Shown here: piece by piece, positions 1 through 64,000 of the stretch
How positions within the stretch are numbered: position 1 is the first letter of the stretch
Layout: every line of letters begins with the position of its first letter
Source: Schmidtea nova
Lineage: Eukaryota
Assembly: GCA_044892505.1 (NCBI GenBank)
Contig: CM097883.1
Location: forward strand, 242,234,001-242,298,000
Direction of reading: 5' to 3'
Length of the DNA: 64,000 bases
Notes under the pieces: generated by a model
The model's input: the letters and a program-made list of their open reading frames with translations, nothing else
The model's database searches: none
Told to the model about the DNA's origin: nothing
Made by a program: the position numbers and the translations under genes

Positions 1-1155
1 TCGAGTTTTTGTACAATCTGAAGAAATAGAAATATTAAATTTATTCAACACACAAAGTTTTAGACCTATAACAGGATTCTTTAAAGTTGGATATTATTAT
101 TCTCGAGAGAATCTTTTACAACATGTTCCAATTAATGAAGAGGTTAAGCGCAGCTCCGCTAATAAACACAAAGTTAATAGATTTAGAAATGGTTAAATAG
201 AAGATTGGTTAAATAGTGTAGAACAGGTAGAAATAGAAACAGGTAGAAATAGAAACAGGTAGAAAAAAACAGTGTAGAAATTGTTAGAACAGGTGGAAAG
301 ATTACAAGAATATTTGAAGAAATAATTTATCAAGAAAATTATAAAATTTCACCATTTACCTCATATATTAATAGATTATTTAACCTAAGATTAAAATACA
401 AAGGAAAAGTATATGAATTAGATGGAGTCAAATATTCAGCAGATCTAGACAATATAGATCCAGTTTGTGATGAATTAATGAAGTTGTTGATGAATGCGTT
501 ATATGGTAAAATGGGTCAAAAAGATGGTGAAACAGAAATGCATATTTCGAGTGAACGAATATTACGAGATAATTATGACGAAACAATTTTATCAAGATTT
601 GAAATTGGAAACAACAAATTGGTTGTTGAAAAAAAAATTGAAACCGAGAAAATTGATGTTGTTGATCCAAAGAAAAGATGTTCAGATGTACCAATACATT
701 TGAGATCTTTTATTCTAGGACATTCAAAAAGAATTATGAATAATCATTTACTAGCAATAGATGCTTACAAGAGACCAATTGAATATTACAAAGATACAGA
801 TTCAACGTATATATCAAAAATATATTATAATGAATTAGATAGAGCTGGACATGTAAGAAGTAATTTAGGACAAGGAAAAAATGATTATGGAGATGGTGGA
901 ATTATATATGGATCATTCCAAGCACCCAAAGTTAAATACAATATTGTTTTAAACAATGGAGTTTTGATGGAAAAGAAAACCTTCATAGGTTACAATTCTA
1001 ATATTTTAGTTTCAGAAGAATTTTTCAAATTAAATAATAATGAAAATGTAGAATCAAAAATAACTAAACCTTGGAGTCGTGATTTTATCAAAGGTATTAG
1101 AAAACCTCCAGATGAAGAAGTTCAAGAAAAAAATTCAAATGTTTTGATTGTATAA
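1..1155 (+). pseudogene. Protein-primed family B DNA polymerase, C-terminal half
   Basis: KLLMNALYGK (motif B), YKDTDS (motif C); the frame is open from ~253 (GGKITRIFEEIIYQENYKISPF); it is broken by a short tandem-repeat stretch at ~215-270. Confidence 0.9.
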
Positions 1156-1695
1156 AAGGACAACCACCAGATGAAAATGGAATCAGGTATCAACATTATG
1201 ATGAAACAAAAACATGTGAATTGAATTATTATCAATTTGTGGGAGTTGAAACTCCTTCTTCTCTAAATCCAGAGACAACAATTCAAAAATGTAACGTGTG
1301 TCAAGAATTAAAATCACTTGATAATTTCTATTAAAAAAATAATATTTGTAAAAAGTGTAAAAATAAAAGCACAAAACAATGGTTAAAAAACACCAAATGC
1401 AAGAATAGCAGATGAATTGAGAAGACTTCCACTATCCAAAGAAACACATGAATGGTTATAATTTTCAAAACCATATTTTATTCCAAAGGATTATCAAAGA
1501 CAAGTTGAAATTGATCATTTAATACCACTTTCAAAATTTGACTTGTCAAAACAAGAAAATATTAAAAAAGCAATTGATTGGAAAAATTTGAGATATTTAA
1601 CCCATGAAGATAATATAAAAAGGGGTAGTAGATTACCAAATGAAAATGTATCGAATCAACAAAATTATATTATTAATTTATTTTTAATAAAATAA
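1146..1695 (+). pseudogene. CxxC zinc-binding plus HNH (beta-beta-alpha-Me) endonuclease region, probably the frameshifted C-terminus of pPolB
   Basis: Manual translation gives KFKCFDC, KCNVCQELKSLDNF, ICKKC and VEIDHLIPLSKFDLSKQENIKKAIDWKNLRYLTHEDNIKRG; two frameshifts and two stops. Confidence 0.7.
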
Positions 1696-1711
1696 ATATA
1701 TTTTTATAATT

Positions 1712-1927
1712 TCAATACTCGCTTAATTTTTTCAATTTTGATTTGTAATCTTGTTTTAATTTATCATGTAAATCTTGTTTTACTGGTTTTCTAACAACTT
1801 TTATTTCCTTTGAGCTGGCAGAGCCTTCACTTCGCGAAAATTTAATCTTGTTTATTTCCTCAATAATTTCTTGTATAATAATTTTACTAGTTTCAATTTC
1901 TTCATCTGTCAAAACATCATCACTCAT
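1712..1927 (-). CDS. Small charged Polinton ORF of unknown function
   Basis: 71-aa ORF co-oriented with neighbouring Polinton genes; no motif. Confidence 0.35.
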   Translation of the reverse strand: MSDDVLTDEEIETSKIIIQEIIEEINKIKFSRSEGSASSKEIKVVRKPVKQDLHDKLKQDYKSKLKKLSEY

Positions 1928-1969
1928 GGCTTTATTTTGATAAAGATATAATTTGTTTATACCAAGTTC

Positions 1970-2415
1970 TTATTTCAGACATACTTCTCTATAAATCTTT
2001 TTCTTTTTACTCGTCAAACCAATAGAAATTGTTTCTGTCAAAAGCAAATCAAGAGCACTAACACCACCAGTAATATAACGTATAACAACAGCAGCAGTTC
2101 CTAAACTAATACCACTCAATGGACCTATAATAGTAGAACTCAAAGCAAGTATACAACCCAAAGAAATACCAGTAATTTTAATTATAGAATCTGCTCTAGT
2201 CCATCTATGTTTTATTTTTTTGTAATGATTGAACAAATCTTGTAGTTACTTCTTTTCACCCAAGAAATCATTAATTTTACTTGTTTATATTTTTCATACA
2301 AACTGTTTTCTATAGGAGCTGTTGGAACAGTTGGTTCTTGTCTAACTTTAGAGTTATTTTTTAAAAAACTTTGTTTATCGTCAAAGCCGCAGCTCTGCTG
2401 ATATATTTTTTCCAA
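1970..2415 (-). pseudogene. Hydrophobic-hairpin Polinton accessory protein, split in two frames
   Basis: Long Gly/Ala/Ile/Leu hydrophobic segment followed by a poly-Lys run; the upstream part is in another frame. Confidence 0.45.
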
Positions 2416-2514
2416 ATTTGGATAAGCAGAGCTATCAGTTTAACCCGGGCTGTGCCCGTGGTTTTGTCGATGATAATGAGATTCAGGAATAATAAAATCT
2501 TCTTTTATCTCTTC

Positions 2515-2958
2515 CATTTTGTTAGATTAAATATAACTTGTTACCTTGTATTTTTAATTCATAATCTCTTGGTGTCAACATGTGACTATATTGATTTTTC
2601 AAAGTATTTTGAACTTGTTGATCATCAACTGCTTTATCATAAAATAAAAATCAATATATTCCACTATACCAGTAGAAAAATGAATCTCACCAATACTAGT
2701 AGAATGAAACTTTTTATCTATTTTTTTCCATCAAAAATATACACCCCCACCTATTGATACCAACCCACATATAATGACATCACCAACCTTGGCACCTGTT
2801 GCTTCTTTTGAAGGATCTTTTGAAGGATCTTTAGAAGGATCTTTTGAAAATAATGTCAAAACACCATTATCATTATTAAATACAATATAGTGTGGTTGAA
2901 TAATCTTTACTACAACATGTAATGACCATGCCGCATCTCGTAGAGATATTGGATCCAA
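2515..2958 (-). pseudogene. Possible distal part of a fiber or virion protein
   Basis: ORF 2731-2958 continues across frameshifts (..STSIGEIHFSTGIVEYIDF..FYDKAVDDQQVQ..); contains a 3x KDPS (12-bp) repeat. Confidence 0.3.
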
Positions 2959-3340
2959 AGATTTAATGTGTGTAAATGGGTAATAAATTATGATTTTCTT
3001 TCAATTCTGCACTTCTCTTTCTAATTGTATGTCTATTATCAACATGTATATTGTGTGAAATCTTGTATTGAATGATTTGATCATTTCATTTGTTATTGCA
3101 TACATTGTTTCTTTAAATTTATAAATTTCACTATTAATATATTTTTTAATTATAGAATCATTTAAAATTTTCATGTTTGCGCTTCTTTTTTCTTCAATTT
3201 TGTATTCTTCTCGAGTTATAAATTTCAACTTTAAATTTTCAGCAGAGCTGCGCTCATCTTGCAACATTTTTACTTGATCGCGTAATGTTCCCAATTCTTG
3301 AGAAACTCGCTCATTTAATTCCTTACATGTCTTGATTGTA

Positions 3341-3721
3341 TTATTTAGTTTTTTTGTTTTCTTGTTCTAGTGTATTTATTTTCTTGCATTCCTTTTCTAA
3401 TAATTGCATCTTTTCATTTAATTTTCTATTCTGTGCAAATATCAAAGGAACATCTGTCAACAAAACATTTATTTCTTTTTTTAAAGATTTTATAAAACCA
3501 TCTACATATCCTTTGTTTACAATTTCATTATCATTAGTTGGATCAACAACCCCAATAATTTTGTTACCATTCATGTTTAAATTCCCCTTCATAGTATCAC
3601 CACTTTCATTTACAAATCTATTTTCAGATTTTAACATGACTTGTGTAGTAACAGATTCGCGGATATCATTAGTATTATTAATTTGAACTGCTCCAGTATA
3701 ATCAACCGGCATCCAACTCAT
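3341..3721 (-). CDS. Tail-fiber-motif protein
   Basis: GDTMKGNLNMNGNKIIGVVDPTNDNEIVNKGYVD matches the GxTMxGxLxMxGNKIxxxxDPxxxxDxxxKxYVD fiber repeat, followed by a coiled coil. Confidence 0.7.
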   Translation of the reverse strand: MSWMPVDYTGAVQINNTNDIRESVTTQVMLKSENRFVNESGDTMKGNLNMNGNKIIGVVDPTNDNEIVNKGYVDGFIKSLKKEINVLLTDVPLIFAQNRKLNEKMQLLEKECKKINTLEQENKKTK

Positions 3722-3780
3722 TTTTTAACATGATAATTCAATCATTTTCATGATTACATTTTCATGATTACATTTTATGA

Positions 3781-4209
3781 TTACATTTTCATGATTATTT
3801 CTACAAAGTGGTTTCCCTTGTTCAACTGCCACAACACAAAACAACACAATTGTCCACAAATCCTTGTATTATTTGGTTGTACTTGAATTGTATTGTACAA
3901 GTAGTCATCTGAAATGTATTCTTGAATACCTTGTATGGGCACAATTCCAAAAGAATCAAAATAAATCTTGTGTTTGTTTGAACACAAGACCCAATGACTT
4001 CCTTTTTGATTTGTATTTTGTAAATTTATAATCAAATTTGGTTTTTCTTTGTTGGTGGAGCCATCGCTTCACGAGTAATCTTTTATTTCATCACACATTA
4101 TTATAGAAACTTTCACATGTAAATCTCTACAAATGTTTTTCAAATCAAAATTTGTTTCAGTATCTGTTCCATAATTTTTCAAAAATATATCAAGTTTAGT
4201 ATCCCCCAT
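3781..4209 (-). pseudogene. Adenain-like cysteine maturation protease, frameshifted
   Basis: GSHWV..YFDSFG..Q..ICGQLC catalytic H/D/Q/C motifs; the N-terminus lies in ORF 4069-4251. Confidence 0.85.
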
Positions 4210-4210
4210 T

Positions 4211-4795
4211 TTAAACTTGTCTAAGATGACATAAAAAACAAATTTCTTCATTATTAAAATTTATAATCTTTTCATTTTGATCTTGTATTTTAAAAGTTAT
4301 ACTACTTATCGTCTTACTAATGATTGGTATATAAGCTAGATTTGTATTATTTTGAATAATTCTATAACCATGACCAACAGTTCCATATGGAAAACTATAC
4401 AAACAATTGGTTATTTTTCCATTATAATAAGAACCTTGTACAATATCACATGTTAAATCGATTGAAGTTATATCGCTTATATTCACAGTTTTATCAGCAA
4501 CAACTTGTCCTTTATATTCTGTAAAATTATTGAAACCAAGAATTTCTCCAAGATGGGTGGTCTTGGAGCTACTAATATTTCCAAATCGAATTATACAAGT
4601 ATCACATATATTCATTTTCATTTTTCCTGAAGGTCTATCAAGTTCAAATTTTACTAGTGATTGGCTTCGCGACGTCTCTGACGATTCTTCTGATTTAAAT
4701 TTTTCTTTTATTAAGTTTTCTATTGTTGTGATCAAGACTTTATTCATATGCACCAGGTGAAATTGTAATGTGGTACTCTTGTAATGTGGTACCAT
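4211..4795 (-). CDS. Minor capsid protein (penton), likely N-terminally truncated
   Basis: SIDLTCDIVQGSYYNG..LYSF..YIPI..ISSITFKIQDQN..INFNNEEI..HLR is typical of the Polinton penton C-terminus. Confidence 0.8.
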   Translation of the reverse strand: MVPHYKSTTLQFHLVHMNKVLITTIENLIKEKFKSEESSETSRSQSLVKFELDRPSGKMKMNICDTCIIRFGNISSSKTTHLGEILGFNNFTEYKGQVVADKTVNISDITSIDLTCDIVQGSYYNGKITNCLYSFPYGTVGHGYRIIQNNTNLAYIPIISKTISSITFKIQDQNEKIINFNNEEICFLCHLRQV

Positions 4796-4821
4796 CCCGG
4801 GTTCGCCACCACGCCCATTTC

Positions 4822-5160
4822 AATAAATATCAAATATACACAAAAATTCATCACACACACAAAATATCATCACATATGAAATTTCATCACAAATTATCAT
4901 CATACTATAGTGCACTAACATAGAAAATACATCAAAAATCATCAATAATTACGAACAAAATATCAAAAATATATAGAAATTCATCACATACACACAAAAT
5001 ATCAAAAATACATAAAACTATCGCACATACAAAATATCATTACATACATGAAATATCATCAAATAAATCATCAATAATACACATAAAATATCAAAAGTAC
5101 ATATAAATTCTTCGCACACATATAAAACGTGTTGTCATACTATATTGCATTAACATAGTA
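4822..5160 (+). repeat. Degenerate minisatellite (AAATATCATCACA-like), left arm of an inverted pair
   Basis: Reverse complement aligns by eye with ~6815-7225. Confidence 0.8.
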
Positions 5161-5177
5161 TGGGGGTTATATAGCGA

Positions 5178-5240
<63 letters not shown>
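5178..5240. repeat. (TA)n microsatellite
   Basis: Direct observation. Confidence 0.95.
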
Positions 5241-5244
<4 letters not shown>

Positions 5245-5274
5245 GACATATTCTCTAATGATATTTTTCAAACA

Positions 5275-5710
5275 TATTTTAGTTGATTACTTCTTTTTAT
5301 TTATTCTAGCTAGATATATTTTAACAATCAAGCTGAATATGAAATAAAATCTATTATTTGATTTATATATAATAAGAACTCTTTTTTCTTTTTTAAGAAT
5401 TATCAAACTTTACTTTAACGGCTTTATTCAAACATAATTTAGTTGATTACTTCTTTTTATTTATTCTAGCTAGATATATTTTAACAATCAAGCTGAATAT
5501 GAAATAAAATCTATTATTTGATTTATATATAATAAGAACTCTTTTTTCTTTTTTAAGAATTATCAAACTTTACTTTAACGGCTTTATTCAAACATAATTT
5601 AGTTGATTACTTCTTTTTATTTATTCTAGTTAAATATATTTTATCAATCATTCTAAACATGAAATATAATCTAATATTTGATCTATAAATAAGAAGAACT
5701 CTTTTTTTTA
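5275..5710 (+). repeat. 160-bp tandem repeat, ~2.7 copies
   Basis: AGTTGATTACTTC at 5281, 5441 and 5601. Confidence 0.9.
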
Positions 5711-5850
5711 AAGTTTCATAAAATTTTATAGCCCACCGCGCTATAGTGGATGATATTGTTTGTTTTTTACTTTTGTTTTAACGGTGTGATCTTTTGGACT
5801 TTGATATTTTTGTTTTATTGTTTATGGTGTTTACCCCCACAAATTGTGTA

Positions 5851-5853
5851 ATT

Positions 5854-5927
<74 letters not shown>
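5851..5927. repeat. (TA)n microsatellite
   Basis: Direct observation. Confidence 0.95.
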
Positions 5928-5930
<3 letters not shown>

Positions 5931-6539
5931 CCAATAATCTTTTCAGTTTTTTCCATCATCTTCATGTTAGCAGAAATTTCTAGCAGAACCTCTTTTGTGA
6001 TGGTTTTTATCTGCCAATGCTTATTAATCACAAATACTTTCACCATATCACTCATTTTTACAATTCAACTTCATTCTGTAGCAAAATCCATTTGTTATGT
6101 GTCATCTACTTTAGCATAACCCATTTCTCTTAAAAACTTAATTTATTTATCCAGTTCTAATATTTTCACCCATTAACATATTGACAATTTCCCGCCATTG
6201 TTTCTAAAATATCTGTACAAATTGGTTTTCTTCATATTTAAACCGAACCTACTTTGATGTTTGAAAGATTCATTTTCACTCATTATTGTTATATTTTCAT
6301 GAATTTTATCCAGTAGTAAAACCTTTTGTAGCAGAACCTCATTTGTGATGGTTTTTATCTGCCAAAGCTTATTACACACATATTTATTACTGTTACAATT
6401 TCAATAACAAATATTAGCATATCCCATGATGAGTTTTGATCAAATACACAATGTTTCAATTTTATACAGTAACAGACACAAATTGTGAAAACTTCTTATT
6501 TCAACATATATTACTGATACACTTTCATAATATTCCAAT

Positions 6540-7570
6540 TTTTGAGTGGATAATCTTTGTGTGATTAATGTCTATGTAGTTTTGATATTTATGTGTATTT
6601 TTGATGATTTTCTATGTATTTTCTGCTACAGTATGTTGACATTTTGTGATGATATTTCATGTATGTAATGATATTTTGTATGTGTGTGATAAAATCCTGT
6701 ACTTTTGATTTTTTGTATGTGTGATGAATTTCTATATATTCTTGATATTTTCTGTGTGTATTTATGATGATTTTCTATATTCTCTATATTTTGTGTATTT
6801 TTGATGTATTTTCTATGTTAATGCATTATAGTATGACAACATTCTTTATATGTGTGTGACGAATTTATATGTACTTTTGATATTTTATGTGTATTATTGA
6901 TGATTTTTAAGTATTTCTGATATTTTGTGTGTACTTTTGATGATTTTCTATGTATTTTCTGTGTTATCAACCTACAGACAATGACATTTTATGATGATAT
7001 TTCATGTCTGTAATGATATTTTGTATGTGAGATAGTTTTATGTATTTTTGATATTTTGTGTGTATGTGATGAATTTCTATATATTTTTGATATTTTGTTC
7101 GTAATTCTTGATGATTTTGATGTATTTTCTATGTTAGTGCACTATAGTATGATGACATTTTGTGATGATATTTCATATGTGATGATATTTTGTGTGTGAT
7201 GAATTTTTGTGTATATTTGATATTTTGTGTGTGATTAATTTCTATGTATTCTTGATATTTTGTGTGTATCTTTGATGATTTTCATGTTTTTGATATTTTG
7301 ATGTATTTATGCGTTATTACATTATAGTATGATGATATTTTGTATATGTGTGTAATAATTTTCTATGTATTTGATGATATCCGTTGTGTGTATTTCACGT
7401 ATGTAATGATATTTCATTTGTTTTGCACTCTAGTGTAATAATATTTTGTGTGTGTATCATAAATTTCTATATTTTGTATGTGTGCTTGTACTATAGTGTA
7501 AAAATATTTTGTTTATGTATGTATGTACTCTAATGTAAAAATATTTTGTGTGTAATGATTTCTATATTAT
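6540..7570 (-). repeat. Long degenerate minisatellite (TGATATTTTGTGTG-like), right arm of the inverted pair
   Basis: Same motifs as 4822-5160 in reverse orientation, with more copies. Confidence 0.8.
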
Positions 7571-8999
7571 GTTAATTTATTGTGTATTTACCCACCCAGT
7601 CTCGTGTGATGCTTTTCGTCATTTATTTATCATAGTGACATAACCTTGGTAGCATCACCTTTGGTAACAGAACCTTTTTTGTGATGGTTTTTGAACCCAA
7701 AAGCTTTGTACTTGAACATATTTTTAATAACAAATATACTGTTTCTTAAAGAAAATTGACAATTTTGTACTATAAAATGATATCATAAACCTTGATAGCT
7801 GAACATTTGGTAACATAACCTATTTGTGATAGTTTTTGAGCTTATCTTCAAAATAATTTATGATCACATGAATTTCACTATATTTGATATTGTCCATGAT
7901 GACAATGCTACCTTGCTAGAAATGTTCATGTTACCCAGTAAACTATCATTTTAACACATCAAATAAGACAATGTTTATTCTGATTTGCTTCAACAAATGT
8001 AATTCGTTTGCCTGACTTACAAAGTTAATGAGTATCAGAACCTTAGTAACAGAATCTTGGTGATTAAAAATTCATTTGTATTGTTTTGGGCACATTGATT
8101 CAATATTTTATCAAATTATATCTAGTAATTAAATATGTATAAATAATTACCACTTGTTATTCATTTAATTTTAGATTTAACATCAAATGATAAATTTTAA
8201 TTATTTTCATTTTAAATTTGATTTTTAGAAAAACTGATGAAAATTTTAATAATCAATTAAAAGAATTGATATATATTGGGCTTCAAAAATTATACCATTT
8301 CGAATATAGATGTCAACTGGGATCGATCTGAATGTTATTTTAATGAATCCTTTAAAGAAGATTGATGATGAACTTCCGGCAGTACTGTATCGATGTACAT
8401 ATCCATGTAAAAGCTTGATTGATCGATGGAAGATTTATCATTTTGAGGAAGGAGTTGGGAAAATATCATTTCACATGTATTGTTAATTATAAATAAATCG
8501 GTCAATTTGTGTTTCTTTTTATTAAAGTTTTTATTAAAAATATTTCAGTGTTTAATTTTAAAATTCCGGGATATTAGTAAAAACAATTTGCATGCAATAC
8601 ATGTACAACAAACATGAAGTAACTCACATAGGTATGTAACTCATCAAAGGCAAATCGTGAATAATTCACACATGTCTCATACAGGTCACAATCATTTCTT
8701 GTATACACACATCATGCTTCCTTTTCAACTGTAACCTTACATTTTAATATTTAAAAAAATATGTCAACTGTTACAACTCGTATTCATAATTAAATCAAAG
8801 TATTTGTGAGTGTGTGCAATTTATTGCATAAACCTCGTCGATTTACTCCAAAAACCAGTATTTGCTATCAACTATTGCCAAATACCATTAAAAGCGACGA
8901 AATGTTTACTAATAAATAAGCACAAAAAACCTAAACAGGTATGTTTTCACTAAAAATCCCTCTTATTTACACATAAATTACTTAATTAATTACCTGGCA

Positions 9000-9560
9000 G
9001 TTACGAATCCATCCATTAAAACTTTATACTATAACTGTTATCTATTCAATGATACCTTTATTATTATATCAGTTTTGACCCATCGCATTTCATGTTGTAA
9101 GATAGCGTCATTCGCTTATCCGCTTTGACCCATACGGTTCCCAAATCTGATAAAATTAATTCCAATGTTTGATAAAAACACATGTGCATGATAATTTTTA
9201 TATAATGTATTAACTACAGTACAATTACGATACCATCCATTAAGATTCAACAACCAATTATATGTTGATATCTTCTTTCACCCATTAAAGTCCATGTAAT
9301 AACATGTCGCCATTCGCTTATAATCTTTGACTCACTCAGTTCCCATATCCCAATGTTCGATAAAACACACTTTTTATATAAAATATTAACTACAGTACAA
9401 TTACGATCCCATCCATTAAAATTCAACAACAAATTACTATAATATGTTGATATCAGCTTTGACCTATCACATCCCATGTAATAAGATGTCGCCATTAGTT
9501 TATCAACTTTGATACATGGGTTCCGATCAAACTAGTCTGAATGTTTGATAAAAAACACAT
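9000..9560 (+). repeat. Diverged ~180-bp tandem repeat, ~3 copies
   Basis: TTAACTACAGTACAATTACGAT(A/C)CCATCCATTAA recurs at ~9210 and ~9386; GTTYGATAAAA-ACAC at ~9168, 9356 and 9544. Confidence 0.75.
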
Positions 9561-12312
9561 AAGTAAGGGAATTTGAACACAATATTTACATACTCAGATA
9601 TGTTTAACTGATATTAATTAGTCATTCAAGAGCCAATTTTATTAAAAGTTCAATGAAAAACTCCTATTTTTCATCAAAATTAGACAATTTAACTAAATTG
9701 AAAGTTAAAATAAAATTTATTACAAACTCTAAAATAAAATCTTAATATAAGTTAGATTTCAAATTATTAAATACAAATTTTCAAAGTTATATTACAAATT
9801 ATAGATTAAATAAAATTTTCAAAATTATATTATAGTTTACATTAATTTATAAGTTTAATTTAGTTTTATGCAAATTTTAAGTAAAAACTTATTAAAAATA
9901 AATTAATCAAGTAAGCCTTTTTGTTTTATTATTTCAAATTAATTATTTTATTTTAGATAATATTCAAAATAGAAAGTATGAAATCTTTTAATTTTTAATA
10001 ACTATTTTACTTTTTATTTAGATGTTTATTTTTAAATAAAATTGGATAAATATAAATTTATTTTTAATTTATAAATGTACTTTTAATTTATATTATTTAG
10101 GTATTTTCTAAATATTGAAATGTTGAATACATGGATAAAACAGAAGTCAAGATCGGATATGTAAGTATTTTTATAATATTTTCAAGTAAATAAATTAAGA
10201 ATAACATAAATTAGTTAATTAATAATTTAGTTAATTTTAATAATTTAAGTGTAATTTTTCAAATTTTTACATTTTTAAGGGAATTATTAACACAATAAAT
10301 TTAATAACAAATTTTAAGTAAAATAAATAATTTAGACAATAATAATTAAACTTTAAGTGATTATTTTAGGAAATCTTATGTATATAAATTTTCATATTTC
10401 AGTTAAAAACTAATAATTTAATAATATTTATTAATATTATTTTAGTAAATTTGTTATTAATTTTAAATAAACGCATTTCAGCGCAAACAATTAATTTAAA
10501 CAAATTTAATTAGTAAATTTTATAATAATTAAACTTAGTAATAATTTTAAGTTAACATTTTATAAATATTTTAAATTTTCGCATTTTAAGGATAATAAAT
10601 AATTTAAACAAGATAATTTAACTTTAAGTAATTATTTTAGGAAACATTTTGTATTTCGGTTAAAACTAATAATTTAAATAATGTTTAGTTAAATTAATTA
10701 GCTTTTTCGTAAATATTTATAAAACTTTTGTTATTATTTTTAAATAAATGTATTTCAGCGCATATAATTAATTAAAACAAATTTGATATTAATTTAAACT
10801 TTTATTTTAGTTAATTATTTCAACGGTCCAGGAGAAACCTCTGGAAATAGTAAATTATTTGTAATTTAAATTATTCATTAATTTTAGATAAAACTAGATG
10901 CTTAATGACAAAAAGATAAAAATTTTATTTGTTTTTTATTTAAATATATTAGGGCGGGTGGGTTTCGTTTTCACCCTTTATTTATTGAAGCATGCCAGTC
11001 GTTGTGATGGCGACCGTAATCCAACCAAGTTGGATGCCTATGCGATGTTTGCTTATTTTTGATTTAACAATAATTAATTTCGGTCATAGTGTTTATGACG
11101 ATATCTTGCCGGCACATTCATGGCGTATGAAACTCTAAGTTGTGGATGATGTCTTGGTAGCTGGCTACCCTTGATCGTTATAGATAGCGAACTATTGATG
11201 CCCAGGTCCAATTGACACCACTTTGGGGAGGCACAGACGACCCTTGTGAATGCGATCACTTGCCCAAAGTGTCTTTTAGACTCAGGCATTTAATCACTGC
11301 TCTTTAGGACTGGCAATATTAAAGCACATGTTCTTTATCTTGTCTCTTCTTTTCNNNNNNNNNNNNNNNNNNNNNNNNNNNNNNNNNNNNNNNNNNNNNN
11401 NNNNNNNNNNNNNNNNNNNNNNNNNNNNNNNNNNNNNNNNNNNNNNNNNNNNNNNNNNNNNNNNNNNNNNNNNNNNNNNNNNNNNNNNNNNNNNNNNNNN
11501 NNNNNNNNNNNNTAATTGTAATAATATTTATAAAAAAAATTATTAATTGTAATAAAAATAATTATAAAAAAAATATTAAACAAAATAATAATACTTATAA
11601 AATATTATTAGTAATAAAAATAATACTTATAAAATATTAATAGTAAAAAATGTTATTAAAACTTTTGTAAATTGCGCTAAAAATTTTAATATTTACTTTA
11701 TTTAAACAAAACAGTGGTTAAATTCAAAAATTGCGCAAAAAAATATAAACATTTACTGTATTTTAACAAAAACTAAAATGGCGGTAACATTCAAAAATTG
11801 AGCTAAAATTTTTTATTAATTTACTTTGATTAAACAAAATTGCGGTAAAATTCAAAAATTGGTCCAAATAATTAAAACAAAAAATGACCTTGACCTTTGA
11901 CCTCGATTACGTAATTCTGTTGTCACACCTTGCTTGATATATGAAGCCCGAGAAATATTACGTAATAACGATTGTGCTATGTATAAACCCGAGCATTGCG
12001 TGATGATCACGTGTACTATGTAAAGTTCAAACTATTATGTAACATACACACATGGTGGTAGTGGTTTGGACAGGACACATCCTCCTACTTGTGTAGCATG
12101 TATTAGATGTAATGACACAATCCGAAAGATTTATATATCATTTAACTCAGAACAGTATATCTCAAGTCGAACAAATTATCATTCGGATAAATGAGAGGAA
12201 AAACTATTGGAGAAAATGAATTTCTAAACTGTGAAATATGTAAATAAAATGTAAGTAAACTACAAAACAGCTTAGAAAGGAAAAAGCATATATTCTAAAC
12301 ATAATTCTAAAC

Positions 12313-12800
12313 CAGGGGTCGGCAACCTTTTGAGGCGGAAAAGTTACAATTTACAAAATTTCTTAGTTTTTTAAGAGCCACTAGTATTTTTGTTTCAATA
12401 TTATGGTATTTGATTAGGATTAGGTATATAAATTTGATTTTTGATTTAAAATAAATAGCTTTAAATATGAAGTAATATTTATTCATATAAAAACATAAAA
12501 ATGTTTCGCACAAAAAAAATTAAAGTGTTTTAGCTAGCTCTGCTAGAATAATAAAATTAGTAATCAAATAATAAAACTAATTATTGATTAATAAATAGTT
12601 ACAATAGTCAGCTATCCGTTTACTCTCTACTCTAACAATTCTTATTGTTCTCTGTTGACTGTTTCTGTCCTGTTTGCAGTATACTTTTTTGTAGTATAAA
12701 ATTTTTTGAGTTGAAAATAAAATAATATAATTATTAATATTTGCACATGGAACTGGAGCCGCATATGGACATTGAAAGAGTCACAGGTTGCCGACCCCTG
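12313..12800. mobile_element. hAT-type MITE (488 bp)
   Basis: Perfect 16-bp TIR CAGGGGTCGGCAACCT; flanks TTCTAAAC/TTCTAGTC are a degraded 8-bp TSD resembling the nTCTAGAn hAT target. Confidence 0.9.
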
Positions 12801-14859
12801 TTCTAGTCAAATTAAAATTTAACACCATTTAAGAAATGAGTCAAGACCTGGAATAATTTTGTATAGCGAAAACAAGCAACCAAAGAAAGGTACTTGTGGA
12901 AAAAAGGTAAGAAAACGTAAAGATGGCGATTGATAAATACCAGTTATGTCAACGAAACTAAGACATCAATGGTGGAATAAAAGTAACACTGAAAAGCTTT
13001 GAACACAGTAGACCATTAGAGTTCACAGAAACAGATATTACAAGTACTTTTTCTTTGTCACGAGATGGAAATTAATTTATGCTATGAATTATTGATGATT
13101 TTTCATAGTTTGACTTAACTGCTTAAAATGTGGTGAGAACCACAAAGGAAAATCGATAACAAACTTCAGGATTTCAAAACGAATACATTCTGATCAAAGA
13201 ATCTAGTTCTTTATTTGACTGTTGAACATAAAGTTAACCAATGCTGAGTTTTTTTTGTCTAAGACATTTTGTCCCTGTACCATTTGTATGTCTACCGTTT
13301 ATTGCATATAAATTGTATGTTACTATTTATAGACATTTAATGTGACGCATTGCAACAACTGAATGAATCCAGTCTAACTATTAAACCATTGACCAATGGG
13401 CGAGAGCACATCCAAGTGTTGCCGGCATTGTGTTTAATAAGTCATAATGATTTAATTAAAATATTTATGTTATATATTGTTAGATTTATTAAAACTGTTG
13501 TGTAAATAAGTTTATATATTTTTGGAAGTTTATTTTGAGTGGTGCCCAAGAGTAACATCTTAACTTAAGTTTTATTTTTATTTGTAAAATAATCTGGAAA
13601 AAAAATAAAATTCTAAAATACAGTGGAAATTGATAAAAAATATAAAATTTAATTTTTCTAACAAAAAAAATGCGAAATAATTTTCCAAATTTCTTTTAAT
13701 TGGTAAAATAATTATTAAAAATTTCTGAGATAAATTATATTTTCATAAAGATCAAAAATTTATTCAAATTATTGAAAAAATTATCAAAAAAATTAGTAAT
13801 GTAAAACATCGTATCTAATTGAAATATTATACGTGAGTTAGTAGCAAAGATAAATTTTCACACCTCAACTAAAGCGGAAATCCCTTTGATGTAGATTTTA
13901 ATAGAGCGATCAAAAGAAAATTATTTCTAAACTATAATTTTTAATAGAAATGATATTATACAAAAAAAAATTTTTTCAATTCTTATCCAATTATAAACCG
14001 ATCATTTATAAAAATGAATTTTAAATAATATTTATTTTTCTGTTAATTATAATTCAATTAATTTAACTAGTTTTGGAATCAAAATGTTACATTTTACAAC
14101 TTTCATTGAAAAAAAAGGTAGTGAACAGTTTTTAATTACAGTATAGTGCCTCCGATAATAAATATTTATCACAATATTTAATTATGTATTAAAATAAAAT
14201 AACTTGTTTTAATAACAAGTTATTTTAGAAGGAGATATTTTCAAAAATGCAACAAAATGAAGAGATTTTCAAAATGCAACAAAATGATAAATAATTTGTA
14301 TTTTAATATAAATATATTTTATCTAATTATTGTAGCTTTTTCATTAACGCTACATACAGTAATACTTTTAGAATTAATATTAATAAATTTTATTTTATTT
14401 AAAAGGAAAATAAATTCAATTTTATCTTTGTAAAATATTTTTAATATTGTTTAACCACTCGTTTCAAAATATTTTGTAAAGGAGTTATTTAAAATTTAGT
14501 TATTATGTTAATCATTTCATGCATGGTGTATGCTGGGGTTAGACGAAAATCCAAAAATTTAAATTGAGAAAAAACTAATTAAAAATTAATAAATATTGAA
14601 AATTAATATTGAAAATTAATATTTCCTGGAGGGAAGGTATGAGCGGGTAGCAAAGAAAAAGTGAAGATGAATATAACAATTAAAATTTGAAAGGGGGGGG
14701 GGGGTGTCCCAGTTAAAAGTATTTCAATAATCATTTAAATATCTAATTAGTTTTTCAAAAAAAATCAATGATAAAAGAAATTGGATGTCAATTGCTAAAA
14801 AGAAATTGATTGACAAGATTTATTACATGCTCAATAATTTAGAGTTTACAGGAATACTG

Positions 14860-16400
14860 TAACGTCATATATTTAATGAAATATTACGTTGTCATTGACT
14901 TATTATGTAATCGATCACGATTCACAATAACCGGCATCATTATACGCCCCGTGATCTTAGGATCAATTTTAAAGTCTTTCATCCACGCTGGTTGCCTGCT
15001 CTCTCATCTCGTTCTTGGCGAAACTAAACCAATGAATTCTTTATCATCTCTGTCCCAGTCGCTTATCAGTTCTGTTCGTTCAGAAATATCATGAGAGTTA
15101 GAGACCCTTCGAAGATGGCTGACGTGTCTCGGAGTTCAATCGACTTCCACGTTGGTTGAGGAATTGATTCCGGTGACCGTACAAACTGCTCAGGGAACGT
15201 TGCAATATTTCTAGTCCGAGCTCGTCTTCTAACTGTTGGATCATACCAAGCCGTCTTTTAATCAACTGCTCGGAGCTGCAGCTGGAATTCGCTTTCCTCT
15301 TTCCAAACAGAATGTTGTCAACCCATTTGAAGACTGATTGAATCCTTTATTATTGTTAATCTTTGAACATCCCATATAGCTGCGAGATTGATGTCACGCA
15401 AACTTGGCGTGTTTACAGGCCGATTTCCTTCGACTGAGTATTTATTTGTCACTTGGCCGATCAGCTCTGATAGCAACCCACTGTTCTCGACACCAATATC
15501 GTCATCCTTTTTTCGTCGTTCAAAGATTTAATGAAGCTACAGCCGACTCGGAGCCATTACACAAACAGAAAATAACTTTCGCCTAGATCATGACTCGTTT
15601 AGGTCAAAGTTTTCGAGTTTATTACCACTCTTTCACATAAACTCGTTGCTTTGTACGAAAAATAGAGAGCTTTATCGCCCTTGCATTTGCGATAGGTACT
15701 GAATCTTTGGTCTTAAGTCCAAACTAATTGAACAGCTCCATGACTGTCTCCGGATCAACTCTTGATGAGAATACTGCCGTCGTCAACGTAGCTGAATGTG
15801 GCATCTTGAATGACGGCATTAGATGAATGATTTCTTTGCAAGATCTTTGACATTAAATTGACAGTGCAGTTTAAATCAATCCTAAGCCAGTTAAACAATA
15901 TATTTTTTCCATGTTTTGCACCGCTTGAAAACACTGCAAGTTTATTTTAGTGTGAATCTGCAAGTAAGCATTGTGCAAACCAAAAAGAACTACTTTTTCT
16001 CCCATTCAAAGTCACTGACGAATTCTGTCACTGAGAAAACGTCGCTGTCCCCTATTTGACATTTGACTTACACGTTTAACTCTCGGAAATCTTTTACCGG
16101 TTAAATCTTTCCTTTATTGACTTACTCAACTGTTAACAAAAGGTATGACTCCGTCATTTGGCGCATGATACTCTTCTAACCAACCGTTTGAAATTCACTG
16201 TTGAACCTTCTGTCAAAGGTTTCCCTCGCTTGATCTTTTAAATGGTATAGCTCGCGTTGATGTTTCAGCGATTGTAGCCCTCCAGACTACTTCCACGGTA
16301 CTGTCCATTTTCCCATTAAAATTGGCTTCGAAATCATTGTTGAGGTTCCGAGAATCTCAACTTGATGGTTCGTTTATAAATCTACAACCCAAAGATTGTT
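14860..16400 (-). pseudogene. Degenerate coding-like block, family not recognised
   Basis: GC-elevated relative to flanks, with several 60-95 codon stop-free runs on the minus strand; no motif identified. Confidence 0.25.
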
Positions 16401-17120
16401 TACCAAGTTTTATTTATTTATCAAAATGAATTTACAACTCAATAAAAATTACCTTTTAATAGAATTTAACCTTTAACAATATATGTATGCGTGTTATGTT
16501 AATGTATGCAATTTCTTGAGCTAGGATTTGTAAATTTGTATGCTCCATTTTAAATTGCAATATCGATTACCGAATTTTTAACTCTTCTGAGATTACAATT
16601 TTTTTGGGTGATATGACTGAGGAAACAGTCAGTTTATATACTAATTTTAAGGCACTTTAATCGGTCAATAATGTTTGTTATTTTTCTACTTGAGTTAATT
16701 GAAATTGTTTTTTAACCTTTGAATTGAAAATATTATTTCATTTTATTAACCTTTGTAGGTCATAAATATAATTTATTTAAACAAAAAGTAATTTATTTAT
16801 TTTAATTAATTTAAACAATCAGTATAATTTATTTATTTTCTTTTTCTTCTTATTTATATTATTATTGGTATTGTTATAATTTATATTATGAATTAAAATA
16901 TAAATCAAAATATAAACCATTTTCTAAAGTTTCAAAAATTAATTTACATAAAATATCTTCAAAACCAAATATTCTTTCAAAATTGCATAAAATTTTATCA
17001 TTAATTGAGTCCTTCAACATAAAATAAAAAAATATCAATAATTGTTCGCAAGATCACAAATTGTAAATTGATAAATTTTCATAACTATATTGTCAAAAAT
17101 TAATTTTTATTCAATCCATT
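16350..17120 (-). repeat. Diverged inverted duplication, left copy (partner ~22240-23040)
   Basis: CGAACCATCAAGTTGA(G/A)ATTCTC(G/A)GAACCTCAACAAT and several other 30-70 nt blocks are colinear in reverse orientation. Confidence 0.75.
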
Positions 17121-17194
17121 GTTTGATCTTGATTGCCGTCCATATGTACATTTAATCTATATGTTTTCTTTCTATTCTGTAGGCATCATTAATT

Positions 17195-17446
17195 TCAAAT
17201 ACGTTGACAACATTTACAGTTTTTAACATCGTCGTCGATGCGGTTGGTGCAACACAATGGCGCCACCAACGATACTAGGTTCCCAAAAATTGCTTTATTT
17301 CTATCGACGTGTAAGCCGCTAATTCGAACAATTGCGTCCATTCCTAAAATTAGATCAATGCCCATTGACAACTTATCCACCACCAAATACGATAATGCAA
17401 TTAGAGAATCTTGAAAAATATATTCGACCTTACAAAAGAAAACCAA
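17195..17446 (-). pseudogene. Retroelement aspartic-protease-like fragment
   Basis: YLVVDKLSMGIDLILGMDAI resembles the C-terminal D(L/V)ILGMD motif of gypsy proteases. Confidence 0.5.
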
Positions 17447-17903
17447 AGTTCTTTGTTTCTTATAACAATAACCATAATGAATACATATTTTTTTAATTTA
17501 TTTTAATTTAATAAACTAGATACAGTTAGTTTCATATAAAAATATTTCGTTAAAAAATGTGAATATTTAATGTGTGAAAATCATCGAAATATATTTTGAA
17601 AAGTTGTGAGTCGATTTAATAATGGTAGATACAGGGAAAATGATAGAAACATTTGAGTTAGGTGAGGATTATAGTATAGGGATGAATAGGTACAGATTGA
17701 ATATATATGTTGAGCCAACCCCAAACAATTCATGAAATGTGCTGATGACAATAACAAATTATATCTGTGATTATAATAATTTGATAATTCATCTTTGTGA
17801 TTGTTAGATGTTACGAGAACATCTTCTAAGTTGTTTGAAAAAACATTTTCATTAACTGAATTCATATTCCAAAATTTATTAATTCTAACTTTTCGGTATT
17901 GAA

Positions 17904-19260
17904 TCAAGCATTAGTCCAAATCAGCTTTTTGTTTTTAAACCCACATAAATCTTCTAAAACTCTAGCCTTTTTTGCATATTCCTTGATAAATCGTCTATAG
18001 TAATTACATATTCCTAAGAAGCTTCTGAGACTTTTTAACACATTTTGGTCTTTCAAATGATTTGATAGCCTCCAGCTTTGATAGGTCCGTCTGTATGTCA
18101 TCTTTATTAATGATGTAGCCTAAACATTTGACTTCCTTTTTTCAGAATATGACACTTTTCGGGGTTTATCCTCAGACCTGCTTTCTAATCTTGTCTAAAA
18201 CCTCATTTAAGACTTCATAATGCTGATCAATTGTCGCTGTAAATACCAAAATATCGTCTAGATATACCGCTGCACATCTCATACTCATTAATACTTTTCC
18301 CATTAGTTCTTGGAACGTACCTGGCGTTGCTGCTATTCCAAATGACATTATGTTAAAACATTATTGGCCTGACTTTGTTGAAAATTCCGCTTTTAATTTT
18401 GATTTTTCTTCTAGTTCCACCTGACAATATGCATTTCCAAGATCTACTGAACTGAAATACTTTGCTTCACCCAATTTATCTAACATCTCTGCTATATTGG
18501 GCATAGGAAACACCTGTCTCTCTGTTACAAGGTTTTATTTCCTGAAGCCAAGGCATAATCTGATATCTTACTTTTCTTTCTTCTAAACGCATATTTATGG
18601 TGTAATCCATGGCGAATTACATTTCTTGATGATCTTATTATCCCATAAAATTTTTATTTCTTCATCTAATTTTCCTTCCAAGTTGACAGGTTGTCTCCGT
18701 GATTTAATATTTCCATGCGTTTCTATTTTATGCTTCCACAACTTCGTGCAGGCGATGTTCCGTTTGTCAGCCATGAAAACATTTTGATTCTTCTTTATAA
18801 TGTTTAGTAATATCGCATTATTCATATTTAACGTATTCTTTGCTATTTGAAATCATTCAGTCCCTGTTATTGTCTTCCCGAAGTTTGCTTCAATATTGGA
18901 TATATGGTCTTCATTCATTATTTCAGCATCTTTTATTGACCACTTGAGCTGTATACCAAATTACTTTTGCAACTCTATATCCCCAATTACCTCAGGCATC
19001 ACATATTTTACTATCGTTAACTTTACCCTTCATTTTCTGCCATTTATTTCCACTTCTAGTATTGCTTTATTATTCGTTTCAAAAACACTATTATTAGCAC
19101 ATCTTAATGTGTCTGTTGTTGTTATTAGTTCTATATCTTTAAGTTTCTCAAATTTGTTCCAACTCATGACATTTACCGTAGCTCCCGTATCAAGCAAGCA
19201 TTCCATCTTCTGATTTTGTATTCTAATAGTTACACTTGGTCGGCCTTGCATTTTATCAAA
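17904..19260 (-). pseudogene. Decayed Ty3/gypsy pol (PR-RT)
   Basis: CLLDTGAT, NSPWITP, FPMPNI, FSSVDLGNAY, AVYLDDILVF (~18245-18270), LRSFLGICNYYRRFI; many stops and frameshifts. Confidence 0.9.
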
Positions 19261-19834
19261 CTGATACTGTCATTTTTCCACTCATCTAATGTGAGTATAT
19301 GTATTTTTTCCTCCTTCTGTCAAATTATTTTTTTATGAATCTGTTTACCTTTCACATCACATTCTTATCATCTTTTATTACCTCTGTCTCCTTCACATCT
19401 TTATCTATAATACATGATATTCTACTATTAGTATATTAATTGATATTTTGGGATTCCGCGTCATTGTCTAATACACTGCCCGACTATTTCCTCTTCTGTC
19501 AGGGCGTTGACATTTGGTTATTCCCGATATTTATCTTTCCTATCTTCTTTATTTTATGTGTCCCCCCCGTTCCAATCCTAATAAAATTTCAAAAAAAGTT
19601 CAAAAAAGTGCAATGTCATAATCGCTCTATAAACAGTTGGTCATAATATAATCGACAGTGCATTGGAAATAAACTATTCAAAAATAATGTCATTTTTTTA
19701 CAGACAGAGGATAGAATGGTTAATTTTTTTTGTCATATTTTTATAGACACAGGATAGGAAAGGGTTAAGGAATTAATATATAAAATTTAAAAAGAAAAAT
19801 TATTCTTTTAATTGCTTTATAATAAAAAATTATT

Positions 19835-21207
19835 GGTAAGTGCCGGTTTTGATACTATTTTGAATTTTTAATACTATTTTGAATTTTTAATACTATTTTG
19901 AATTTTTAATACTATTTAGAAATAAGTACATAAGTATAAGAAATAAGTATATAAGTAAATGCCTGTAAATATAATATATTAACATACATTAACTAAATTG
20001 TATATAGTTACATTCATCCATAAATTCAATTATTTACTAACCAGTAGCAAATAAAATTAACATCATTTCACGTCCAAAACCTGTAGAATTTTCAAAAGCG
20101 TATGCAGCCTTTTGCGCCTCTCCACGGAATATTCCCACATAAATTGTATTAAATACTCCGTATGTGCTTCTTGTTTCATTCCTATCCGTTTTCGCAGGGA
20201 ATATTTGCTTCTTGACCACAAACCCTCCACATTCTGCGTATGAATTTCCGAATTCTCCGGATCCACAAAATTCAATGTATGGTTTATTGTTGCATGCCCA
20301 TATCCCCCTAAATTTCGTATTGCAGACCTATAGGCTCTCCATTTGTCCGTTATTATCATGGAGCCTGGCTCAACATTGTCTACAATCGCACCTGCGATCG
20401 TATCGCCATTCCTGTTTTCGACCGGTATGATTAATATCTTTCTGGTTCCCCGTTCAATGCCCGCAAGAAACCACTGTCCATTCCTTATTCTGCCGCGATT
20501 GTATTTCCTTCTGAAAAATAGACTTTCGTCCATTTCTACAATTTTGGCATTGCCACACAAATCAACACCCCCCAACTTGTCACTTTTATCGGCCATGTAC
20601 TGCAAAATTGCTTCCCTAGCCAATTTCCCAATTTCCCCCGCCGTATTTCTATGCATGTTTAGGTCAAAGGCAATATCAACGAAAGAACAGCCATTTGTAT
20701 ACTTGTAAATGGCTTTAATGACTTTCTCAAATGTCATATTAATATTGTCAAATACACTTCCGGCTCGGATCGATGCCGTGTGTTTGCATGTTGCATTGCA
20801 TTTCCAGTAGAGACCATCAGTCGAGGATGTTCTTCGGACCAAACGCAAGTATTTGTCATCATTGCAGTGGCGGCAAAGATGCATATTCTTGATCAACTTG
20901 CACCGCGCAAGCCATTAAATCTGGCGTTCCACATCAGAAAATATCTCATTCAAGTATAGTTCATTTAGTTTAAGTGAAAAAAGATCGGTATCTTGAAAAA
21001 TGGAGTTTGGTTCAACGATGTAGAATGTTGATAAGCGCACCATCGGTAATGTATGTTAATATATTATATTTACAGACATGTACTTATATACATCTATTTA
21101 TTTGCATAATTTAAATTGATTTCTAAATAGTATTAAAAATTCAAAATAGTATTAAAAATTCAAAATAGTATTAAAAATTCAAAATAGTATCAAAACCGGC
21201 ACTTACC
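19835..21207 (-). mobile_element. Merlin (IS1016/ISXO2-like) DNA transposon, 1373 bp
   Basis: 89-bp perfect TIRs (19835-19923, 21119-21207) start GGTAAG and contain 19-bp tandem repeats; 8-bp TSD AAATTATT/AACTTATT. Confidence 0.95.
20063..21043 (-). pseudogene. Merlin DDE transposase with one in-frame stop
   Basis: VEMDESLF.RRKYNRGR, IITDKWRAY, HTQNVEGLWS and an N-terminal Cys cluster; ATG at 21043 is in frame apart from TAA at 20915-20917. Confidence 0.92.
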
Positions 21208-21342
21208 AACTTATTTTTATTTTTAATTTTAATTTGAAACTCTTTTTATATTATTCCGACAAATTATCCGAAATATTTAACTCTGCCGAAAACACCTCAC
21301 AGTGATTATAAGAATTTGACAATTTGTAATTATATTAATGTA

Positions 21343-22191
21343 CAGTAAAAACTGAATAGAAGGAATGATTTTAAATAATTATTTTTACCCTTATAAACGA
21401 GAATTCTCTCATATAAAAAAATCTGAGATATTCCTAACAAAATTATTGGCAGCCAATGAATCAGCTGAATTGGCTTCCCCGAAAATCTTTTTACAAAGAA
21501 GATTGTTATTCTTCTTTAAACTGCTCACCCATATACCAGAAGCTTTAAAATCATCGATTTTAATTTCACTCGCGTATTTCTTGCCAGCATGTTTAATCAT
21601 ATCATCACTCACCGGTACAGCATATTCATTACATTCCTTTATGAAATCAAGCACGAAATTATTAACTTGTTGAAACTTACAAAGTTTATTTCTTTTCTTG
21701 TCTTTATTTGTTGTTGTTTTGTTGATTTGATCAAATATATCTCTATTTTGTTTCATTCAGTAGAGCAATTCTAGAGAGATGCAGTGTTTCTCTGAAATGA
21801 CATCGAACGACAGTTTCATATCCATTTCTTCATAAATTTTGACCTTTCATCTAAGCTGAAGCTTCTTCTCTTTTTATTTTTCATTTCAGAATATATTGAG
21901 AATCTAAAATAAATACAATTGATTACAGGCAATAAATTAAAACATTGAAAATTCTCATATATAAAATTACAAATATATCATCAAAATGTCAATAAAAATT
22001 ATGAATTAATATTTAGAACTTCATAAAAATACATATAAAATATTTAGAATATTTTTATGCATATGCTAATTTTTTATGCATGTTGGCAAAATTATTCATA
22101 TAGAATTACAATTATTTTATTTTAATTAAAATTTAATTTATCTTATATAAAATTCTCTTTTATAAAATTCTCTTATATAGAGTTTTTACTG
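21343..22191 (-). mobile_element. pogo/Tigger-like internally deleted element
   Basis: TIR CAGTAAAAACT (16/20 match over 20 bp), TA target duplication on both sides. Confidence 0.85.
21409..21890 (-). pseudogene. CENP-B-type HTH DNA-binding region of a pogo transposase
   Basis: KRRSFSLDER..; VPVSDDMIK..FKASGIWVSSLKK..IFGEANSAD; DDE domain absent. Confidence 0.8.
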
Positions 22192-22239
22192 TATCTTCAT
22201 GGCAATTTATTTTTGTTATTTATAATTTTTATAATCTTA

Positions 22240-23040
22240 TATGATTAATTTGATGGAGTCAATTTATTTTGACAATATAATCATGACAATTTATCAACTT
22301 ACAATTTCTGATCTCGCTAACATTTATTGACATTTTTATGGTGATGGACAAAATTTTAAGTAATTTTGAAAAAATATTTTGTTTTGAAAATATTCTTTGT
22401 AAATTAATTTTTTTAACTATTTGGAAAATGGTTTATATTTTGATTTATAATTTAATATTTCAATTCAATAAAGTAAATAATAATAATAAAATAAATAATA
22501 CTGATTGTTTAAATTAATTTAAATAAATAAATTACTGTTTGTTAAAATAAATTATATTTATGACGCACAAAGATCAACAAAATGAAATAATATTCCAAGA
22601 TTAAAAATAATTCTGTTTTCAAAACAACTCTGTTTTGAAAACAATTTCAATCAACTCAAGTAGCAAAATAATAAACAATATTGGCAAATTAAGTCCCTTA
22701 AAATTTAGTATATAAACTGACTGATTTTTCAGTCAAATAACTCCTAAAATCTTGTAATCTAAGAAGAGTTACAATTTCGGTAGACAACATTTGTAAAATA
22801 AAAAAGAGCACATAAAATTTATACATCATAGCGTAGGAGACTGCATACACTTGCATAACTCGTATAAACACAAGTATATACTTATATATTGTTGAAAGTT
22901 GCATTTTTATCAAGAAATATTTTTTATCAGATTGTAAAATATTGTAAAAGATAAGTAAAACTTAATAAACAGACTTAGTTCTTTTTATTTATATACGAAC
23001 CATCAAGTTGAAATTCTCAGAACCTCAACAATATGATCGG
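22240..23040 (+). repeat. Diverged inverted duplication, right copy (partner ~16350-17120)
   Basis: Same blocks as the left copy in reverse order and orientation. Confidence 0.75.
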
Positions 23041-23119
23041 TAATGTAGTATCAATTATCAACAAACTTGTATGGACAAACTTTTTAAATGGTTAATTTGG
23101 TATTTATTTAACTGTTTGA

Positions 23120-23155
<36 letters not shown>

Positions 23156-24849
23156 ATGTGTGTGTGTTGACACAAAAAGTATACCAATTATTTTCCACGG
23201 GAAAACCTAATAAATACAACTTTTATCGAAAAAAAAACATTTTTAAAGAATATTTGATCGTGCCATATAATAAAGACGACGTGAATTTAGTGAGAGGAAA
23301 TCATAATTATTATAACAATTGGAGCGACGTATAGAAGAGATTTAAATTCTATTTCATTACAGTCCATAAATAGTTCACATTTTCCGTGAAAATAAATTTA
23401 CAATAGAAATATTTCAGAGATATTTGATGCATGAAATGAAAAATTAACAAAAAATGAGATATTTGTAGCTGCAATATCTAATTCATTAGGAAACATATGA
23501 CAAATATCCATTGAGGTATATTAAGGAAGTAAGCAATTAAGCAAGTGGTTTTTTGTTAAACAGATTTTTTAAGTTTATATTCGGCTTCTGTAGTATTCTA
23601 TGGGAATTTGACAAATGTAGGGATATGAATGGAAATCAGTAATAAAAAACATGAGTAAACCCGAGCACAAAATACTGGACCATTGCCACAAGTCTTCAGA
23701 GAAGCATTCATTATTTTCCATTTACAATTGAATTTTATTAAGATGTAACCATACGCCTGAAGGTCACATATTGTTAGAAATTGAAAATATGCCCAAAGTT
23801 TAATTTTCAACTACCTATTTTCCACTTCAAGATTATCGTGTGCTTTAGTCAGTTTCCTTATCTTTTCATTTTGTTAATGTGCTAACCGTTGTTGGAACCA
23901 GTTGGCTTTGGTTACATAAGTTTGCATACTAAACTCGTCATCTCAACTTCTAGCGATCTTAGTTCCAATTTGTTTCATGCTGCAAATTCAAAATAAGTAA
24001 ATCGTTTAGAGCAAGGGTCTCAAAGTCTAACGTGGGCCGAGTGTGACTAAAAGCATAACCCTGGGGGCCGTACTTCTTAAAATCTTTACACAATGATTAA
24101 AATCTAGTAGTAAAAGGAAAACTTAAAATTTTTTAACACTATTCTTCTATGGGTTAAAATATTTTTAAATATGCAAATTATTATTAATAAAACAAATGAA
24201 AAATTTTAAAGAATAAATAAACCATTTTCAATAATATTATTAGAATTACGTAGTAAAGCTTTTATTGAGTTGTAAGCAGACGCAATAGTTCAAATAAAAA
24301 TAATTTAAAAGAAAGTTCTAAATTTTAAAGCTAATCATCATTTTAATTGTTATATAAGTTTGGTTAAATTACAAAATCCATGTGCTTCGTTTCGAGCCGC
24401 CTGTTTGAGACCTCTGGTTTAGAGCAAGGATCACCAAACCATTTTATTTACCGAACCCCTAAAAATCTTCGAAATTTTTTTGGATCCATACAAAAATTAT
24501 TTTTAATATTTATGTGTCACAAAAAAAATAACTTCTACTATTTTTATGCATTTATTTTGCAATGTTACATTTTACATTGATTAATATATGTAATAGTAAT
24601 AATTTATAATAATTTTAATAATTTATCTGACTGAAAATCACCAATGCTGATGGGCTTGATAATTCTTTGCAATATTACACCAAAGTGCATTTAATAGACC
24701 TAAATGACATTCATTAATATAATAAAAACTTTCATTAACCCTAGCAAAATTAATTAAAAACTCTCAAAATGCATGTAGATATTGCATATTTTTTATAATA
24801 GATTTTTAAAAATTTTTTTAAAAATATTGGAAATACTAATGTTAAAATA

Positions 24850-25152
24850 ATGTCTAAGTCTTGCAAAGTTCGGGACATCTTCAGTAATAAATCTGAGACG
24901 CCATTTGGTCTGTGTTCTGATCTCGTGTGTCGTTTTACTTGTAATGGTTTTAATATCGCATGCATTGGAGAGACTGCCCGTCATCTCTGTACACGAGTTC
25001 AAGAACATGCAAGAAAGAGCGGAACGAGTAACATTATTGAGCATAATAAGACATGCAAGAAAAGCATTGATATTTCCAATTTCAAAATACTGTCTAGGGG
25101 TTTTAAAAATTATTATAAACGTGTGAATAGTGAGGCTTTGGTGAGAAAATGA
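24850..25152 (+). pseudogene. GIY-YIG endonuclease of a Penelope-like element
   Basis: CRFTCNG..CIGETARHLCTRVQEH..SNFKIL..EAL. Confidence 0.8.
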
Positions 25153-25309
25153 TTTTATCCTAAAATAAACATACAAAATTTATTATCTAAATACATTTTG
25201 AGAGTTTTTAGTTAATTTTACTAGAATTAATAAAAGTTAATAAATGGTCAATAAAAGTGCAAATGTGATTATGTAATCACTAATAAGATCAATTTTTATT
25301 TATTGAAAT

Positions 25310-25360
25310 TATGTAAAGCCTGATGATGACAGATGAGCTGTCGAAATATATGACAATAAT
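25310..25360 (+). ncRNA. Degenerate minimal hammerhead ribozyme core
   Basis: CTGATGA-T-GACAG/CTGTC stem-GAAA just 3' of a PLE endonuclease; the cleavage triplet looks non-canonical. Confidence 0.5.
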
Positions 25361-25599
25361 ATATTTTAAAAAATGGTGTTCTTTTATTTATTTGAATAAA
25401 TTGCCATTTTTATTTAATAGTTTATTTGGTCGCGCCAGCTTAATAAAATATTTAAAAGTTAATTAAATAAAAATTAAATAATTAATAGCGGGGCTTGATT
25501 GGTGTGAGAGATGATGGGGTGAGCCTGGAAGCCGGAAGCCGTTATACGGTATTATCGAAACCTATATAAATCTTATATGACATTTACTTTCAATTAGAA

Positions 25600-25810
25600 A
25601 TGTTTAGAAATCGATTGTAATCGACGGTTTATATCATATGCAAAACGGACTGAAATCACCGGCTTTGATCCAGCATTTAATGCTATTACAGTCCTAAATG
25701 GCTCTGGCAAATTAAACATTTTGGATCCAATTTGTTTTCTATTAAGAATTACTAATTTATCGCAAGGTCGAGCATCGAATCTTCAAGAATTAGTGTGCGA
25801 GGTGAACAGG
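25600..25810 (+). pseudogene. SMC2: SMC2 N-terminal (Walker A) fragment
   Basis: [58 protein letters not shown] closely follows eukaryotic SMC2. Confidence 0.9.
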
Positions 25811-25831
25811 CAAATTTCATTTGGGCAAATT

Positions 25832-26599
25832 CAGCGCCGGTTCGAGATAATTATACGCCCCAGGCGAAAATTATAAAAAGCGCCCTATTTTAAAAATTAG
25901 GTACAAAAATTATGATAAAATAAAAAAGATTAACAAAAAACAATCTATTTATTACTTCATTTCATTTTTTTTCGATTGATGATTATCATCGGCTACTGAT
26001 TTACTGGATTTAAAATATTTCAATATTTTATCGTGCTTATCAGCTTGTTGTTGTCTATTTATTTTTCGTTTCCGATATTCATACCCACTCAATTTTTTTG
26101 GTGGAATCTTAGCTATTGCATAAATTTATATAAATATATTTTCCAATATATTTTTAAAAAATGATCTTAATCTTACCTTACCTCCTATATATTTATATTT
26201 TTAAAACAGAATAGAAATACAAATTTAATTTGAACAAACTGCAACAACACATTAGTTACACACTTGAAACAAAAAAATTGTTTAAAAAAAACAGGTAGCT
26301 ATAGCTGTTAATTTAACTCGCACATCAGTTTTTGTAATACATATAAATTTTTTTTATTTCAATACATATCAGAATTTCTCAGAATTGGAAATTCGTATAT
26401 TTTGCATGTACTTTTTTTTGTTTTTTCTTATTTTCAAATTTTTTTAAAACGGTTGTTTTCATAGATAAATTTCAAAAAATAAAGTTTTGGAGGCTTATTT
26501 TATAATTTTCTTTGATTGTTTATAATAAATTTTGGCGCCCTCTAAAAAAAAGGCACTCTAGACTATGGCCTAGGTCGCCTGGCCCTTGGGCCGGGCCTG
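25832..26599. mobile_element. hAT-type MITE (768 bp)
   Basis: CAG...CTG ends with degenerate GC-rich TIRs; perfect 8-bp TSD GGCAAATT at 25824-25831 and 26600-26607. Confidence 0.85.
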
Positions 26600-26707
26600 G
26601 GCAAATTATCCTTTAACATGGTTCCATTTCCACGTTTGCATTCCCTCGTACCAGGATTTGCTCCATTAACAAGTCGAGGTAGCCAACAATATCATGCATC
26701 AACAGTT
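26600..26707 (+). pseudogene. TUBB: Beta-tubulin internal fragment
   Basis: [30 protein letters not shown] matches beta-tubulin [30 protein letters not shown]. Confidence 0.9.
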
Positions 26708-27209
26708 TTAAAGGACCCCAACGACTGGCTGGATCAACCATTATTTATAATAAAATCAATATTTTTATTAGAGAAATTATATTATTACATGTACAGAATT
26801 ATGTATAGTATTATATGTAATAATTGTAATATGATTTTAGATTTTTTTAATATCTTAATCTAGTATTTAAAATTATCTTTTAGATATTTTTTAAATTAAT
26901 AGTAATAATTAAGTTATGATATATATTTATTCGTTTAAATATACACAATTAACTTTTCATTTCCGCCTCTTGTTGTTATTGATAAAATTCCGGCCTTTTG
27001 TATTGTCCTATACAGTACCGGGTCTGTCATAAATGTAAGGTGTCCAATGCACACGGGTGGCCGAAGTGAAGCCGAAATGTCGTAAAAACATAAAATTATG
27101 TTGAATTGAAAAACAATAATAAGTTTTTAAACTGAGATATTCGCAGTTTTTATGGGCTCTCAATGTTAGTAGGGGATAGTGAGCGCACAACCCCACTTTT
27201 TTCAACTAG

Positions 27210-27975
27210 CAACGGTTGCTAGGGTAAATACACACATCAAGATATTCCTCAATTCAGGTGTTGCCAGGGTGAACGTGCACACACATCAATATATATATTC
27301 CCCGATGAACCTGTTGCCAGGGTAAACACACACACATCAAAATATTCCTCGAGGCAGGTATTGCTAAGTTAAGCACACACATTACTATATAATTACCGGG
27401 AGATGTTGCTAAGGTAAATACACACATCAAGATATTCCTCAATGCAGGTGTTGCTAGGGTAAACACACATCAATATATATTCCCGAGGATCCGGTTGCCA
27501 GGGTAAACACACACATCAATACATTCCTCGAGGCAGTTATTGCTAAGGTAAGCACACACATTAATATATAATTACCGGGAAGATATTGCTAGGGTAAATA
27601 CGCACATTAAAGTGTAGTGCATTGGAATCTGTTGCTAAGATAAACACGCGCGTATAAGGAGTCACCAAGGAACCTGTAGTTAAGGTAAACACACACACAT
27701 CATTATATATTCACTGAGAAACCTGTTTCCAGGCTAAACACACATCAATATATATTCATATAGTCAGATGTTGCTAAAGTTAACACATACACATCAATAT
27801 ATAGTCCTGGGGAAGATATAGTTAAGGTAAACACACAGATCAATATATAGTCCCGGGGAAGATGTTGCTAGGGTAAATACACACATTAAAGTATAGTCTC
27901 CCTGTAACTATTGCTAAGGTAACCACACATGGTAATATTTAAGTCCTGAAGTAACTATTGCTAAGATAAACAAAC
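27210..27975 (+). repeat. ~45-bp minisatellite, ~17 units, with a duplicated 4-unit higher-order block
   Basis: Core GTTGCYAGGGTAAACACACACATCAA recurs; units 1-4 resemble units 5-8. Confidence 0.9.
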
Positions 27976-28476
27976 CATTGTGTAACCCCCATGACTACTG
28001 TTGGTAACGTCTAAATACACAACATATTAATTATTATCCGTACCACAAACGAAAAAATGTTCTTTACTTAATTAAATGAAATTTTTGTTTGAATGTACTG
28101 GCTAACATTTTGAGTAATTGATTTGTTTTTTAACTGATAACTTTAGAAAATCGAATGTGGGAACTATGAAAACAGATGGAATTAATTCGAGAATTGTGAC
28201 AATAGTCAAAATTTTAAAGACGATTCAACAGAGTGCAACTGCAAGAGCAGATGAAATTTATTAATATTTGTAAACAAAAACAATTATTTTTACAATAAAT
28301 AAAAACGAATTACACAAATCCTTAAAATATTACACTAATCAGGTGAAAACCCTGAACGATAAAACCGATTCAAATCTGGACAACACATAAAATTTTTAAA
28401 AACAATTAAACATAACAGTCTAAAGAAATATAAAACTAAATATAATGAAACCAATTATTTTTTAACAAAGTTTTAT

Positions 28477-31400
28477 TCAATACAAATCTGAATTGGATAT
28501 ATAATTGAGAGCTGGATCTGAAACTGGATCTGAAACTGGAACACCAACCTGATCTTTTGATTGGTCTATAAACGAGCCACATCCCTTATAATGTCCGTAT
28601 GCAAGACTTTCATTTTTATCAACCCAAAGTCTTTTATCATCAAGATTAGTCAAGGCAATTTTCGAATATTTATTAGTAAAGAGTTGGTGATTCTTACTAA
28701 CTATTCTCGACTGATCAACAGAAACTATTGAATTATTATTATAACAATCCAGCTACGACTGATGATTCAGTTTAGTATCCTTCAATGTCATACCCTTAGC
28801 CTTAATGCACTCTTCATCGCCTAAAAGACTAAAACACTTTGGTCTAAGGAATACCCACTCATCATACTTGAATCCTTTATTCTCTTCTTTGAATTTACCA
28901 ATGACGGAATCTAGGTTCCTACTGTATAATGGGTGATTCGGATCATAATTAGAAGTGTCAAGTAAGTTATCTCTTATCATCGCAGGTAACAGAACATCTA
29001 ACCTACAATTTCTAATCTCAAGAAAAAATGAATCGGTGTCACCAGCAACGATGTTAATTTCGCAGTTGAAATCATTACGATATTTTTGTAATTCTTCATA
29101 CTGCAGTTGATACATCCTAAGTTTAGATAAATCCAGTACAGTTTGGCCAATGTAGCTGGGTCTATCTAAACACACAGAGTCCTTATTAAGTAAGACAGAA
29201 ACTAGGTCATCGTCAATTCTATAAGTTTTTCTAAAGTAGGTTTTGAAGTATATGTAATCAGTTTTGATGCTGATTTACATAGTCGTAAATTGAGTCGTTT
29301 CTTAAGATTTTCAACCGTTTTTCCATAAAGACTATTATTCAAGAGTTTGTATTAGTTTTTATCTAAAGCTGTAGAAGATGCTGCCCTAAGTTCAGTGTTT
29401 GTATCTATATATTTTTTAAAAATGGGTTTCTGATTGTACTGAACAGCCCGATGAACTCGTGTTATTTTAACACCCAAAGAAACAAAAAGCTTGAGAAGCC
29501 TCCAATGAACAACATAATTGAACTTTGGATAATGCGTCAGCATTAACTTCTCAACCTTTGAACCCGGAGCACACATTTTCTCTGCTGCTACCGGAAAATC
29601 ATTTAATTTATCTTGAATTTCTGAAGGTATTTCAAGATCCACTTCAAAAGTCACGCCATAAGTCAAAATAGTCAAATCAGTATCCATTAATTTAATTAAT
29701 TTATTTAATTTATTCTCATCAGTGATCCATTTAAATTCACCATAAGGTAATTTTTGACTTAAAGCTCACCCGTATAAATTATTTATGTCAATGTATAAAA
29801 GTTCAGTCGTTTCGGAGGATACTACATGGTGCTTGTTGACAAATGTCAAACCACCACGGATCCCCCCTTCGAAAAAATTATAAATCTCCATATCCTGGAG
29901 CAACTCAATAGGTTCCTCCTAGGTAATAAGCGAAGAAGCCCACGACATACCTGGAATCCCCAAAAAATTCAAAGGTTCAAGTCTATTGTGAGCTATTGAT
30001 TTAGCCCTAAACTGTTGAAAGAAATCAGCAAGAAGAAAAACATCCAGTTTAAGGTAGACCATCATATAGTCACACAGAGTGTGACACTGGGATTCCCTCC
30101 AAATCACCAATGCCTTGTCATATTCGTCTTGTTTAACACCTTTCCAGATTGGTGGCAACTCATAAGTGTTGTTAAGAATTTCTAAAAATGTTGCAAAATC
30201 ATAAGGAAAAATACCCTTACAGTCAACAATAGTCCCGGTGAATTCAGATCTAGTCAAAGGCAAACAAGAAAGAGTCTTAACAGCGTCATTTAAACTAGAA
30301 TTTACAAACTGACAAGAATCGATGAATTTAATGGTTAAATCACCGACCCTTGCTGATAAAGTTAAGAATTTTTCACTGGTTGTAGGAATACAAGAAATTT
30401 TCCAAGTTTTGAAATTAGCCAAACCATATTTAAGAATATGATGCAAGTCATAACCCTTTAAATTATGAAAGATAACGGGTAAAAACTTGTATAACCGACG
30501 GGATTGATTACAAGAATTACATGCTGCACCCAAATATTCACCAGTGTAGTGATCATGGTCTCTGACTGGTTGTACTAAAGTTTTCCTACAAAGATAACAA
30601 ATAGTAGCAAAATCAAAAGATTGTTGATTAGCCGATGTCATAAAAAGAGGTTTCTTGTAATTTGTTTTATAAAAAGGATAAACAATAGTTTCAGAAATAT
30701 CACTAATTTCAATAAGAAACTTAGTAACGCAATCAAGACCTAAGAAACTCCTGTAAATATTTTCTCCAGTAAAGTTATTTACAAGTAAAAGACCGGCAGA
30801 TATTGGGACATGTCTTTGAAAGTACTTATCATCAGTAGGTAAAATTTCCTCAAAATCGGCATAAACAATAATAGGTGGGGTAATTGTTTTGCCGCAATTA
30901 CTAAATTGTAAATTTTTATTTCTAGGCAGAGTATAAAGAGTTGTGCCTAATTGATTTTTAGCACACAACTGTTGATGACAATCGAATGCTTCCTGTTTTC
31001 GAAATCCATTCAAGCATCGATGACACCATATACTTTGTACGCGAGCAACAGAAAGAGATTTATTGTCGTAATTAAAAAGCCTATCAATATCGGTAACTGC
31101 AATATAATGAAAAGATTCACCACTTTCCAACAAAATCAAGTTAATAGGAGTACCACCGACAACTTTTGACCTATGAATTATATCAACACAAGAGTGTTTA
31201 AAAACTTCAGGATTTGCCAAAGTATCAAGAAGAGCATCCTCATCATAAGAAAGAACGTTAATTGCAAGTCCAGGGTTTATAGCCTCAAATTTCATGATAT
31301 TACAAAGTCTCATGGGCATTTCTGAAGGGTCAAAGTCAAGATCAGAAATATTATAATTATTTGCTCTATTTCTATTATTACGATCAGTTACCTCATCATA

Positions 31401-32237
31401 TTTCAAAATAGCTAAAATACTATAAATGAAACATAAATCATCGGAATTAATTACATTTACTGTACAATGTTTCGCAACTAAAGATTGAGGGGTATTTATA
31501 TGACCTCTGCCATTCAATCGACTAATTTGGGCAAATTTAGTTAATACAAAATGGATTTCATTAACTTTGTTAATAACCCAGTTACTCCCTTTATCGTTAA
31601 TTAATGCTATTTTTTCATTTAAAAGAGTGATACCCTCGTCAAAAAAGGTATCACTCATAGGTCTCGCAGAATTTGAAATGATGAATGATTGGAATTCACC
31701 ATCTTTTTCAAACTCTACATCAATACAAAATTGTATTTTCACTGAACCCATCTCATTAATAACATTATTTAATTTATTAATTAAAATATCAGGTAAAATT
31801 AATGTTTTCAAAACCAAGTGAGAAACATCCATTTTCACAATGGCGTGAGATTTTCTCAAATCAAATTTAACGTTAGGAAAAAGGGACCCACCATATTGAA
31901 CATCTATGGTGTTAATGTCATTATTAGAACTTGTGTCAGAGTCGGAAAGAATTTTCATATCGGATATTACCTCGTCAACTATATTACTTAATTTTCTAAC
32001 TTTTGTAGGTAGTGGATTATCGATAAGGATTTTTCTTTTATTATTAATAATATTGTTATCACTATCACTATTATTTATTATTAAATTAAAAATGGATTTT
32101 TTCGAAGATCTAAATTTCCTTAAATGATCCTTATGGTCATCATAAAAGTTCAAAAAAGTCGAATTTTGGGTGGTCTTACATACGGGACATATAAAAAACG
32201 TGGCTCCTTTATACGAATATCGGTAATATTTTCCCAT
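28477..32237 (-). pseudogene. Protein-primed DNA polymerase B with N-terminal zinc fingers and an endonuclease VII-like domain
   Basis: YADFE, ICYLC..VRDHDHYTGEYLGAACNSCN (EndoVII), FHNLKGYD, KFIDS, KGIFPY, YIDINNLYG, NSLYGK, GDTDS, LRPKC, KAKG, LDDKR; stops and frameshifts 3' of 29919. Confidence 0.95.
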
Positions 32238-35200
32238 TAATTCAATACATTTATTGTCATGAATTGATGATCGGCAAAAATTCGGAAAAAGTTTACCTTA
32301 AATATTAAAAATAATTAAAAATATGAACAATAAATGACAAGTATTTTAATATTAAAATTAATGTCATTATACAATAATTAATATAAATTAATTAATAATT
32401 ACAATAATAAAAATTTAATTAAATAATTTAAAAATTATGAAAAAAAATATTAATTAATTTCAATTATTATATTCTTAACTAGAATTCTTTTAATAATAAG
32501 TTTTACTCAAAGATGTAAAATTTAAATTATTTACAAGTAATTTAAAAATATTAATTTAATATAATAATATTCATATAGAACACATTATTTACTATGATAG
32601 AAAATAAATTATTTATTAATAAATAATTTACAAAAACTTTAATTACTAAAAAATTATTAAAAAATAAAACAATAAGTAATATTAATCAATATTCAAATTA
32701 ATTAATTAATTATTATAAAAAATTAGAATAATTATAATTAAAACTAGAATTGTTTTAATAATTAATTATAAAATAAAAATTCAAATTATGTAAATAATTT
32801 TCAAAAATTAATTAAAAATAATTTTAAATTTAGATAATTCAGCTAATTATTTTAAGTTGTCATTAGTATTTATTAACTTCACATAAATATTACAAATCTT
32901 ATTGAATAATAAATAAAGATTAATTATCGATAAAGATTAAATCGATAATGAAAAATAATTCTTAAATAATTAAACTTAATATTTATGAACAAAGGTAATT
33001 AATTATAAATTGAATTTAATAAATAAATTATTAAAATAAATCAATACTTACAGTTATTTTCTTTTATCTTTTCCTTTTTCAGTTTATTTTTTATTAAACT
33101 ATCCATTGTTTCAGATTCTTCAACATTGTAACCAATAAAGTTGTTCATATTGTTGTCGACATCGTTGTTGTAATCATTGATCATGGTAATATCCATATTG
33201 TTGATGTTGTTGTTCATTTTATCTAAAATAAGTTGATTATTTAAAAATTTTAAAACAAAAATTAACTTACCAAATTTAGGTTGCAGTAAAAAATGATTCT
33301 CAAATGAAAAACTATTGTTTATATACTAAATTCAAAAATTTTTAACCAATCAAATTCAAGGAAACATACACACACGTTTGTAAATACCACAGTGTAATTT
33401 ATTTTTACAATTAAATTTTTTAAAAATTTTTAAACATAATTTATTGTTATAAATATATATCGTCATTTAATGTTAAATATCAATTATTATTTAAATAAAA
33501 TGTAATAAATTTAGATTAATTTTAAAGTTAAATTACACTAATAAGTTATAAAAATTATTACAAGTAATTATAGTTAATTATGATTAAAAAAAATAATAAA
33601 TTTAATTATTCGATAAATCGTAAATTAATTGAAATAAAAATTAATTAATTGAAATAAAAATTAATTAATTAAAATAAAAATTAATTAAATAAAAGTTAAC
33701 TAATTATTCACAAAGTTATTAGTTTTTACATAATGTATTATTGTAGAGAATTAGAATATAAATTTTTACAGTGAAAACACAATTAAAGTATCAATCAGCA
33801 AATAAAATCAATTATTTACAACAAAACCCATGTGTAACACGATAATTATTAAATTTCTAATCAAAAAATTTAGTGGAAAATTTATACATACAATGAAAAC
33901 TCTAAAAAATTATTTTAAATTGTTCAAAAATAACAATAAAACATGTGTGCAACAAGAAAAATGACTAATTTTATATTTTAATTTAAGTCATTTTATAGGA
34001 AATTAAATTCTACATATACACTGTTAATGTGAAAACTCATTATCTTTATTATAACATCAAAGAAAACCAATTAATAACAACAAAACATGTGTGCAGCGCG
34101 CAAAACACAACATTTTAAATTTTCATTTTGGCCATCTTGTAGAGAATAAATTTCTGTCTATAGATTGTTACAGCGAGAAAAACGAATAATTTCAATTTGA
34201 GGCACAAATAAAGAAAAAAGAAAAACGGGAGAAAAATTAAAAATGTTGATAGTAGAGTAGGGGGAGCGCCCAAGAACAGGAAGAGACCCCCCAAAACAAA
34301 TAAATTAAAATTAATTAATAAAAATAATTAAAATTAATATAAAATAAAANNNNNNNNNNNNNNNNNNNNNNNNNNNNNNNNNNNNNNNNNNNNNNNNNNN
34401 NNNNNNNNNNNNNNNNNNNNNNNNNNNNNNNNNNNNNNNNNNNNNNNNNNNNNNNNNNNNNNNNNNNNNNNNNNNNNNAAAAATAAATTAAAAATAAATT
34501 AAATTAATTAATTAATAAAAATAAATTAAAAATAAATAAGAATAAAATAAAGACTTCATTTACACAAAATAATAAAATTAAATTGACTTCATTTAAACAA
34601 AAAAAAATTATTTTAAAAATTAACTTCATTTTAACAAATTAAAAAANNNNNNNNNNNNNNNNNNNNNNNNNNNNNNNNNNNNNNNNNNNNNNNNNNNNNN
34701 NNNNNNNNNNNNNNNNNNNNNNNNNNNNNNNNNNNNNNNNNNNNNNNNNNNNNNNNNNNNNNNNNNNNNNNNNNNNNNNNNNNNNNNNNNNNNNNNNNNN
34801 NNNNNNNNNNNNNNNNNNNNNNNNNNNNNNNNNNNNNNNNNNNNNNNNNNNNNNNNNNNNNNNNNNNNNNNNNNNNNNNNNNNNNNNNNNNNNNNNNNNN
34901 NNNNNNNNNNNNNNNNNNNNNNNNNNNNNNNNNNNNNNNNNNNNNNNNNNNNTCCAAATATATATTCTGCACAATATATGTCGAGAACTTAATTCTCTTC
35001 ATCAGGTGCTACTCAATCTTCCATTAAAATATAAATCAAATAAATCGATTTTTCAAACAAATTAATAATAATTTTTAAACTAAAATGTATTTTTATAAAT
35101 TTTATAAAATAATCAAAAAATTGAAAACGATTAAAAATTTTTTAATTTAAATAAATTAATCCTAAAAATATAATATTCTCTTTTTACAAAAAATATTTTT

Positions 35201-38200
35201 TTAAGAATATATTATAAATATTTTCATATTTATAAACAACAGAATGATTGAAAAAGAAATCCATAATCCCCAATTGAAAATGCTCTGATACTCGAGTACA
35301 GAAAAGACTTGTCCAAAGTATGTGGCATTTTGCCCCATGACATTTGAAAAATAAAACGAGTATAGAACACAAATCAAAAGAGAAAAATAAACATCATCAA
35401 CAACCACATCAGTTAATTTACTTAAACTGCAAAAAATGAAGCAAATACACGCACTCAAAACTCTCACACTCACATATTCACAAACATCGATATGACTGAA
35501 AACAACACTAAATCTCATTAATTGANNNNNNNNNNNNNNNNNNNNNNNNNNNNNNNNNNNNNNNNNNNNNNNNNNNNNNNNNNNNNNNNNNNNNNNNNNN
35601 NNNNNNNNNNNNNNNNNNNNNNNNNNNNNNNNNNNNNNNNNNNNNNNNNNNNNNNNNNNNNNNNNNNNNNNNNNNNNNNNNNNNNNNNNNNNNNNNNNNN
35701 NNNNNNNNNNNNNNNNNNNNNNNNNNNNNNNNNNNTATTTATTAAATAATTAATAAATAACAAAATAAGCCTTTGCTGCAAAATTGATGAAATTCAATAA
35801 AAAATTTTGTGTTAGGTATCATTGTATTATTTTAAATAAAGAGTACATGAAGTCAGAGTGTACTGCTGACTTTGTTAAATAACCTAACAATTTTAATGAA
35901 TTAGCCTTTTTTAAATTATAGTTTATAACGAATTCAATTTTATATGGTAAAATCTCAGTAAAATGCCCATAGTTTTCTATTTTATTTATTCTCACTTTTA
36001 CTTTTTCCTCTTTGTGACACAATTTTTAAACTTAAAATTTCTGAAAAAAATTTGTTTTTAAATCTTTTCAAAAAACTAGTAAGTTGTTAGTTTCACGGGC
36101 TTCATCTTTAGAGTTGATTTTTTGGTGTTGGTCTCTAATTATAATAGTTTCTTTATTATTTTTATATTTTATTATTTTATTATATTTTATTATATTATTA
36201 TATTTTATTATATTTTATTATATTTTATTATTTTATTATATTATTAATATATTTATTGTTACAACAATTATTATAATCATTGTTTTCATCATTTTTATTA
36301 GTTCTATTTTTATTAAATTTTTAATATAATATTGAAAAATTTTTCAACTGGATATTTATATATAAATATATATGTTTGTGTGTGTGTTACTTCAATATTA
36401 TTAATAAACAATCTAATGATGCTGAATTTCATAAATTGACAAGAAATGAATTATTTACGAATAAGATCAAAATTTTCCAAGCGAATATTGAGAAATCATT
36501 TACAAAAAAAATTATTTTCTAGAATTATTGAGCGAGAAAACGCCCGAAAATGTTCCAATCATTATAATAATAATCTAATTTTCCGTAAATGATAAATCAA
36601 GATATTTTTGTCAAGTATGAAGATCAGATAAATTATGCAAATCGGTGGAGAAATATTTCCAATCACATCCAGAATTTAATAAATAAAATATAATCTCAAT
36701 GTTCTATATCAATCATATGGTGAATTAGAATTTGTTTTTTCGAATTAATTTTCTTTAGTTGATTTGTATTAGAAAAGAATTTAATAATTTATGATATGTT
36801 TTTGTTATCGTTTTAAGTATTTTTGATTTCTTTAATGTTTTTCAAGTATTGGATTGTTTTAATACAATCTTAAGTACTTTAGTGAACGCAACTAAATCAA
36901 AAATTGATAAAACGAGATATAAAACATATTTCATTAAAATATTAATTGTTGAACTATTGGGAACTTGTAGGATTTAAAACTGCTTCTAGAATTATTGATT
37001 TAAATTTCTTCTTTTAATACTGCTTTGAGAATTATTGCTTTTTAGTATACAGTGCTTTACAAATGGCTTGCTTTTTCGTACTTCTTTTTTAACTACTCCT
37101 TTTTTAGACAAACACTATATATTGATATTTTATTTTAATCAATAAATAATGTGATATAATTAAAAATTTTAGTTAACTTTTAATATATAAATAATAGATG
37201 AATGACGGAGGCGTTACAAGTACATACTCATAGAAACGTGTCAAGTTTGATAATAAATGACTGATAATGAATCAAGTAATACAAAGCAACATCAAACACA
37301 TTTTGGCAAATAATAAAACCCGTTTAAATAAAGTCAACAAAAGCAAAAGAGGCATATACATAATACTAAATGAAATTAATAGAAAATGCTCAAGTAGCAA
37401 GTTTCACCAATTTTAAAGAATTTCCGAACAGCATATAATGAGAAATAGTTCATAAAATCATGATGAAAGTAGCGAATCACTTTCATTATTTTCGACACAG
37501 ACTCTGTACGACATAGGCGACCATATGCACCAGGTTTCACAAATTCAGGTTCATTAGGCTGTGTGTCTGAATTTCATATTAATTTGTTTCTTTTTTAGGC
37601 CTAATTTTATTCTTATTGTTTTGTTAAATTTAACAATTTTATCATTTTGTAACATATTTTATATAAATGTTTAGATTTATATTTGAAATTTGGAATTATT
37701 TCATCGAAAATGCAAGTTATTTTTTATTATTTTGTAAAATATTATTTTATTCAATCGATTCTACAAATTAAAGCAATGCCACAGCCAATTTTTTAGTAAA
37801 TTCGTAAAGTTCTTTCCATTCTCCGTTACATGAATTATTTTTCTTTTGCATTTAAGAGAAATTCTCGGAAAATAGTTATAAATTTAAATTTTAAATGACA
37901 AAAAGTAAATATTTTCTAATGTAATTTTCGTTAACAGATATTAAAAAACTATCTGTGAATGAATCGAAAGCCAATTAAGAAGCAGAGATTAATTATTAAC
38001 ATCGAATAATTAAATTGAATATTTCAAAATATAACACTACGGAAATAGAACTTTAACTTTCTATTTTGAAAAAAACTAAGAATAACATTATTGAAATTGA
38101 AAGCAATTATCAATGTTGTATGGGTTGTTAAGAAGTTATTGGTGGTCTCAAGTTTTTACCACTACCCTAACCCTATCATAAATGTTAAACTACCTCACTC

Positions 38201-38249
38201 GTGTAAGTAGGGGATAGTGAACAGTCTAGCACAGTCTAGAACAGTCTGA

Positions 38250-38500
38250 CACATAACTTCGTGTATTATGTAATAATTATACAGTTTATATTCACCCCTC
38301 AGAAATTACATAATACTTTACATATTATGTAATAAAAACGTATTACTTTATATGTTCCGTAATCACTACGAAATAGTTTATATATTACACAAATATTATG
38401 CAATACTTTATATTCTATGTAATCATTACGAAATACTTTTAATGTTATGTAATTTTATCAAAAACTTTAAAAAATTATATATTAGTTTATTTATTACACA
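38250..38500 (+). repeat. Degenerate ~30-bp subterminal minisatellite
   Basis: Recurrent TATTATGTAAT..TAC..AATACTTTA units. Confidence 0.65.
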
Positions 38501-38814
38501 ATTGATGATGTACTACTGAAATTTAATTATTTTTATTTATTTTTTCATAATTTTTACAAAAAATATAAAATAAATTAATTTTTTCAACATTTTTTCCAAA
38601 ACTTTCAAAAATGCTCAGATTTAAATAATTTTTATACCAATCTACTGAGAATTCAATGGGGAACAAAAAAGGGTCAAAAAGCAAAAACATTAAAAATTGG
38701 TCTTCTCCGATCACTTTTACATGAAAAAACCTTACTTGGTTAAAAATGGTTAGAATTTAAGAACTTTTACATAAAAATAATCGGACTTTAACACTCAACA
38801 ATAAAAAAGTAATA

Positions 38815-39430
38815 TTAACTAGAAAAACAACAAAAAACACAAATTATTTTAAAAACTAAATCTTTATTTAAATCAATCTTCTCATCTTCAGGCAAATTGT
38901 TCATCAAATTCAGCAGCATCTTCACACACCCCCATAACCACATCAATTCCCTTATAATATCCATAAGCCAGACTAACATTTTTCCCACCCAAAGTCTTTT
39001 GTCGTCAAGATTAGTCAAGGCAATCTTATAAGATTTATTAGTAAAGAGTTGATGATTCTTACTAACAATTCTCGACTGATCAACATAAACTATTGAATTA
39101 TTATTGTAACAATCCAGGTACGACTGATGATTCAGTTTAGTATCCTTCAATGTTATACCCTTAGCCTTAATGTACTCTTCCTCACCTAAAAGACTGTAAC
39201 ACTTTGGCCTAAGAAACACCCTCTTATCATACTTGAATCCTTTATTCTCGTCTTTGAATTTACCAATGACGGAATCTAGGTTTTTCGAATACAAGGTATT
39301 ATTTGGGTCATAATTCGAAGTATCTAATAACCTATTCCTAACCATAGCAGACAAAAGAATATCCAACTTACAATTCTTAACTTCCAAGAAGAAAGAATCT
39401 GTATCACCAGCGACTATACAAATCTCACAC
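38815..39430 (-). pseudogene. pPolB C-terminal fragment, paralog of 28477-29200
   Basis: IVAGDTDSFF, IGKFKDE, FLRPKCYSL, KAKG, LDDKR; visibly similar in DNA to remnant B. Confidence 0.92.
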
Positions 39431-39944
39431 TTGAATTAATGTCATATAAAAAACAACAAAAAACCCAATTTTAGAAATAAATCTTTATTTAAATAAATCT
39501 TTAGCAATTAATTTATATTGTAAAGGTCATCATGTATACCTTTCTCTTTTCAGCAACCATAATATGCACAGATTGTTGTCTTTTAAAATCGTGACAACAA
39601 GCACATACATTGGTGCATGAAATACGCATTGATTCCTTACCACCAACGCAATTTTCAACGCACTTGATGCCAGCCCCAAGGTATATTTTATGTACCAACA
39701 ACTCAGGGGCACAATAATCGAGATTATTTTTAATCTTTGGGTATAAATCTTGGATCTTCTTGAGAAGTACTTCGAGAAAATAAACTAAAAGAATAAATTA
39801 ATATAAAAATAAAAATAAAAATACTCTTACTTTTAGAAATTTTCAAATTTTCACAATCAATGAATAACAATTAATACAAACAAAATTTATTTAATTAATT
39901 AATTAATGTATTTATTTCATTGATTATATTATAAACATAAATTT

Positions 39945-41465
39945 TAAAATCCAAAGTTTTTATTCCAAGCATAACAACTTTTCCGCTGCCAAAGACATTG
40001 ACATATACTTGATCAAATTTCTGTAGGCGTAATGCAGAGAATTTTTTTTTTAATATAGCGACCTACCCTGGTAAGTAAGCCTACAAATTTTATTTTCAAA
40101 CAAAAAATTCTCTGCTCCGAAGAGACAGGTCCTGTCCTTTTTATGATACCAGGCCGGCCGTAGATGGCACAGGCTAATTTCCATCCAATGTTTTAATTCT
40201 TCATTCCTCCTAGCCAAAGTCCGGGGACCAACGGCTTATTTTACCAGGATAACATTCAAGAGCAGCATTCAGGTCAGCATGCTGGGATGGGTTTCATATC
40301 GGATTACAGCATCAGACATTCAGGAGTAGGTTCTGAGATATTTAGAAACATAGGGTATTCAGGTTTGTAGTCATTCAAGTTTGCATAATTTTGAATTTCG
40401 TAGACATCTGAGTTCATAGACATTCGGGTTCGTAGATATTCTTATTCGTAAATACGCAGGTTGACAGGCATTTAGTTTTATGGAAGTATAGGCATTTATT
40501 AGAAGATCTCTGGGAATAGTTATTGTAGAGTAGTGGGGTTTTATTGATTAACATTCCTGAGTAGGTTCTGAGATATTTAGAAACATAGGGTATTCAGGTT
40601 TGTAGTCATTCAAGTTTGCATAATTTTGAATTTCGTAGACATCTGAGTTCATAGACATTCGGGTTCGTAGATATTCTTATTCGTAAATACGCAGGTTGAC
40701 AGGCATTTAGTTTTATGGAAGTATAGGCATTTATTAGAAGATCTCTGGGAATAGTTATTGTAGAGTAGTGGGGTTTTATTGATTAACATTCCTGAAGGTA
40801 AAGTTTAAGCATTAGATCAAGGGTTGATTCATCTGGTTCTTTAAGTAGGAATTGTTTTTCTTTGTGATAGGTTTGTGCATCGAATATCGTCTTAATCAAT
40901 TCTGTATTAGGTATTTTAAGTACTTCACTTAATTTTTCTTTGCAGATGCAAGTGAACGGGTACCAATATAATGGTTGGCAGCAGAATAGCACTTTTGTAG
41001 GAAAATTCTTTGATTGTAAGATATGTTTGATGTTCGTAATATCAGCTATTAGATTCTTAGGGTTTATGGTTGAATATTGTTTTTCATTTGTATGATCATT
41101 ATTGAGGGTAATTATGAAGGGTAATTTGTCTTTGTATTCTTCAAATTGTGTTTAGTCGGTTAGTAAATTCTCTGTTGTATTCTAGTTTGAACACACAAAG
41201 ACATTTCTTTTGTAATTCGTATAAATTAATAAATTTGCTGACATCGACCGTCACGGTAATTGATTGAATCTCTAAATTTTTAATCTTGAATTTCGAATCC
41301 CCAGGCTTTAACGGTTGTTGGCATCCCATTACCAGACACTTGCCAGATTTGAAGAAGATGATTGGGTACTTGCCGCTTCTGTCAACAACTTGCTTCGATT
41401 TGCTACTCGGGAATATCATGCCGGGAACTAAACATTTACCTTTTTAATTGATGTTGCTCAACATT
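39945..41465 (-). pseudogene. TATA-binding-protein-like gene split by a ~1.1-kb insertion
   Basis: Repeat 1 KYPIIFFKSGKCLVMGC..FKIKNLEIQSITVTVDV..INLYEL (41180-41420); repeat 2 FSALRLQKFDQVYVNVFGSGKVVMLGIK (39955-40041). Confidence 0.65.
40324..40794. repeat. Near-perfect 235-bp tandem duplication
   Basis: GTAGGTTCTGAGATATTTAG at 40326 and 40561. Confidence 0.92.
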
Positions 41466-41521
41466 TTTGATTAATTAAACAAATATAAACAATATTAATA
41501 TTAATTAATTAATTAATTAAT

Positions 41522-42130
41522 ATGGAATTAAGAAATGATGTCAGCGGGAGTGGGAAAACGTTGTTTTTATGTAAATTATTACAATAAAAAATGTTTAAAT
41601 CGAAATTCAATAAAGTTAATTGGCATCGAGGAGCTGATGAAGAACATGGATATACTCAAGATCAGTTTTGTAAATTAAAAATGAATTTTATAAAAGGTTT
41701 TGACAAAAATTGATCATCTAAATTACAACAAGGTGATGTTTTAATTATTAATGATTTGTATCAGGAAGCCAATAAAGAAAATGATTTCAACAATTTATTT
41801 ACAAAAATTAGTTGACACTTGGGTGTTGCAGTTATTTTCATTTACTCAAAATTTATTCCATCAAGGTGGTAGTCATAGAACCCGGAATTTAAATGTACAA
41901 TACTTGGTTATATTCAAAAACCCAGGAGATGCAACAATTATTGATTTTCTTGCAAGATAAGCTTACCCTAATCATAGAAAGTTTTTACTTGATTCATTTC
42001 AAGATGCAACTAAATTTCCACATGGATATCTGTTTTTCGACTTTACACAACAATGTCTTTATAATTTACGTATAAGAACTGATCTTTTCAATGAAAAAAG
42101 TATTACAGTTTATAAAAAAATTGAAATCAT
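41522..42130 (+). pseudogene. A32/FtsK-like packaging ATPase
   Basis: GSGKT Walker A, LIINDL degenerate Walker B, TQNLFHQG..RTRNLNVQYLVIFKNPGD, PHGYLFFD; several stops. Confidence 0.9.
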
Positions 42131-42331
42131 AAAATTAATTAATTAAAATGTCATTCAAAAAAGTCGTTGTTCAACCCTTTATTGGAAAATCCGATAAACA
42201 ACAAAAAGTAAAAGTAAAGAATATGTCATTAAAGAAGATATCATTGAAAAAGAAGTCAAAAATCAAGAAATCAAAGAAGAATGGATTAAATTATAAACAA
42301 AACATTGTTAAAAAGCCGATAATAATGAAAA

Positions 42332-42655
42332 TTGAACGGAGTTTACCATATTTATGCCTTGATAAAGGCTCCAATTAATAAACGTATGACAATTTTACAG
42401 GCTTTTCCCACATTTGTTATTGATGATTTGCTTGAAGTTATGGTCAATGTAATTCGTGGTAATGTAAATATTAGTAAAGCCAAAATATTAGTGCTACAAA
42501 AACACAAAAGATCACTTTTATCACTTGTCAACACTAAAAATCGTAATCTTATGCGAAAGATAGTTTATAAACAAAATGGCGGTTTCCATAGGTAAAATTA
42601 ATTCCAATAGTATTATCAGCTATAAGTGTAATTTCATCATTAAAAGGGCACTAAA
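42332..42655 (+). pseudogene. Conserved small Polinton protein (PZ-like)
   Basis: IDDLLEVMVNVIRGNV..KHKRSLLSL..QNGGF..IPIVLSAI; the QNGG may be a protease site. Confidence 0.55.
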
Positions 42656-42759
42656 AATTCAATACCCGATAAAAATAATTTAGACTTGAATATATTAACA
42701 TCTTGTTGTAACAATGAAGGAAATATTATCCAAAAAGAAGGTAACCAAAAATCAATTAA

Positions 42760-43820
42760 AAAAAAGATTTGGACAAATCCAAAAGATCCCGATGGGTTTG
42801 CTGGGGTAAACAAAATTTCAAAAAGAGTAAATAATTCAAAGAAAGATACACAAAAATGGTTATCTTATCAATTGGCATATAGTTTAAATAAACCAATGTT
42901 GAAAAGATTTCCTTCATGAAGTTACAAAAACAATTGGTGTTGATGATTTATGGCAAATGAATTTAATGGAAATGATACCTTTTTCAAAAATAAATAATGG
43001 ATACAAGTATATTTTGACTTGTATTTATGTGTTTAGTCGCTATGCACGTGCAGTTCAAACAAAAACTAAATCTGCAAATGAAATGGCTGAAGCTATAAAA
43101 ACTTTATTTGCAGATGGGCAACCTCGAAATTTACAAACTGATTTGGGTAAGATTTTAATTTAATTTAAATTTATTTAAAATTATTCTAGGTAAAGAATTT
43201 TATAATAGTAAAGTTATAAAAATTATCAAAGGTATTATTCATTACTCAGTATTTTCACAATTCAAAGCAGTTGTTGTTGAAAGATTCAATCGATCTCTGA
43301 GAGATAAATTGAAAAAAATACTTTGTTTTTCAAAGAAATAAAACTTGGATAAATGTTTTACCTAAATTGATATATAGTTATAATTATTCTCCCCATAAAG
43401 GAATACAAGGAAAGCGACCCATTGATGTTTATTCTACAAATAATATGGATAGTTGGTTATCTGAACAAAGAAAATCAATAAAGAAAAAGCTGAAATAGAG
43501 GGTCGGTGATCATGTTAGAATCAGTAAAATCAATGGATCCCCCTGTATCGAGAATTTTGACAATAATTAGAGCAATGAAGTTTATCAAATCTCGAAAATC
43601 AATACAAATCAGAACCCGGTCATGTACTTTATTACCGATTCTGAAAATAATGAAATCAGTGGGAAATTCTACGAACAAGAGTTACAAGTCATTCCAGCCC
43701 CATCAGTATTCAGAATTCAAAAGATTTTGAAAACCAGAATGGTTGGCAAATATAAACAATATTATGTTCAGTGGCATGAGTATGAAAAACCCACTTGAAT
43801 ATCTGAAAATCAATTGATTA
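42760..43820 (+). pseudogene. Retroviral-like c-integrase with chromodomain and a 43-nt intron
   Basis: DDLWQMNL, YILTCIYVFSRYA, LQTDLG|KEF, VERFNRSL, VGDHVRIS, SGKFYEQEL, YYVQW. Confidence 0.92.
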
Positions 43821-43851
43821 AATAAATATTACGAAAGAAAACCAGTTTTAT

Positions 43852-44865
43852 ATGATTTTGCCTAGCAATGCATGTCCTCTTATTTATCCTAATAATGAAG
43901 CTAGTAATTTTAATGTAGAATTTCAAAATCCGATTTATTTAAATAGTAATGACGATTGGGAAGTTGCTTTGATTGATTTTACTTTTGTGTATAATTTGTT
44001 CCCATATTATAGTAATTATTTTATTCAAATTGAAACTAAAAGAGAAATGCAAGAAATTAGTTATTTGGGAATTAATAATCAAAATAAAACATTCCAAGTT
44101 ATAGTTTCTCAGCCTAGTTCAGACACTGATTCATTTATTGAAAAATATTAATATTTAGTGTTTGTTTGCCCACATGTTCCATTTAAAATTACATTTCCAG
44201 ATCTTGAACATGCAAAATATTTTGGTTTGGCAAAATACAATAATAATAATTGAAAATGATCATTATCGCTTAAAATTACCAAAATTCACGAATGATAATA
44301 GTCTTGAACAATTTGAAATTTTATTAAATTATGACATTAAAACTGTTAATGATCATTATTTTTAAGAAGAATTATTCATAACATCATTACCCGAATTGAA
44401 AGGATATTTAATGAAAATTAATCCATTTCCATTTAAAGAAATGAAACTTGTCAATAATGAATTGGTTAAAATTATTCTTCATGATAATATTTTAAAAATT
44501 ACTTTTATTCAAATTTAACCAAATCTCTGGGTCTACAGAAACAAACATATACTGATATAGAAATTATCGGTGTAAAAATACCCAAGATTTTACAACTTCA
44601 TCAGCAAATGTTCATTTACAGTAACATTATCGAACCAGTGACTGTTGGAGGTGTGAGTTCCCCTCCTAAAATCAATTTGGATCAAGAAATATGACCAAGG
44701 TGAAGTTGTACAAATTGAAATAAAGAATCCAATGTATTTGCCGATTTCAACATCAGCTATAAACAACATTGAAATCAATATTCGGGATGACAGTGGAAAA
44801 TTAATTACATTTTCAAAAGATACAAAGACTCATTTGACTCTACATTTTCGTAAAATAAATGATTA
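43852..44865 (+). pseudogene. Minor capsid (penton-like) protein, copy 1
   Basis: LPSN..FNVEFQNPIYL..WEVALIDF N-terminus; IYSNIIEPVTVGG..NPMYLPI..INNIEINIRDDSG..LTLHFRK C-terminus. Confidence 0.8.
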
Positions 44866-44869
44866 AAAA

Positions 44870-45870
44870 AGATTTTTATGTAAATTTACCAAGTAATTCT
44901 TGGCCATTGACACATCTCAATACTAAAACTGGAAAATTCAATGTTGAGTATCAAAACCCGATTTATTTGGATGGTATTTAGGAAGTTGCTCTTATAGATT
45001 TTACTTTTGTGTACAATGAATTTCCGTTTTATAATAGTTCAAGTATAAAATTTACTTGAAGTGAATTAAATTCTAGTTATGAATATTTCAATTTTAACCG
45101 ACAAAAGAATGAATATGATATTAGTCACGATTCTAATTATTATTTGATGTATATTGATGGCAATATTTTAAATGTAAATTGTAAATATTTTCCATTTCAA
45201 ATAATATTTGATAGTGTTGAAGAAGCTAAAAAATTAGGGTTTCAAGAAAAAGCTGTGACATTTAATGATGAATTAAACAAAATTGAAATTCCTGCAAATG
45301 AAAATAAAAAGCTTGATGATACTATACGATTTACTATAACTTATACTTATCCTGTAGAATATACAGATAATTTCAAAGACGATTTAATAATAAATAATCT
45401 TACTGAATTATCTGATCAAATTGAAACTTTATCCACATCCATTTAAAGTGATTGATATTAAAGAAGAAAAATTAATTCTTGAAGATAATATAACTAGTGT
45501 CAAGTTTAGTTGGAATTAAGTAAATTCGTTAGGATTAGTTGAACAAGAATTCTTTGACAAAATTATTGATGGTTTATATTATCCACAAGTTTTAAAACTT
45601 CATCAACAAATATTCATCTATACGAATATTATTTAACCAATTCTTGTTGGTGACATGTCAGTTCCACTATTGAAATGTGTTTGGGTTGAAAAACATAAAA
45701 AGGGGGATTTGGTTCAAATTGTTGAGAAAAATCCAATGTATTTACCGGTCAGTTCCACATATATAAACAATATAGAAATCAATATTTGTGACGACAGTGG
45801 AAAAATAGTTAAATTTGCAAAAGAAGACAAGACTTACTTGACATTACATTTCCGTAAAATAAATGAATAA
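44870..45870 (+). pseudogene. Minor capsid (penton-like) protein, copy 2
   Basis: Same N- and C-terminal motifs (YVNLPSNS..FNVEYQNPIYL; NPMYLPVSSTYINNIEINICDDSG..LTLHFRK) with a divergent middle. Confidence 0.8.
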
Positions 45871-46260
45871 TCCAGATATTATCAGTTTCTATAGCAACAG
45901 TCAATCAGGTGGAGAATTACCGTATTTTGTAGGTAAACAATATCGAACGGGTTAGTTGAAAACAATATACAGATTTGCATTACCGATTCTTAGACGTATA
46001 GAAATTTTGGTATGAAAACTGCCAACGACGTGTTAAATAATAATTCAAAGATTTTACCTGCACTAAATTCCAATGCCATTTCAGAAATTAAAGATTCATT
46101 ACTTGATGTGATTCATCATTTGCCAAAAGTGATTAATAAAGTGACTGATGTGTTTAACGAAAACAAAACTGAAAATAAAATATGGCGGAATTCTTTAACG
46201 TAAAAGAAATATGAAGAAACATATAAACAAAAGAATGAAAGGATATGGAACAATATTTGA
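45863..46260 (+). pseudogene. Putative virion core protein
   Basis: QSGGELPYFVGKQY..RFALPIL motif directly upstream of the MCP; basic C-terminus. Confidence 0.5.
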
Positions 46261-46263
46261 AAA

Positions 46264-47488
46264 ATGATTAGTGCAAAATCTGAATTATGTCTTTGTGACA
46301 GACCATCTCCACAAGCAGTGATTAAACGTGGTGCATTTGAAGATATTTACCCAACAAATTCAATTACAGATGCTGGAACACCCTCTATTCAATTTTACAT
46401 CAACGGATCTCAAACTGAATATTTAGATTTGAACGATACTTTACCATCTCTTCAGGTCAAAGTTGTAAACAAATCGGGTAAAAATTTAGGATTGGATGCT
46501 GATATTACTCCCAACAATTTCTTTTTCCAAACTCTTTTTAAAAAAGCCGACTTAATTTTCAATTCTACTAAAGTTTAAGGAGGAAATGATACATTTACAT
46601 ACAAAGCCATGATTGAAACTATTCTCAACTACAATAATGATCAAAAACACACATCTTTAACTCCAATGGGAAACAATGAACATGAACTAACTAGATAAAC
46701 ATGGATTGCAAAATCAAAGCCATTTTCAATTTGTTCTCCATTACATTTCGATTTCATGGAACAACTCAAGTATTTATTATCAGGTGTTATTGTTCAAATT
46801 AAATTGACGAGATCAGACCCAGTCAATAGTTTAACATGCACAAAAATTGGACCTAAAATTGAATTATTAGAGGCTAAATTAAAGGTTAGAAGAGTTCGAG
46901 TTGAACCATCAGTTTTCGCTGGGCATCAAATTGCACTTGGTACAAGAAATGCAATTTATCCAATAAAAAATAAAGAAGTTGTAGAATTTTCATTGCAAAT
47001 GGGTTCTTCGTCATTTTAAAAAGAAAAATCTTTGGTGATAGACAATTACCAAACTTTATTCTTGAAGCATTTCAAGGAAATAAAAGACACGGTGGTTCTT
47101 TTACTGAAACTTATTCTATTTATAATCATTTAAATGTCAAATCATTATCTTTATCGAAAGGAAGTGATTATCGTGAAAAATATTCTTAAGATTTTGAAAA
47201 TGATAATTGCAGTACTAGTTATATGCAATCTATTATCCGTAACCTTGGTTACCTAGATAAGAGTATAAATTGTGGTATTTCATTAACTGATTAGAAAACA
47301 AATATTCTTTTTTCACCTTCGTTTTGGCTCCAGATTTTGAGCTAAATCAAAGTCAATTACCTTAACAGGGTAATCTAAGACTTGATATTAAATTTGGTAC
47401 GCCATTGACTGAATCAGTTTCTGTAATTGAATATGGAGTTTTTGAAAAAGAATTACAAATTACAGCTAATCGAACAATACTAGTTTGA
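46264..47488 (+). pseudogene. Major capsid protein (double jelly-roll, hexon-like)
   Basis: KSELCL..PSPQ..EDIYPTN..IQFYINGSQTEYLDLNDT, QIKLTRS, AKLKVRRV, GNLRLDIKFG.PL.ESV. Confidence 0.88.
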
Positions 47489-47509
47489 TTGAAAATCAAA
47501 TAATTTGAA

Positions 47510-47935
47510 TGGTTATAAACTAATTTGAATCAAATTTATCATCAAATGAAGTAAGATTTTAATTTATTTATATTTTTATTTTTATTAGTTCTATTCAGAT
47601 TGAATATATTGTTAGAAAATTATTGGGATCGGAATTTCTTAGTGTTTTTCCGTTGGATAAAATCCCATATATTGATGTAAACAAAGCTTTGATTATCAAT
47701 ATTCAATCATCAAACCTTAATAGTGAAAATTGGATTGCAGTTTATGTAAAACCCGATAAAATGCACGTGTTTGATCCAATGGGATTTTAATTTTCGCCGC
47801 TATTGATTAAAAAATTACCGTAAATGTTGATGCCAATTGAATATAACAGAATCCGAAACCAAAATCCAATGACAAAAACATGTGGTCAGCACTGTATAGC
47901 GTGGTTAATAAAAATCATAATTGTCTTTTTTCACC
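47510..47935 (+). pseudogene. Adenain-like cysteine protease with a 48-nt intron (47551-47598)
   Basis: FLSVFPLD..IINI..ENWIAV..VFDPMG..QNPMTKTCGQHC; the catalytic His appears mutated. Confidence 0.8.
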
Positions 47936-47955
47936 TTTGATCTTTTTATATTATT

Positions 47956-48124
47956 ATTATCAATAATTCTCATAATGATGACTATAGATCAAAATTTTGT
48001 TTTAAACAATAACACAATATTTCGCACAGCCTTTATCACTTGATAAAGACTGTGCCGAAATATTGTGTTATTGTTTAAAACAAAATTTTGATCTATAGTC
48101 ATCATTATGAGAATTATTGATAAT
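47956..48124. repeat. 169-bp near-perfect palindrome (83-bp arms, 2-nt loop)
   Basis: Arms differ by one mismatch and one indel; a third copy of the arm lies at ~50960-51049. Confidence 0.95.
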
Positions 48125-48774
48125 GTTAATAAAAATGTTTAATAAATAAATATTTGTATTGAAAATTTTTATTATTTTTAATTCTTAATTTTTCCAATTT
48201 TAATTAGATTTGTTTTGTTTAATATTTTACGTTGCGGTAATCTAATTCGTGTGCTCATATGTGTATCCATGGTAATGTTGATGTGTTGTGTATCATGTAA
48301 TAATTATGTATATAAACGAATAAAAATCATTTTAAAATCACTTTTCACTTGATCCCAATTTTGGTAGGTAAATTTTTATTTTAAAATTTTTTGAATTAAT
48401 TTTTATTATTTTTTAGAATTTATTGATATTACAAATAATTTATGAAAGAAAATATGAGTTACAATTTAAATGCAGAAAATGTGAAGAATTATTTTTCAAG
48501 AAACAAAAAACAAGCAATAAAATGTAAGAATTGCTTTATTTTTAAATTTTTGAAAAGTATTAACTTTTATTAATTAAATGTTAATTAAATTCAAATTATT
48601 TGAATATTTAAATATTACATTTGTTGAATTATTTAAATATTTATTAAATTTTAATTTTAATTTTAAACGTAATAATTAACTATATAAAGATAATGAATTT
48701 TGGATAATTATAATTGATTCAGCATTAGCTGTAATTATAGCCGGGAACCCTCTAGTAGTTGCTGGGCCCATAAT

Positions 48775-49415
48775 TATCGTGTCATAGGTTCCCCCTAAAG
48801 CCGTTCCAGGGCCTTGAATTGCACACTGGTAAACCATTTCCAATGAGTATGAACCAGCACTTAATTCATTCGCATAGCTGCAACGTTTCACAGCCGGTAT
48901 AATTTGTCCACCGCTTCTATGGATGACATTAGCATGCCAAGTAACATCATGAATATTAAAACTATAACCTCGCATATTTTCCTCACATAATATGCTGTCT
49001 TCTAATTGAAGGCAACAACACCACTTTCTCTAATCTCATTCCAATAGTGTTCACCTTTCGACACATCAACCACCATACTCGGTCCATTGTCATCGGGCCC
49101 GAAACACCAAATATTTCTCGATTCACTAACATACCAGTCGTAGGTATCGACCAAGAATCTACCCCTTTCTTTAACATCAGTTCGAGAAGTGAATTTCTCT
49201 GCTTCAATATTACTTGCTAATCCTTCGCTCATTGGAGCCGCAATCATATAAAGCTGATTGTGCTTGTTTGGAGATTTACTCAAACACAGCTCACCACTGA
49301 TTTGTGTGACTAATTCTCGGTAGGATACAACAAGATCACTTTTCTTTATCAGAATGTAAGCATGACTTTCTTCGAGATAATTTAAACAGATTTCCAAATG
49401 AAATTCTTCAGCTCC
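48775..49415 (-). pseudogene. EEF2: Elongation factor 2 internal fragment, intronless
   Basis: HLEICL..KKSDLVVSYRE..LSKSPNKHN.LY..IWCFGPD..NMRG..IHDVT.HA..IHR.GGQIIP (diphthamide-loop region). Confidence 0.95.
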
Positions 49416-49429
49416 ATCGATTGATAGCT

Positions 49430-49625
49430 GTATCACTAAAACCGCTAATCCTTTAGCATTAAGCCGAGCTGTTCTACCAGTCATGTGAACGTAATCATCA
49501 AATCCTTTTGGAAGATCATATTGCTCAGTTAATGACCCCTTTGGCAAATCTAAGCCTCAGCTAGCAATATCCGTTTCAAACAAGACACCATCTTTGTTAA
49601 ACTTACTAAATGAATGAACAGAAGA
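49430..49625 (-). pseudogene. DEAD-box RNA helicase C-terminal fragment
   Basis: VLFETDIAS*GLDLPK..QYDLP..DDYVHMTGRTAR (motifs V and VI). Confidence 0.8.
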
Positions 49626-49691
49626 ACTTCATTTATCCAGACGCATATTACTACGTGATTTTAAAAGTTTTTACGGTGAATTCAAAGACGT

Positions 49692-49730
<39 letters not shown>

Positions 49731-49760
49731 AACTTTCTTTGAGCTCATTTTTGTTGCCAA

Positions 49761-50072
49761 TCAAACATAATATTCCATAGACATTTTATTCTGAATAATA
49801 CGAATTGCGTTTTGAATGTGCCTCATGTCATATCTCAATTGATCCACGCGCAACTTGCTGTTGCTCCTATTGATAATGGGCTCTTTTCGTGAAAGTATTT
49901 CCAATTTATCACAATTTTCTGAGGCTTCATTAAGCATTTCATTTGGAAGTTTGTCTTGCTGTTGAAACAATTCGTATTGATTAGATATTGCACAATGGTC
50001 AATATTTTCCATTATGGATTGCACTTTAATATATATTTCATTAGTTTTCTGCATTAACTCATTAACTGCCAT
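49761..50072 (-). pseudogene. GOSR2: Membrin/Bos1 SNARE N-terminal domain fragment
   Basis: KLEILSRKEP..RSNSKLRVDQLRYDMRHIQNA parallels the GOSR2 motif [30 protein letters not shown]. Confidence 0.8.
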
Positions 50073-50217
50073 TTATTATATGGATATTTTATTAAATATT
50101 GAAATATTGAAATGCAACAATCTTTTTTTCAGCTTAATAATTTTTATTTTTAAAAAACACAATTACAATCTTATTTATTAAACTCACACAATAAAACAAC
50201 ACAAATATTTTTTTAGC

Positions 50218-50619
50218 ATGTTGAAAGAAAAATGTAAATTTTCCAAAATCAAAGTTTACAATTATTTTACCAATCACTATATACTTGAATTCTTTTCATG
50301 CATAATGATTGACATTGATAATCAGAGTCAGGAAATTTTGCCAGAGAAATTAGTTATTAATAATGACAAAGAGAAGCTTATTTATGTAGATAATAATATG
50401 GTTAAACCCGTATTGGATGATAGCGACATAAAATCTGATAACACCATCACTATTGAGAAAATTCATAATCTAAACCCAGTGGGTGAATTAAATGTTAAAG
50501 AAAATATTGATAGTGAAATTTCTCCAGAAAGCATTGTTTATGAACCAATTGTAAAAGATTTCAGTAAAAATAATATGAGCTTGTTTCAGTGGAATTTTCT
50601 CAGAAAAACTGTAAAGTAA
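50218..50619 (+). CDS. Acidic ORF of unknown function inside the Pack-type element
   Basis: 133-aa open frame; no motif recognised. Confidence 0.3.
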   Translation: MLKEKCKFSKIKVYNYFTNHYILEFFSCIMIDIDNQSQEILPEKLVINNDKEKLIYVDNNMVKPVLDDSDIKSDNTITIEKIHNLNPVGELNVKENIDSEISPESIVYEPIVKDFSKNNMSLFQWNFLRKTVK

Positions 50620-51066
50620 AAGAAGCAGGAGATAAACTGCTTGATATCAGTGCAAGTACTCATAACAATTGCCCAATCGGTGACACAATTATAAGAAGTC
50701 GGCAGTGACTATGATTACTCGAAATGTGTAATTTGTAAACAAGATATTTTCCAAAATCAATAATATTAGAGATATGTTAATTAATTTGAATTATTTAAAT
50801 ATTTATTTAATTTGAATTTAAATTTTATATGCAAAATAAAATATTTAAGCAAAATGAATTTTGAATAATATTAAACACGTTAATTATTTTAAATTATTTA
50901 AATATTTATTTAATTTAAATTTAAATTTTATGCTTAAAAATTAACTATTTAAAGATATTATTATAATCAATAATTCCCATAATGGATGACTATAGATCAA
51001 AATTTCTTTAAATAAGTACACAATATTTCGGCACAGCCTTTATCAAGTGTGTATTTCAATCGTTAT

Positions 51067-51569
51067 TGTAGTGCCTCCGTTATTTATATGTTATTATATT
51101 ATTTAATTAAATATCAATATTTATATATTAAAATCATTTATTTAATTATTTATAAAAAGAAAAATCGATTTGTTTTAATCACAAAAAAAAGCACTTTTTT
51201 ACCTTTTTCAAAAAACAACAAGCAAGAAGCAATTTACAAAAAATGGAAGCTGCACAAATTAAAACCCAACGCAAACCACAAAGTTACCAATCGAATGTTG
51301 CAATTAAAAAGAACTCAAATCGTACGAAAGAATTCAGTGAGCACAAGAGGCGAATGAGACAATCAATCACCCCAGTTATTACTACAAGCACAAAGATAGA
51401 TATTTCTACCATTGATATTCCAGAGCGCATTAAAGACAGTTATTTCATGAAGCATAAGAAGATTAATTCAACGGTGAAAGCTGATGATATATCTGCAGCT
51501 AAGAAAGAACAATTTGTTTTATTGAATGTATTTTTTTTCGTCTTATTAATTGTTTTTGCAGCTACTAAA
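51067..51569 (+). repeat. 5' LTR
   Basis: Starts TGTAG, ends CTACTAAA, matches 56953-57455. Confidence 0.95.
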
Positions 51570-53372
51570 AATGGTGTCAGAAACCCTGATATGATATATG
51601 AGGCAAACGTCATTACGAAATTCGCAAACACCAGCATCACTTTTGAACAATTGAGACGAGATGATTCAGGTTCTTATAAATGCGCTGTTAAAGGAACTAC
51701 TGAGACCGGGTCATCAATGGAATTGGAAGCCTCGACATTTCAACCAGCCTCAGAAACTACATTCGGTCAATCAGTAGAAACAGGAAAGCGTGAAAGTGTC
51801 AATTACAACAGGCAATCAGTTGAATACTCAGTCAACATCGTCTCATTACCTGAACAATATGTCATTGGTCAAAGATTTACCATGCAATGTAAAGTTTTTC
51901 CTCAATTCAAAACTGCTAGTTATTCTTGTCCGTTGCGTAAACTCGACCTCGGCTCCGATTCCTGTGTCATTCACAGTTCCACTAACGGAGCGGCGTTGCA
52001 GCTGGAAGCATCTATTTCTCAAAACAATTGCAACAGCTATTTGGGATTATCGAGCGAGTGGTATTTTATATGTATTATTTATAATATTAAATTACATAAT
52101 ATATTATATTTATTTATATTATTTTTATTCATACTAAATTTTAAAATTATTTTTATTATCTTTCTCAAAATTCACAAATACCTTGTCCAGTTTTTTGACA
52201 CATTCAATACAAGTCACTCTCACAACCCCACTCAATCCACCATGTACAACAACGATTCTTTCGCCACTTTCCCAACATATGTCCTCACGCGTTTCAACCA
52301 CAAAACACGCCAAATCCCCATTTTCACGGATCTGCTCACTGATATCGCCACCTCCCATCTGATTAATAAGAATGAATTTTACATGACGTGCAATGGTTTC
52401 CCAGTTTCGTCACTCACCGACATTCCACCTAATGCTATAATAGAAATTCATTGCCGCGTTTTAGGAGGCGTCCGAACCACTACAGAACCGTCTTGTTCAT
52501 CCACGTCACGCCCAATTTTGTTCTTTTTGGATCCCGACGGCACACCCTCGTCGTGGTTCCGCATTTTCGAATCGCGCACGTCTTCCTTTCCGAAATCACG
52601 CGCCGATTACCTACTTGACAGCCTACCATCGGAGCTGATAGCCGAGCTTGCACCGAAAATAGCCGACGCGCTTTACGCATACAACCCGTACGATGGTCTC
52701 AAATCCCTGATAGTGTCAAAATACACCTCATCACAAACCCAAGCTCTCACAAAGCTTTTGGCACCACAAAATTACGCAGGACAGCAACCAAGCCTGTTCC
52801 TAGCACAGATTGCCCGCTCCAACGACATCGCCATTCCAGATCTGTCCAAAAACATTCAACTCTTGAAACACTAATTTATCTCCGCTCTTCCATATAATCT
52901 ACAAACCTCCCTCGCACTGGTAGACTCTGAAGACCCGTACCATCTTGCTAAAATAGCTGATCGCATTTATGCACTCCAACCCCATAAACCGCGCGCTGAT
53001 AATTACACACCACCACCGCCACCCTCCATTGTCAACGCAACACATTCACCCGAAAACCACTACACCTGCAACGTCACAAAGTATTCCAACTATACACCTC
53101 CATTACAGCAAGCACAACGCCCCAATCATCCACCTGTTACACACACACAGAACGTACAACCCACTAGCAGCACACCACTAATTTGCTATTTCCACAGCCG
53201 ATTCAAAAAGCATGCACAAAAATGCTGCATTGGTTGCGCTTACGAATTCCACAATCCTCATAGCCCAGTCATTCCAATCTGTATCTACCACCATCTATTC
53301 AAGAACGAAGCCAAATCGTGCATAGATGGATGCACTTGGCACATGACCAGTTACCTTCATGCAAAAAACTAA
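51243..53372 (+). CDS. Extended ORF1: TM - Ig-like - TM - ubiquitin-like(GG) - Gag, with one in-frame TAA at 52872
   Basis: 543 codons open from inside the LTR; gag motifs PSSWFRIFES, PYDGLK, QQPSLFL; past the stop FISALP..IADRI and two C-x2-H-x9-C knuckles. Confidence 0.85.
51572..51582 (+). promoter_or_regulatory. Primer binding site TGGTGTCAGAA
   Basis: TGG-initiated, 2 nt after the LTR; tRNA-Leu type by recollection, not checked. Confidence 0.8.
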
Positions 53373-56300
53373 CTGAGTCATCGGATATTCCTGGACGCTC
53401 CGATTACTTCCTGCCAGGGAACACTCTTCCTCACAGCAAACCACGTCCAGCGTACACAATATCAACTCCTCCAGCAAACACCATGTCAGACATGACCACT
53501 ACTCACCACGCACGTCAATTTCTTCGCACAGCTCAACTCACTACACCACTCAGCACAACCCGCACAACACAAACACAAACGCCACCTACAACAAAAACAC
53601 CATTCTCAGAACCGCCTGCATCATTACCAACATCAACGTGCATAAAACCACTAAAAGCGCCACTATCAATGCCACAAACACCACTCACCCCTCCTCACTA
53701 CGAAATTCCCACAGACAACACGAGCATCCTACCACCACCGTTACCGACCACCACCTCCACCATTAACAAAGCAACCCTGGCCACATCAATTTTAACCAGA
53801 ACTCCCGGAAATTTCACCATCACCGCCGAACTGTTAGAAGCACACGGACAACCCAAACAACGCACAATAACAGTCCTTATAGACACAGGTTCGTCATATT
53901 CAATTCTACCCACCACCTTCACTGCAGACACACCCTGCTCATCCTCCGCCATAGCCGCAAACGGTACGCACATAATGCTCTCCGGTACGAAAACAATCGA
54001 ATTTCGCCTTCCCGGCTTTTCTAAACGTTTCTCGCACTCATTTTACATTGCCGACACAACATTCCCGATTCTAGGTCTCGATTTCTTAACAACCGAAGAA
54101 GTGAACATCGACTGTAAAAACAGAAAACTGTATCAACTCCCTCATCCAGTTTCCGCGATAGTGTCGCCAAAAACAACAATCACTTTAACAACAGACAACG
54201 TAGAATCAGTCATCGCCACAAATTTCCCGAACCTCCTCACCAAGTCTACCACACACGTACCCAGCAAAGAATCCGTCCATTTCATCACCACTGTTCCGTG
54301 CACACCACAAAGCGCTCGTTCCAGGCCTCTGGCTATCAATAGACGACAGGCCGTCGAACTAGAATTTTCCGAACTCGAAGACAAAGGCATCATTCGACGC
54401 ACGTCCTCCCCATGGGCTTCCCCTATCCATGTAGTCACGAAAAAAGATGGCTCCTTCCGCCCTTGTGGTGATTTTTGAGCGTTGAACAGCGTAACGATTC
54501 ATGACGCCTACCCTATGCCTCTCATTAAGGACCTATTTTCACGTTTTTCGGGGAATACAGTCTTTTCAACGATTGACCTCGCCAAAGCATTTCACCAGTT
54601 CCCTGTAAATCCAGATGACGTTCCAAAAACAGCTGTAACTACCCCTTTCGGCAATTTCGAATACTTGTTCATGCCATTCGGCCTTAGGAATGCCGCACAA
54701 ACACTCCAACGCTTCATGGACATCACTTTCAGACATCTCAACCACACCTTCGTCTATCTAGACGATATCATTGTCGCTTCTACTGACGAATCCTCACACG
54801 CAAGAGACTTAATACAGGTTTTTGAAGTCCTCGACAAAAATAACCTTCAGATTAGCGTTGAAAAATGTCAATTCTTCAAGTCGCGCGTCCGTTTTCTAGG
54901 ACACATACTGTCCGCAGACGGATGTGAACCATTCCCAGAAAGGCTAGACATTATCCGGTCATTTCCCAAACCGTCCACGGTCACAGAGCTTCGCAGCTTT
55001 CTCGGAACTGTAAACTTCTGCCACAGATTTATCCCAAACTCGTCCCGCATTACCGCACCACTGTCAGCACTCAATCACGGCCCCAAAAAGGCTATAATAA
55101 AATGGTCCGACGAAACGGATCAGGCCTTCATCAACGTAAAAAACGCATTGACTAATATCTCAACGCTGTATTACCCACATAACGACCTGCCATTCACACT
55201 AACCACCGACGCCTCGGACATAGCAGCTGGGGCTGTTCTCCATCAGAATAAAGACAACGTTTCCCGTCCCATCGAATTCTTTTCCCGTAAATTCTCATTA
55301 GCAGAAACAAGGTACAGTGCCTTCAACAGAGAGCTACTAGCCATCGTGCTGGCCGTGAAACATTTCCGACACTTCCTAGAGGGTAGACATTTCACAATAT
55401 TCACCGACCACAAACCTCTCCTACACTGCCTCACCATGAAAGATCCATCGAATAGGGTATTTCGTCAACTAGCATTTCTATCATCGTTTGATTTCGTGAT
55501 CAAACACATAGCAGGTGGAGACAACGTCATTGCAGACTGCCTTTCGCGCGCGATCATAACCTCAATATCTTTTTCTCCTATCTTCTCGCTAGATATCCTT
55601 TCATCCACGCCTCCTTCTTAGAAAGATAATTCCAGGTTCAAAGACTCCCACAAACTCATCGACGGTGTCCATTACGACACATCTTTCAACAATACGCTAC
55701 GCCCCATTCTACACGAGTCACTTCGCAAAGAAGCGTTTTTCGCAGTTCACAACCTACACCATCCCGGCATCAAATCGACATACGCACTACTACGCCAGAA
55801 AGTCACCTGGTACGCCCTATTCAAAGACGTCAAACGATGGGTAAGTGAGTGTCAAGGGTGCCAGCAGCATAAAGTTCACAAACATGTCAAACCACCGCTC
55901 ACCCCTTTCCACACAGGATCCCGCTTCGATATTTTGCACATTGATCTCGTGGGACCACCTCCGGCGGACAACGGATTCTCCTTCATCCTTACAATGATAG
56001 ATCGTAAGACGCGCTGGTTCGAAGCAGTACCCATACCCAATATCACAGCACCCACTGTTGCAGACTACTTAGTGTCTACCTGGTTTTCCCATTACGGTAT
56101 CCCTACAACAATCATTACAGACCAAGGGCGCCACTTCGAATCGGACTTATTTAATTACCTGACAAACGCGCTAAGCATTAAACACATACGCACCTCTGCC
56201 TATCACCCACAGACCAACGGTCTCGTCGAACGTGCCCACCGCACTATCAAGACCTCACTTCGTATTCTCGCATCCTCCTCCGGATGGACAAAGTCTCTGC

Positions 56301-56902
56301 CGTTCGTTCTACTTGGATGGCACAACACACCCAATCGCTCAAGTGGAGTCTCCCCGGCACAATTACTGTTCGGCGCTAACACACGCATGCCATCAGAACT
56401 TATAGAAACAGACTCCGAATCGTCTCTCCAACAAATAAACCAGGCCCGCAGCCACTTCCTAGCTCTAGACTCAAATCCGTCCTTCACATATTCTACCTCT
56501 TACAAACCCTACATGCCGCATACTCTTACCTCAGCCTCACACGCCTGGTTAAAATGCATTGACTCATCCAGTTTGAAGCCCATGTATAAAGGACCCTACC
56601 CGATTATCAAAAGACACAAAAACACGGCCGAACTATACATAGATGGTACAACACACATCATAAACCTGAACCGCTTAAAACCGGATCTTATATTAGCGGA
56701 TCAGGACAACGAACTTCCACTACACCACCAGTCAGATGAAGATCTAACCGAAGACCCCACATTTGACCCAGACCCACAGGCTCACCAACCCTTTCCAATT
56801 CCGCAGACCGAAACATTTCGCAACCCATTGTCACACAATCGCATCCGCCGTCCTCCACAGTATCTCTCAGACTACCATCTCGATTTCCACTCAGATCCTT
56901 GA
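53318..56902 (+). pseudogene. pol (PR-RT-RNaseH-IN) in one frame with two in-frame stops
   Basis: LIDTGS, YLDD, TDASD..ELLAI, HHPG..CQGC, HIDLVGP, TDQG..ER; TGA at 54476 and TAG at 55619. Confidence 0.95.
53363..53369 (+). promoter_or_regulatory. -1 ribosomal frameshift heptamer A AAA AAC
   Basis: Immediately before the gag stop; pol is in the -1 frame. Confidence 0.85.
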
Positions 56903-56940
56903 GTTCGTTTTTTGCCTTTCCCATACGCTCCGCGTACTTC

Positions 56941-56948
56941 GGCGGGGG
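56941..56948 (+). promoter_or_regulatory. Polypurine tract
   Basis: GGCGGGGG just before the 3' LTR. Confidence 0.7.
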
Positions 56949-56952
56949 CTAT

Positions 56953-57455
56953 TGTAGTGCCTCCGTTATTTATATGTTATTATATTATTTAATTAAATAT
57001 CAATATTTATATATTAAAATCATTTATTTAATTATTTATAAAAAGAAAAATCGATTTGTTTTAATCACAAAAAAAAGCACTTTTTTACCTTTTTCAAAAA
57101 ACAACAAGCAAGAAGCAATTTACAAAAAATGGAAGCTGCACAAATTAAAACCCAACGCAAACCACAAAGTTACCAATCGAATGTTGCAATTAAAAAGAAC
57201 TCAAATCGTACGAAAGAATTCAGTGAGCACAAGAGGCGAATGAGACAATCAATCACCCCAGTTATTACTACAAGCACAAAGATAGATATTTCTACCATTG
57301 ATATTCCAGAGCGCATTAAAGACAGTTATTTCATGAAGCATAAGAAGATTAATTCAACGGTGAAAGCTGATGATATATCTGCAGCTAAGAAAGAACAATT
57401 TGTTTTATTGAATGTATTTTTTTTCGTCTTATTAATTGTTTTTGCAGCTACTAAA
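56953..57455 (+). repeat. 3' LTR
   Basis: Matches the 5' LTR. Confidence 0.95.
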
Positions 57456-57689
57456 GTTATATTAACTTAATCATAAATACTAACCTTAATTATTTATTTT
57501 ATATTTTATAAAGATTTTATTGGATGAAAAAAAATAATTTAATTTTCTTTTAAAACATGATTTTTTGTGCGAATTGAATGTTGATGAAAGGTTTGTATTT
57601 TATAATGTAAAAATTCTCGGAAGATAATCTTTGTAATGAATTTTTGAATCCCTGTTGTAGAATCTGGTATTTTGTTTCTTCTATAGATG

Positions 57690-58634
57690 GAGTTGTTTAA
57701 TGTAATTTTCCCCAGTGTTCGTAATAATTACAGGTTTTGTTTTTAGTGTGTTCATTAAGTCGGGTGCGAAAAGTTCTATGTGTTTTTATTATGTAAGTAG
57801 CGTCACATTTTTGACAAGAAAGTTTATATACTATATTTTTAGAAAAGCAAAAGCATCGGGTTGTGAAACGGCAAAGACATTTATGTTTTGAGATGTTTGA
57901 ATATGGTGGCTTTCGAATTTGTGATATTAAGGGTGCGGAGGTTATGAAAGTAGAACGAATATGGATAGGCAAATCTGTTTGGTTAAAAATGTTGGTGATT
58001 TCATTGGCTGTGGTGTCATTTAAGAAATGTAATCTTAGGTATGTTGTGTGTTTGCTATTGTTATTGTGTTTCTGTTGTTTCTTATAGTTGCGTTTATTGT
58101 GGTATTGTTCGTTAATAAAGTATTTTTTACAAATTCTTCAGGGTATCCATTTTGGAGGAATAGTATTTTGAGGTTTTCTAATGTTTCTTGTATTTTTTTA
58201 GCGTGTGAACAGTTTCTTATGGCTCTTTTTCTTTTTCCGATTAGTTATGTGATTTTGCGTTGAAGTGAAACTTGGCTTTTCCATGGGAGGATATGACCAC
58301 TATGTAAACTTTTAGAATAAAGCTCGGTGTTTGCATTTAGTGTATCTGGGCCTTTTGGGAAACTTACCATGGTATCTAAAACGGTATTTTACCTTCAGTA
58401 TTCGGTGTTTTAAAAGTGAATTGTATGTTGGTGTTAATAGAATTTGCGTGTGATAGGATTTGATTGAGAGGGATTGTGAAGACTATGAAGATGTCGTCGA
58501 TGTATCGTTTCCAGAAAAGTATTTTGTCCCCCAAAAAAAAGATATGATCTTAGATTCTATAAAGTTCATGCAGAAGATAGCTAAGATGGGAGAAAGGTTA
58601 TTACTTGTGGCTAATTCATGAGTTTGTTTGAATG
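57690..58634 (-). pseudogene. Penelope-like element, 3' part (RT C-half plus GIY-YIG)
   Basis: FKQTHELA..LSPILA, WKRYIDDIFIV, IQFT..IPFLD, NIVYKLSCQKCDATYI.KT.R.F.TRLNEH. Confidence 0.9.
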
Positions 58635-59133
58635 TGTTGGTGTGTTGTGTAACAAAAATCAAACTCTGAATCCGCTTTCTTCTCTTTCTCTTTTTACTTC
58701 GTTCTTCCTTGCTCTCTAGGGTCCAACACACACATAAAAACTTAACTGTTCATACACCCGTGAATTACCCTAATCGTTCACGTTGGAAGTGTGTATAACA
58801 GCCGATCGCAAGCCAGCAGGTGAGCTCCTTCACAAGAACTACTCCTGACTTGTCGCATCGTTCGGGTTCTAGCTTGACCGATAGAAGGTCTCGTTATAAC
58901 TCTCCTCACCCTGTATTTAGGTCTCTCATTTTGGGTGTTCGCTCTTTATTTCCTAGATTACCCTTCAGCCTATTACTTTATTATTTCTATTAATTACTTT
59001 GTTGCCTACGGTTTTACGAGTCAATGAAACTGAAGTTTATTGGTCGTTATTAATTTATTTAATCCAAGTCTGGCCTAACAAGAAATAACACATTTTTATT
59101 TAAATACATATATTTATTCCCATAACATTACAA

Positions 59134-59568
59134 TCACTGTTTGCGTTTAACGCCTGTTATTCCAACACTGTTTATATCGATGACCATTTTGTTAGCATCG
59201 ACCTCCATCCTCAGTTTCAACTGTTGTCGGCGTTGTGCGTGCGATTTCCTTCGTTTTCGCTTTGTTGTTTGCGGTATTGGTATCTCGATTTCGGTATTTG
59301 TTGATGGGTCTGGTGTGGGAAACCATCTTTCCAACGTTATTGGGCGAATTAGCTCTTTAAGGTTGTCCGTTATGAACTTCTCTGTGATGAATGATCTGCA
59401 GTTCTTTAGCTCAATTTTCAAGGCATCTATCTCTTGTTTCTGATCCTGTATAACCTGCGTCGCCCTGATCAATTCTTCCTTTACCTTCTTCATTTCTGTC
59501 GGTGAGAAATAACTGTTTTCTAGGTCGATAAGCCTCCTCTTCAACTGTCCTATAGTTTTCTCGTCCAT
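59134..59568 (-). CDS. Orphan coiled-coil protein with a basic NLS-like stretch
   Basis: Intact 144-aa ORF, heptad region, KRKRRK; AATAAA ~15 nt after the stop. Confidence 0.65.
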   Translation of the reverse strand: MDEKTIGQLKRRLIDLENSYFSPTEMKKVKEELIRATQVIQDQKQEIDALKIELKNCRSFITEKFITDNLKELIRPITLERWFPTPDPSTNTEIEIPIPQTTKRKRRKSHAQRRQQLKLRMEVDANKMVIDINSVGITGVKRKQ

Positions 59569-59939
59569 GGCTCTTTTCTTTGATGGAAGGCTGAATTTTA
59601 TTCGTAAATTTCTGGGTTAATTTTTAATCGCAAACGAGGGTATATGCACGACCCTTACTTGGTGACTAAATACATGTACCGGGTATCTCCTCCAACCCAT
59701 TCCTAAATCTACGCTTTTGTTGCTTAATCGTTAATTTTTGTATTACTCTACCGGATTTACTATCTCTTTTATTTTTATTGAATGTAGATTGGAGTATTTA
59801 CTGACTGTGGTGTCCTTACACGATGACCTTTTATTTTTATTCATTTTAACATTGTGATTATTAAACGAGTGAACAGAGGAAAAACAAATACACGACGAAA
59901 CATATAATTAATTTTTAATACAGGTGCGGTGAATCACAT

Positions 59940-60506
59940 TCAAAAATATTCGGCGATGATCTCGACCTCACTGTCGTCATCTTCCTCTTCGCTAAGCGTT
60001 GAAGGACTGTATGGTGAATCTGTCGGACTCGGAGATGGAGCCGGGGCGAACACGAATCGTCCCGTGCTCAGGAACTCTTCTTGCGGAATCTCGCCTTGAT
60101 AATAAACTTGGTATCTCCCGGGAATTTCGGTGGGAGTCTCGACAAAGTATTTCGCCTGGTTTGGCCAGCAAGGGCGATCCACGTTAATCGGCCATTCCTT
60201 GCTGCCATGCCAAATGATATCCGATGGACCGTCTCGGAACAGACTGAACGGCGGGGCAATTCCTGTCCTTTCGAACTCCTCCTTGTGCTCTTGTAGAATC
60301 TCATTGGCCAACTCAGATGGGATCGGCTTGAGTGGCATGAGCATCATTAGGTGCGTATCATACATCCGCGTCTCCTCCGCATAATCTCTCTTCCTCATCA
60401 TCTCTCCTCGGGGTCCTGTGACTTGAATTCCGATATAATTCATTGTTCGTGAATATCTAAGTATACAATATTTTGTAATTAGCAATTTATATTCCGCATC
60501 CCCCAT
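59940..60506 (-). CDS. Orphan 188-aa protein with a Pro/Ser-rich acidic tail
   Basis: Intact, GC-elevated ORF; no motif recognised. Confidence 0.65.
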   Translation of the reverse strand: MGDAEYKLLITKYCILRYSRTMNYIGIQVTGPRGEMMRKRDYAEETRMYDTHLMMLMPLKPIPSELANEILQEHKEEFERTGIAPPFSLFRDGPSDIIWHGSKEWPINVDRPCWPNQAKYFVETPTEIPGRYQVYYQGEIPQEEFLSTGRFVFAPAPSPSPTDSPYSPSTLSEEEDDDSEVEIIAEYF

Positions 60507-60902
60507 TATATGCCCTCGTGTACGCCTCAGTCACTTGTTTAGTAATTTTCAGGGAAAATAGTTATTTATTTTATGTTTCGTGATTTACGAGAGTTACCAA
60601 ATGACGCTTATGTAGGGTAAGGGTCCCGCAGTTTCCCATATTGTCAATTTGTCAATTCTCCATGAAATGTTATGTTTCAGGTTGATTATCATTCGACTGA
60701 AGTTATTTTAATTCACCAATTCAGTTGCGTTAAGCAATTAATTATGGTCATTATCTCTATAATCGTTGTGTGTGGTATTCTCGGAATCTAAAATCTACGA
60801 CCAATTATCAACTACTTGCGAGCTCTAACAGGAACTACGAAGGCATCGCTAATTGCCTTTCCGGTAATTATCCACTAATCTCAAGTTAATTGATGTCGAC
60901 TC

Positions 60903-61112
60903 ATGACTCGTGCAATTAAGGGATTGCTAATCTATCTCGTGTCTTCGGTTGCTGCATTTATCGGCTGTATCTACTTGTTATCAAAAATTCGCTCGGGTAT
61001 TGGATTGGGTTGTGAATTGCTAGAGAGATTCTCAGGCATGATTATGAAATCGTTGATAATACTATGCGCAGGAATTTTTCATATCATTTGGTGGAAATTG
61101 GTAAGCTATTAG
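60903..61112 (+). CDS. Possible small two-TM protein
   Basis: 69 aa with two hydrophobic segments; opposite strand to the other cargo ORFs. Confidence 0.25.
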   Translation: MTRAIKGLLIYLVSSVAAFIGCIYLLSKIRSGIGLGCELLERFSGMIMKSLIILCAGIFHIIWWKLVSY

Positions 61113-61750
61113 TGACGGGATTAATTCGATTTTATGCCTCAACTCTTTCATGAGCAAAACTCATTTTGCCGGCCGTAGAAACTGGCTTATATCTGTTAAA
61201 TGGACATGCGCGATTTTCTCTTGGGTTTACTTTGATCTTTTCGTGAAGCTCATCAAAATTTCAACGAACGCAGTCGCTTTGGATTTTTCTAAAATTTAGC
61301 AGGTTTCTCAGTCAACATTTTTCGCTTCCTACGAGTAATATTTAGTTTCGACGGTTTGGATGCTGTTACCGTTTCCCGACATTCACCCATTTCCTACTGT
61401 TCATAAAAAGGTCTTTACGGAGCAACCCATCTTCGCCCCGTGCCGAGACACGAAACAAAGATGAATCCCCCCGGAGAGCTGACAATCAACTGGATCGCCG
61501 AACTCTCGCATTATCTATGTGCAATTAGTGAAAACGAAATATGATTTATGATTTATAAAATTTTATTTGACATAACAAGTTACTTACAATATTCTTCCGA
61601 TTTGGTCACGATATTTCAGCAAGTTCTTCCTCGAGTGTCGTTGAATTTTCTTCGAATCGATAATGGTGTGCTTGACAGTGAAATTTTTGTGCGAGTAATA
61701 GTGTAGAGTGATTTTTAGTTGGTATAAATGACATAACATTAATTGACTGA

Positions 61751-61835
61751 CCTGAGCGCTTTCTTATATAGTAAAATCGACGCTCAGGCAGCCAATCAGA
61801 ATCGAGTAACCTTTTTATTGGTTAAACGCTCGATT
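61751..61835 (-). promoter_or_regulatory. Candidate Pol II promoter (CCAAT boxes plus TATATAAG) with inverted repeats
   Basis: CCTGAGCG/CGCTCAGG inverted repeat around the TATA box; CCAAT on both strands; AATCGAG/CTCGATT inverted repeat. Confidence 0.5.
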
Positions 61836-62362
61836 TTCTATTAATTTATTTTATTTTATTTTCCTAGGTATTATTCGTGATTATTCTATTATTTTCCGTT
61901 ATTATTCTATTATTCTCATTATTCATTTCATAATTATTCTTTTATTCTCTTTATTTCCTGATTTTTACTTAAATTTCACATGTTTGCCATTTTTCTCGCT
62001 TTTTCATTTATTATTTTTGTTTTAATTGTGCTTTTCTTGTTAATTGTCATTTTTTATTTGTTTTATTATTATTTTTTTTTACATTCTTCATTTTATCTTT
62101 ATTCTCTCATGTTTAGTTTTCACCATTATCCGTTCCTTCATCAACCCAACAACACTCGGGGACCCCTTAAGACAGCGTCACGCGTCTTAAGTTACAGCGA
62201 AAACTATTTTCAAACATTCACACTAACATGGTTATTTACATTGTACAGATTTTTCAGATGGGGTTTTAACAAGACAAGCAGATGTCACATAAGGTGACGG
62301 TCATTATACATACATTTATCAGTTCAATGGGTTTTTGTTGTTATTATCAGTTTCATTCATAG

Positions 62363-63007
62363 TTAATGTTCATTGATTCTTCGGCTCGTTGACGGTTTCT
62401 GATTTTCTTCGGGGATTTCGTATTGATCTTGATTTGGGGATTGTTTACTCATTGATCTTCGCGAATTTTTCGAATTGAGATTTGGCAGGGGTTTCGTTTC
62501 ATTGATCCTCTCCAGTTTGTAACTTGAGAAGGATTTCTTTGGGGGTTTTCTTTCTTTGGATCTTCTGTTTCTCGGGAACTTGGGTTTGTTACTTGCAAAT
62601 CTCATCTTTCTTTTGAGGATATAGGTTTGAAAAGACATCCACCCGATTAATATGACAATTACGACTGTTTTCACTGTTATAAGGGCGATAATGGCAATGA
62701 TCCATTTTTCTTGGTTTTCTTGTTCGGTTTTCACAGCTTCTTTGAGGGATTCTCAGGTTTTCTTGATTTCGGTTTGTAATTCCTTGATCCTCAGGACTTC
62801 TCGGGTTAAGGTTGGTTGAGTTTGTTCGTTGTATCCCACTTCGATTATTCTTAGTTGAGTTCTTTCTATCTCTCTTTTTATTTGGGTGAGGGTTTGCTCG
62901 ATATTTTCGAAATCGTCATTGATGATTGTTTGTAAGGGTTTTCTTTCTGCTTGACTTTGATGTATGTACACTACGACTAGGATTATCAACAAGTTTTCAG
63001 GTTTCAT
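62363..63007 (-). CDS. Type I membrane protein (signal peptide, coiled coil, TM, basic tail with YEIP); one in-frame TGA at 62753
   Basis: The two tracked ORFs are in the same frame, 7 codons apart. Confidence 0.7.
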
Positions 63008-63113
63008 GAGTCGTTTTCGGATTCTGGGTTTTTTACATTCAACATTTTATCTTTATTCTCTCATGATTAATTGTTTAGTTTTCACCATTATCCGTTCCTT
63101 CATCAACCCAACA

Positions 63114-63450
63114 AATGGTTTTTCTTTAATTATGACAATATCTAAATTTATTGCTAATTTTAGAAGTTCTATAAAGTCTTGTTTAGTTAAGCCTGCGATG
63201 TCAGTGTTGGCTTTATGAGTTTCAAAGAAAGAAACTGCGATGTCACAAATATTATTCTTTCCGTGAAGAGGAATAGATCCGTAAAGATTGGAAACATCAA
63301 AAGATCCCCAGGAGTACTGTTGTCCTGCGTTTAACGGAAGAGAGGTATTTGTAATTTCAGAGACAAATTTAGTTGTGTTTTTAAGATGACTAAAACCAAA
63401 TTCAAAAGTGTTTGCAATCAAACAACGTTTTCTCTTTTGAGATGCCTCTT
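63114..63450 (-). pseudogene. Penelope-like element, RT N-half
   Basis: HLKNTTKFV..SFDVSNLYGSIP..FIELLKLA..IIKEKP. Confidence 0.88.
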
Positions 63451-64000
63451 TTCTATCTTTTTCTCTATCTTGATTGACTATAAATTGTTTTTTTATGCCT
63501 ACTATGTCAGTGCTTGTAAAATGCTTTACTCTGTATTACCTTGTTTTCGTTAATTTTAAAGTATTTAATTGTCGTGCGTGTGTTTATTTTGATGCTTTTA
63601 AACAATCAGAAATTCTATTTCTGTCAACCAAACATTTCTTACAATTTCAATTAATTTTTCGTATTTCTAAAATTTAGTTCAATTACAGATTTATAAATTA
63701 TTTAAATATTTATTCTAAATTATAAATTTTTAAAAACTATTAATTTTACACAATGCCAACAAAACTTAATTACCTTTAACTTTTCAATTATCCAATTTTC
63801 CAATTTCTAAAATTTGTTTATCTCATATATTGTAAATAGGAAAACTTTCAAATTACTTTCACCGCTAATAATGTAACGTTGAAAATATTTATTTATTTCC
63901 ATATTAATTACCAATGCTAATAGTGTTATTTTTTATAGAAAATGAGTAATTCAAATGGTGAAAATAATGTTTATCACAAATTAGCTACTCCGATGGTGTT

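Follow-up and report, generated by a model that had tools for sequence, protein, structure and literature searches.

A 4.5-kb integrase-type insertion with orphan genes: candidate remnant of an LTR retrotransposon with a long, gene-bearing LTR

What is the 4,479-bp insertion (58635..63113, minus-strand orientation) that interrupts a decayed reverse transcriptase (RT) frame in an animal genome, and by which route did it bring there a set of orphan genes? In the 64-kb stretch of DNA analysed here (the window), the insertion and its target, found to be real in this analysis, are delimited as follows:

58631..58634, no strand: left target-site duplication (TSD), AATG
63114..63117, no strand: right TSD, AATG
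57570..58630, minus strand: target, 3′ part of a decayed Penelope-like element, frameshifted, with RT C-terminal motifs and a GIY-YIG-like end
63118..63535, minus strand: target, 5′ part of the same Penelope-like RT frame

We take the target to be Penelope-like from these RT motifs, from a weak GIY-YIG match (E 0.093) and from its weak similarity to a different GIY-YIG-like piece of the window (E 4e-4); Pfam detects no RT in it. The boundaries, which the initial annotation had placed by the AATG duplication and by restoration of the RT frame, are confirmed: among 200 x 160 candidate boundary pairs, 58635/63113 is the sole one with TG..CA and a duplication of at least 4 bp, and the empty site (element and one AATG removed) is stop-free across the junction, offsets 1, 4 and 7 giving the same frame and the remaining five of the eight offsets giving 4 stops each. 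The termini, TGTTGG at the start and CCAACA at the end, form a perfect inverted repeat of 6 bp (10 of the first 13 positions match), and no longer terminal inverted repeat (TIR) is found at the element ends; a TSD plus a 6-bp inverted repeat would arise by chance at one given boundary pair with a probability of about 4e-7. The likeness of these ends to integrase-processed LTR ends, also seen initially, holds when they are compared with the LTR att consensus TGTTRNR (inverted YNYAACA; PMC3601003), which is matched at 7/7 positions at 63113 and at 6/7 at 58635, the att inverted repeat being accompanied by a 4-bp TSD, within the 4–6 bp of Ty3/Gypsy. An insertion of the integrase type, with LTR-like att ends, is supported.

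The interior offers little that is recognizable. As already stated in the initial annotation for RT, integrase (IN) and transposase, a six-frame Pfam scan (stops as X) finds no RT, IN, transposase, gag or pol domain in the element, its single match having E 0.19; no Rfam family (ribozymes included), tRNA or phage DNA match is found either. The right terminus is repeated within the element (62075-62151 versus 63029-63113, 88% over 85 nt, E ~1e-25, z=19), 962 bp inside from the outer end. The right-hand features are:

63029..63113, minus strand: outer terminus, 85 nt, putative 5′ LTR stub (U3 start)
62363..63007, minus strand: ORF A, 214 codons, one internal TGA
62152..62191, minus strand: spacer before the inner terminus, with a 26-nt stem-loop and then AAGGGG
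62075..62151, minus strand: inner terminus, 77 nt, putative 3′ LTR start
58635..62151, minus strand: putative complete 3′ LTR, 3,517 bp, TGTTGG..CCAACA

The initial annotation does not contain this second copy of the terminus. The two copies are the only ones in the window; they are identical over their first 42 nt and differ by one 8-nt indel and 2 adjacent substitutions. The outer copy closes with a run of A and there, 21 nt ahead of ORF A, composition changes abruptly, C going from 5% to 21% (p=3.5e-4); the inner copy passes smoothly into its downstream sequence (p=0.57). On the minus strand, the order is therefore an 85-nt stub, a composition break, ORF A, a weak G-run, the second terminus and 3,517 bp with ORFs C and D. 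The G-run is the AAGGGG at 62168, found once in the element, a PPT-like but poor tract with a purine run of 6 that ends 11 nt before the inner terminus rather than abutting it; the stem-loop in the same spacer is weak (z about -2). A G-run resembling AAGGGG also precedes the 3′ LTR of a neighbouring Gypsy element.

The internal copy of the terminus, the one-sided composition break and the G-run before the inner copy together give the pattern of a 5′ LTR stub, the 3′ end of an internal region and a 3′ LTR. With odds that we place a little above even, the element is a defunct LTR retrotransposon, most likely of the Ty3/Gypsy type, with an internal deletion; it would consist of a 5′ LTR stub, ORF A and a complete gene-bearing 3′ LTR of ~3.5 kb. 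A full element with two LTRs of ~3.5 kb would have integrated here, into the Penelope-like RT gene, and would later have suffered a deletion that began at base 86 of the 5′ LTR, took in gag-pol and stopped 21 nt short of ORF A, the 3′ LTR being spared. The unique boundaries and the empty site that reopens the frame favour this reading, as do the G-run before the inner terminus, the strand bias of ORFs and AATAAA signals described below, and the ends fitting the att consensus. The decay is coherent: the termini differ by 2–3 changes and ORF A has a single stop (at 1.5% per site, 0.55, 0.44 and 0.32 stops are expected in A, C and D, respectively). No TGG for a PBS follows either candidate LTR end, a loss expected under the deletion. 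With gag, pol, integrase and PBS gone, this copy allows neither phylogenetic placement nor assignment to a superfamily. A plus-strand orientation of the LTRs was rejected, because no TGG/PBS follows AAGGGG on the plus strand and the ORFs and AATAAA signals lie on the minus strand.

Several observations weigh against the deletion, the absence of gag, pol, integrase and PBS among them. A paired full LTR is not seen in the window, the repeat within the element being limited to 85 nt of one end; the PPT is poor, and the promoter and intron described below are not significant. The endpoint 21 nt before the ATG of ORF A is a convenient coincidence, better explained by selected capture, and a 13-bp repeat around the gene block would suit a block that entered a short LTR at a later time.

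Besides the known repeat, no diverged LTR pair is found within the element (21 segment pairs, both orientations), the next-best internal alignment being gappy, with z=3.8 against z=19. A candidate third, diverged terminus copy at 61304-61389 was rejected (p about 0.4–0.6). CpG is not depleted in the element, which thus gives no sign of decay through methylation.

The left 3.5 kb, the putative 3′ LTR, holds what looks like a separate transcription block:

61771..62074, minus strand: low-complexity block, rich in A and poor in C, running on from the inner terminus
61764..61821, minus strand: candidate internal promoter (CCAAT 61821, ATTGG 61796, TATATAA 61770, Inr-like TCAGTC 61750)
61515..61734, minus strand: ORF B candidate (ATG 61734, 42 codons to TGA)
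59940..60506, minus strand: ORF C, 188 aa, intact, soluble, Pro/Ser-rich and then with an acidic tail
59134..59568, minus strand: ORF D, 144 aa, intact, heptad repeat 26-53, basic NLS-like KRKRRK 103-108
58635..59133, minus strand: putative R/U5 end (CCAAT 59043, Inr-like TCAGTT 59033, last AATAAA 58950)
59048..59060 and 61839-61851, no strand: 13-bp A/T direct repeat

All three long ORFs (A, C and D) lie on the minus strand. The 188-aa acidic-tail ORF and the coiled-coil ORF with an NLS of the initial annotation are borne out as ORFs C and D, the first longer than chance allows (P=0.005), and a second ORF as long as D appearing in none of 1000 shuffles. The TATA/CCAAT module reported earlier is present but counts as weak evidence (P=0.08). 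The poly(A) signals noted earlier prove to be enriched (25 of the 26 AATAAA on the minus strand, against 11.7 expected, a number reached in 0/1000), tempered by the clustering of 10 of the 25 in one A-rich block; 4 lie within 170 nt past the stop of ORF C and 6 within 184 nt past that of ORF D. The TGA of ORF B may be followed by a 73-nt GT-AG intron (61587-61515, P=0.27); downstream of it, 61514-60507 has no long ORF and no frame resolved by codon-position score, and may be a decayed gene or non-coding. Assignment of the left end as U3/R/U5 is inferred from the signals listed, together with a GT-rich stretch (~58745-58725) and the att end. In the proposed element the long U3 would thus hold the promoter, perhaps B, and then C and D with their poly(A) signals; genes so placed would be copied into both LTRs and retained by every solo LTR. 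ORFs D and C might, speculating from composition alone (coiled coil and NLS-like patch, and acidic tail, respectively), be nuclear regulators of element transcription or of host silencing. The adjacent Gypsy element has two identical LTRs, each with a fragment of ribosomal protein eL6. This local precedent supports the idea of genes within LTRs.

ORF A is a predicted coiled-coil, single-pass membrane protein, with a signal-like hydrophobic N-terminus (MKP), a helical heptad ectodomain of ~80 aa, one transmembrane (TM) helix (~103-121, preceded by ~100 aa; hydropathy peak 3.09 at 103), a polybasic stretch (at least three K/R within the next 15 residues) and a disordered tail. The type I membrane protein of the initial annotation thus survives as a predicted single-pass protein but not as an intact one, TGA occupying codon 85 (62753-62755). 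Under the deletion, ORF A would be an accessory gene downstream of pol, in the env/ORF3 position, and its protein would most likely act at the plasma membrane, either in the release of particles or in their spread between cells. It does not resemble an errantivirus env (F- or gB-type, a large cysteine-bridged fusion glycoprotein), being of 214 aa with no Cys, and no promoter is evident in the 106 nt upstream.

Searches with the ORFs returned no relatives. For ORF A (X at the stop), none of 343 candidates was confirmed, and Foldseek, run on ORF A, found no fold match (BFVD best E 0.44, PDB best E 5.7). For ORF C, a word-seeded search gave 41 candidates, none of them at E<=1; phmmer, run exhaustively against 1.84 billion representatives, gave 0, the ESM Atlas no usable match, GTDB genomes 286 pattern matches with 0 confirmed, and PDB sequences a best E of 0.83; its single-sequence structure model (pLDDT 36) is uninformative. 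ORF D has 0 relatives among 25 candidates and 0 in PDB, and its best ESM Atlas match (0.85, low recognition) is a lead only. Pfam, PHROGs and NCBIfam give just sub-threshold coiled-coil or TM-type matches to the ORFs. Hence the earlier description of these accessory genes as ‘virus-like’ is without homology support and, as no ORF has a relative or a fold match, the functional statements made above are all conditional. None of 10 window proteins is present in the protein collection by exact look-up; the genome is therefore poorly represented there, and ‘orphan’ status partly reflects sampling.

Among the other explanations, an unlikely one is that the whole 4,479 bp are one solo LTR, the U3 end of which grew by a template switch that duplicated the terminus, trapped ORF A and the old PPT, and then replicated. 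It is the closest to the giant gene-bearing solo LTR proposed in the initial annotation, of which the multi-kb gene-bearing LTR is retained as most likely for the left 3.5 kb, and the extension to all 4.5 kb is probably wrong, because the terminus is duplicated inside and composition breaks after the outer copy alone. Such growth would account for a junction that leaves ORF A whole, 21 nt ahead of its ATG, and for a decayed inner PPT and differing termini, as if the inner copy had been freed from selection, and captured gene pieces are found in the neighbour's LTRs; but where a single deletion would do, this reading calls for two additional events (a duplication that captures ORF A, then LTR–LTR recombination), both copies are still identical over their first 42 nt, and ORF A would lack an evident promoter.

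Somewhat less probable still is a composite, compatible with the deletion for the right-hand part, in which an ordinary LTR of ~730 bp, a usual length, received by insertion or capture a 2.8-kb gene block of other origin (61838-59061). The 13-bp repeats, possibly old capture junctions, closely bracket this block of promoter, ORFs B, C and D and poly(A) signals, and the flanking A-rich regions share three exact 12–13-nt words (P=0.0025, the pair being chosen post hoc; P=0.03–0.04 at 9–10 nt). Yet the repeat is of A/T only and lies in sequence rich in A, the shared words come in a different order on the two sides, and aligning the two regions locally gives no significant score (z=1.3). Nested elements with TIR and TSD show no excess (5 observed versus 4.6 expected), and the block does not end in a poly(A) tail.

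The remaining two explanations are both highly improbable. Ginger1 and Ginger2 have TGTNR termini and 4-bp TSDs like those seen here, but TIRs of ~40–270 bp rather than 6 bp, a transposase, and a CCGG/CCGT TSD (Ginger1) or RTATAY site (Ginger2) in place of AATG (PMC2836005). Mobilization in trans of a non-autonomous DNA transposon or cassette by such an integrase-like transposase would also leave the internal direct repeat of one end unexplained, and nothing supports the new class of integrase-mobilised cassette that had been suggested. A piece of some unknown DNA virus or Polinton-like element, integrated by an integrase with its own gene array, would suit the orphan ORFs, which lie apart on one strand and have poly(A) signals of their own, and PolB fragments are present elsewhere in the window. 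Against it, nothing similar to PolB, capsid or ATPase is found, neither BFVD nor phage DNA gives a match, no PHROG hit goes below E 0.004 (the value of a coiled-coil/TM-type one), and the long TIRs and 6-bp TSD of Polinton-type elements are absent.

The internally deleted retrotransposon, if correctly read, matters since LTRs are currently viewed as regulatory sequence and solo LTRs are taken to have no coding capacity. Through a 3.5-kb animal LTR with orphan ORFs that are intact and polyadenylated, retroelements could spread new genes across a genome, each solo LTR leaving expressible accessory genes in the host genome; such an LTR would escape LTR finders tuned to short repeats and homology-based annotation, and ORF A would be a new type of small membrane protein among the growing number of env substitutes. 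If the composite or a simple-decay reading holds, it is just a curious truncated retrotransposon. We tentatively propose, at odds somewhat short of even, an undescribed invertebrate LTR-retrotransposon lineage in which an LTR of 3.5–4.5 kb is a multi-gene unit, with an internal promoter and two or three orphan U3 genes, and a novel coiled-coil membrane protein replaces env; in its boldest and most speculative form, the 4.5-kb unit would be the replicating LTR, grown stepwise through gene capture. In the part of the literature covered by our searches, no invertebrate LTR is described in which U3 holds several genes.

The LTRs of planarian Burro are about 5 kb long. Burro/GYPSM1, a giant Gypsy with an internal region of up to 25 kb and a total of over 30 kb, is also animal, Gypsy-like, with multi-kb LTRs, accessory ORFs and an AT-rich invertebrate host, but its env lies between gag and pol, unlike the position proposed for ORF A, and plant Ogre elements have LTRs of 1.9–6.5 kb, likewise multi-kb, with the extra ORFs in the internal region and not in the LTR (PMC6431247). 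The Osvaldo lineage of Ty3/Gypsy, as tabulated (PMC3286476 Table 1), shares long LTRs, mostly 4-bp TSDs and copies with a single truncated LTR (2047/234 in one), but its LTRs are of 1.0–2.1 kb against 3.5 kb, LTR-borne genes are not mentioned in the parts of the paper concerned, and it has a tRNA-Lys PBS and pol, neither of which remains here. For ORF A, the nearest parallels found are the bdelloid rotifer Vesta4/Vesta6c ORF3s (PMC5408684), similar in size (210–230 aa), TM/coiled-coil nature and a position downstream of pol (under the deletion), with no clear env homology, and the small single-pass accessory sORF2/FAST-like fusogens of the MDG1 group, which share the polybasic stretch after the TM (bioRxiv 10.1101/2025.03.14.642691). 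The differences are that Vesta4 ORF3 is described with two TM regions, cysteines and RXXR, where ORF A has a single TM, begins with a signal-like segment and lacks cysteine, that the Vesta LTRs given there (159–551 bp) are far from 3,517 bp, and that the fusogens are defined by an ectodomain of 10–50 aa, an MGxxxS/T N-myristoylation motif and 60–210 aa, against ~100 aa, MKP and 214 aa. Coding sequence within U3 has precedents in MMTV sag and HIV nef, single U3-encoded ORFs in LTRs of ~1.3 kb or less, in contrast to the block of two or three spaced genes proposed here.

The element is a real, well-bounded insertion of 4,479 bp, read on the minus strand, which starts with TGTTGG, ends with CCAACA and has AATG at either flank. 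Of 200 x 160 boundary pairs scanned, only 58635/63113 combines TG..CA ends with a TSD of at least 4 bp, and, at one fixed boundary pair, a TSD with a 6-bp inverted repeat has a chance probability of about 4e-7. When the element and one AATG are excised, the minus-strand frame of the empty site is stop-free across the junction; of eight tested junction offsets, five give 4 stops and the remaining three give the same open frame. The initial annotation had fixed the boundaries by the AATG duplication and the reopened frame, and had described short inverted ends around an interior with no RT, IN or transposase; all of this is borne out. In six frames, with stops read as X, the best Pfam match to the element scores E 0.19, so no RT, integrase or transposase is left in it. 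The ends also fit the att consensus TGTTRNR, as given in PMC3601003.

The flanking target looks like a decayed Penelope-like element, a label resting on apparent RT motifs and on weak GIY-YIG matches, one of them at E 0.093; Pfam detected no RT in the flanks. The GIY-YIG-like piece at 57700-57879 is weakly similar (E 4e-4) to window 24802-25152 (+), a second GIY-YIG-like Penelope fragment. Near the left end, a second CCAACA 94 bp inside forms a mini TGTTGG..CCAACA unit (58635-58728, +), and plus-strand TATAAC (~58794), an AGGTGAG donor (58818) and a pyrimidine-rich acceptor-like site (~58957) could mark an antisense promoter but are probably there by chance.

The features needed in the following are:
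63029-63113, outer copy of the right terminus
62363-63007 (-), ORF A, 214 codons
62075-62151, inner copy of the right terminus
61515-61734 (-), candidate ORF B, short, with a possible intron
59940-60506 (-), ORF C, 188 aa
59134-59568 (-), ORF D, 144 aa
51064-57455 (+), neighbouring Gypsy element

The right terminus is present twice (88% identity, E 9e-26, z=19), an internal repeat overlooked in the initial annotation; a profile built from both copies detects no further one anywhere in the window. Their terminal 42 nt match perfectly, and the differences elsewhere come to one 8-nt indel and two substitutions side by side. Read along the minus strand, C accounts for 4/85 positions of the outer copy vs 42/200 of the adjoining sequence (p=3.5e-4), whereas the inner copy (3/77) adjoins an equally C-poor block (13/200, p=0.57). 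Because composition breaks only after the outer copy, the inner copy lies in its native context and the outer one stops at a junction that lies 21 nt upstream of the ORF A ATG. Directly upstream of the inner copy (minus strand) is the element's only AAGGGG, which resembles the G-run before the 3' LTR of the neighbouring Gypsy but is poor as a PPT, with six purines in a row, the last of them 11 nt away from the inner terminus. TGG is absent after the inner end on the plus strand, so that this end is not a 5' LTR/PBS boundary.

Probably, if with no great assurance, the element is an LTR retrotransposon that integrated whole and was then internally deleted. Integration of the full retrotransposon would have produced the AATG duplication, and a later deletion, which we infer, would have brought base 85 of the 5' LTR up against the end of the internal part. 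Still in place would be ORF A, as the final internal gene and in the env/ORF3 position, followed by the PPT region and a complete 3' LTR of 3,517 bp. This LTR would be subdivided into U3 (~3.1 kb), R (~100 nt) and U5 (~290 nt), the proposed R/U5 signals being TCAGTT at 59033 (Inr-like), the final AATAAA (58950) and GT-rich sequence around 58740; ORFs C and D would then fall within U3. With 1.5% of sites changed, the expected number of stops is 0.55 in ORF A, 0.44 in C and 0.32 in D, against 1, 0 and 0 observed, and the decay is coherent. The element, seen as a single copy carrying orphan genes, behaves as an LTR-retrotransposon remnant, a named family needing pol, which is absent here. The initial proposal of a giant gene-bearing LTR is probably right for 3.5 of the 4.5 kb, and that of a new cassette class found no support. 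The neat junction before ORF A and the poor inner PPT would also be accounted for if all 4,479 bp were a solo LTR grown by trapping ORF A, which is unlikely and requires more events.

The three long ORFs share the minus strand; C and D exceed chance (P=0.005 for the length of C; a second ORF as long as D in 0/1000 block shuffles). ORF A is broken by an internal TGA at codon 85. Their functions are putative throughout. The N-terminus of ORF A is hydrophobic (a signal peptide being judged from hydropathy only); heptad repeats span 26-60, and a basic stretch comes after a strong TM segment (hydropathy peak 3.09 at 103). The tail is disordered and the protein lacks cysteine; AlphaFold models it as successive helices (3-20, 25-58, 64-83, 87-139). 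No relatives of ORFs A, C or D were found in searches that covered proteins of near length, nor in further searches, which for C alone extended to an exhaustive library; Pfam, PHROGs and NCBIfam gave none above threshold, and 0/10 window proteins are present in a 15-billion-sequence collection.

The annotated poly(A) signals are upheld, with 25 AATAAA on the minus strand against 11.7 expected (0/1000 shuffles) and 1 on the plus strand; 10/25 are in an A-rich block, 4 within 170 nt after ORF C and 6 within 184 nt after ORF D; the 211 nt downstream of ORF A contain none. The TATA/CCAAT module exists as a CCAAT/ATTGG/TATATAA cluster at 61821-61764, but at P=0.08, and a candidate 73-nt intron follows ORF B (P=0.27). 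Neither a long ORF nor a resolvable frame occurs in the kilobase 61514-60507; a 69-aa hydrophobic plus-strand ORF inside it (60894-61112, +) may be a shadow of A-rich minus-strand sequence.

A 13-bp A/T repeat (59048-59060, 61839-61851) brackets the promoter-to-poly(A) interval, as would suit an ordinary LTR of ~730 bp that received a 2.8-kb gene block; the flanking A-rich regions have three common 12-13 nt words (P=0.0025, chosen post hoc), and 1/15 block pairs is prominent at 10 nt (P=0.03). The words do not run colinearly and the regions do not align significantly (z=1.3), and this origin is doubtful, slightly more so than growth of a solo LTR. A Ginger-type DNA element, which fails on TIR length and target as given in PMC2836005, and a DNA-virus fragment, for which no supporting similarity was found, are both very improbable.

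As for genes in LTRs, MMTV sag and HIV nef are known cases of protein-coding sequence inside U3. For foamy-virus U3, passages of PMC7828637 mention nothing beyond a miRNA cassette, and a search of article texts in a partial literature collection found no invertebrate LTR with a multi-gene U3. In PMC3286476, Osvaldo-lineage Gypsy elements have LTRs of 1.0-2.1 kb and mostly 4-bp TSDs, one copy having LTRs of 2047 and 234 bp. Multi-kb LTRs exist in planarian Burro and plant Ogre (PMC6431247); passages of PMC8532177, PMC13238120 and PMC13465017 contain no LTR details. Rotifer Vesta ORF3s are of 210-230 aa with TM/coiled-coil features (PMC5408684). Compared with sORF2/FAST-like proteins as outlined in bioRxiv 2025.03.14.642691, ORF A shares the polybasic stretch but differs in ectodomain length and myristoylation. 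Nor is ORF A an env of the F or gB type (PMC13524379).

The neighbouring Gypsy encodes RT, RNase H, integrase and a DUF7041 gag, with in-frame stops in pol (54476-78, 55619-21), between two 100% identical LTRs of 506 nt, which apparently end in AA instead of CA. In appearance it is a non-autonomous copy that captures genes: its leader has an Ig-like piece (V-set, E 1.5e-4) and both LTRs contain an internally deleted fragment of ribosomal protein eL6 (E 4e-11), so that elements of this host do carry gene pieces in LTRs.

The window (30% GC, no CpG depletion) is full of transposon debris. At 49002-49556 (-), a C-terminal fragment of a DEAD-box helicase and a fragment of EF2 domain IV share a single open frame, which can be read as a pseudogene or as a chimeric capture of host genes. 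The EF2 fragment matches animal EF2 best (top animal E 4e-48 vs 2e-37 for the first of the entries that we take to be fungal). The host is an animal and probably belongs to the invertebrates. Fragments of protein-primed PolB (DNA_pol_B_2, E 3e-9; Endonuclease_7) lie at 253-1155, 3341-4819, 28753-32297 and 38815-39435 with ORFs, without Pfam match, that presumably resemble Polinton/adintovirus structural genes; 28582-29070 and 38948-39435 are 84% identical.

Other repeats and transposons in the window
20063-20914, IS1595/Merlin-like transposase (E 3e-12), within 19817-21226, with inverted repeats of ~180 nt either side
16336-17098 / 22267-23032, two inverted repeats of ~800 nt with 73% identity, between which lie the Merlin-like element and an ORF that we assume to be Tigger-like
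4825-5158 / 6813-7225 and 47945-48135, foldback-like long inverted repeats accompanied by AT-rich satellites, plus an almost perfect palindrome of 190 nt
27186-27980 and 40316-40795, tandemly arrayed units of ~45-47 nt and 235 nt
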